Assembly: GCA_012295275.1 (NCBI GenBank)
Contig: CM022665.1
Coordinates: 16,678,001-16,742,000, forward strand
Direction of reading: 5' to 3'
Length of the DNA: 64,000 bases
Source of the DNA: Chrysomallon squamiferum
Lineage: Eukaryota; Animalia; Mollusca
A program made the translations under genes and the position numbers. Numbering within the stretch: the stretch's first letter is position 1; every line of letters starts with the position of its first letter. Positions 1 to 64,000 of this stretch are shown piece after piece. The notes under the pieces were generated by a model, which saw only the letters and a program-made list of their open reading frames with translations, was not told where the DNA came from and did no database searches.

Positions 1-1993
1 AGATGTACTGGCCTGGAGAAAAAAAAATAAAGTATAAAAATTGATATATATATATTAGGTACCAGCTGCCTAGCTGATATAATTGGTCAAAGCTGTTAAA
101 GGTTCAGATTTTGTCCTGTTTTTTCCACTCCCAAATCCCTTCTATAAATCCTACCATAAAAAACAAATACATGTAACTAAAGATCTTTATGTGTTCTTTT
201 AAATGGTGTTGTTGTTCTTGTTGTGAGTTAAACCAGTTCTTTGTATGAGAATGTTAAACGTGGTGGGGTAAATGCTTTTCGGCACCCATGGTCAGCAATG
301 AACAGAGTAGAGTAAAAAGTCCTAAAATAGGGTCACTCTACAAATGCCTGGCTTGTTTTTGCCAAATTGGCTTCAATGTTATTTTTAGCACTGATAGGAT
401 GGTCAAAGTTCAATCTTTCTAACAGTGTGCATGACGTTGCTGGCAATGGCTTATATCAAAAGTTGCGTCCAAAAACGTACTTTTTCGTGCCTTCAAACCT
501 ATTTTGAAAACAACTGGCTGAAAATAAAACCTATGTTCACGGGATCAAATGAAAGATCATTCAATTACCTTTCAAACATTGTGTGACACTATGGTGTGTC
601 TTCTTTGGCGAAAAGAAGCTCCGTGTTTGAAAGTAGCACGTGCTTAGAGAAATTGCCATTACGTTATGTTTTTTACAGAACGAAATCGCCGTAGATTTTA
701 TGTACAGCTAGAAATGATTATATTTATATGTTATTTATATTTTTAATAACTTGTTGGCTGTTTGTTTTTATTCAATGTTCCTACTTTTAGCGTATACATT
801 ACAGCATGTGCATAGCGAAATCGTGTTCTGAAATAAACAAATTATTTTGCTTTCAAAATTCTTGCGATAAACATCGAATTCAGAATCATAAACGTAACAA
901 ACACTACAACATAATAGAACAATGTATTCAGAGGTATTGATGGAATGCTGAATAAAAAATCTAATCACTTTTTTTAAAATATAAAATCATAAATTGATCA
1001 GTTTTAAAACATTATTTTTGTTGTTGATAATCTCTATCAGAGAAAATTTCAACAATGGTCAGATGATAGGTAACTTGTGTTTGCTGTCTAATCACAGTAA
1101 GTACAAAGCTAAGAAAATTATTTTATGTTTGCTTCAAATGACAGACTTATAACACCTGTGTCTTTAATTGCCTCTAGTTTCATGATTACATACATTTTAT
1201 TGTCCCTGATTAATACCTGCAACACCTTTCTGGAGTTGACTCCAAGGATTAGCTGAGTTTATGTATTGCAAAGGATTATGGTTAAACATCAAATGCTTGT
1301 AGACCTTTTAAGAAACATTTATATATATATATATATATATATATGATATATACACATCACAGTATTTTAACTTATTACTACCAATTATTTAACAGAGTGA
1401 CAACTGAAGCTGCTTATGTAAATAAAGTTGTGCTGTTCTATATAAATTGAAAAGGTAATTTTTTTTTTTGTATTATCAATGTTAGACTGAAGTATGTCAT
1501 TTGAAAGATCTTAATAAATTTTTCATTACACAGGTTGAATTTGTCAAATAAGACAAAAACTGAATCAACAGTATCTATTTGAACTTTAAGTCATTCTGCC
1601 GTGTGTCATTTTGAAGATTTAGGCATGTTTAGCATGTTATTGTGAACACACATACAAACATGCAGGTCTGACAAAAATTGAGCTCATTTAGCAAGTTGGT
1701 ACCATCACTCTTGTTGATTTTCAGTATTTTGTGTTAATTACTTTTCAAACTACAGTTGGCCAAAGTAGCCCTTTCTGCTAATTAGCTAAAAGAGGGCTAA
1801 AAAACAACCAAATACCTGTCTTACTGATTTGCATATATCTTCTTAACCGCTGGAGATAGAATCATAATTTTTTCTGTGTTTTCATTGTTTTTGTTAAAGT
1901 CAGAAAAAATTTACCTGACAGTACCTATATATATATATCTAAATATACTAGCTTGATTTATTACATTTTTGAACTGTGTATGTATGTGTGTTT

Positions 1994-2025
<32 letters not shown>

Positions 2026-5000
2026 AGTGAATGAATGTTTAATGACACCCCAGCACAAAAAAAAAATACACACATATATATATATAAATAATTTTTTTTT
2101 TTTTCAAAAGTTAATTAAACACAGTGTAAAGAGTTGTGCAAAAAAACAGTTGAATTAAATTAAAATGGATAGTCAAATTCTGTAACTTTCAAAAAGTTTA
2201 AAACAAATTCAGGTTGTGTGTGTATGTGTGAACATATACATATATGTGTGTATGTGTGTGTAAAAATATATATATATATATTTATCTATTCATATGCAGG
2301 TGATTCTTTCCTCTCATTTAATTATTGTTAAGAAAAAATAATTATGACTGACACCCATTAACCATTAATAGTATCGCATAATAAACATTCACTGTAGGGT
2401 ACTCTGACTACCTGTTGTCATGTTTCTATCTCCCCTGTATGTGACAAGCAGCTGGCCATCATCAGAATATTCGACAGCCTTGCTAACCCTCGCCAGAGGA
2501 GGATTCCGGTTTGGCTGATGTTCACACACACCAGGCTGAGATTTGTCTGTGTAGCTGTCACAGCTTGGTGACCTGACAGGTCCACAGATATTTATCTGCA
2601 AATAACATATGAACAAAATGAAATATTTAAACAAAAAATAAGTCCAAAGTAAGAAAATAAAAATGGATTAACTGTTAGAAGATAAAATGAGGATCGTAAT
2701 GCAAGAACCCAATTTGTTTTCAAAAATGGCAGCTACATGAATTTCGAAGACTTTATCAAAAGCATTTTAACAGAAGCCAAATTAAACAGCCTGCAAAAAG
2801 TATAGGCAATACTGTCACTTGTTTTTAACAGCGAGAACCTTACCCTGAGAACTCTCTTGTCAGAGGTGACAACTTTGTAGAAATCTTTTTTCTTCAGTGG
2901 CATCAGGTTGAATATAAAATCTGAATTTGGATCCTTGATGGAACAGGATGCAGAACTATTCTGGATATCATCAATTGGACAGGCAGCCTCCGTTTCCCAA
3001 ATAAAAGAATATTCACAGTCGTTGATCTTTTGTGGTGGCATGGGTCCACTTGACTGAAATATTAAGTAATGTTTTTATCATGTTTGAAAATGATGGTTTT
3101 AAAAAATATGAATGACGGAAATTAAAACAAATAACACGCGGAAACAAAATGTTAATAGCTAAAATCACTAACTCACACTAACACTCTCTCTCTTGCTCTC
3201 TCTCTTGCTCTCTCAAAATACATACAAAACAAATGTATAAACTCTTCTATCTATATTCAGACATAACAAGTCATACCTCTTCATAATTATACAGAAACAC
3301 AAACACATAAATAAAAGAGGTAGGTTTTTCAATTTGCTATTTTGTTTTAAGTAAAAAAATTACAAAATATGTAATTATGTGTATAAATATATCATACCAC
3401 TTTTCCTTTAGAACAAGTAAAATGGATAGTAGTTTTTATTTTTGATGCTTTTCCATTGATGTTAGTACAGTTTTCACCATTACTGTACTCCAACATCAGC
3501 TGACCAGGCTTGTTGCCATCGGCAACAGGGCCAGATAACACCTGTCCAAGATTATCATGTACAAGTACTTCCTGAAGATTTAATGAAAAATTAATTACAT
3601 TTGTGATATTGTTGTCACATTTTGCTTTTAATATAATGAAAAAGTACAATTAAAATATCTTAATCCAACATATAATTTCAAAGACATTAAAATATTTCAG
3701 AAGTAAATAATAAAATCAAATGTTTAAAATTAATTAATAATAAAATAACAACCACAATAGCTTGGCATCTTACTGGCTAAGTTCTTTACATATTTATTCT
3801 TATGTATCCACGGAATCTCAGCCTTTATTATTAACAAATGTAAATTTCAGCTGAAACAATTACTTTCAATGATACAGATTTATTAGCACTGCCTAATCTA
3901 AAACTTTCTGTACAATATTTTCTTTTACAATAAAGCATATTTATTTTAAACCTTAATAGTAAAAAGTAAACAGACCTTTCCATTTTGGAATTTAGTTTCA
4001 CACACTGCAGCAGACGGATCACAAACGATGGTGTGTTGCGACGCCAAGTGTATGTAACTGAGAGACCGACAGACACTGATATAAAACTTGTGTTTTTCAG
4101 ATGGATTAGAATCATCAATGACTTCCCAGTTTTCTTGACTCTCAATCAAAGACAGGCTGGTGAAGAATTTCAGTTGGATGCAAGATACATTTTTGTCATA
4201 AGTACATATTTTGAGAGAAAGAAAGAGAAAGAGAGAGAGAATCAGTGTATGAGAAAGTCATGAAAGAGAGAAAAAGTGAGACAGAAGAAAGAGATTGAGT
4301 TAGTGAATGAGTAAGAGTGAGAGATTGTAAGAGAGATAAGAATGATAGAGTGAGAGAAGGAGAAAAAGCATGTGTGTGATACAGAGAGAAGTATAATGTG
4401 AGTGTGTAATGTTGCATAAGTTTTAGCTTTATAATTATCCACAGTAAGAAATTTACAAACAAAGTCATAAAAATGATTCTCTTATTTTTTAAACTATCGA
4501 GTCTTTTAAATATTAAACAAAAAGGTTTTTAAAAAGTAGATTAGTCTACTCACCGAGACAGATCATACTGCTTGTTGTTGACTTTGTCTATAAACACGCA
4601 TTCTACTGGCTGTTGTGGACACACATAACCTGTGTACCACTTAAACATGTACACATGATTTTTCTCCTCAATCAGCTGCGGGTGACCAGCACCTTTTCTT
4701 AGGTCACAGAGAAAAACAATTTCTGTCTGTCTCTCTGTGTGATATTCATCATTGTACTTGTCACCATGTTTGTATGTCAGTCTAATCTCACCATTGTAGT
4801 ACTGCAGGATGCCATTTGGTCTCCCAGTGCTGAACACATCACTGGATAAATAAAAATAAATACACTAGTGACCAATTCACACAGGTTAAAATTCAGATCT
4901 AACAGATCTGTGTGACAATACAAATAAACACAAAATCGAAATGTGTTGTATATTAATATATATATTTTCTTGTGCTTGTTACTTTAAAAATCTAACTTTT

Positions 5001-8000
5001 TAAAATTAAAACAGAATTTGTAGGTATATATTTTGAAACTCGGTTATAATAACCATTAGATATCCATGATCAATTCACATTCAAACATGTGCTCATTATA
5101 TATATATATATATACACACAGGCATACACACACATGTATGTATATACGTATATGTGCATGTGTGTTGTGTGTGTGTGTTTATGTTTGTGTATGTACACAC
5201 ACACACAAATACATCAATTTCTGTTGTATACATGTGTAGGTATGCTGCATTAATTAATATCAAAACACACCTGTCTCTTCCATTCTTTTTCACCTGACAA
5301 GAAGCTGTGGGTACATGGCCATTGTCACACCTGGTCTTAGTGACCTGTCCACACACATTCAGAAAGTAGTCGTATGTAGCATTCTGGTCATGTACTGTGT
5401 AATATTCACCTGCATTCTTTGTCAGTCGAGACAGGTCAAACTGATACCCTAGTTAAAAACATACAATCACAGTCTGCTAGAACCTCTAGATGTTTACATG
5501 TCAATAATTAGTTTATGAATATTTTATATTTTCTGTGTGTATGTATGTATGTATGTATGTATGTGTGTGTGTGTGTGTGTGTTAAAAGAAATATGCGTAA
5601 TTCCTGAAAATTTCAGAAAATATGCATAAATTTTGATTCACTCAAGTAGATCATCCTCTGACTGCAACTGATGGCGAATTTCATAAAGGAGGTTAGATGA
5701 TAACAGGCCAGTGAATAAGCAGAACCCAAGTGTGACAAATGGGGAACATTTAATTTCGTGGAAAAAGTGTAGTTTTCAAACTGAACACATTTGACTCCTG
5801 AAGTCCATTCAGTTATATTATTATCTCTTAACCAACAAACAAGCATGCACTTAATGTCACAGTTTGCTCTTTCTACAGACACCTGCCTCTGTGGATGCCG
5901 GGCTTTCCCAGAGTCTATCATCAACTGGCCACATTACATTCAGTTCAGTGATTACACATATTTTCTGACATTTTCAGAAATTATACCAATTTCCTGATAA
6001 TAAACATTTCTTGTGACATATATATATATATATATATATACACATATTCTTGAAGCTATGTAAGTTACATTTGAATACGTATTATACCTGCTTCATCATC
6101 AGAGACTCTACAGTCACTTCCATTTTTCTGTGACTGTACGCAGGCTGCTGCAGTGTACCACTCAAACTCATACATGCAGTTATCATTTGTCTTCTGTACC
6201 AGTACTGGTCCACTCTCCAAGTCACCTGTCAAATACAACCACCTCAAAATGACACCACAATTCTTACATGTCGATGTAATTCACAACAAACATTCACATA
6301 CACATATATCGTTTCTTTATAGTTTTAATTATTTCAACTAATTTTAATTTCATTCTTTTCATAAGAAGAAATTAACTTTACTAAATAATTACTGTTTGTA
6401 TATTGTTAGTCACATTGTTTGCATAATTATAAGTGTGTTTTCCAGATATTTGAAAAATCAGAGACAATGTAATATTCCTCGTGTTTTATTATTAGCAAAG
6501 ACATCTTCACAAACTGAGGACAAAAATGTCATTAAGTTTTCACAGTGTTTAGCCTAATATTTGCATATACTGATGGATGGATGGATGGATGGATTAAAGT
6601 TAATTACCTGGCCTGCAAATGAAGTTGATGACAGAGGAAGTTTTTCCCTTTCCACAAGCAACGCCACCAGTGTACTTCAATTTTAGGTTTTGAGACTTGG
6701 TGTCATAAGTCAGTTTTTCAGAAAATGTTCCAATATTGTTAACTCCTTTTTCATCTGTTTAAACAGAACAGTAATAATTAAATTAAAGTTGATTTATTTA
6801 ACGTAATTTAGTTTCCTTTTGTTTCTGGAGGTTTTTTCGCAGTTTATCTTTTTATTATTGTTATTCAAAGGTGACTAAACATTTTAAAATATTAAAAAAT
6901 CAAATACATGAATTTTTTTTCATTCTTAAAAAACAGCATATATAAAAATTATGAAACAAAATATATACATAGAGAAGCAAAAAAAATAATAATAATAATA
7001 ATAATTTAATATTATAAATAAAATATCTTTATTTTTTACTGTTTCTTTTTCTTTTTTTTTTATTAAATTTATTTACTTATTTCTTTTCAAATTTTATTTA
7101 TTTATTTATATATTTTGAATATTTTATTTTTTTACTTTTTCATGGCCTTATACCGTCATATCATTTCTCTGAGGTCTCTGCATTGTAAAATATGAATGAA
7201 AGTGTTCTAAACAGAAAATATCAATAAATTTACCTTTAACACAAATGGCACTGTTGGCAGGGCAACCAGACGCATCTCCAGTTTTCAGTACATCGTGACA
7301 AACATTGATAAAGTACTGTTTCTTTTCATCTTGACGAGTGCCATCTAGAGCAACCCAGTTGGAACCTTAAAAATAAAAATATGTCTTCTTCAGCATCCAG
7401 ATTAAACACAGCCCTACTGCAAAGTACTTGCCTAAGCAGAGTCATTCTAGGAAAAGTAACTTCAAGTGGTATATTTTACAAACATTCCACAAAATTTGGA
7501 CAAAATAACCCAATTACTAAAAGCAGTTTTTACACGTTTGTTTTCTTCTTTTTGTTTTTCTTCAAAAAATGTTTTTCAAACTGGTTATGAATTATCTTTA
7601 AAAAAGATTATTTTAAAAATATTTTACCACTTTTCCTCACTAAAGTAGAGAGGTCATAGCGATGACCCTTATGATCAACTTGACAAAGGTCATCAACTGA
7701 ATGCTCTACACAAGCATACTTGGTCTGCCACTCAAAGAAGTAAGTACAGTTCTCTTGTCCTGAGAACACTGGTTTTCCTTTTCCATCATCTTCTATAAGG
7801 AAAGAAATATATTTTTAAAACAATTCTATGTAACTGTGTGTTACTGGGTGTGAGGTAGTGAGAGAGGGTAAGACTGAGAGAGAAAATTGTTAACAGTTAC
7901 TCCTTTTTTATCTCTTTATACAGAACAGTAATAAGGGAGGGAGACTGACAGGCAGAAAGAGACAGAAAGTGAGATTGAGAGAAAGAGCAAGTGAGTAAAT

Positions 8001-10512
8001 GAGTGAGAAAGAGAGAGCGAGAGAGAGACAAAGAGAGAGATTGTGACAATGTGTTAAGCATTATCAAACAGACTTTTGCACAAAATTTAGAGTGAAAATA
8101 TAAAATAAAAATAATAATTATATATATATACAGGGTGGCCCAAAAGTAGGTTTACAGTGAAATAAAAACAAATCATAAAATGAAAAGTTAGGTTTACAAA
8201 AATGAAATAAATTGCAAGCAGCAAGGAAAAAGTGTAAATTCAAGTTAGATCCGAGGAATATTTTATGTTCATTGTACTTAGCAAGTAACTTCAAGCATAT
8301 AAACAATAGTTTAATAACTGTAATCTACTTTTGGGCCACCCTGTATATAAATATAAATATATATGTATTTTAGAACACAGATAACAAAAAAAAAAGGTTG
8401 GTAAACAGGATTAAAACATGATCAATATAAATTCAGTTAAGTACCTGCAGATTTGTTACACTTGAACAGAATGATGGTTTCTCTGTGGAAATGTGTGTGG
8501 CATGTATCACCATTTCTGTATGTCAGAGTGAGATCTCCATCAGAGTATCTGCAAAATATTTTTTATTATTAATAGTTTAACATTAACTTCAAAACAGTTG
8601 TAAGATGCTGACATGGCTGAATCCATCATATATACATTTTTCTTGATACAGTACATATATACTAAAGCCTTTGATAAATTAGATGGGGAGAATGGGTTTG
8701 CTGTCATGCACTGGGGAAGTACTGAACCACTGAATTACTAGCAGTGTACTATCAATGAAATCATTTTTAATATTTACTAACAATGTAAAAATGTGCAATA
8801 TTTACTAACAAAGGATAATTAATATAATAATTTTCAATATCTAATAACAGTGTGTTTATACTGATAATGTCTGTGTAATATTTTTCGTAGGTATTAACAA
8901 CATGTTATTACTGTAATAATTTTGAACCATTCACCTAAGCAGCATGTCATCTTTCGTTCCTAGCTGTCTGGCAAATGATGAGTCTTCAGTTTTTAACTGG
9001 CAAACCGAGGCATGTGCTTTCTTTGAACACGGAATAGTCAACTCCTGACAAACACGGATATAATATACATAGTGATCATTTCCATCAGTGACCGACACCG
9101 TATATGCTGCAAAAAATAAAGTGATGAGTTTGATAAAAATCTACTACTACTTAAATGTCAGCCAATAAAATCACTGTGAGAATCTGGAACAGTGTTTTTT
9201 TATTTGGGGGGGGGTTCCTCTATTCATAATTACAATTAAATTTTTTTTAAATCAATCAATCAAATTAACAATACAGACAAATAATTAACTTATTTGGTAA
9301 AAGAAGAAAAGTAAGTTTTATTGTTGTGAGTTTTGTATTTTGAGACAAAACTGACCAAAATGCTAACATCATAATGAATTAATATGTGAAGGAGTTTTTA
9401 ACGACAACCTGATATATAATTTAAATGAAAGGTAACAGTTGTTATTTTTATGATGAAGATACATGAGAAAAAACCTGCTACTACCATTCACTGGGCTATG
9501 CTGATGTGTCAACAGCAAGAATTCCTTTCCGAAGCACCTTTGTATAATCAAGAAAATACAAATAAGGAGACAGACAATTAAATCTCACCAGTTTTGCTGG
9601 TCAAAGGTGAAAGGTCAATGTCAATGTTGTGTTCTTCGTTATTGAGTTGGCACGTCTTGCTGGAGAGGATGCTGATGTCACATGCATACTCAGTGTACCA
9701 CTCCACTGTGTACTGACAGTTGTGATCATCCAGTAAAAGTGGATCCTTGCTCTGAAAGATGATTTATTTCATTAAACTTTAATTACACTAACAAACATTA
9801 ACAACTTCCTCATTTCAAATTGTAAAATAACATCTATACATGCATCCAGTTTGTGCATACTTAAGCTCCCATTAAGATTTATTGCAATCTTTAATCTCTA
9901 ACAAGGTTAAATAAATAACAACTACAATCACCAAAGTGTAACAACAGCTGTTAAACCATTTAAACAGGATATCTAGTTTAGTTTCTCAGTACCAAAAAAA
10001 TACTCACCCCACCACGCTCTGGACAGATAAAGGTAATAGTTGTGGTGGGATTGTCTAAACAGGTATCTGGTTTTGATGATGTTGTATACTGTATCATTAG
10101 GTTTCCATCTGTGGTCACCTGCAAGTGTCCAGCCAGCTGACCCATGTCCTGAGCTTTTCCGTTGATCACTCTGCACGCAGCAGAGTTTGCTGGACATTTA
10201 CTGAGAGAACTGGCAGTACCTGGGAAAAATAGAAAAGGGTGACTGATGTCCAAGAAATGCAAAGTAGCATCTCTACTGGCAACCTTTTCAATTCTAAACA
10301 TCCTTCAGCAATTAAACATGTATCATGTGGTCACTTTAACCAAACAGGACTGAAAACAGGACAGATAATGAAACTATCAGACATTTACTTTTACTTTCTC
10401 CCACTCTGTGTTTCACATACACACACACACCTACATGGGACACAGACACAGAAATAAAGACACAAACATATATACATGTACACACATGTACATATCCAAA
10501 TATATAAAAGCA

Positions 10513-10550
<38 letters not shown>

Positions 10551-12484
10551 CATACACATATCCCTACACATGTATGCAATTAAACATACATAAAGAAAGA
10601 CAACAATAACAGCCACACAAAAAAATATATAATTAAATTCAACTATTCTTCACTGTCTTAAATGAATTTGAAAACTCACATACCACTGATATCCCTGCAC
10701 ACATTAATGTAAAACTCTCTGTCATTGGATGAATCAACTAAATATCCACCAATTGGTTTTATCAGAGGAGATAAGTCATACTTGATCCCTTTCAGATACA
10801 TGTAACATGGAACTTCATTAATTTCTTTCAAATCTGTACAAAATGCAATCGATTCCCACTGAAAAAACACAGCACATCCCATCGATCCTAAGTATTCTGG
10901 AGAACCCTGTGAAAACAGAATATTTAAGTAATGTTTCAGTGTATTAGCAGATAATTTGGTTAATGCTGATAATGTATTTTATTTCACATTATAATATTCA
11001 TGTTATTAAAATAAAGTAATATTCAGCTTCCTAACATCATTTTTATATGTAAGATGACAAATATTAAAAACTTTATAGTTGGCATACTGTAACAATTATT
11101 TAAAACTTCACACTATGTATAGTTTAACAAATATTAAAATCTTTATACCAGGCATACTCATACTGTAACAAATATTTCAAACTTCATACCTCGTGTACTC
11201 AAACAAATATTTGAAACCTCACACTATGTATACTGTAATAAATATTTAAAACTTCATAGCAGGTATACTGTAACAAACATTTAAAACTTCTTATCAGGAA
11301 TACTCTAATATTTAAAATTTCAAACCAGGTGTTTCCCACATCGGAAGTGAATCATTGCTGAATAGAACTCTGTAGGAGATTGTAAACAGGAACTACCATG
11401 ATAAATCACAGTCAATTCAGATTCAGATGAATTTGTCCTGGTATCCAAGTTTTCTGTCTGGTTGCCAACGGAAATATGGGAATCATTATGATGGTTTATC
11501 CTACATATGGCAGTATTTTGTGGACATTTATTATCATTGTTGTTTATTGAACACAGATAAATTTTAAAAGTGAAGTTTCCATCGTCTGATCCAATTACCC
11601 ACGGATTAAAACTGAAATACAGATAATTAAAGAGTGAATGATTCTGTTGTTTGTTTGCTGTTGTGTTTTCATGTTTATATGTGTTTGTGTAAGTATATGT
11701 GCAACTATATTTATATATACTTCATTATTAATTAATACTGGTAAGAAAAATACATGAGAGTAACTTGGAATTTACAAATATATATTAAACCTTGTTATGT
11801 CCAAACTATATTAACTAGCAAAGTTCTTAGTTATTGATATTTTGCAATTTAGAAGGAGAATAACGTAACTACATTAGAAACCATCTGCTGCACAGCATTT
11901 TATGTGTATATGTGTGTGTGTGTGTGTGTCTTGGCCTCTAATAAACCACTTATACAGCACATAAAGAAATGGAAACACACAAATATTTGGCAAGAGGAGG
12001 ACTGATCCTGAAACCAATCACATTTCAAGTTAACAGTCTACAGGCTTTTATATTTTAATTTTAATTACCGTTATACGTGTACGTGATTTTTAAGCGGTTC
12101 TTATTTATTACTACTTTTTTAATGTTCATTTAAGAATGAGTTGTCAGGCAAAATAATTTTTAATGTATTAAATAAATAAATATACAAATAAATAAATAAC
12201 TTATTTTGACTGCCAAAATAATTTTACAAAATAAGGAAGTGAAAATCATGTGATTAAGATTATCATTATGTCTGCGACTGTTGATGTTTTTTTATTTAAA
12301 AAGTTATTCGATTTATTTAAAGCAAAACTTACGCAGACAGTTGTGTCACATTATATCCATCAATAATGCAGTCAGCACAATAAAAGCAATCGGTGTTATT
12401 AAGCACAATGAAAATAAATAAATAAATTTTAACAAAATTATATCTTTCCTTCGATTGAACACCGTGCAACTTAGCAGTCGCCAT
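1..12484 (-). CDS. IGF2R: Cation-independent mannose-6-phosphate receptor / IGF2 receptor, 5' part (signal peptide plus MRH domains 1 to ~7); continues beyond the left edge
   Basis: Phase-consistent GT-AG exons: 12333-12484 (ATG, MATAKLHG..., hydrophobic signal), 11326-11611, 10684-10906, 10008-10219, 9589-9751, 8935-9106, 8445-8548, 7628-7792, 7234-7365, 6608-6754, 6088-6225, 5271-5448, 4554-4841, 3976-4156, 3398-3571, 2844-3053, 2412-2595, <1-12. Repeated CIMR motifs (YDLSPL, FYINVC, CxYxFEWxTxxAC). Segments such as CQYTVEWYTEYAC, RYSDGDLTLTY, DLESGPVL and CSIKDPNSDFIFNL closely resemble vertebrate IGF2R in the same domain order. Confidence 0.95.
5598..5983. mobile_element. Degenerate non-autonomous DNA element (MITE-like) in an IGF2R intron
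   Basis: Imperfect ~32-bp inverted repeats: TAATTCCTGAAAATTTCAGAAAATATGCATAA (5598-5629) and TTACACATATTTTCTGACATTTTCAGAAATTA (5952-5983), enclosing a more GC-rich interior. No clear TSD. Confidence 0.45.
8131..8343. mobile_element. Tc1/mariner-type MITE (213 bp)
   Basis: Terminal inverted repeats CAGGGTGGCCCAAAAGTAGGTTTACAG / CTGTAATCTACTTTTGGGCCACCCTG, flanked by TA on both sides; no coding capacity. Confidence 0.85.
11055..11330. repeat. Degenerate ~34-bp minisatellite abutting the IGF2R exon 2 donor
   Basis: About 8 copies of a unit like AACAAATATTTAAAACTTCATA(n)ATACTGT. Confidence 0.75.
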
Positions 12485-12839
12485 TTTGTCATAACGCTAT
12501 GCGCAGCTACGTATTTGAGCACAGACACTATTAGTCACATGATTGTCACGGGACTTTGAAACCATATTCAAAAGACCGGGTTTATACAAAGATTGTAATG
12601 AAAACAGTTATTTTTATAAATGATTATATTATTACAGAATCAGACGAATAAATACATTAATTAATTTAATTAAATTTGTAAAGTTTAAAATAATACTGTT
12701 TTTTTTCTTCAAATTAAAATCTGTAGCGAACTTACGGGTTACGATGTCATGATAAACATTTTATTTGATAATTATCATCATGACTATATGACTATTATTA
12801 TCATTATATTATTTTGCCGTTATTCATTTAGTTTTAACA

Positions 12840-12890
<51 letters not shown>

Positions 12891-13238
12891 TATTGAATTC
12901 TTCCTCTTCAGAAAATTAACCATTTTTATTTTACATTGTTTGTTTGTTTAAAGAATAAAAATACTGCGAACGACTTGGTTGGAAAATGTCTAAACCATAT
13001 ACATGTTTTTTAAAATGTTTACGGATTTTATCATAATATACGTTGTAAAATCCTTTCTTATTGGTCATATATGATGTATCAAATTATATATATGAGATAT
13101 ATTTTCACAAGCTGTTCACGATATTTTAAAGTAATTATATCTGTTATTATATGTATGCTATTTATCTATTTTCGTAAACTGAAGAATTTAATTACAAATT
13201 AGTCCCCATCTATATATGTACTTTAACATTTTCTGTTT

Positions 13239-13304
<66 letters not shown>

Positions 13305-15104
13305 GTACACTGAGAAAAAGAACTATAGAGCGTGCACGCACGAACGCAATATATTTTTACAATGGACAAACATTTGATTATTTGTCTTTAGTCATAAATA
13401 TTAAAAATGCATTAATAAATTTAAAACAAAACAAAAAACACACAACCTAACACGTATCTGTTAAGACCCTGTTTATTTACACACCTTGAGGGTGTGGCAA
13501 GGCATGCATGCTGGTTGTGGTTTTCAAAATGAAGTGTTTTCCTTAAAAAATAATAATTTTAAGATTTAACTGGCACGTCGCAAAGTGCGGTCGACTTCCT
13601 CGTCCTGCTAGGTTTAGGGCGGAGTCAGAAAGCTCTCGGTAAGTTCATTTCGACAAGTCATTTAAAATCAAAACCTTTTCTCACTGACAACGTCTGTCGC
13701 TGGGAACCTGCAGCTAACGCGTTTGTTGGATTGTACTCTGGCCGTTAATTTGACGCTAGCGAGCAGATTTCTCTTCCATTCAAGGAGCTGGTTTGGACCT
13801 TTTTTGATTTTATTTTTAAAGAGTGGTTTTTTGGTGTTTTATTTTTTTTTTTTTTTTTTTTTTTTTTGGTGTTTGACGTTTATTATAAATGCTTATTTTA
13901 TTTTTTTTTATCTTGACCAAAGGGAGTATTGTGAGATTTTATTTTATTTTATATATATATATTTTTTTCATTAAAGGTATGTTATATTACGATTTTTTCA
14001 AACATATATTTGTCATGCCTACCTTTTTCTGATTTATTTATTATTTGAATTTTATTTCTTTTAATTAATTTATTTATTTACGTATTTATTTAAAGTAAAG
14101 ACGTAGAAAACAGGACTAAAGAAAAAGTAGGGGAACATAGTTGAAATTAAATATATATATTCTTTACATTTTATTTTGTAATCTCGATATGATGTTTGTA
14201 TCAACCACTGTCTTTTTCAGTTAAACATAATTTTTATTTATTAATTTACTTACTTATGTATTTATGTATTTATTTATTTATTTTTAAGAACATTACAAAT
14301 ATTTACATAAATATATGTATGTATGTGTATATATATCTAGACAAAGCAGAGAGAGGGAGTCAGGCGTTATGACGGACACGCAAATAAAGACACAAACATT
14401 CAGACTTTACTTTTTTCTCATAAATAATTAATGTTAAGAAAGAAGAAAAAGAAAGATTACAGCAACAACAACAACAACAAACAAAAAATAATAATGATAA
14501 TAATAATAATAATGATGATGATGCTGATGACGATGATGATAACAGTAGTAGTAGTAGTACTGATCCTTGAGTTATTATAATGACAGATTCTGGCCTAGAA
14601 TGTACAATTTTAGAGAAGTAGCTGTGATTTAAAATTATTATCTGGGGTTTTTCTATTTCTTTCCGATCTAGAACATTCCTCTATCACCGGACTAATTAAC
14701 ATTAACCACGGCTCTGCGTTCAATCTACACTTAAAAACCAAAAGTATACGAAACACCAAGGTACTGCTTGCATTCAACCTGCAAAATATTTCACAATACT
14801 TTCGAAAAAGCACGCTTCTGGCGTACTTGTTGGTGTTTCAAAGTGAAGTCGCTGCCGTAGCCGAATTGTTTGAATTGTCCCGCCAGGTAGATTATCAGTG
14901 CGGCTTTTGATCTTTGTGGTTTTGGCCAAACTTTGACCTTCAAAAACATTTACCTAATTGTGTGTGTGTCTGTAAGTACTCCTAACGTTGTCTTTTTCGT
15001 AAACAAGTCAAACTGTGCAAATACATGCGTGACGCGAAGACATTTTTTTTTTTTTTTCAACGTCTTTCTTTCTTTCACTTCTTGTTGTAAACACCTGCAT
15101 CTTT

Positions 15105-15710
15105 GTTGTATACATATCTCTATCTCTTTATTGTAGACATATCTCTATCCCTTTCTTGTATACATATTTCTATCTCTTTATTGTATACATATCTCTATCT
15201 CTTTCTTGTATACATATCTCTATCTCTTTATTGTATACATATCTCTATCTCTTTCTTGTATACATATCTCTGTCGCTTTCTTTTATACATATCTCTATCC
15301 CTTTCTTGTATACATATCTCTATCTCTTTATTGTATTCATATCTCTATTTCTTTCTTGTATACATATCTCTGTCGCTTTCTTTTATACATATCTCTATCC
15401 CTTTCTTGTATACATATCTCTATCTCTTTATTGTATTCATATCTCTCTTTCTTGTATACATATCTCTGTCGCTTTCTTTTATACATATTTCTCTTTTTTG
15501 TACACGCATGTCAGTCTCTTTCTTTTATACATATCTCTGACGCTTTCTTGTATACATATCTGATATTCAAGTATTCACATCTTTCTGTCTCTTTCTTGTA
15601 TACAATTTCTGTTTCTTATATACACATCTCTCAACGTATTTCTTGTATTCACATCTGTATTTCTTTCTTCCAATTATATCTCTCATCCTCCTGTATACAT
15701 ATCTCTCTGA
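15105..15710. repeat. ~25-bp minisatellite upstream of the esterase CDS
   Basis: Many copies of TGTATACATATCTCTATCTCTTT(A/C)T with higher-order variants, decaying toward the right. Explains the repetitive ORFs at 15103-15913. Confidence 0.9.
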
Positions 15711-15813
15711 CTCTTTGTGTGTGTGTGTATGTGTTTGTGTGTATATATCATTCATGTATTCATACCTCTCGGTCTCTTTTTTTTATATACATTCTTACTG
15801 TCTTTATTGAATA

Positions 15814-15908
<95 letters not shown>

Positions 15909-16136
15909 CATAAGTAGGTTGCATTTCAATATTGGAACACTTTTCTGAGACATGGATTATTGATACGTCCACTGATCTAATTCCTAGTCAAACCGTTCAC
16001 ATATAACGATGATCTGCAACCAGGGAAACGTGTTTGAAACCATGTGGGTCATAGTAACCTAAATTTGTTATTTAAGCAGATATTACCGTACAAATGAACT
16101 AACACGTGAAGGAATATTTTAAAGCACATCTAAGTA

Positions 16137-16200
<64 letters not shown>

Positions 16201-16699
16201 GAAGTAAAACATATTGATAATATGAAAAGTAAAACTCCAAGAACTGTTGTCTGGTTACTAAAAATGATTAACAGCAAAAGATGTTTGATATGTATATCCA
16301 CATAGCCTTTTATTATGATAATGATGTCGACAATGATAATGACAACAATAATGAAAACATAATGATAATGGGAATTTATTACAGTAATTATGTATTTAAT
16401 AATAATTATTATTATTACAACTAAACACCAAACCTCAGTGATGATCCTAACTCTCATGCTCTTTTTTATTTTATAAAATCATTTGAATAAACAGATAATA
16501 CTTTTTTTTTTTAAACTGAATTTAATGACTATTTTATACTTTGACCTGCACTGACAATAGACAGACATAGTTACATATTTTTTTTATTATTATTATTATT
16601 ATTTTTTTTTTTTATATAAATGTAAACTAGATGAAAGTGATAGGTGACTAACATATTGATACTTTTTACTGAAGTGGCTTTGTTTTTTCAGATTTCACC

Positions 16700-18870
16700 A
16701 TGATCTGGTTGCTCTGTTTGTTGGCGTTGTCCGCGTTTGATGTGTTGGCCCAGAGAGGGCCAATAGTGAATACAAACCTTGGAACTATTGAAGGAAGAGT
16801 TCGTAGATATCAGAATGATCCAGTTTTTATGTTTGTCGGTATTCATTATGCAGAAGCACCAATAGGAAGACTCAGATTTAAAAAACCCGTCCCCAGAAGA
16901 GCCTGGTCCGGTGTCCTTGACGCCACTAGATTTGGCCCATCATGTTCACAGAGGTCAAACACAGCATGGCTACCCAACAGAGACACTAGCGAGGACTGTT
17001 TGGTGTTGAATGTCTTTGTTCCTCGGACGTTAAATCCTAATCAACCAAAAGCTGTGATGGTGTGGATTCACGGAGGAGGTTTTGTAGTTGGACAAGGGAT
17101 GGCAAGAGATGGAACAAACTTGGCTATGACAGGAGACGTGATAGTAGTCACCATCAACTACAGATTAGACGTGTTTGGTTTTCTCTACACAGGAGACAGG
17201 GAATCGCCTGGGAACTACGGTCTTTGGGACCAGCAGCTGGCTATACAGTTTGTGAGAGATCACATATCAGGGTTTGGCGGAGATCCAAACAGAATTACTA
17301 TATTCGGAGAATCTGGCGGAGGTTACAGCGTGGGCATACATTCCATCATTCCATCAAGCCGAGGTTTGTTTCAGAGAGCTATATGTGAAAGCGGTGTTGG
17401 GATATCGCCACGTGCCATAGCTTTTGATCCAATTAATTTTACAAGACGGCTCAGTGATAACCTCGGCTGCACGAGACTCGATGCACGAGGACAACTAGAT
17501 ACTGCTGCCTTTATGGCATGCCTAAGGAACCAAGCGACAGGGAGGATTCTGGAGGCTTCTGCGAGGGCTAGAACTCCGACAAAATTGGCTTGGCGACTTG
17601 AGATTGCCCCAGTTGTAGATGGAGTGTTAGTACCCGCTCGACCAAACATTTTAATCAGCGAAAACAACCGCCAGCACTACAATCCCATGCCCACTATTGA
17701 CTTCATGGCCGGCGTCAACGATGCTGAAGGAGGTCTCGTCCTGTGGCCTCTAAGGAACTTCCAGCGAAATCTAAACTTTGACATCTCGCGGGGGATTCCG
17801 AGAAGAGTATTCTGTAACAACATAGCGCCCAGCATTGCCATGGACTATTTCAATGGATCAAGGGAAATAGCTGAAGCTATCTGCAGACAGTACTCCAATG
17901 TTTCAATCTCAAACGCCGAGCAGGCGAGACAAGTAGTCAACATGTACGGGGACATGATGTTTGTAGCTCCTACACAACTCTCCAATTTGATACACGACAG
18001 AAATAATCAGAACCGTGCAACGTATCAGTATCTGTTCACACAAGGGCGAGGAGGTTCTCCTGTGTGGTTTCAAGGAGCCAATCACGGAGCGGAGATGCCG
18101 TATGTATTCGGATCCCCCCGAGTAGCAAATAGACAGTTGTCACAGGAGATGATGAACTACTGGGCGAATTTCGCTAAGTTCGGGTTAGTATTGGAGTTAT
18201 TGTTTAGTGACTGTACTAGTGTTGTTCATGTGTGAGCATCGGCTGTAAATATACGCGTTTGTTAATACGATGTAAGTTAATGCATTAAACTCTTATTAAG
18301 CATAAGCAGGCAAACTGATATATTTTAGGTCTCAACAGCTGATTTTATAAAAGTGTATAATATTTATTTTTTTTTTTTTTTTTTTTTTTTGTAGACTTGG
18401 CTAAGATATTTCATGAATACGGACAGGAAAGTAACTGATAATATTAAGAAAAGGAATCAGAAGTTCATTATATGAAAATATACTTTATTTTCATAGTTTT
18501 TGCTGCTAATCGCTTATTTAAAATTTTATTTTATTCTATGCCACCTATTAATTTTTGCAGCAACCCAAACGGCCAGCCTGGTTCAGTGATAGTCCAGTGG
18601 CCAGCGTTCAACGTGTCACACAAAGGCTATATAACACTGGGAGGCAGAATCACAGCAAACTATGATCTCTGGCCGAGAAGAATGCAGTTCTGGCTGAACG
18701 AAATTCCTCGTTTACAACATGGCGGAAGTTTTCTACCAGTCCCCGACATACCGAGTACTCCACGAACGCCTACAGGATCACAGCCCCAGAGTCCGTCGGG
18801 AGCAAGGTCTTCATTCTATTGGTCAGTATCGATGATGATCACGTGGCTCGCTGTATTCTTTCTGCATTAG
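16700..18870 (+). CDS. Type-B carboxylesterase / cholinesterase-like protein (~597 aa), secreted and probably GPI-anchored
   Basis: Coding exons 16700-18183 and 18561-18870 join as FAKFG-NPNG. Signal peptide, SEDCLVLNVF, WIHGGGF oxyanion hole, GESGG nucleophile elbow, NDAEG (Glu) and NHGAE (His). Pro/Ser/Thr linker then a hydrophobic C-terminus. Acceptor TTTTTTCAG ends at 16690, so a non-coding first exon lies upstream. AATAAA at 18974. Confidence 0.93.
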
Positions 18871-19159
18871 AGCTGCTGTATGCTTGTTCAGCGGCAAGGA
18901 ATTAAGTAAAGGTGATTCTTGTTTGGTATTTTACACACGAGGTTGGCAGACACGAGGTTGGACATAACCACTGAATAAACTTACGCTTGCTTAAACTGCT
19001 GCTTTATGATTGATGTATCATTATTTTGCTGCTATCAGCGCTACAATTTAAATTTTATATATTTATTTATTTGTATGTATGTATAAGTGTAAATGTATGT
19101 CCATATACATATTTTTGTTTACAGTCCATACATTTTATTTGTTTGTGAATCATGAGAGA

Positions 19160-19210
<51 letters not shown>

Positions 19211-19435
19211 AGCTGACCAAACGTGGTTAAGGTAAAAGTGACATACTGTAGACTTCATGTGTAGCCATAACAAATATCAGTTTACCTTTTTTTCCCTTTT
19301 ATTTTTTAATAAATGATATATGAGTTACCGAATCAGTTTCCTTCGGTACACCCATTGAAATGTTTCTTCGTTCCTGTTACTGAAACGATTACTTAGTAAA
19401 AGCTGAAATATATTCTTTCCTATCTAGGATATGGC

Positions 19436-19494
<59 letters not shown>

Positions 19495-20399
19495 TTAATG
19501 GATCTCCAGCTCCATTAATATTAAATATAATTTTTTTGTTGTTGAAAATGTGAAGCAAGTGTTCATTCATTCATTGTTTGTCTCCTTGCAGGGGATAAAT
19601 AGTACCTATTGTTTGAGAAATGATAAACCAGCGAGCATGGATGTACAGTCTAACGTATCAGTTATGAAGTGGAAGAAGAAACACAGGCAATATTAATAAC
19701 AAAGCAGTGAAACTTAGTCATTTCAATTAGTATATTATGTTTTTGTATAGGCTAAGACCAAAGATATTTTATTTAAGATTCTGTATAATACAAAAGTTTT
19801 ATCTATTATTTTATTACATTTTAATTACAGTTATTTTTGTTTAATGTTTATTTTATGTGCACATCTCATAATCAATAGTCGATTTTGCCCAACCATGAAT
19901 CGGATTTACGTCGATCTCCCGTGTGACGAAAATTAGTCCCTGCGAAACAGACCTATGAAATTCAATCTAAGGGAAATAACTCTATTAATAGAAACACTGA
20001 GTCTTCGTAAACATAAATAAATAAATATGGCAATACAATTAAAAGAATATACAACTGTGGTCAGCAATTGCTGTTTCCCTTACACCATTTAAAAAACCAA
20101 AAACCAAAGAAATAAAAAAAATATAAACAAAAATCATAAATAATAATTACTAGGTCCATACATAAATTTTAGTTATGTATATATATATATATATATTTAA
20201 TTTAATCTCACTTGGTTTAACTTGAGTGGGATTTATCTGATCACACTCGATCTCTAGCATATTATATATTTATCCAGTATGTCATGTTTTTACATTTCAA
20301 CAGACAGCAGCAAAAACATTAATTTATCCAATATTTGGATAGGTAAAAGAAAATAGGGGAAACTTATTATAATAAAAAAAAACAAGATATCAAGACATC

Positions 20400-20469
20400 T
20401 GATTTTATCAAGTTTATTTACAACCTCCACATTTTAGACATTTTAGCTTCTTGGAATACTTGTAACATG
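20400..20469 (-). other. Probable non-coding terminal exon of the EGF-like gene
   Basis: Donor GTAAGT directly after 21131; acceptor TTTACTTTCAG at 20470-20480; AATAAA (minus strand) at 20413-20418. The 3' end is approximate. Confidence 0.55.
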
Positions 20470-21133
20470 CTGAAAGTAAAGAAACCCCCATGTATGTGTA
20501 TCTATACACACCACACAAATACATAGATTTCAGTTTTATATACAACAGTAGTTCAGACATTGATCATAGACTGATTTATTGTTTCAGATATACAAATATA
20601 TATATTATATATGTATGTTATGTATCGCAGCTTATTTGCAGCACAAACATATAACTATACATGTATTCTTTTCTATTTTACTTATGTGCATTAAAGATAT
20701 AATATCATTTAAAGTAGTGTTGTTATTTCATATCAGAAACAGTGAACTGGAATATAAATTTTGTAAAACTGAGATACTTGACAAATCATACAGAAAATTA
20801 TCACTGGAAGTTTATAAATTGTGCATATTTGATGATTTATACAAATTACATATTCATGAACTACCAATTATTATGTACTAATGTTCTAGATATATATCTA
20901 ATATATACACACATACACATGCATTCATGCATACACAATATACAACATGCACATATCCACACACACATCCATATACTGATACATGCACACACATACATAA
21001 AACATATATAAAAAATACATATACATACATAAACACATAGTGTAAGAGAAAGAAATAGATATGGTTTTATTAGCCAGTTAGATGGAGAATCCAACAGTAA
21101 AACTAAATTTATAATATGGAGTGGACTTACTTA

Positions 21134-22606
21134 TTACCCATTAAGCAGTAAAAGAACATCAATTTCTTCACATCTCTTTCCTGTCCACTCTTCTGGACAA
21201 CTGTAAACATCACAGTAAAACAAAATATGTAACCACATACATATATGTTTTATAATAAATATGTATATATATGTGTCTGCATATATTTATTAATGAGTAT
21301 TCTGTTGTCTTATGCACATCTGATTAGATTCTGCACATAAGACAATATTTGGGAATGCACTGGCACAGGAGGACAAAGTCATATCACAAACATCAAATGC
21401 TGCTGACAAAACTTGAACTTAAGTCACCCATTCCCCCACACTCCACAGGCAGAAGGCAATATTACTCGATGACCAAGACAGTTTTAAAAAAAAAAAAAAA
21501 CATTGCTGAGTAACTGAGTGTAAACCTAACTTCCTCCAAAGCAGCCAGATTTTTGTTTTGTCATTTTTCATGCATTTCTTTTTTTTCTTTTTCTCTTCTC
21601 TGACATTCTGACTAGTGAAAAAAAAGTTATTTTTACTTACAAACAAGTCTGTTGTTCAAGAGATGGAATGTACATACAGGTTCCACCATTCAAACAGTAT
21701 GTCTGCTTAAGACAAGGGGAATAATGTGCACATAATGACACAGCTGTTAAACAACAAATTGGATGAAAATCTCTCTCTCTGCATATGTGTTTTTGATGAA
21801 TATTTTAAAGACTTTTAAATGAGTGTTTATAAGTTTTAATATTTTTAACTGGGTATTTAATTTATTTGGATATACAGGTATATTCATTTTTAATTAGATA
21901 TACTTCTTTATTTACTTAATAATATTTTTAGTTGGGTATTTATTTTATTTTGGTGTCACATTTCTCAATCTCTTTCCTGGTTTCAGAAACAAATAGTGGA
22001 TATAATAACACAACTGTAAAAATTAGTGTGAAATAAATAAGTTGAATTAAGTATTTGCAAATTTGAATATCCATTTATCAATATTTCTCAGAAAGCAAAG
22101 ACTGCCATGTGTATGTATACATATACATACATACATACATACTTGATGAGCTTTGTTATCACTACCAATATTATTTAATTTACATAATCTTAATTATATT
22201 TAATTTATATAATGTTAATGAATATTTTAAACAATCCCAAAATTCATTATTTTTCAAATATCTTCTAAACAATATTTAATGGTTTTGTTTGTATTTTATA
22301 TGTGAAGTGTTTAACTTAATGGGAATCTAGATACAAAAAGAGTTAGGGCAGACATATAATAATATTTTACCTTTCATAAGTCTTAAGCTTTCCTAATACA
22401 TTTGTTTCAAAGGAATACACTATTTTATAAGAAATATATATATATTAAATAATGTTTTTTTAAAAAGCTATACATTAAAGTTTTAAGTTATATTAAGTTT
22501 ATTTTAAAAAGAGAGGTTATGTTCAGATCTATGATAATGAGTTAAATAACTCACCAAACACGCCGTAAAGTGGCACCAGAAAGAAGACTAAATGGAATGT
22601 CTTCAT
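21134..22606 (-). CDS. Secreted single-EGF-domain growth factor (ErbB/EGFR-ligand-like, no transmembrane segment), 73 aa
   Basis: Exons 22555-22606 (phase 1 donor GTGAGT), 21641-21743 (acceptor TTAACAG, phase 2 donor GTAAGT) and 21134-21200 (acceptor TTTACAG, stop TAA TAA) splice to MKTFHLVFFLVPLYGVFAVSLCAHYSPCLKQTYCLNGGTCMYIPSLEQQTCFCPEEWTGKRCEEIDVLLLLNG*. Contains a signal peptide and a six-Cys EGF motif with YCLNGGTC and GxRC. Confidence 0.9.
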
Positions 22607-23069
22607 ATCTGTAGTTGATATGTCACGACATATCTGAGCTGTATCTCACAGATGATACTTCCCACAGTAATTTATAAAAACCTTGTAAATGTTCACATAC
22701 ACATATACAAGCATACAAAAACATACAGCACATATACACAGCATAACAAACACATCACACGTGTCAAAAATCCCATACACACACCAAGAAATGACACACA
22801 TACATACACAAATCACCTGCCAGAGTGATACAAATCACACACACACACACACACACAGAGATTTTAGACTAAGTAAAGAATCCCACTAAGTTAGACAACA
22901 CAAATGTAAAATACAAACAAAGCCTTTAAATATTATTATTTAGAATGTATTTGAAAAATAATGAATTTTGGGATAATTTCAAATATTCATTAAGATTATA
23001 TATAAATTAAATATAATTAAGATTATGTAAATTAAATAATATTGGTAGTGATAACAAAGCTAATCAAGT
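22141..23069. repeat. Long inverted repeat (arms 22141-22328 and 22877-23069) enclosing the EGF-like gene promoter and exon 1; foldback/Pack-element-like
   Basis: Left arm ACTTGATGAGCTTTGTTATCACTACCAATATTATTTAATTTACATAATCTTAATT... aligns along its full length with the reverse complement of the right arm ...AATTAAGATTATGTAAATTAAATAATATTGGTAGTGATAACAAAGCTAATCAAGT. The outer ends are nearly identical; the inner ends are more diverged. Confidence 0.9.
22671..22676 (-). promoter_or_regulatory. Candidate TATA box of the EGF-like gene
   Basis: TATAAA on the minus strand about 65 nt upstream of the ATG at 22606. The motif is weak evidence in AT-rich DNA. Confidence 0.4.
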
Positions 23070-23346
23070 TTTCTACAACTGAAGCATAACAGTAAAATTT
23101 AGTAAATTTTAGATATTATTTTGTTATTTTCACTGTTATTAAATGTTTGTTTATTAAGTCTGATGTCTTTATTTCTGTCTCTCTCATTAGTTTGGTCTCA
23201 GGATCAGTTCTCCTTAGTGGAGACTCTGGGTTATTTTAGTGTTAGAATTTCAGAGTGACTGAAACAACACAAAAAAAAAAAAAAAAAAAAAAGATGAAAA
23301 AACCTACAAAAAACAAACCACAAACACAACATCAGAAGACATCATA

Positions 23347-26300
23347 TCAAGAGTCTGAAGTCTGTAAGTTTGTCTGTCTTAGTTTCTCATAGAGTGAATA
23401 TAATTCTTGAACAGATTCAGCTTCCCAACTGGAATGTTTACTGTAACTGTCTTGCAGATTCTGAAGAGCTTCTCTAAGATTCTGGAAAAAAATTAAACAA
23501 ATAAATAAATAAAAAATAATAATAAATTACTAATTTAAAAAAATAATAAATTAATAATAATAACAATAATAACAAGAACATTCACTGAAGATATAAATCT
23601 GTAACATATTCTAAAAGTAAATGCCTACATTGTTTTTCCAAGACACTTTTAGTTTGTTAGTGTGTTAGAGAGTTAGACGACTAAAAATAATATGGTTTTA
23701 ACTTGTCCTATTACTTATGGATAGTGATTCGATATTGGTACCTACCAGTTTTTGAATTTTGATTTAGATTTTAATCTATTTATTAACACTATTTATTTTA
23801 ACTGAAATACTCAGTTTAAGTTTTATTATAATTATTTTATACAGACCTATGCATTAACCATTTTATATATAATTAATTTAAAGCAGTCTTTTATTATTAT
23901 TATTTTTATTAAAATTTGTTTTTTGTGATTTTGTTGTTTCTTTTTTTTTCTTTTTCTTTTTAAATAAAGCCAAAATCCTATCAGGCTGAATTATAAAACA
24001 ACAACAAAAACAAAGCACCCCCCACCAAAAGAAATATCTGTCGTAAAATATTCTTCACTTCAGTCACATTTGCAATACAAAGAATTATGAAATTATTAAC
24101 ATATACACATCCTCTCACTGCTTTTAATGTTTTCCGTCTTAACAACATTTAACTTTTTTTTTTAAATACAATGGATTTGTGAGTAAACAAAATAACTAAC
24201 ATACCTCCATTTGTTGTAAAAATCTGCGAACTTGTTTTCTTGAACATGGTGTCACATCAGCATCATTCTTCTGAAATGTGTACATATGAATTTTAAATTA
24301 ATATACACATATATACATTACATATATATACATACATACATACATGTATAACTATATATACACGTAAACATTCATTCATCTGAAATGTGTGTATATGAAT
24401 TTTGAATTGATATATACATACATACATACATGCCCACCTACATATACACAATTCTTCTGAAATATGTACATATGAATTTTAAAATAATGATAAATTACAG
24501 ATAAATAGGTATACATAATTTTAAAGATTCAGAATTAGTCTTTCTTGTTCATCTTTACTATCAGTACGTATGTCAATTGAAAAACTAAAAAACTGCTGTA
24601 TGTGTTATCCTTTAATTCCACACCTTTGGATAAAAACTGATGTTAAGAGGTATGCAAAAGTAAAAAATAGCAACCATGAAGTGTTCTTTGAGTTAATTAT
24701 ACTTTAATATTAACAAAGATTGGGCTCCAGTATTAAAAAATTAAAACAATCTCACAAATAAACAAATAAAATTATAAATCCTAAGGAAACAAAATGGGTT
24801 TGGGCTTTTTGTGAGCATCATCCATACTTTAATAACAAATAAATAAATCAATCAATCTGAACTATTTAAAATATGTATCTGTAAATATTTACTTTAAATG
24901 GGTAATGCATTTACCTGTAGTCTATTAATGACAGCCATCCTACACCTAGCAACTAGAGGCAGGCTGTCTGATCTAACACACACTGTCACAATGTTGCTGC
25001 TGCTGCAGTTGCCACTGCTATTGTTGCTGTTGTTGTCCGAAGATGTTTCTTTCTTAACAGAAAGTGCCAGGGTGTTTCCGCTTGGATCAAGAAACTGACC
25101 TTGTCCGTGTTGTAAATTATCTGTATTAATTTGTGAGTCTTGAAGAAGGAACCGTAATATTTGTTCTGGCGTACAGTCATCTATTTAAAATAAAATTTAG
25201 ACTAATGACAGTGAAACATCTACAACAGAGTTAAAAATTAATACAAATATGAATCTGTCTCACTGCATCATCTCAGCTCTGAGGTCTTAAGTACAAGAAA
25301 AAAAAAAAAAAGAATCAGAAACGAGTAAAATTTACTTCATGATTGTCTGTAGTCAGTTTGCAAAAAGTGTACGGGACTAGTAACTGTTGTTGTTTAAGCT
25401 GGTCATATTCAGTAATTTTTGTGTAAATATGATTATTATTAGTTAAAATATAATTGTATTAAAAGAATATATCCAGTGATCATATGCAGTGTTTTGCAGA
25501 TCCAAAAAGATGATTAATATTAGTGAAAAAGTAATAAATCAAATGAAGTCTGTAAGAGTTGTATGTTTTGTAAACTGAAAATATTAAGATTAAAGAATTT
25601 GTAACTTTTTAAATAATTACTGTAAATTTTAAACTTGGTTATTAACATTTAACAAAATATAGAGTATTTGTTGCACTAACTTAAAATAAATGATCATTAC
25701 AGTTTGGATTATTTAAAAATAAACTAATCTACAAACCTTCATGAAAATCAGACGGTAAAGAAGAAAATGGTAACAAAATTTCAGCTGAGTAAACTTTATG
25801 AGAGCAGCTGTCCAATTTGGGTTTGGAATCACCAAGATGATTCAAATCACTTATGTAACTGGAATCACCATAATGCCTATTATATGCCAGTTTCTTCAGA
25901 GTTTCATCAAAACTGATGGAGTATCCTGGAGGAGTGGAGTCTTCTCCAATAAAAGAGAAGATATCTATCACATGAGAGGACACAAATAATGGAAGATGGA
26001 GAGGCGTCTCAGAACCAGTTTCAAGAAAGGTTTTATCAAGATTAACAACAAGCTGAACTGTAACTTTGAAATCTGACATCCTGATAAACTTTTCTGAAAG
26101 AGGAATCTTCATCAGAAAGTCTGTCTTAGCTTTCAAACCACTGAATAATGGAAAATCATGAGATTCCAGTTCAGTTTCTGATTGGTTGTTTGTTGTGATG
26201 AGAATATTAATGTTCCAGTCTGGTGATAATGATGCAGGGCTTTCATTGGTTAATGTGACTGAGAGGCAGTACTGCTTACTGTAGCCACACCTATAGGATT

Positions 26301-29089
26301 CCAAACTGCAATGTGACCTTATCAGTCGTGACCTTTGAACCTTCTTTTCTTCAGATATCAAGTGTGATGCCATGTTCAGCTGTTGTAGAAGTATATTGAG
26401 ATGGTTCTGTTGTTTCTGAATGTAGGTTCTTCTTTTGCTGTTGCTGTCAAGGCCCATTAGTAATTCTTTCATTGTAAGTGACCTTGACTGGAGAGTGAAT
26501 TTTGTGGGGTGGGTGTCAAGGATATACAGGTCACCAGTTTCTGTATAGCACAACATGCACTCCTCTAAAAACAAGTAAGAAAAAACAAATTAATATATTT
26601 GAAATAATAATAATAATAATAAAATGTCAATTTATATTGAATTTGTTCTCCTTCTAAAACTGTTTTTAAAAAAAAAAATTTATAGCTAGTAATATTTGAT
26701 TCTGTTTCATTATTTTATTTTTAAATGGTTAGAATATTTCCACAATTTATTTAATACATTCTTGAGTTAAGTATTTCTGGAATGATATCATCTGGTTATC
26801 TTGTAGTAACTTTCACTTATTTCACTGGTTATTTATATTAGAAATTTTGTCTTTGGAATGAATAAATCAATCAATGAACTATTTTTGGTTAAACAGAATA
26901 TATCAGGTATTCAGATTATGGTTTTAATAAGTTAAGTGTTTTGTTGGGTATTCCTAAAACAAATCCTTTTAGTGGAATTTGAATTAACTGATATATTACA
27001 AAACTCACCAGATTTTACTGGTCCAGGCACAAAAGCCATCTGAGAGATACTGATATCATGAATAATCTCAGTCTGGATGGAGAAAGTAATATCTTCTTTC
27101 CCTTCATCACAGATTTTGATGATTGTTGACCTAAACACAGACATTTTAGAACAGTGGAAAAGATATTTCCCTTGACAACTCCAGCTTAACACTGGACCAT
27201 GAACAGCTAAACTGCAAAATGTTACTGATCCATTAGAATTTTCTCCCACTACAACCACTTTCCCCATCTCACAACAAATCAAAATGACATCGTTTGAACC
27301 TTTTTCAGACTGGCACATCAATGGAAACAGTGTTGGGTCAGAGGTCACTGTCTCACTCTCATCCAAATTGATGCATGCGATGTAGGAGATGCAACTACCT
27401 GTTTCACTGAACATCTTCCAGTGATCTGATTCAGACAACTCTTGTTCTGATAACTGCTGAGAGTACATACGACCATCAGGAGTTGAAATTACAAGGACAG
27501 GGAAACCACTTAGTGCTGCTTCTTTACCAAACAAAACTGAAAACATCTGAGTTGAGATTACTATAGATGATGATGAAGTCTTACAAGATTTGGTATACGT
27601 CTCTGACACAACCAAATACAAAGAAAACTTGGACCCATCTTCATCAAAACAATCATATTTAAAATTTAACTCGTATCTAGTAATTAATGATAAACACTCT
27701 CTGCTTCCCGTTTGTTTTGTTTTCAGGCTGTAATAAGATATACTGAAGTTTTTATCTTTCTGTTCCAAGCACCACAAGTGAGTGTCCACAACAGCAAGAC
27801 ATAAAATGTCACTGTTTTCCTGAAGAATAGTGTAACTGTCTTTCAAAACAAAAACAGGTTCAGATGTGGGAATCAAAGTTCCAGAAAATGGGTGGACAAT
27901 ATCATTGTCAAGTAGATCGTCAAATATTTCTTGATTTGAAATATCAGCTTCATCTCTGAAATATATTATCAATTAGAATTATAAATCATCAGCTGCTATA
28001 TCTTTAATGTTAGAAATATGATTATTTTTATTTTATTTTATTTGAGTATTCTCCAATTAATTCTATGTTCCAGTAACAATTTTCAATGTTTTATTGGACA
28101 TGCTTTTGCAACAACAAAAAGTAATAATAATAATAATAATAACAATAATGGTAAAAATAATAAAATAAATAAATAAATAAAATTAAATACTAATTAATTT
28201 AAAAAAATGTTTTGCTGTTGTTTTTTCAATTAGTACCTCTTCAAAAAATATTTTAATTTAGATAAGAATAAAATATGATTATACATTAATAAAATTATTA
28301 TTATAATTATTATTTACTGTCTCACTTTGTAACATACTTTGTAGATATTTGTCCTGTATGTTCATATGTCCTGGTGTCATTCTCTGTGATACGGTACACA
28401 CAGTTTGCAGTAGCCACCCAGAATTCCAATTCATCATTGTTGTAGTTCAAAACAACATTTGTTACAGGACTTGGGCTTTTTATAATCAGCTGCAAAAATA
28501 ATAAAAATGTACGTTTACATTTTTTTATTATTATTATTCTTAGTGAACTATAGGCCTCTAGTTGTCTATATGGGGGGGGGCGGACAGAGGAATTAAACAT
28601 GTATTATGATTATCTATCAAATATTTCTGGTAAAGTAATTTATATTTATGTTCAGATTTTACTAGCTCGAAATGTTGATGAATATTTGTATAGCAATTGA
28701 CATCTAGCATTGCAAATTATTGTTGTTGTTTAATCTGCAGTCGGCCTACAATTACATTAACAATGATCTTAATTATAAATTTTCATATTCAGGAAGTTTA
28801 TCCGTGTTTCTATACACGTGCTGTGAAATGCGTTATACTTTCACCTGTCTTTTTATATTTTCATACTGATGAATAAACTGCCCGCCAAAGACAAATGCTG
28901 AAATCTGAATAGTATCACTTTTTCTTAATGAAACCATTAGCAATTATTAAGAATAAAAAATCCGCGAACATTAATTTTGTTTTTCGCGCAAATAGTTGTC
29001 TGCGCTTGAAAGAGGTTTACCTTAAAACACGGACTTTTTCTTATGCCATTCTAATATTCCTTATAAATGCGATCAACAAAAACAACAAC

Positions 29090-29140
<51 letters not shown>

Positions 29141-29455
29141 TTTAAAATGAAAAGAAAAATAATAATAAAGTAAAATTAGACTTTGAAAAACGTAACTATG
29201 TTTGATCATGATTATTAAATTATATTTTTTCGCAAAAATGTGAACTGTTTCTCTAATACATATTTCACCCATCAAAATCTTTATCTATTATTGAAAGATC
29301 AATAAAGACAAAACTAACGATGGCAAAATAAGATAACGATAAATCTCAAAAACATTTGTTAACCTAATGACACCCCAATAACTGTCCTTAGTTTGAAATC
29401 GCTCGTTATCAAAGTATCTTTTGATGTAAATTTTAATTTTGTACCACGATGTCAT
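23347..29455 (-). CDS. FAAP100: Fanconi anemia core complex-associated protein 100 (~854 aa)
   Basis: Phase-consistent exons 29364-29455, 28845-28923, 28338-28489, 27009-27955, 25737-26564, 24915-25180, 24205-24270, 23347-23481. Motifs MFSVLFGKEAALSGFPVLVISTPDG, HGPVLSWSC, MKELLMGL, SDSLPLVARCRMAVINRLQ and terminal LYSLYEKLRQ parallel human FAAP100 as recalled (LFGLLFGADATLLQSPVVLCGLPDG, PGPVLCAAC, IKELLSGI, AVVGRMQ, LLQVYRQLRH). The first exon is the least certain; an alternative ATG exists at 28937. AATAAA (minus strand) at 23150-23155. Confidence 0.88.
24266..24490. repeat. Triplicated ~40-bp segment containing the FAAP100 exon 7 acceptor
   Basis: TCTGAAAT(G/A)TGT(A/G)(C/T)ATATGAATTTT(A/G)AA at about 24270, 24379 and 24456. 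Confidence 0.7.
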
Positions 29456-29896
29456 CAAGATCAGTTCTCTCAAAATAACAAAATAAAATTATTAGCAAAG
29501 CCAGCACGAACGTCCCTAAAAAAAGATTTTTCACACTCAATTTAAATTGTTAATAATATTCAGAATGAAATGTATGCCTTTCATTTTCTGTGTCAAAGAT
29601 GTGAATACAAAACTCAAAACTGACCGCTGTTCTTTTCCTTTTCTTAAATTATTATTATTATTATTTCAATTTTCATTCACATTTTATTCTAGGGGATTTC
29701 GACACTTCGAAGACCGCTGGAGTTTGTACATGTCATCTTCCGGGTTATCTCCCTTCAGTTGGTTTTGAAGAAAGAAAAATCGTGACTTACAGGATTTATC
29801 TGTACTACTGTTGCTGCTGCTGTTGTTGTTGTTGTTAAAATAATAAAAAGACGAAATTATGTTAATTTGTATAAGTAAATGAATGCTATTTTAAAT

Positions 29897-29959
<63 letters not shown>

Positions 29960-30799
29960 GAACTGATAAATCTAACATTAAATATCTCAGCAGTGATTTT
30001 TGCTTGTTATAAGTTAGAAAACAATTAATATGTTTCATTCTCTCTAACAAGGAAAAAGAAGGTTGGAAATAAGAAATTTGTTTTCCTAATCATTTTGTTT
30101 TATTACTGTAGCTCGAAGATTATGCAAATTCTAACTGTTGTTATTATACTAATTTTTTTTTTAAATCTCAAACTAAAGAAATTAATGGCGCAATACATTG
30201 CGAACATTCCATCCGTATTGTTTAATACGACTCAGCATGGCTCCAATTACTATAAGGCTTTTTCGCGAATTGCCTCATGGGTGCGAAATAAATAGTAATC
30301 ATACAGAAAAGTTTTATTGAATTTTGGGTCAAACGGCAATATATTATAATAATTTGCCCACAAACACAGCAGGACTGTGATCGTGATCATTTATTATCTC
30401 CCTTTATGGGTTATTACAATCTCATCTATCGCTTTTCATTGTCTCCGAAACTGCGGCCACTCCTCATCAGCTATTGGATATGAGAACATGCCTGCATAGT
30501 GGGGGCTAGCTCTGTCGAAAACGCCCCTTTTTGACTGTTCTTTCGGAAAGTATTTCTATAAAAGAATCCTGTTTGCATAATTTAAATCATAAAAAATAAA
30601 TAATACTAATAATAAACAAATAAACAGCGCCAGTTTGTCTCCTGGCTTCAGTATAGTTTTTCTATTTATAACAGTACATGACTCCTTTTTTCTTTCTTTT
30701 CTTTTGTTTAGAAATTATTATTATTTTATTATTATTACAGCCAATCTTACGCAGTAGAATGATAAAAAAAAAAATAATAATAATAGCAAATGAATAAAC

Positions 30800-30840
<41 letters not shown>

Positions 30841-31153
30841 TAATACAAAAAGAAAGAAAGAAAGAAATCGAAAGTTTGACTGTTGACATCAGGATTAAAG
30901 CTTGTAGGTAATGGCTCCAAAATGATTTAATAAGAATTAAGAAAACAAAACAATGTTACAGATAGTGAATTTTATTTTTCACGAACATAGAAATTGCTAT
31001 TTTGTTGCATCCATAAGAACACAATTCTATTGCCATGGAAATAAACCCGAGAACAAAAACTGACTGGAATATTTCTTTGTTAATGTAACTAATGATAAAA
31101 CATTTTCTTCTTCCTTTTTTATTTATTTATTTTATCTATTTATTTTTCTTTAA

Positions 31154-31217
<64 letters not shown>

Positions 31218-33692
31218 AAAAAATTAGCTGTTTTTTAATTTTTAAGTTTTAATTATAATACGTTTCATATTTTAATACTTGTTGTGACATCACAAGTAGA
31301 AATAATGGAATATTTACAATGTCTATTATACTTTATTATAACTATTATTATAGGCTGGCTTCTGTTAAATGAAGCAATAACTTAGAAATAATAGTAATAT
31401 ACATTATGTGATCAAAGGTGTGTTTTTTTTTTTTTTAGGCTTTGAACACACACATACACAGACATACATATGTTTATTCATAACTGAATGAATATATTTA
31501 TATTATAAAGTTCCTATTGTTTGGAAAACAGTTGAATATCATTAAACACACTCGTAAGTGTATATGGTTTCTTTATGTATATTTTTGTATCTTTAATAGC
31601 ATTTAAACTACAATTTCACATTTATTCTCTATCTGCATGATGTAAAGAAAAGTTAACCATAAAATCCCACGATTCATAACCTTTATCAAAGACTCATTGA
31701 CAAAAAAGTCCAACATTAAACATATATATTTTTTTATCGTCGTAAATGTATAATGTGCCAAGAATGCATTTTCAAACGAAAACTTCACAATTTAGTTATT
31801 ATGCTCATCTTAATTATTAGTTATTATTCTCTTATTATTCACATTTTAACACTATGTACCCGTGGCCACCCGGGATAAAATGATAACCCTGAACGTGGAT
31901 AATTCAATCTACATCGTTAATTTTGTCTTAGTATGGGCTCCATTACGGAACAGTTCGTGCGTAGCCGAAGCTGTTTGTTTTCAATCAGAGGTCATCTTTG
32001 AATCGTCGTAAATTCAACCCACACTGAGATGAGGAACATTTTAATCCCGTGTCGTCGAGGAAAAGTGTTTTATGGCTTTTATATTGCTGTAAAATTTGTT
32101 ATTCAGTAGTCCACGTTCTTCTTTTATTTCTTGTTTGTTTGCTTTTTATGTGCATCCTCTCAAAAGTCATAGTACTTTCAGGTATTGTTTCTTCAATTTG
32201 GTCACTAATTACTGTAAATTGTTCTCTGTTTTTCTTTTTCATCTTTTTCTTTTACCTTTCTATAAATATCCTAATATCTTTTGAAATATAAAATATAATT
32301 TAAAATTTAACGAGTAATTTGAAAGTACATTTGATTTTCTCTCTCTCTTATTTTATTAACTTTTTTGGTGACAAATGATAAAAGGTTATCATGATTTTTG
32401 TAGGTCATAATAACTTTTCCTTTTTTTTTTACGTTTTTATAAAAAGAGAAACGCAATTAAAAATAATTATCATATGGTCAAATTTTGGTCACTCTGTCTG
32501 GTCACTACATTCGAATGACCTTTCAAGGTGACAAGCAAACTCTACGAAGAGGACATCGATTAATTAAGTTTGGCTTACTTTGTCAGGAAAAAGACGTCAT
32601 TAGTAATCCCCGGTGTCATACTTATTTGTGCCCATGACACATTAGTCTGAACCGGAAACTACCATGAGTTCATTTAGGCAATAGCCGTTTTTGAATGAAT
32701 GAATGATAATAATCCTTAATTTATTCATCAACATCATGGTAATTTTAAAATAATAATATTAAATAATGATTGTGATAATAAAAGGAAAAAGAATACGAAA
32801 AAAAAAAAAAAAAAAAAAGCATAAAAAACCCACAGAAAATGATTATCATTATAAAATATTTATTAATAAATAAATAAACAAATAAGTAAATAAATAAATA
32901 AATGTTAATTAATTAACTAAAAATATAAATAAATAAGCATTCTCTTAATACCATTACATACTGCACCCTTTCTATGCACATCCGGTGCAATAGTTTCCGC
33001 TAATGAATAGACTGTTTGAACAAACGAAGACAAAAATGTATGCGCATAAAATTTGCACTCACAGTAATCACGGATGAAACAGAGACCGACTGATTTTCCT
33101 GTCACTTTGTTGTTCTGCTTGCCTGAATGTTTCCCCAAAACGAACAGGAAAACAGATATATAGACAGACGTACAGGTCATATGATATAAATATGTTTTTT
33201 GTTTGGTGATATGAAAAAAAAAAAAAAAAAAAAATTGTTTTATAATTTCCAAGTTATTTTCTATTATTTTGTTTATCACAGTTTACAAATATCAAGCGAC
33301 GGCACTTTTTTTGTAGTCGTTCTGAAGTTTCTTGTATTATTGTTCGATAAATGGAGCTATTAGTCAAATTGTCAACGATGTACGTGATGACGTGAAAGGG
33401 TTCAAATTTTTGTTAGCAGTATTATTTTATTGTACTTACTTCGTTATTAGCCTAAAACAATAAAATAATAACCTGCAAGTGCTGATTTACTCGTTACGGC
33501 AGAGGTATACTTTAATACAAGGACTGGTAAACGGGACTTGTTTGCTTCAAAGCGACATCAGCATCAAACTACATGGATTTTCACAGAGAAAAAAACTTCA
33601 TATAACTTGAATAGCTGTGGTCGATTACTTTCTGTGACTAAATTGTCACAAATACCAGCGTTCATATTTATTTTATTATTATTATATATGCA

Positions 33693-33785
<93 letters not shown>

Positions 33786-34223
33786 TAATAAATGAATATA
33801 TGATTCGATATTTTAACAAACGAACAAAAAAAGATAAGACTTCAAATAACATCTTACGTTTGATTACACAGGAATTTCACATTACAAAAGGAAAAGAGTT
33901 ACTGGTATTTAAAATTTTAAAACCCATAAAAAATTCAAATTGAATCTGAACCGAATTGCTGGTTTCGGTTATGTTGCTTATTCATTTTGATTTAATTATT
34001 TTGCTACATATCCGGTAGCATTTACACGACAACCGTGTGTTAAAGCAATTTTTTCCTTGTTCTCAACTGTCCGACACTTTATTTTTTTATTGTATTCTTG
34101 CTTAATGAATTATAATAGTTCTTCCTATATAACAATTATTTTCATGAACTAAAATTCTCAGACGTGCTGAGAATTAATCAAAACTATAACAGAATGGAAA
34201 TATTTTTAAAATTCGATGCTAAA

Positions 34224-34352
<129 letters not shown>

Positions 34353-34931
34353 CTTGCTCAGAAATATTGCAAAGATGGGCGTACTGTTTTTCTAGAGAGT
34401 TTTAAGCAGAGCCGAAAGACAAGTCAAATGCCTAATCTGATGACCTGTTTACCACGGAACTTTCAGTATCAGTACCAACGACCACAGAGACAGACAGATA
34501 GACAGACTGACGGACAAGTCTAGTGGCTCACTGCTATATTGAATGATCTGTCGCCACAAAACTTTCTTCATCAGTACCAACGACCACAGAGACAGACAGA
34601 CAGAGAGACAAGTCAAATGACTTTAACGGAACTTAAACTGGATGTACTTTTTGCCAAAAACCTTCCTTGAAATGATTTATTATGAACCATCTTGACAGAC
34701 ATTTCGCGAAGATTGACAATGTACGTGTTTATTACCATAAATATGTTTCGTATCATGATGAATAACTAAATTGAAATGTGGAAGAACAGGAAAAAATATT
34801 TTTCTCTTTCATCATTTGTCACAGCAATAAATCTAGAATAGAGACATTTGACCAGAAACTGTGGTGTGGCAACCTTAAGTTTGATGACAGTTTGAAAAAA
34901 AAAAAAAACCCACTAAAACCTGCAAAAGCAA

Positions 34932-34978
<47 letters not shown>

Positions 34979-35124
34979 ATATATAAATATATAAAAAAAT
35001 TGAACCCATAACAGAAATGGGGGAAGAATAATAATAAGAAAAAAGATGTTAAGTACAGAAAGAATTAAATGAAATCATTTACACACACATACACACAAAC
35101 ACACACATATATACGCATACGCAT

Positions 35125-35164
<40 letters not shown>

Positions 35165-38100
35165 ACACTCACACACACACACACACCTGATAATAAATCT
35201 GAGCTTGGAAAATAACATATCCACTGCTGTAATGAAGAAGACTTAATGAAACACCGGTGGATTTTTCTCTCACCTGTACTAAAGTTATTTTGAAATATTA
35301 TTAAAGAAATATCCATCGACTGATTTAATTTGTAATTGGCGAATTCTTCCTACAGTAATTATTTGCATACTAGATAATCAGAGCCATAGATCGGACATAT
35401 AATAACCGTTAATATTAGAATGTGTTGAGATTGCGTTAAACCAGTGTTCCTTTATTCATTCATAATTGGTGTTCAACATCCAGAACGAACTTACAGATAA
35501 CGCATAGCGAACCCAACCCAAGGAATAACTATCATATTTAATCCCATAAAGAGAATTCTGTATCCAGTGTTTGACAGTTGAGAAACAACATACACAAAAG
35601 GCTCTTAAGGGTAACCACATATTGTGAAAGTGGCGTACATTTGAATTAATCAAAAGAACGTAACGAGCGAATTGCTAGTTCAACTATCCGATGTACGTCA
35701 CTATCTGACAGGTTGACTGATAATAAGAACAGACATTATTTAAAGACAAACAATTAAGAATAGAGCAGATACTCAAATTATATACCTCTTCACTGTTGGC
35801 TATTATCAAACACCATTCTTTAATAAAAAGGCGTTAATACTTTTATCCGAAGATCTAACTTTGTTAAGACTCTGAAATGTGTATTTGAGTTTCATACTTC
35901 TATTAATGTTCCCTTTGATTTAATCCTGGATTATAACAGTTTCACGAACTGCTTCTCTCTCCAGGTTCTCGTATCTTAAACACACATACTCACAAACACA
36001 CACAAACAGAAAAAAACATATACATACATACACATACACACACAACATATACACACAAGCACAAACACAAACACATACATCCAAACCTACACACACACAC
36101 GCAAAAACAGAAACACGTGCATATATATTATACGCACATACAAATACTCGAAATAAAGATACATTCTTTCAGTATAAAACACGGAAACACGAGCATATGC
36201 ATATGCTTCTCGTACAGGCAGAGTTAGTGAACCTTTTTGAAACGTGTAAACATCATTTCAACAAAAATACGTCCACCACAGTCCACAAGCTTTTCTACAA
36301 AAGACAGTGTTAATATGTCAGATGGTTAGTTAGAGAAATACGTTAGCCGTAATTAGGAGTTGTTGGCCATTCTGTATGGGTGTGTGTGATATGTGTGTGT
36401 AATATGTAGATATGTAGATTATGTATGTATGTATGTATGTATGCATGAATGCATGTATGCATGTATCCGTCCTATTTTTTGAAGCGTTGTCCATGTTTTT
36501 GACATGCTTCCATCAATGAACGGTATACGCAAGCCTGGCGTTGCCGTTACCTTCACGAGACAGATACACAGTGCTTCCACAATTACGTAATTTTTCCGTG
36601 ACAGATTAAAAATGTTACTGCTTTAAGTTTATCACGTGAACTGCACGATTACATCAATATAGTGAGAAGTTTGGAGTAATTTAATTTTGACCGCGAACTC
36701 TTTAACTTACGTCTGCCGCCCGCGGCTTAATGATATCATAAAAACGAGCGTCACCCAAAGCGAGGCCAGAGTGAAATTGACAGCGAAGTAAGCAAGACGT
36801 TCTGCGCACTCTTGATTTATTAACAATAATTTTATTAGGATACCGTACATGATGGCAAAGGTAAGAGAGATTATTATTATTATTATTATTATTATTATCA
36901 TCATCATCATTAATATATTTATTAACTATATGTATTATTTATTTTTCGTAAATATGTCCAGCGTATATTGACAATTTTGTTTTTTCAGTTTTATGAAAAT
37001 TCAAACTGAAAATTTAATTTTTTTCTGTTAAAAATTTAAAATGGCTTTTACTTTTTAACCAGTTACAAAATATCAATTATAATTACGTTTTTCACAGAGA
37101 AAATATTAATATTCAGATTATTTTATGTGTCAAAGATAAATGTAATAAATATAACTTAAAACTATCGACACTTCTAAATGCATTGCACATATAATAATAA
37201 TTCATTAAAAATATTTTAAAAATTATTCATTTCGCCCTCGTTTTCGTTCTAGCGCTTTTATTTTATTATTATATTTTGAGAAAGGCACTTCTAATTTCAT
37301 TTTCATTAACCAACATAATTAATACATAATTATATTTACACAAGCTGTAATTTTTTTCATTATTATTATTATTCCGTTCTAGTTTTAGAAACTTACCCTG
37401 TGGGGAACAGAAGTAGCTATAAATACAACATAAAAACATTATCGAAGAAAAAAAAAAAAGAAACAATTTAAAAAAAAAAAAAAAAAATTTCACCCCTCAG
37501 GGCAAAATTATCGAAGTATAAAAATCCGATATTAAAAATTAACATGTAATAATACAGGATTAGTTTACGAAGCTACGATATTTAATATAGATAAGTAAAA
37601 CAGTAATATTATAAAATATAACTAGTTAATAACTAGTGTATCAGTAATATAAATAGTTGATATAGATATGTGAAACTAGAATATCAGTAATATAACTAGT
37701 TAATACAGATACATAAAACAAATTGAAACAAACTGAAAAAAAAAAAAGAAAAAAAAAAGGTAGTCCATATAATAATAGAGTAGTAATAATAATAATAATA
37801 TATTAAATTTTCTTTTCTTAATTATTATTCAGCCGATACACAAGAATTTAGCCAATAATAATAACAATGCATTTTTATGAATAATATTGAAGTTATTTAG
37901 ATTGTTCGATTCACTGTTCCTCTTCTTAATGTTAATATTGTTAATAATAATCTATGAACATTTTAAAAATGAATTTTTCTCAATTTATAAAATCATTCTT
38001 AGACGCCATCTGTTCGGTCTTTTGAAATTCGTCTCTCTACACAGAAAGAACTGTTACAAATCATTAACGGAAGGATATTTTCTTGAATGCAGTTATTTAA

Positions 38101-39629
38101 CGGATTAACGAAAATATGTTAGACGTAAGCAAGAATAAAAAAACAATAAAGTGTCAGACAGTTTAGAACAAGGTAAAAATTGCTTTAACACAGGATTGTC
38201 GTGTAACTCATACCGAATATCTAGCAAAATAATTAAACGAAAAGGACGATGATGATGATATAAATTGTACATACATACATACATATATATATATATATAT
38301 GTATGTATGTATGTATATATATGAATACAACAGAAATCATAAATATCATCAAATAATATAAAATTATTAAAGTAAAAAAAAAAACACCTTGTACTAAAAT
38401 TGTTATACTTTCTGATAATTTACTAATAATTTATATCATCATTTTTATATAGATAGATAGGTAGACAGATATGTAGATATGTAGGTAGATTCATAGATAG
38501 ATAGACAGATATAGATATAATTGAACACGATATAACAGTATTATATTCTCAAATACTGGACAAATTAAAGTACAGTCAATTAATTAAATATTTATTTACC
38601 GCTGTAACGTACTGGTTAAAACATATCCTTAATAAATATCAGCACCATGCTGTTTATCATCACCACTGGTTTGTTTCTTTTGCGTCAGAAAATAAAATAA
38701 CAAGGTCAGAGACCGTCCATATCATCTATTATCTTTACCTCGACTTCAGAACAAAGATATGAGATATGTTTCTGGAACTTTAAGACATTTTAAGACATTA
38801 CTCAATATATGCAATAAGCTTTTTCAGCAACTGCATGGTTGGAAATCTAAAGTTCAATTCTATAATAATTTTGATTTATATATATGTGCACACACTTATA
38901 TTAAATTTATCATTGTTTTTAGTAGTAGAAAACTAATATAAACTATCTATATTATACTAAAATTAATTATCTGCATAATAAAAATAAATATTTGTTAGAG
39001 ATCGGTGTAGTAATATGTAATATTCTAGATATTATACACTGTTAACGAAATTACGGTTCAATTATTTTTGTTGCCTGCTGACTTCAAAAGACTGAAAGCT
39101 TATTAGGAAAATGTCATATTTGCAGTAGAGTAACAAATAATGAATATTTAATATATATATATATTATCATTCGCAGATCCAGGGTTTCTTAAAGGGCTCT
39201 ACCAATCCTCTCTGTCTATTGTTTATATAATAAATCGCACTGAATGCGAATGAAATATTATGCGACCAAGAAGGGATGAACACACTAGTGCAGAATGTAA
39301 TACCATTTATCAGTTTCAAGATATAAATTCTGTATTCAGTTTCTATGTTACATTTGTTTGTTTTTTTCCATTTAAAATTACGAAATTTTACTTAAATAGA
39401 GAATAAATGTATTTTTTTTTTTTTTTTTTAAATGCACGTTTAGGATATTACAGAACATGAGACTAGTTCAAAGTGATTTATTTCTTTATTTTTATTTTAA
39501 TTTTATTTTATATATTTTTTTAATGATAACAAATCGTTTCTTCTTCTTCTTCCTCTTCTTCTTTATTATTTATTAATTCATTTATTTTGTTTTTGTTTGT
39601 TTATTTCAAGCACAGTTAATCAGGAATGG

Positions 39630-39987
39630 TTTAGATTTTAACAATGGTTTAGCGTATGACTGTGATTTAGAGTATGACAATGATATACAGTATGACAGTG
39701 GTTTACAGCATGACAGTGGAGTAACGTATGACAATGGTGTAATGTATGATAATGGTTTACAGCATGTCACTGGTATGGGATATGACAATGATATTTAGCA
39801 TGACAGTGGTATACAGTATGACAATAGTTTACAATATGACAGCAGTATACAGTATGACAATAGTTTACAATATGACAGTGGTATAACGTATGACAGTGGT
39901 TTACAGTGTGACAAAGATATACAGTTTGATAATGGTTTACAGTATGACAGTGGTATAGAATATGACAGTGATATACAGTATGACATT
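39630..39987. repeat. 18-bp minisatellite
   Basis: About 19-20 copies of consensus ACAGTATGACA(G/A)TGGT(T/A)T. Explains the SYCKPL-repeat ORFs at 39606 and 39795. Confidence 0.9.
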
Positions 39988-40483
39988 ATATATAAACTAA
40001 TCCTACCCAAATAAAATCAACAGCCTAATGCTTCCTTTACACGTGTCCAACCCTAACGAGACAATCCCAGCTCATTCAGTCGCGACTGAAACGAGGCCAA
40101 TAAGAGTCGCAATATAAAATATGACGTCATTTGATATCAAGCTTTCAACAATTTTGGTTCCTCTCCCGTCATACTTTTATGTATGTTACTATGAATGTGT
40201 ACGGTTTCGGTGTGAAACTTTTCTTTTTCATTTCACCTCGAGGGAAAAACAAACTGACCCACTCTACATGACTAATATGTGTATAATTCATACCGCGGCT
40301 GTCAGTGCGCGTAAACGCGCAGTAGTGTGCCTTGTCATCTCATGAACGTAAATTAGCGCAACTGTTCTGGAAACAAACGAGGTAAAATACAGACACTGAA
40401 AAACTTTACAAAAACATGAAGGTATCCAATTTTTACCTCAATGCAGGTTCTGGTAAAGCGTTTACCAGTATGTGCACGCGTGC

Positions 40484-40522
<39 letters not shown>

Positions 40523-40523
40523 T

Positions 40524-40603
<80 letters not shown>

Positions 40604-41070
40604 CAGAGAGAGACCGTAAAGTATAACTACTCAGATAATTTCTGTTAACTAATGTACATTCTGTTCGATTCGGATGCGCTCTGTTAGGTTTCCTCTTGTG
40701 CTGCTTTTTTCAGAGGCACATATTTTATGTAACTATTTTAGTGTATTAACGGTGAAATGGGGCCTTTTTTCACAAAACTCTGGCAATCTCCATTTAGCAC
40801 GCACTGCGATACTGCTATAGTGAGGGACCTGTCAGTAAGATCCATGATCTGTTAAATAATCCCTTCCCTAACTGATTATCTGCACAGATAGAGTGATATC
40901 GTAAGTGATAGCGAAACAATATAAAAGGATCTAAATATACAAAATATATATATATATATATATATAAAGATTTCAAAATAATAATAATTAAAATAAAATA
41001 AAATAATAGTAAGAAACAATAAATAAATAAATAAATACGACGTCGTTGTACTGCATTATTTTTTAATAAT

Positions 41071-41114
<44 letters not shown>

Positions 41115-44100
41115 TGAATTTGTATTATTTTCTATTTCACATTTAGTGCGACATTTTATATATAGCATATCACATCGTTCTTTTTCGCTTAGTAACTGCT
41201 TTGTTTTGTTTTTCCGTTCCGTTCTATTCTGTATTCTGCACTAGTGTATCATATCTTATCATATCATATTATATTATCATTATACTATATTATTTTTATA
41301 TTATATTATATCATATTACATTATGTTACATTACCTTGCAAGTGTTATGATGAAGGAATTAACGCTTAACAATACCGCTGGTATAAGAAAGTATCGGCGT
41401 TAAAAAAACAAACAACGACAGTATGTTGCAGTATACCTGTATTGTATTTATTATTACTATCTTCAACATCAGCATGATTATAAACATTCTTTGGGCCATG
41501 GTTAATATATTGTCAATATCTGGACAAATAAGTAAAATACATCACTGGATTTATTTTTGTCCATATCACATAGTTGATCGGTATCTACAGAATGAAGTAT
41601 GATGTGTGTGTACAGCTTCGTGACTGTGCAAAAATGATATCTGTAAATTTGATCACGACTGTTGTAATGTATAAAAGTGTCGGCGATCTCAATCCACATA
41701 CAGCTAACTTTTTCTTTTTCTACTGTTAGTATTATCCTACGTTATTTCGTTTCTCTGCGGTTATTCTGCTTTTGCTTTTATTTATTTATTTATTTATTTT
41801 TTTATTTATTTTTATATTTATTTTTTATTTTCAATATCTATTTACTGAAATGGTCGATTCAGAATGGTAAACGTTATTATTATTATAATTTTTTTTATTT
41901 ATTTTACTTTATTTAATTTATTTATTTATGTCTTTTGCTACGGTGTTGATGTTATTTAATTAGTTATGACAGTTTTAATTTTAATCGTTGATGTTAGATT
42001 TAAATGTGTTCTCTTTCTCCATTTCTCCAGTGCCAGTAAATAACTCTCTCTCTCTTTTTTCTTTCTTTATTTTTTGTCTCTCTCTTTTTTCAGTCTATTT
42101 CTCAGTCGATCGCAAACAAATAGGGTTTATTAATCTTTTGAATATAATTATGTTATTATTATTATTATTACTATTTTATTGTTATTATTATTATGTTCTT
42201 GATGTTATTGTTGTTGTTGTTAATTTTTGAACATACATTCCTATATAAAAGAAAACGAATACTGTAATTACCTTGTGGGTGTAACCGTAAAAAGAAAGAT
42301 TTGAAACTAACACTGCAAACAGATCGACTACCTCTGCTCGTTAAACTGTCCTACAGTTTGTACACATAAATCACTGGGACATGGGGGACATTTTTTTTAA
42401 CTTAACAACTGCCAAAAAACAAACTTTTTATGCCTCCGAAACATTACAAGTATGTTATTTAAAAATAGAGATAAACATCGCATGCTTCTAGCATTTATTT
42501 ACATCTACTACGCCGAAAGTCAATCAAAAACCTTTTAATAAAACCTAGCCATCGCCCACCCTCATGACAATTTCTTGGTTCTGCATTCGGATTTTTTCGG
42601 CGTTTTCGCGGAAAGATACGAGTTCTTGCGAGTGTGATTTTCAATGTCTTTTCAGTATAAAGGTCGAGGCATTATACCAGGAATTTTAAAATTATTACTA
42701 ATGTTGTTGTTGTTATTATTATTATTATTATTATTTAATTCATTATTATTATTGAAATTTATTATTCATTAATTAATGTCAAACAAATTTATATGTTTTT
42801 TCTTTCTTTCTTTTTTCTTTTTTTATATATATTTTTTTATGACCTGCAGCATTATTGAAATTTTAAAATGCTTTTAACATGTAACGATTATTGTCAGAAA
42901 TCATTAAACCGCCTGGAGCTAAAATAAATATGTTGTTGATGAGCTAACTATAGAATGGAATGTTCGATATGTTAAAGCAATGCGAAAAATCACACCCAGG
43001 AAATGACAAAAATAAAGCACTGATCACCGCAAAGTGGACAATAAAGTTAAATAATATATATATATATATATATATAGTATTAAGGAAATGTCACAAATGA
43101 TATACAGTGGGTGTGAAAATTTGCTTCTGACACAGCACGATGCAACACAGGTGCAATCTTTTGTTGTACATGTATGGAATTGCTGTGTCATTCTGTAATT
43201 TACAGTACACTTGTGTATGTTCTCCATTGGTTTTAATGTATATTTGTAATTGTTATATCATTTTACTGTTTGGGTATGTTAGTTGTTATATTGTCATCTT
43301 ACTGTTTGATGTATGTTCCTCTGTTAGTGTTGGTATATATATAACTCATATCATTTTACTGTTTGGGTGTCTTATTCTTGGTATATATCTATTTATAACA
43401 GTACATCGTTTTACTGTTTTGTGCTTGTTCATCTTGGTATATATCTATACCTATCATTGTCACATCATTTTACTGACTGATCTTACATCAGTTTATAATG
43501 ATAACTATTTGTTTACTCTCATATATTTTTCAGTGCCTTCTTCTCTGTTGGTCTGCATTTTTGTCTGTCTGTCCATCTAAATAATTATGTGTTTTTCTGT
43601 CTCTACCGTTTCGTGTATAGTTTAACATATTCATCGTGAGATATCTCTCTCTCTGTGTCTTTATTTATGTATATATGCAACTCTTTCATGTCACTGTATA
43701 TTTATACATAATTTATTAAAAGGAGTATGCTGTCTTCGCTTTTAATGATAATATAATAATTCGCTTTTAATAACAACAATAATAATAATATAAAAGAGCA
43801 AACCTGTATTTATGTATGAAGGTATGGGTAATGAATATATGTACATAAAAATGGTGTATGTGTGAATGCATATGTTTGTATGGACTCTAATTCTTCTCTG
43901 ATAACGTCTTTAATAACTATAAAGTAGTTTACAGACAGGAAAATTATTATAATCGCTATTAATACATCTTTGATGCAGAATGACTCTAATGGGAAATAAT
44001 AAGTGCCAAGTGAGGCAAAGATCCGTTATTCTTTATCCAAGTACTTTACACCACTTCCAGTAATGTTTTCTGCTTTTTTTAAATGCTTTTAAATGAACCG

Positions 44101-45841
44101 AGTACTTAACGTTCTATATAAATTCCGGATGTACGAAAAAAAAAAAAAAAAAAAAAAAAAATAGTAATAATAAATAAATAAGTTATATGTTAACGTGTTC
44201 CACTCTATTTCACATCAAATAAAATAAAGAGAGATAATTTCACTAACAGGTAACTGTACTAGTATGTCATTTGGTTTCAAAATTTCATTCATAATTCTCA
44301 AATAAAACTTTAATGGATGGTTCGCATGATGAACACGGTGTATGACTTTACGAAGAAACACGACTCTCAGCGTGCTTTTAAAACCTCCCATTTTTTTTTT
44401 TTTTTTTTTTCATTAATGTACATAAATGTTGTTGTTTTTTTAACATAGTAAGTTCCATTCATAACTTACAACCAATGTAGCCGCAGGTTGCGGAAGCCCA
44501 TTCGTGGTTGAGCTGTTGTGGATTATGTTCTTATTACTAACTCTGATTGGCTGACAAATAAGATATCGTTTTCAACGTGAACGCCCGCAATTGGTATGTT
44601 TTAAATCCCTCCATTACTTTGCGTCAAACATCCAATATTCGCTATAAAAACTCATGCGTTTTTGGTAATGTTTTAAACTATTTTGTTAACGCATTACAAT
44701 CTCAGCTGTGGTTGACTTATTTAAATTAAAGCTAAAGATTTTCTTCCGAAATGTCTGTAATAATAAATTTCCTTGAACTAGACTAGTTGGTGATCTGTTG
44801 GTTGTAGCTAATGTCAAACTGAAAAGGTCTGCTGTTTGTCTTGATCTTTTCCCTAATATTAATATTCAATAAGATAAAGCGTAAACAAAAACAAAATTGT
44901 CATCTAAGAATCTCCGATGACTTGTTATATACTTAATTATTTGAAAAGATGGTAACAAATAAAAGCGGCCACTTTGAACATAATACCAACAATGTCAGCG
45001 CTATCTATTAATACGATTACAAGTATTTTTTAATATGAAACATATATATATATATATATCAAACAAAAGTTAAACCATCACACACACCTTTTAACAGGAA
45101 GAAAATAAGATCAGTATCGTGGTTGAATTCAAAGTTATTATTTGTAAATTGTAAAGAAAATTAATAATACTATTTAATATTGTGATAAATTTAATGATAT
45201 CATTTACACTTCTTTTCTCATTCAGCCGTAATTGTAATACGAGATTACGAGTTATCATTATAAAAGTGCCTAAAGGTTAGCTTTACTTGTCTCAGTAATC
45301 CGAGATAATCTTGCCGCATTGTTATTCTAGCTATATAATGTCTTACAGCGATTTAATGTATTACAAATTGTATGTGCAAACATCCAGTAATTCCATGTAT
45401 TATACATTACATACATGTAGCGTTATAGCCGCTGGCCAAAAAGAGTAGACGCGGGTGACGACAGCAGCTTTTATATCTCGTATATTATTATTATACAAGA
45501 AAACGTACGACTGACACCCAATAACCTTCATTATTAAAATATTTCTAGTTGTCGTTAAACATTAATTCACTTAATTTCATTCCCCATGAGCTCGTTGGAA
45601 AGATCTTAAGAGTAAAGCTGTGAGTTAGCAGGCATGCATTGTGGTCAGACCCGTAAAATGCTCTTTTGTCATTAATGGAGGTGGCGATTGTCACACAACC
45701 ACTAAAGATTAAATCGTTTCTAAACTGACCGTTAGAGATTAATGTTACTAGAATCCCTGGGTGGGATTTGCTTGACCATTAAAGGGCGGCATTTCTGGAT
45801 AAAGCGTCTCTATGGTACGTGACGATGGGATTCAGTTTGTT

Positions 45842-46718
45842 ATGAAGGTAGTCGATCATAAAATGGACATGATAATACATTACTTCGCAATATCACTTGG
45901 CCTCAACTGTTTCCGTAATCCTTTCCGATAAAAGTATTTTTCCCAAACCGATTACCAGTCACTTGAAGGAATCTCGATGCTCTGCTGGATTTCTGTTTTA
46001 TCATTGTCCAGTTAATCCTAATGAAATTCCATGCATTTAAAATCAAATAGATTAAAATTCCATCGTTAATGCGTGTCCGTTTGATAACTATTGATATTTC
46101 ACATTGTTTTTTATGCGTCTTTAAAAGTGTAAAAATAAAAATAAATGTGTTTTCATTATCAAATAAGCAGTTTCCAGAAAGAGTTCTTTTGTTGTTGTTG
46201 TTATTATTATTATTATTATTATTATTTAACAAAATAAAATATAATACAATTTAATTACTTTCTTTCTTTCATTTTTTTATTTTTATTTAAATATTTATTT
46301 ATTTATTTAGATTGGAAATCTTCTCGTGGCTTTTGTCTTCGGCTTCCTCATCGTCAACACGTCAGCAGTCACAGAGTGCGACACGCTCTGCAACAATGAC
46401 GCAGGTGCTGTTTGTTCCAACATTTTTTCCACAGTGACGATCGACAACCAAAAGGCTGATTCTGCTGCCTTGTTCTTGGTTTGTTGCCTGGGAAGCGAGA
46501 GCGCCATTCATTACAAATTCAACTACATCAAAAACAGCCTCTTTCCGGAGACAGTCATCGGAATATTCCGAAATGTTGATTCGGAATTCACAGCCAAAAG
46601 GTTTGCTGTGTTCGTGAGGAATTGTAGTAAGGGTGGGAGGAGGTTGACTTGGTCGGATTGGTATAGGTACTACGTAGGAATAATGTACTGCGAAGAGAAC
46701 CCATGCCCAAGCCCATGA
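45842..46718 (+). CDS. Small secreted cysteine-rich protein of unknown family (~137 aa)
   Basis: GC-richer ORF with a phase-0 acceptor TTATTTAG at 46303-46310 (exon 46311-46718). Candidate first coding exon ATG AAG/gtagtc at 45842-45847 gives signal peptide MKIGNLLVAFVFGFLIVNTSA. The mature part has 8 Cys including one CC pair. Confidence 0.75.
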
Positions 46719-48510
46719 TGCATATCGGCGGGACATGATATTTCGTTTGTTTGTATTTTATGTAGGTGTGTAGCTCTGTTTTGTTTTTCGTTTTTGTTAC
46801 ATGAGATTTGCAATCAGAAAAGAGAGAAAGAAAGAAAGAAAAGCCATAACGTAACAGACTCACACATACTGGTGTTCTGTTTGAAATGGATTCGATCCAT
46901 TACTTGTCAACATCATCATTAGTTAGTTTAAGTCATGGTGGACTATATGTCACACGGTATGTCCACAGCATGAAACCAAATGTTTACTGAAATCTAATAC
47001 ATGTTTATCTTCCTTTTTTTTTTTTTTTCTTTTTTTTAGAAACAAATGCCACTTTCATAATTTCACATGCCTTCGATATAACAATTATGTATTCTGTAAT
47101 AATTTTTTATGTGATCATTTATGTAGATGAAATTTGGATTAATTATTTCAGATAATGGTGGAAGATTTTTATTTTATTTATTTAACTTTATTTTTTAAAG
47201 AAAACAGCAAAAAGTATTTAAAAAAAAAAATATATATATATATATTATGTGAAAATAATCATTCAATTTTATTATTTTCAATTCACTAAATTTTGTTTGT
47301 ATTTTGATATTTTTTCATATTATTTTTCTTTAAAAAAAACATCAAAACAAAACAAAAACAATTAAAAAATACAATAATAATAAAATAAAAATGATATCGC
47401 GTTATAATTATTATACTGACTTCATAATTTATTATTTTCATCACATATTTGTTGGGAAAGGTTTTATTTTTTTATTTTCAGACACATTTTTATAATAAAA
47501 AGTTTGAAGATGTGAAATTAAAGATTTTACATTAACTTTTAAAGCAGTATTAAATATAATATTTAAAAACACCAGTATATCTCAGTTTAACCGGGACCTT
47601 ATCCTAAAATCATAGAAGCACTTAAAAACAGTTTAGGTTCAGTCATGACTTACCTTGTAATATTTATCTTACAGTATAATACATATTATGAAATATTATG
47701 TTCGTTTGCAAAAATGTTAACTGTTTCATAAACCGTATGCTTGTTTAAATAAACGTAGCTATGTCAACCAATACGATTTTTGACGTAATCATTACGGTAT
47801 TTTGGGTTCGTATTACGATATATAGCAATATGGATATACATTGATTATTTGGGTCAAGTACATACTTAATTATAATTTGAGGCGGACTGTAACAGTTTAT
47901 ATGTATGGCAATACATATTAGAAAAAGTCGATAAATAAATAAACCGAAAATTAATAAAAAAATTAAAAAAAAAAAAAAAAAAAAAAAAAGAAAAAAAAAA
48001 GAAAGTAAGAAAAAAAATAATGAAAATAAGAGAGAACGAAAAGTTCACTGCCGCGTTAGAATGTATAGCATAGCTAAAAATAGTGCTGGGCGAGTTGAAT
48101 ACCCCAAAGAGCCGTTTTGGTTACTATCTTTTCTTCCAGAATTAACATCTCTGCAAACGTATAGGTGTATGATCGAGATTACATATTAATAATAATCTTT
48201 ATCAGCTTTTCGGATAAAGCCTAGCTCTTTTTTATGTGCTTCTTTTGATATACAAACTTACATTTTCGTTTCGTATTTTAGGATTTATTTTACAATATTT
48301 GCTCATGAAGAGATATACATTATCTTTATGTTCTTTTCATTTATATTTCAGATGTACATTTAAAAAAAAAAAAAAAAATTCAGCAATGATCATTCAGTGT
48401 AAAATATGAAAATCTTTGTTGTTTTTCGCTTTTCGTTTTTCGTAAAGTATATTTAAGCTGAAACGGCTTATTTTTCGTTGCATATTTTCTGTTCATCTCG
48501 TTAGAGTCGG

Positions 48511-48571
<61 letters not shown>

Positions 48572-51500
48572 AAATGATACTGTAAAATTTAACTATTTAT
48601 TAATAAGGAATTTGGCTTATTGTAAAAAGAAAAACAACAAAGAAAAACCAGAAAAATAAATTTTTAATTTTTAAACAAGAAAACTGCACTGAACAAATCG
48701 CCATTCCCCTGTATTGTGTTCTACAATTTATTATAGTAGAGACAAATTAAACGGGAGAAATGGTGAAAAGAAACTAACTTACATCAGTTATTGAACTTGC
48801 ATTCTCAGGACTATGTCATCTTGCCCATTTTCTTTCATCAATTTTTTTTCATACATGATTTCATCTCGGTGTACATTTGAAATTTGATTATTTGTTTCCG
48901 AATATGGAAAAAAGTAAAATATCATTATGTACTAAACTGTTGTTTTGGTTTTTTGTTAAAATTTGTTTTGGTTTTTTTAATAATGTATATTTATGGGTAC
49001 AACTTGAGTCCCATTTAAAATCAAGCATTTAACATGATGCGAAACGATATTTTGTTTTGTTTGATTTTTATTTTTATTTTCAGAATGTATCAAATCATTA
49101 AAAAGTGACTTTTTGTACTCACTTTTAAACTAAAAATTTATATATTGTACACGGCAATATTTTGTATCCTGTATTACTATTTTAAATCTTCATAAAATTT
49201 ATTTTTAATTTCATACATAAATGGTTTAATACTTAACGAAATAACAAGGGATCTTTTGTAAAATAGTTGTTTTTTGTTTTTTTCCCAGATAGATAAATAA
49301 TTATACATTAGCAAAACTAAATGTGTCTTTGTACAGTTTTTTCGCCCTATATATAAACAATTATAATGGTTTACTTAATCAAGAGTATAAGCACATTATT
49401 AGTACATTACAATTTGACTAGTTTTGCTGTTTTATTATTATTATTATTATTGACAATATTCTCTTATTTTTATTTAAATTCATACGTAATGAAATTAAAA
49501 TGCTTAATTTTATTACGAATATTGAATATAAATTTAGTTCACATTTAATGAAAAGGAGGAAATTATATTATGATTAGAATCGAATGCGCATGTGTCACAA
49601 AATGTGAATAATACTAATGTCGCGTATCGCGAGATGTGAATCACATATTTAAGACATTTAATTTTTTAAGTGTTAACATTCCAAAAAAATTGTGTTAAAG
49701 TTCTTTAACCGTTTTCATATTAAGCTTTTTTTTTTTTTTTTTTTTTTTCTTACATCTGAACTTATTTGTCGATCATATACTCATTAATCATTACATACAT
49801 ATTTAACTAATAGCTATATATTTATCATGTACGGCTTGCCGTTGTTTTAATGAACGGGTGTGCAACTTTGTATATAATACGGCATTTATAATTTTTTGTT
49901 TTGTTTGTTTACAAAATTATACTTATATGATTGATTTTATATATATATCTACCACTGATACAATGCCTCTGACATAAGCCTACAATTATATATGATCAGA
50001 ACGGAAGAACGAAGCTATACGATAAACGTCACATGTAGGCGAATAACTTTCGTTTACTGATTTTAATACATTAAATACAACTTTTATAATTCATTATTCA
50101 TAATATGCGATCGATTTAAAAACAAAGTATACAATGAATGAAAGAAAATAAAAAATAAAAAGGGATTTAAAGATATGAATTATATATACATACATATGTG
50201 TTTTACATGTGTGTTTTTTTTTATTATATTTTTTTTTATTTTGTTGTTTTGTTTTACAGAATTCACTATAAACATTACTAATTATATTTTAATGCAGAGG
50301 CTTTGTCTGAGTGATTGCGATTTCCTTTTTTTTTCTTTCAAATAACCAAAGCTGTAGATTTTCAAATATAAGTACGTTGAAAGTGCTGTTTGTTAAAAAT
50401 AAAAATGTGTAGATACAAATGTTTTGTTTGTTTTTGATTCATTCATTTAATGAAGTCATCGTTTATGCCCTAGAATGGCATGACAGAATTCTTCAGAAGT
50501 AATAAAAATAAATAAATACATAAAAATAAAATAGAGAATGAGGTGTTCAACTTAAAAAATGTATGTCTATATCAAAATTGTGTGCATGTCAGTCAGGAAA
50601 TAACATCAAATGTGATTCCATCCACTGAAAGGAAGTAGAAATGTTTAACTTTATGTTTCAAGTCAATCAGGTATCATACATAGTGTCAAATATCTTAAAG
50701 ATGGCTAATTTTTGTATTTATTAGCAGCCCCTTTAAGAAAACAGAATTACATCCAAATTAACTTACGATCAATAGGTCGGAACGGAACGTGGTCGTAAGT
50801 TGACGACTGTCTGTACTTACAACCGTTCCAGAGATGATCTGCTGTCATTTATAAATACACACACACACATATACACAGAGATATACATTTACGTGTGTAT
50901 ATGTCTATATAAAAAACACATAGAAAAAACACACACAAAATAAAAATAAAATAAATAATTAATTCAAATGTTATAAGAAATATACAATAACACAGGATGA
51001 AAACAGACCTTTTTGCATATCGAAGTAAAATGTATATAGGTTATATGTTACATTTGGCTGGCAATCGACAGTGATCGATGGTTTTTCCTTTTTAATTCAA
51101 CACGTGCGAAAGCCCCAAGCAATATCTCTGTACTAAGCAGGGCTGTTGCATACTGTTGTAACACTTGACCGTTTTAATTTGCTATTCTGTCTCTTTAGGT
51201 TAGTGTGCATGTATGTCAGTGAAAGGAAGATAAAGATAATGTGAAGACAATGGTGTGAGTTTGTGTATCTTTAGTAGTGAAATAAAAACAGAACACCAGG
51301 AATCAAATAACTAGAATTACTTTATGGTTCAAAGTCATCACAAAAACTGCTCTCTTTTAAAAAAGAGTAAAATGATTTTCTTGAAACATGTATTTAATTA
51401 TTATGTATATGTAAACATTGAAAAAACGTTTTTTTTTCCCCTGGAAATGTTAAAAGGCACTCTTACTGATTATATAATTATCAGAAAAATAGTTTGTTTA

Positions 51501-53668
51501 AATAAGTCTTTATGTCTAAATCAAACGGATTTAAATATGATGAACATTCAATAAGGATCCTATCTTTAATCAAATAAAATAAATTTGATAATTAAATATT
51601 TGTCATATTTTTAGTAAAAAGAATTTGGAAATGGTTTTATGAAGAAACACTTTTTATCTGAGAAATATATCACACTATTTTTCATTGTTCAAATAAAACA
51701 ACAGTGTTAAATTGTAATATACATAGTAGATATTATATTTCATTAAACATATTAATGTATGATTATTAATTTAATTTATCAATTCAAAAAAAAAACAAAA
51801 ACAAACAAACAACAAATCACAAATTCTTTGTTATAAAACATATTTGGCATTTAATAAATAACAAATATTATAAAATGCACACATGTTAAAAGGTATAACA
51901 AATCAATTTAATTTTCTGATACAGAAGAGCTGAATAGATAATATATTTGTTTTCTGCTATATATAAATAAATATGAGACAGTATTTAAAAAAAAAAAAAA
52001 AAATCTGATTAATTTAATAATTAGACATATATAATTTTAAATATACTTCTGAAGTTTAAAAATAAAAGGAATTATTGGATCATGTGGTTAAAATAAAATC
52101 TAATTTTCAAAATATAGTGAACGTAAAATACAAAAACTATAATTACATAAATTTAAAAACAAAATAAAAAATTTAAAAAAAAAGTGAAAGAAATGAGAAG
52201 AAAAAATAAAAATAAAATACAAGTTTATGTAACAAAAGAAAAATATTAATAGAACTTTAATGAATATGATTATAATAATTATTTTAAAAAAAACCTCCCA
52301 AAACCCTCCAGAAACTTGACAATTACTATATATTAAATTGCAATATAATTGGGTATATGAAATATTAAATGGAACAATGCAAGAATCACTAAGGAACATA
52401 ACGTTGACTAAAAGCTACGTATATATAAAAGAACAAAGATTTAAGAAACAAATAAATAAAAATTGAAATTAAAATAACTTAAAATTAAATTTAAAATTAA
52501 ATATTAAAACAACTTCTCTCTATTAGAAAATATTATAATTTATTTTTCCTCAAACAAGTTCTTGTTAACAAATAAACTTTCTCTCTTTCTCTGATGACTA
52601 AATTAAAATTACTCTTTAATACATTTGAATACATAAAGGGATGTTTAATTTCTGTTGTTACTTAGGAAGATATTTTTTATTTTGATTCAGGACATTGACA
52701 TATGTCCAAAATTAGTTGGATTAAAAAATATAAAATAAAAAACACAAAATAAATAAATATTAATAAAAATTCTAAAATAAAAACTCGTTTTGGAATTTCT
52801 TATTTTAACAACCCACAAAATGCTTCTTTTAAAAATATTGAAGGTATTCGAGAAATGGAAAGAATAAATAACAAATTAATAACTAAATTCATTTGAGCAA
52901 AAAGGAAAAGATTGAAAAAAAATATGCAGAAAATTTCATTTAACAATTTCTGAATGACAAAAAGTGAAGTCAACATATAAAACAATTAAACTTATAATTT
53001 AATGAATGAAATGTATCAAAAGATCTACTTGGATATGTTACAAATTGTTAAATTGTAATAATTTAAAATGCCATAACTTCATTTAAAGTTACTGTAAAAC
53101 AAGGGAGTGAGGCATCATTGAAATTTTTTGAGCAAGTCACTCTCCGAAGTCTCAAAACTTTATGCATCCTTTATGAAAGGAAAAAGCATGTCTTTTATCT
53201 CTATTTTGTTTTAAATTCTTTTTAATTTCTTTCATTCTGGTCACATGTTTCAAAGACACGAAAGCTAAAATCATGTCCTCTACAGCATACACAGTATACA
53301 TGGAATGTTTTAAGTGAAGAGAAAATATTAATAACATTGAATACTATTTAAAAGTGAACAGTAGATATATAAAATGGAATTCCAATTATGTAATTATAAT
53401 ACAATAACTAAATTACATTTGAAAGTGGATGGTAAAAAAATAAATCTTGAGTAAATACAATAAACAACAATAAACAAAATTAAAAAACAAATTGTAAGAA
53501 ATCAGACTGAACAAATTAATTTATTTTTTATATGTTTTATAATACATTGCTAAACTTGTTATTAATAAATAAAAAATTAGAGATATTATGATATCAAATT
53601 ATTATGTTACATTTAAAATGGACTTATCTAGAACTGTTTTGCATCACACATTGTAAACATAACTAAAT

Positions 53669-53749
<81 letters not shown>

Positions 53750-54383
53750 ACACATCTAATTAAAAAAAAAATTATTTATACTAAGAAATAATAATATTAA
53801 TATATGGCCAGTAAATAAGTTTTGATTTCTTAGAACTTGAATAACTGGAGTATTAATAAAATTAAAAAAACTTAAACAAAAACATCAGAATATCATTACT
53901 ACCATTAGAATTTCAATATAAATTTCAATTCAAAATGTTTTAAAATGTTAAATGAGTTTTGATTTTGAATAAAATAATAATAGAAATGAATAATCAATGG
54001 ATAAAATTAAGATTTTTAAATATGTCTAGATTATAATATTAAATGTTTTTATTCTTTTGATTATTACCATTTAGAGAGGTAAGCTGTGTTTGCTCAGTGC
54101 TGTTTGATAAGAAATATTTCATTGTTATAAAGAATCAATGAAAATAAATTTAATTTGATAACAATCTTTTGTGTTAATTGTTGGGAAAAGATGATGACTT
54201 TTTTCTTTTCATACATTTCAGTAATATCCTGAAAAGAAACATTTTTAAATAATAGTAAAAAAAACACAAACAAATATATATATATATAATCGTAATAAAA
54301 GTGTTATATGATTCAAAATATTTATGCAGTTTATCACAGCTGTTTAATTTTTTATGACTTCTCTAAAATAAATTTAAAAAAAA

Positions 54384-54670
54384 CTAAGTTGCTAAGAGTG
54401 ATCTCCCACTCTCTCCTCTTCCATTTGCTTCTGGTGTATCAGGAAGAAAACGCTTCTTGAATTCCTCATCAGAGAGTGATAATGGAGGGGGTGTTTTGTC
54501 CAGGTCATCACAGGATTGGGTGTATGGGGATGTGTTCCTGCTTAGAGGCCGGTCCATGACAGGAGGACTCTCAATAATGCGGACATGGTTTTTCTTCTTT
54601 GGTATGGAGTTTGGAGTGGAAGACCTAAGTATTGATGGTTTCTCAATATTTTTCACTGGACTCTGTAATA

Positions 54671-54719
<49 letters not shown>

Positions 54720-57700
54720 CATGCTCAAAGCTTGTAAATATAATAAAATTGGAAATAAAACTGATATGATGAAAACATTTAATATCCATATGAAAATTAG
54801 ATCAAATTGAAGATAGCTTGCATTTTAAAACTCTCTTTATTAATCGAAAAAACTAAGTGAAAACAAGAAGAATGAAAAAACAAACAACCATCAATACTTC
54901 CCACCTATAACAACATTCAGCTTCCTACATTACGGTACCATGAACCATCGATCACCCACTTAGATAGGCCTTTCAGTGGACAATAGCTGTGAGTGTTTGT
55001 ACATATTTCATCATTAGTTTCAATTACTCAGGAATGGGATTAATAGTTTCTGTCAGTATGTACTTGATTGTGTGAATTTATTTAAAAAAAAAAAATAATA
55101 ATTTATAACTAAAGTCATACTTTGTTAGCCCAAGGCCTTTGATGCCCTGTAAACTGTTGGTATTTTTTTGTTTGTGTGTTTTGTTTTAATAAACTTGTTT
55201 TTCAGCAGTTTTAAAATACACAGTATACTTTGCTTACATTATTTTCACCTAGGTTATATTTGCTTTACAGTACTTTTCTAGAGTAAATATCAGTTCTGTG
55301 AATGTCATTACATCCAGTGAAAATCAGCCAGGTCATTTACATTATAATAAAATGAAACAAAATAAATAAATCTTTTCTTTATAATATATTTAAAATAAAT
55401 AAAATACATAAAAGTTCTTTACACATTAACACTAAAATATTCTTTAAATTATTTAATGCCTTAATAAGAATTATATTCTTCCATGTGCTGTTTATGCTAA
55501 TTGTTAAGGTTTTTGCCATCAGAGGTATTCTTAAGGGCTAATCATAAGGTAGATAATGTAACTTTATTAATTATAAAAAATTATCAAAATGTGTTTTTAG
55601 AGGTTTTTTTACTGTTTAGTGTTAGTTATATTCTCTCATGATTTATTTACCCTAGTTTTACAGTGTTTGTTGTCATTTTAAGGCATTAAATCTGGTTTAT
55701 GTCAAAACTGGGTTACATTATATGTTTTGGAACCAATTAATGGCGTATGGCAGGGTATAACAATATATTATACATAAAATTATATCAATAATAAAGTTTA
55801 ATAAAATAATCATTAATACTGGCTTCCAGGGGTCACAAGTGCTGACATTCTGACCTAGTTATTTGACAAATCTTCAACACATACATTTTAACTTTATTTT
55901 TGTACTTTTGTACCAAAAAAATAAAATAAGGATAAATTCAAAATCCATGACCAGCCCCTAGGGCTTTCAAACTCCTTTATGCCTACTTGAATTAATTATT
56001 TCTATTTGATATGTTATGAATCTATGCTGAAGTAAATATTATAAACACATTTAGACTAATAAAAGAATTAGGTCAAACTAACCCAATTTTCAACCCTTTG
56101 GCATTTTGAAAACCATAAACAGTATTTATGTTTAAATAAACTAATTATTTGTAGTTGATATATTTCAAAGATATGACAGCAGCTTGTACTGCAAATAGTT
56201 AAAATATTTTTTGACATATATGTCTAATAAAGAATTAGATCTGTTTAACCCATTTTCACCCCTTGGGCATTGGTAAGCACAACAACTAATTATTGGAATT
56301 GATGTATTTTAAAGAAATATATTTACACTAATACCTTTTTGATAAATATGAATTTGGTAAAATTTCATCCCCAGGTCATAGCATAACAGTTTTAAAATTT
56401 CTTGATTTTGGGGAAGTCCCCCCCACCACTGTTATCCTTTTAATCAATACACTATGAACACAAAATAAATCAAACAACAAAAATACACTTTTAATATATT
56501 TGTCATGATACAATAAAATATGTTAAATTAAAAAATTAAATAAATAAATAAATTAAAAAATTTAAAAATTTAAAAATAATTAAATAAATAAATAAATAAA
56601 AATTAAAAAAACTATAATTAAAAATAAATTAAGAAGGTTAAACCAATGTAATTTTTTTGCATGAATGTGGTAAAATAATTCATAACATGAAAATAAAAAT
56701 TAAACCAAATGTAATAAATGACAATGACAAGAAGATGAAACTAATATAAGAGTTTTATAATATGACAGTATATAGTATTTCAAAAAACATCATGTTTGGT
56801 AACCGGTATTTTTACATATAAAATATATCCAGATTATTTCAGTTTATTTATCTTATATTTTACTATGTTTTATTTTAAGGCTAAAATAACATCCTTATTT
56901 AATTTATTAAAAATTTACTTTTATTATATTGATATATTCAGTTTAGTTTAGTTTTCTAAATGTTATTCTCTTTTACTGTGTACCAAAATGCTGAAATATA
57001 ACAATATATAAAGTAATTTTCTTTATTTTATATAGATGTTATTTATATTTTTTATTATTATTTTTTTTAATATTTGATTTTGGATCTAACGATTAATATA
57101 CACAAATATTCATTCAGAAAGTAAACACATCCATATGTTGTAATAAACAAAAATATTTATTCTTTCTTTCAAAATTTCTTAGCAGCACTTTTATTTTTCA
57201 AAAAACAATTTTAATTATTAGCCCAAATAACAGATCACTCCTACCAATTAGCTAAAAATTTCATAGAAATAATGTTTAGTGTATCAGTACACAAGAACTG
57301 GCTAGAAGCAGAACAGCATTAGAACACATTAATATGGGTCGATATTGTGACCAATTGTATCCCAGGCAAGCAGCTGTTACAGAATCAGATACATACTTTG
57401 TAAAAAGACAATCCTGTTGACTGGAGATCAGACTGTAGAGATTTCATAGTTTCTTGCAGTCTATAAGACAAATTAAAAAAATTAATAAAAAAATTATAAA
57501 AAATTAAAATCAGTTTTATCAGTTAGTCTTTGATTTTCATTAAATTAAATTATCAAGCTACTGTTTTTTACAGCAGTAAAACCAGTCCTCTACTGTTTCC
57601 ATACTAAAAATACATCTATAAATTTATTCAAAAGAAGAAATATTCCAAAATTAGTAAAAATTGTTAATGTTTATTTCAAGAACAATGGAGATGACCAGAT

Positions 57701-59926
57701 AGCTTTTATGATAATTTATAGCTATTATGACACTGACCGTGAAGTATCTCCCATTAAAAAGAGGGATGATACCAACCATACTTAATTACTCAATTCTTTA
57801 GTATGTGGGTGGAAGTTAGAAAGTTGAAAGATGAAATAAAAACTAGCCCAGTAATAAATGTCAGAGTGAACTTCAATAACTGTGTCAATTAACCAGCTGA
57901 TTAATCTTCAATGAATTTAATCAGATAATCTGTTTAACCTCAGCCTGAAGACAAAATATGAAGTGGTCAGTTAGATCAATGGGAAAAAGGAGCAATCCAA
58001 AAAGGTCACAGCATATCTTAAATTAATGTCTCAATCAGATAATGGAAATTTGTTAAACTTCTGATTACAACTGAGAAGTCTTTTGTAAGAAGAAATAAAT
58101 AAATAATATATATACATATATATATATAGATAAAAAAAATTGTACAGAAAAAAATAAAAATAAAATAAAGGTAAACATAAATTCAGATCCTTTAAGTGAA
58201 AATTTGTTAAACTACTGATGACAGTTGTAAGAAAAAAAAATCATACATTAATTATTTTTTTGGAATAATAATGATGATAAAAAATAAAAATAAAGGATGA
58301 ACACAGATTTTGATCTTTTACATGATCATGAAGGATAAAAAAAATAAATCTTTATTTTTAAAATTCAGTGCTAAACTCGTGGTAACCATTTTTAACAAAA
58401 TAATTATGTAAATAAATAAAATCATTAAAATAATAATTAAAAACTTGTACATTACCTTTTATATCTTTGTTCAATTAAATCTCTTTCCTTTTGAGAATCC
58501 TATAAAAAATATCAAAACTTTACCTTTTACATTAGATATATTATAAAACAAAATGAAACCAATGAAACAAAATATAACAAAGTAAATTGTTATATAAGAA
58601 TTTAAATTGGAAGCAAAATTTACAATTCTTTAAAACAATCCATTAAATAAGAATATTATTTTAGCCAAAAAATTAAATTAAATTAAATTAAAATTAGAAA
58701 ACATATTTTTAAATAAATAAAATGAATCAAATTAAAAATCTACTTTTCTTTATGAATGTTCATAAAATATTAATAGAATTAGAACATAAAACATAACTCT
58801 ACAAAAGATGTACATATTAAAAATCAAATGAAAGTGTAATTTGTTATATGAAAAGACATTAAAATATGAAGTTCAATTGTATGTAAATTCAAAAATTTAA
58901 AGAATTTAATGAATTAAAGAAAAATATATAAGAACAAAATTTCAATAACAGCTGCTTTAAATTTTGAATTACTAATAAATAATAACAAAATTAATAAATA
59001 AATAAAAATAATATAATAACAAAATTCAAATAGCCATCAAATATAAAAAAACAAAAACTAAAAAACAACAACAAACAACTGCAACTAATAAAAATAATAA
59101 AAATAAAAAATAAAAATAATAACATAAAATTAAAAAGTCAAAATCAAAATGAATTATTTTTAAAATATTAATAATATCCTAATCATAAAAACAAAAACAA
59201 TAATAGGTACAACAACAACCCCCCAAAAATAAAAACAACAACAAACAACAACAAAAAATCCCCAACTACAACAAAAAAATAACAACATTTTTTTCCCCCT
59301 TAACCACAACTGTATTTTGAATTGTTTTACTACAATGTTATCAGACAATATCAATCACTCAGCTAGACAAATTATATGTAGCTGGACATACAGAAAGAAG
59401 GATTAGGTGAAAGTATACATATATGTTATTTTATTTATTTATTTTTCAAATAAAACATATTTAGATCTGCTTTTAACAAGCATCATTTTTATCTTTGATC
59501 ATGAATCTGGTCATGAAGTAAAATCAGTGTTAACTACTGCATAGATACATAAATGCTGAACTGAATAATATCTGAAATATATGTTTCGTATGAATGAAAA
59601 CAATCTACAAGTATTTAAAAAAATAAAATAATAAAATAAAATTATTTCTAGTATAAAGTGCATCTTAGAGATTTCTTAAAATTATTTTTAGAAATAAGTT
59701 TTAAAAGATTGTTGTTTTTTCTTAGAAAAATTATTAGAACCATTTTTAGAACAAATAATAATTACGATGGATAAACTGGCAAAATAAATTAAGTTTGTGT
59801 TAAAAAAAAAAAATAAAAAAAAATAACAGAACGATTGCTGTTTATATTCTTTATAAAACTAATACTCTGACAGAATGATACAGAATGTATCACACATATT
59901 CCACAATTTTAATTTATACTTATTTT

Positions 59927-59959
<33 letters not shown>

Positions 59960-60586
59960 GTAATAATAATAATAAAAGTTATTAGTAATAAAAAAAAAAA
60001 AAAAGAATTGTGAAATATCCATTTAAAACCCCCCCAAAACCCCAAACATAATGAAAACTGCAGGACATAACATGACCAACATGTCCACCCATAAACAAAT
60101 TATAACAGTATGAGTGAAAAAACACTTGTAATTCTCCACATACAAGAACATCATGAAATAAGTGACAGGAAATGAAAGGCAATCATGGTGTATAAACAAC
60201 AAATAAAAACAGTGAGATGTCTGTCCATCAAAAAACTGAAAAATAATTATGGATGAAAATACATTTAGAATTCACTGTAGTACACACCACTCAAGAAACT
60301 CATGGTGAAACTGACAGGAAATGAAAAGTAATTAGCATGCTTAAACAACAAATAATCTTTAAGAAAAGTACAGACAGAACACAGACCACACCTACAGGAT
60401 GGAATATATAATAAGTGGAGCCCTGTTGTGTTAACTTGCTAAGATCTTTTTTCATTTTCATTTAATTATTATTAAACATTAAGGTGGATCATAAGCAATT
60501 ATGTATTTTTGAAATTGCCTATCAGCACAGCTGCAGGAAACAGATGGATAGATAGTCAGACAGACACACAGACAGACACACACACA

Positions 60587-60658
<72 letters not shown>

Positions 60659-61113
60659 CACACGAGACATTGATAGAGACAGGGAGATTAAGCCCATAAC
60701 AATATGTCAGGGTAATATTTTTTTTGTTCTTTTAACCTAAGGTAAGTGATATCACCATGACATACATGGAATGTATATTTTATTAGTTCATGACCCCAAA
60801 ACAAAAACTTAAAATTTTCTTTTCAAAACTGGATATTTAAAAAAACAAAACATGAAATGACATTAAAAATGAACATGTATCAGAAACATCTAATTTGGTT
60901 CATTTAATGTTGCCATGACACACAAAATTTGATGAATATATATTATCATTCATTTATTTTTGACATCAAAACACTGTGGGTAAGATGATACGACAACAGC
61001 AAAAAACCTAAATAAAATTAAATTAAAATAATATTAATCAAAACATACGCATTCACTTGTGCACACACACATACACATACATACACACACATGTACAGAT
61101 GAAAATAAAAAAA

Positions 61114-61160
<47 letters not shown>

Positions 61161-61835
61161 TAAAATAAATATAGAGTCCTTGAAGATGCTGTATATAACT
61201 ATAACATAGAACACACATATCATTACCACTGACAGGTGATTAATCAAAATAAAAACAAATGCAACAGAACTGATCAGAAGGGGTATCATCTGTTACAGTC
61301 TTACAATGTAAACAAAACAAAGTTTCTTTAAAAAAAAAAGACACAGTCAGAAAAGAAATATGTCTTTATTATATTAAACTATCTTTTTTTGCCTAGTAGC
61401 TTGTATTTTGAGCATTGCATGTGGTTTAATCATGTGAGTGCGATTGAGTCATCAACTAACCATATCAATTATATGGTTTTAGCTAAATTATATAGTTACT
61501 TTTTATTAGATTATATCCAAATATCTAATAATATAGTATTTATTTTTTTTTGTTTGGAGAGAAAATGTGAGAGAGGGAGAAAAAAAAGACTTTACACACA
61601 TACATATATACACACACACCCTGCAATGGACAAAATTTCTAACAATATCTTTTTCTTATTGACTGCTATGTAGATTAATTATATAATTTTTAAATTTATG
61701 AAATAAGAATAAGCATACCACAACATCCTCCATTTCATCAATGATATGCTGTTTTTCCCTTTCAAATGTGATTTCCTGTTCAAACTGCTTCACTTTCTGT
61801 AGATGTAGTTCATCTGTTAGATCCAAGATATGTTC
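54384..61835 (-). CDS. 3' exons of an unidentified coiled-coil protein with a Ser/Pro-rich tail; 5' part lies beyond the right edge
   Basis: Phase-consistent exons 61719-61835 (EHILDLTDELHLQKVKQFEQEITFEREKQHIIDEMEDVV), 58456-58499 (DSQKERDLIEQRYKR), 57397-57460 (LQETMKSLQSDLQSTGLSFYK) and 54384-54662 (SPVKNIEKP...SLLAT*), all GT-AG. Confidence 0.82.
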
Positions 61836-62882
61836 CTGTAATAATAATAATAATAACAATAATAATAATAATAATAATACAATAATAAATAAGCAGAAAA
61901 GTGGTTAGAAAAAACTTATAAACTTCAGAGAGATAAACATAAAGGACTATTTAATGGAAGGTTAATGATAATTACATTTCAGAAGAAAAAAAAAATGTAC
62001 AGAATTTATTTTGATAAATTTTATTTTTGTTTTAAAATTAATTTTATTTTTAATTCCTTTTCATTATTTATTTATTATCATTACTATATGAACAGTACTA
62101 CCATACAGGATTAATGAAAAGATTAACTGCATAATGTTCATATATTAAATTGTTATTGTACCTCAATAGTCTTTTTACTACTACTGTGTACTTCTTTTCT
62201 AAGCCTCTATGGAGTGATAGCTCTTAACTGAGGTGAAACTGACTTGATTAATAAAGGTCATAAGTTTTTGTGACATAATAAATAAATCTGTTTCAAAGGC
62301 ACTGGTTCACTGTGTAATAAAGGCATCAAGAATATGTTATAAGTATGTATGCAATGTATCAAAAAAATGTACAGTTTTCTTTTATCTTAATTCAGAAAGA
62401 ACATTGCTCGAAGCACATACTAACAGGGAAAGCAGATGTCATGTTAATATATGTTTCAGTGGTATTTTTTAAATACCTTTATTAAAAAGACTTAGACACT
62501 GAAAAACATGAGCAGTTTTTAACTCATCTGAGGTATGGTGGCTCTGAGGATCAATTCCAGTTTATCTCTACAACTGATATATTAAAGGCTCAGGAAAGTA
62601 TTCAATTTATGAAAGATTCCCTTCTATTATTTTAAAATGTCTAGTCCAGTGAGTGTCAGAAAGACAGTTTGTTTTCTTTCATAGCAATACAAAAACTATA
62701 TATGTTCAAAAGTTTTCAATATACGTAATACTTTATATACTGCTGAATAATAATGGAATAATAAAATTTTCAATTACTTTTACACTTTTCTTTAAAAAAA
62801 CCCATAAATAAATAAAAAATTAAATTAAAAAATTGGTGATAAGAAACCAGGCAATTAGGCATTTTTTAAAAATTATTTCCCA

Positions 62883-63177
62883 TTATAATGGTGCCCTCCC
62901 AATTAGCCAAAAACCCAACCAAATCAATCTATTACAACAACATTGGGTTTTGGCTAGGTGGGAGTTGGGTGGTATGGGATTAACTTCAGTCCGTCTATTG
63001 TATTCGCATTATAGTCTGTATCAATACCTCTGGACATCAGCATTGTCCCTAAAAGGGATGGCTAGTTTGCATGATTCTCGTGATTATCGGATAATACACT
63101 GGGTGTAACGAGAAAAACACCTGAAAACACCTTTATTTCAACCTAGTTTTAGGCTAGGTGGGAGTGAACCATTATAA
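62883..63177. mobile_element. MITE-like element (~295 bp) with terminal inverted repeats
   Basis: Left end TTATAATGGTGCCCTCCCAATTAGCCAAAAA versus reverse complement of the right end TTATAATGGTTCACTCCCACCTAGCCTAAAA. An additional internal inverted copy lies at 62943-62964. Confidence 0.65.
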
Positions 63178-64000
63178 CATGTATACCTTATAGATCTTTT
63201 GATAAGCAAGGAATGGAGATGGATTTCCTGATTTATAAGGATTTGGGAGAGCAGACCAGCACTGAGTTTGAACATACTCTTTACTGGCAAATGGTTTACT
63301 CATTTGATAATTGATTAATTAGTCATCAGTTGATTACTCATCATTATAAATAATATTAATCAATCCTTCAATTAAAACTGTATATTGTATTTATCAAGCA
63401 TTAATTAGGACTAACTGAATAAAAATATTAAATATTTCCATGACAAAAAAAAAAAAAAAAAAAAATTAAAATGAAGGAATTTTGTTGAGTAAAACTATGT
63501 TTAAAAAGAAAAATAAAGTGTCTTGGATATTTTGACTAATGCTATACAGACACATATACATGCTCATGCACACATGCACTCAAACACTGAAACAAATTAC
63601 AAATTTGAATAAAATTTCTGTATACTGTAAAAATGCAGGATCAATAACATTAATGCCGTTATAACATCTAATATTTAACCTTTATAAAATGATTTCCTTA
63701 TAGAATATGTATATATATAAAATAAAATAAAAACATAAAAAAAATGGTTAAAGGGAAAGGAAACTATTTTTGAAAAGTAGATGACAAACATGGTCCTGAC
63801 CTATTTGTTTACAGATCTAAACTAACAGATAATCAATCACGCAGTGACAAGAAAAGTAAATAAATAATTTTTTAACCTCAAGTGCTTCCACTGCATTCAT
63901 GTTCTCAATGTCCCGGAATGCTAGCTCTGGAATTAAAAATTCAGTAAATTTTAAAAGTATTCCAGCAGTCTATAATTACAACAATAACAATGTTAAAAAC

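What the first reader, a model, noticed from the sequence alone, without database searches (positions are those of the whole stretch)
21134..22606. Hidden micro-gene for a directly secreted, transmembrane-less EGFR-ligand-like peptide
Seen: three tiny coding exons (52, 103 and 67 nt), none in the ORF track, splice in frame to a signal peptide plus one EGF domain (C-x5-C-x5-C-x10-C-x-C-x8-C) and stop 11 residues after Cys6. Known: an intron between Cys4 and Cys5, the GxRC motif, an aromatic residue before Cys2 and a hydrophobic residue five positions after Cys6 are hallmarks of ErbB ligands (EGF, TGF-alpha, neuregulin). Most of these are made as membrane precursors that need shedding. Lymnaea L-EGF is a precedent for a precursor with only a signal peptide and an EGF domain. 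Inference: a secreted EGFR ligand that needs no shedding, has an unusually short first loop (x5 rather than x7), and is easily missed by gene predictors.
Basis: partly seen in the sequence, partly recalled or inferred. Interest (0 to 1): 0.8.

Follow-up and report, generated by a model that had tools for sequence, protein, structure and literature searches.

The report
Minimal neuregulin-derived secreted growth factor gene
A tiny three-exon animal gene encodes only a predicted secretion signal and one growth-factor domain closest to that of ribbon-worm neuregulins, so it would likely release a ready-made EGF-receptor signal with no cutting from a membrane anchor, a design already known in other invertebrates; its spliced RNA was not seen.

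Summary
Three minus-strand exons (52, 103, 67 nt) with canonical GT-AG introns give a 73-residue frame: a hydrophobic leader, one EGF module (x5-x5-x10-x1-x8), and a stop 11 residues after Cys6. The closest relatives are the EGF modules of two nemertean neuregulins, 29/49 and 25/45 identical. They share the x5 first loop, and their isoforms diverge exactly where intron 2 lies. The x5 loop is therefore common among invertebrate neuregulins and not an oddity. No neuregulin Ig or transmembrane exon lies in the window. A strong donor just behind the stop looks like the relic link to a lost transmembrane exon (inferred). RNA contigs from three shallow runs showed no splice joint, only unspliced pieces, so expression is not shown. 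A tree did not resolve the origin. Leader-plus-EGF precursors are published for flatworms, nemerteans, annelids and ant venoms. Verdict: likely a real, unannotated, directly secreted EGFR ligand cut down from a neuregulin/Vein-type gene; a new member of a known kind. The scan's notes held no earlier finding of it.

The parts
22555..22606 (-). Coding exon 1: ATG plus 17 codons of a predicted signal peptide (Lys at 2, hydrophobic core)
   Evidence: best 19-residue hydropathy mean about 2.1; donor ranks at the 99th percentile of minus-strand GT sites (approximate recalled weight matrix)
22609..22610 (-). Possible acceptor AG two bases before the ATG, which would imply a non-coding upstream exon
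   Evidence: weak pyrimidine tract (0.56); not tested
21744..22554 (-). Intron 1, 811 nt, phase 1, GT-AG
21641..21743 (-). Exon 2: end of the leader with extra Cys22, then EGF Cys1-Cys4; phase 1 to phase 2
   Evidence: (Pfam EGF E 0.0016, under the curated cut-off)
21201..21640 (-). Intron 2, 440 nt, phase 2, between Cys4 and Cys5 (ErbB-ligand hallmark); holds a short high-copy repeat
21134..21200 (-). Exon 3: Cys5-Cys6 loop with G-x-R-C, 11-residue tail, TAA
21125..21130 (-). Donor consensus GTAAGT behind two stop codons, 13 codon positions after Cys6; likely the relic of the donor that led to the neuregulin transmembrane exon
   Evidence: (97th percentile); the match of position to nemertean neuregulin is inferred from isoform sequences
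21066..21071 (-). AATAAA about 60 nt after the stop, candidate polyadenylation signal
   Evidence: weak, since AATAAA is common at this A+T content

Best explanation
This is likely an intact micro-gene for a directly secreted EGF-receptor ligand, derived from the two EGF exons of a neuregulin/Vein-type gene that lost its Ig, transmembrane and cytoplasmic exons. Shown: exon-intron anatomy, open frame, ligand-type residues, closeness to nemertean neuregulin, and no neuregulin Ig or TM exon in the window. Inferred: exon 1 sends the chain into the ER; the leader is cut near residues 18-23; a peptide of about 50-55 residues folds with disulfides 1-3, 2-4 and 5-6 and leaves the cell with no ADAM, rhomboid or BACE step. 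It would bind the animal's own EGFR through the positions that match EGF Tyr13, Leu15, Arg41 and Leu47. Output would be set by transcription and secretion, probably in one tissue, stage or after injury. The origin is inferred to be duplication of the EGF exons, gain of a leader exon and a stop just before the old donor.
For: The eight best PDB matches of exon 2 are EGF or EGF/TGF-alpha chimeras and the next five are neuregulin-1; 13 of 15 rows are ErbB ligands. Among 13 hits in 1.84 billion representatives, the only two single-stretch hits are P0010 and P0011 at 66%. Both have NRG2_N (E 1.6e-5, under the Pfam cut-off, and 1.8e-8), Ig and EGF domains plus a hydrophobic TM-like stretch, and come from Tubulanus and Lineus; the Lineus one is named pro-neuregulin-1-like. 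The spliced product scores 77.8 and 72.4 bits against them, and 50.4 against the best other protein of the 142 compared. Tubulanus isoforms diverge right after Cys4-x. Contig L002 has a phase-2 GTAAGT intron at the same place in another ligand-type module. The Cys4/Cys5 intron is the published ligand criterion. Residues conserved in EGFR ligands map to Tyr33, Leu35, Asn36, Gly38, Tyr42, Trp57, Gly59 and Arg61. Exon 3 was not in the query, yet it is the second-best of 2812 window segments for P0010 (E 0.012). No neuregulin Ig, N-terminal or TM exon was found by tblastn, by a six-protein profile or by a TM profile (best E 0.64). TM-less spiralian ligands are published.
Against: No splice joint in three RNA runs. 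X1 has one contig bridging the intron 2/exon 3 border unspliced (depth 4.8) and X3 one bridging exon 1/intron 1 unspliced (depth 3.7); both could be DNA or read-through. The tree places the module in no supported clade, although its nearest rows are P0010 and P0011. On exon 3 alone P0010 ranks 3rd and P0011 11th of 309 segments. No orthologous short protein was found among 120 listed of 123 hits, so the micro-gene architecture is not shown to be conserved. A phase-2 donor just before the stop scores about as well as the intron-2 donor (87.7 against 89.8 percentile). The seventh cysteine may be left unpaired. SignalP could not be run.
Confidence: 0.65

Rival explanations
1. Silent relic: a duplicated piece of the neuregulin gene (exons 2-3) that is no longer or was never expressed, with similarity inherited from the parent.
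For: Only unspliced, shallow RNA contigs lie on the gene. No short orthologue. The old donor is still intact behind the stops, which suggests a recent event. The gene sits only about 740 nt behind the last exon of the upstream gene, leaving little room for a promoter.
Against: All six cysteines, the receptor-contact residues, four splice sites and both phases are intact. A matching leader exon is rare by chance. The RNA runs are few, small, from one study and held as contigs.
Confidence: 0.14
2. The exons belong to a longer neuregulin transcript: a membrane form using a donor near the stop (or a one-base assembly slip there), or Ig exons outside the window, with the short form only one isoform, as in NRG1 beta3.
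For: Two candidate donors lie at the stop, 21137 and 21130. The second is one base from the inferred nemertean donor position. Vertebrate NRG1 makes soluble forms by reading through this donor. The bases at the stop were not covered by the DNA run.
Against: No neuregulin TM, Ig or N-terminal exon in 21 kb downstream or 41 kb upstream. None of 132 further segments hit an Ig family (131 picked from 632 segments by GC, complexity and length, plus one added). Hydrophobic downstream candidates in all three phases are microsatellite-derived or antisense to the esterase. Same-strand genes lie on both sides.
Confidence: 0.11
3. An exocrine or defensive peptide, or a receptor modulator, like the EGF-type toxins of sea anemones and ants, aimed at other organisms or released in mucus.
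For: Leader plus EGF only is the architecture of ant Mg1a, which its authors used as an argument for a venom role. Anemone and ant peptides of this build are among the hits.
Against: These peptides score 41-45 bits against 72-78 for neuregulins, and have x7/x8 first loops. The anemone peptides form their own group in the tree. There is a single copy in the window and no gland expression data.
Confidence: 0.08
4. A generic (Notch/matrix-type) EGF module with no ErbB function.
For: Multi-EGF proteins lead by summed score; the Pfam EGF hit is not specific.
Against: Per-module best matches are ErbB ligands. The x10 loop, the Arg before Cys6 and the Cys4/Cys5 intron fit ligands.
Confidence: 0.02

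Closest known systems
Nemertean neuregulins (P0010 Tubulanus XP_074648029.1; P0011 Lineus XP_064630533.1)
   Same: EGF module 29/49 and 25/45 identical; same 5-5-10-1-8 spacing; His-aromatic-x-Pro before Cys1; exon border after Cys4-x; Asp plus hydrophobic tail after Cys6.
   Different: They are 710-729 aa with N-terminal, Ig, TM and cytoplasmic parts; this product has 73 aa and none of those.
Drosophila Vein and arthropod Vein-like proteins (L001, P0030)
   Same: Neuregulin-type ligand, short first loop (x4 in Vein, x5 in L001 and P0030); Vein is secreted and L001 stops without a TM segment.
   Different: Vein and L001 keep the Ig domain and a long N-terminal part.
Vertebrate NRG1 beta3 ('3'-stalk) soluble isoforms
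   Same: Soluble because the Cys5-Cys6 exon ends before the TM exon (PMC3176322, passages).
   Different: An isoform of a large gene, not a separate micro-gene; x7 first loop.
Minimal spiralian EGF-type ligands (Prostheceraeus EGF-2 and EGF-3, Lineus ruber EGF-1, Capitella EGF-4)
   Same: Leader plus one EGF module, no TM (PMC4914847 supplement part 12).
   Different: By eye, other loop spacings and no neuregulin-like flank; classed as EGF-type; not aligned here.
Lymnaea L-EGF
   Same: Secreted gastropod EGF that signals through L-EGFR (PMC4210270, passages).
   Different: Its sequence was not on hand and the original paper is not held, so orthology is untested. It was not among the named hits.
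Ant Mg1a and anemone gigantoxin-type EGF toxins
   Same: Directly secreted single EGF; Mg1a has the same precursor build and is thought to come from a duplicated spitz gene.
   Different: Lower similarity, longer first loops, venom context; here the parent looks like neuregulin.

Membership tests
ErbB/EGFR ligand family (Stein and Staros criteria) | Single six-cysteine EGF module | tested here: met
ErbB/EGFR ligand family (Stein and Staros criteria) | Splice site between Cys4 and Cys5 | tested here: met
   Predicted phase-2 intron; same border in Tubulanus isoforms and L002; criterion. The joint was not seen in RNA.
ErbB/EGFR ligand family (Stein and Staros criteria) | Receptor-contact residues (aromatic 13 and 22, non-polar 15, Gly18, Gly39, Tyr37, Arg41) | tested here: met
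   List mapped; position 37 is Trp, not Tyr
ErbB/EGFR ligand family (Stein and Staros criteria) | Module close to a transmembrane segment | tested here: not met
   No TM in frame or in the window. Barberan et al. admit soluble ligands with zero TM segments, so this does not exclude it from the wider family.
ErbB/EGFR ligand family (Stein and Staros criteria) | Binds and activates an ErbB receptor | not testable with these tools
   Needs a bench assay; no receptor of this animal was on hand
Neuregulin-type ligand (Barberan et al. 2016) | Ig I-set domain together with the EGF domain | tested here: not met
Neuregulin-type ligand (Barberan et al. 2016) | Transmembrane region | tested here: not met
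Neuregulin-type ligand (Barberan et al. 2016) | EGF module descends from neuregulin | tested here: inconclusive
   Clear best similarity but no supported clade
Directly secreted peptide | Cleavable N-terminal signal peptide | tested here: inconclusive
   Basic N-terminus, hydrophobic core and small residues at 18, 20, 22 and 23; SignalP not available
EGF-like venom toxins (gigantoxin, Mg1a) | Venom-gland expression and action on another species | not testable with these tools
   No tissue data; similarity lower than to neuregulin

The most novel reading that the evidence does not exclude
A mollusc has cut a neuregulin down to a free-standing 50-residue hormone gene: the two EGF exons were duplicated, given a new leader exon and cut off from the transmembrane exon by a stop next to a still-visible donor. 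It would be an unannotated second secreted EGFR ligand in snails beside L-EGF, and a sign that more such ligands hide below annotation limits.
Probability: 0.45. Interest if true: 0.55.

Novelty: new member of a known kind. Interest (0 to 1): 0.38.

Why it matters
Published surveys list only one EGFR ligand each for Lottia and Crassostrea. A hidden 222-nt gene suggests that molluscan ligand sets are under-counted. A small soluble ligand can be made and assayed directly, which helps in studying EGFR in molluscan synapse formation, repair and growth. It would also be one more independent case of an anchored ligand turned into a shedding-free one, here from neuregulin, with the loss still readable in the DNA. 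The design itself is known, so surprise is moderate.

Tried and rejected
No whole genome is held, so the parent neuregulin locus and the EGFR could not be sought. Two word-based protein searches with exon 2 plus a few intron codons found no candidate; they also missed P0010 and P0011, which are in that collection, so these blanks are weak. The profile search of 11-102 aa proteins (123 hits of 2054 candidates, 120 listed) gave coral short proteins, NRG4s, toxins, poxvirus growth factors and multi-EGF fragments, but no orthologue. RNA: 3 of the 4 RNA runs found and one probable DNA run were laid on 21035-22690. Exon 2 and the stop codon had no cover in any run, the DNA run included, so these holes prove nothing. 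The four joints in X5 are repeat artefacts. The tree of 38 modules (49 columns; poxvirus and most unnamed hits left out) had 4 starred of 35 inner branches. The Atlas did not hold the window sequence; the P0010 module gave only generic EGF clusters under 0.9. The metagenome motif scan gave 2 loci, neither an orthologue. A hydrophobic phase-1 frame from an acceptor at 21102 was rejected: it needs a 28-nt intron and is TG-repeat derived. A Spitz-like lipidated N-terminal Cys22 (recalled) was considered unlikely, since it needs cleavage after Leu. No fold or complex was run: the spliced chain cannot be given as one window reference, and no receptor sequence was on hand. Nine paper searches listed no paper on this gene; subscription papers are not covered.

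Full report
Observation. The three exons are present at the stated places on the minus strand and splice in frame to 73 codons. Intron 1 (811 nt) is phase 1 and intron 2 (440 nt) is phase 2; both are GT-AG. The EGF module has spacing 5-5-10-1-8, and the stop follows 11 residues after Cys6, doubled by a second TAA. A seventh cysteine, Cys22, lies at the end of the leader. The exon-2 pattern never occurred in 200 shuffles and the exon-3 pattern 0.06 times per shuffle, and each is unique in the window. A leader-like first exon with a phase-1 donor occurs 0.2 times per shuffled strand (post hoc criteria).

Surroundings. The window is 19-39% GC in 2-kb steps and rich in microsatellites. Downstream lie a carboxylesterase on the opposite strand (PF00135, E 7e-127) and a multi-exon cation-independent mannose-6-phosphate receptor on the same strand (PF00878). 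Upstream lies a gene with a weak Fanconi-associated match (PF15146, E 0.004, under cut-off); its probable last exon ends near 23350, about 740 nt before the ATG. Earlier AI notes on this genome call the animal a snail; I did not test that. The scan's notes held nothing near this place, by words or by sequence.

What it resembles. Against the PDB, 13 of the 15 matches of exon 2 are EGF, EGF/TGF-alpha chimeras or neuregulin-1. Against 1.84 billion representatives, 13 proteins passed E 0.001. Eleven are multi-EGF proteins that win by summed repeats; the two single-stretch hits are P0010 and P0011 at 66%. These have NRG2_N, Ig and EGF domains and a TM-like stretch, and come from the nemerteans Tubulanus and Lineus. 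The whole spliced module is 29/49 and 25/45 identical to them, scoring 77.8 and 72.4 bits against 50.4 for the best other protein of 142. The five residues before Cys1 also match them best among 212 modules, though that flank was part of the original query. Exon 3 alone ranks P0010 third and P0011 eleventh of 309 segments, which is supportive but not unique. A tree of 38 modules left the placement open, with P0010 and P0011 nearest by path; Barberan et al. report the same lack of signal (PMC4914847, section 6).

The x5 loop. It is shared with both nemertean proteins, a Daphnia neuregulin fragment and an Ig+EGF contig that stops without a TM segment (L001). In supplement parts 14 and 15 of PMC4914847 I counted by eye 14 invertebrate neuregulin-type modules, leaving out the sea urchin entry, which has no clear module; part 13 was not read. 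Four have x5, three x4 (Drosophila Vein among them), two x6 and five x7. The loop is a common invertebrate neuregulin/Vein trait, and a short loop is compatible with a proven ligand (Vein).

Exon structure. The Cys4/Cys5 splice site is the published ligand criterion (PMC1618406, passages). Tubulanus isoforms diverge exactly after Cys4-x, like the alpha and beta exons of NRG1 (PMC3176322, passages). L002 shows a phase-2 GTAAGT intron at the same spot. In the nemertean isoforms the common sequence resumes at residue 14 after Cys6 in the form most like ours, consistent with a phase-1 donor there (inferred). In the window a GTAAGT donor stands after 13 codon positions, behind the two stops, one base from that place. 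By a rough hand estimate such a match has a chance under 1 in 200. I read it as the relic of the link to the TM exon. It also keeps open a one-base assembly slip, which could not check.

No longer gene in view. tblastn, a profile of six neuregulin-type proteins over 2812 segments and a TM profile found only the two EGF exons. Pfam on 132 further segments found no Ig domain. Hydrophobic downstream frames in any phase come from microsatellites or from the antisense strand of the esterase.

Expression. Four RNA runs of one study hold 20-29% of the words of 20000-24000. Three were laid as contigs on the gene body. There was no splice joint; one contig crosses the intron 2/exon 3 border unspliced, one crosses exon 1/intron 1 unspliced, and one lies in intron 1, all at depth under 5. 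These could be DNA, nascent RNA or read-through from the upstream gene. Expression is neither shown nor excluded.

Mechanism. Predicted: the leader is cut near residues 18-23, and the mature peptide folds as an EGF module and is secreted without shedding. It would bind EGFR through positions matching EGF Tyr13, Leu15 and Arg41 (PMC3554757, passages) and Leu47 (recalled; Val67 here). If the cut falls after Ala18 or Ser20, Cys22 stays unpaired and could form dimers; this is open.

Comparison with what is known. Soluble ligands without a TM segment arose in several lineages (legend). Leader-plus-EGF precursors of about 60-120 aa are listed for a polyclad flatworm, Lineus ruber and Capitella. L-EGF is a secreted snail ligand of L-EGFR (PMC4210270, passages); the original paper was not held. 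Ant Mg1a has the same build and is thought to derive from spitz (PMC8851504, passages). Gigantoxin I is an anemone EGF toxin (PMC10985097, passages; review PMC13311285, passages). The gene works like these secreted ligands. It fails the architecture test for a neuregulin (no Ig, no TM), while its module is most like one. No short orthologue appeared among the 120 listed hits, and nine literature searches listed no paper on it (listings only). The figure pages of the PMC4914847 supplement are pictures and could not be read; they may show more TM-less cases.

Verdict. A real, unannotated coding structure, likely a directly secreted EGFR ligand cut down from neuregulin (0.65). New member of a known kind; interest 0.38.

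Noticed in passing
P0010 vs P0015/P0016 (Tubulanus); P0011 vs Lineus ruber NRG: Nemertean neuregulins have alternative Cys5-Cys6 exons, like the alpha/beta choice of vertebrate NRG1, so this switch may be old or convergent.
   Followed up: partly
P0006, P0014 (Plakobranchus, Elysia): Gastropod neuregulin-type proteins with Ig plus three or four EGF modules that end with no TM segment; P0014 is marked partial.
   Followed up: no
window 21292-21390: Short dispersed repeat in intron 2: summed depth up to 14,445 in run X5 against about 46 for a single-copy contig; also present in RNA contigs.
   Followed up: partly
window 23350-27972 (-): Multi-exon gene with a weak Fanconi-associated (FAAP100-like) match; its probable last exon ends about 740 nt before the micro-gene start, so read-through is possible.
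   Followed up: partly
window 16673-18870 (+): Carboxylesterase with a 520-codon exon and a second exon ending in a hydrophobic tail, possibly a GPI signal; it converges on the micro-gene.
   Followed up: no
window about 2400-13800 (-): Many-exon cation-independent mannose-6-phosphate/IGF2 receptor gene (PF00878 on one exon).
   Followed up: no
window 39630-39985: 18/36-nt tandem array, about 20 copies, with open frames rich in Tyr-Asp; no Pfam match on the one adjoining frame scanned.
   Followed up: partly
window 46311-46718 (+), 54384-54824 (-), 61656-61904 (-): Coding-looking segments with no Pfam match; probably exons of further genes.
   Followed up: partly
L002:2480-2845: Marine metagenome contig with an ErbB-ligand-like exon (x7 first loop) at the end of a long open frame and a phase-2 intron after Cys4.
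   Followed up: partly
P0025, P0032, P0034 (corals): Corals encode 92-94 aa leader + pro + EGF proteins with ErbB-ligand residues, although PMC4914847 found no EGFR or ligand in the two cnidarians it surveyed.
   Followed up: no
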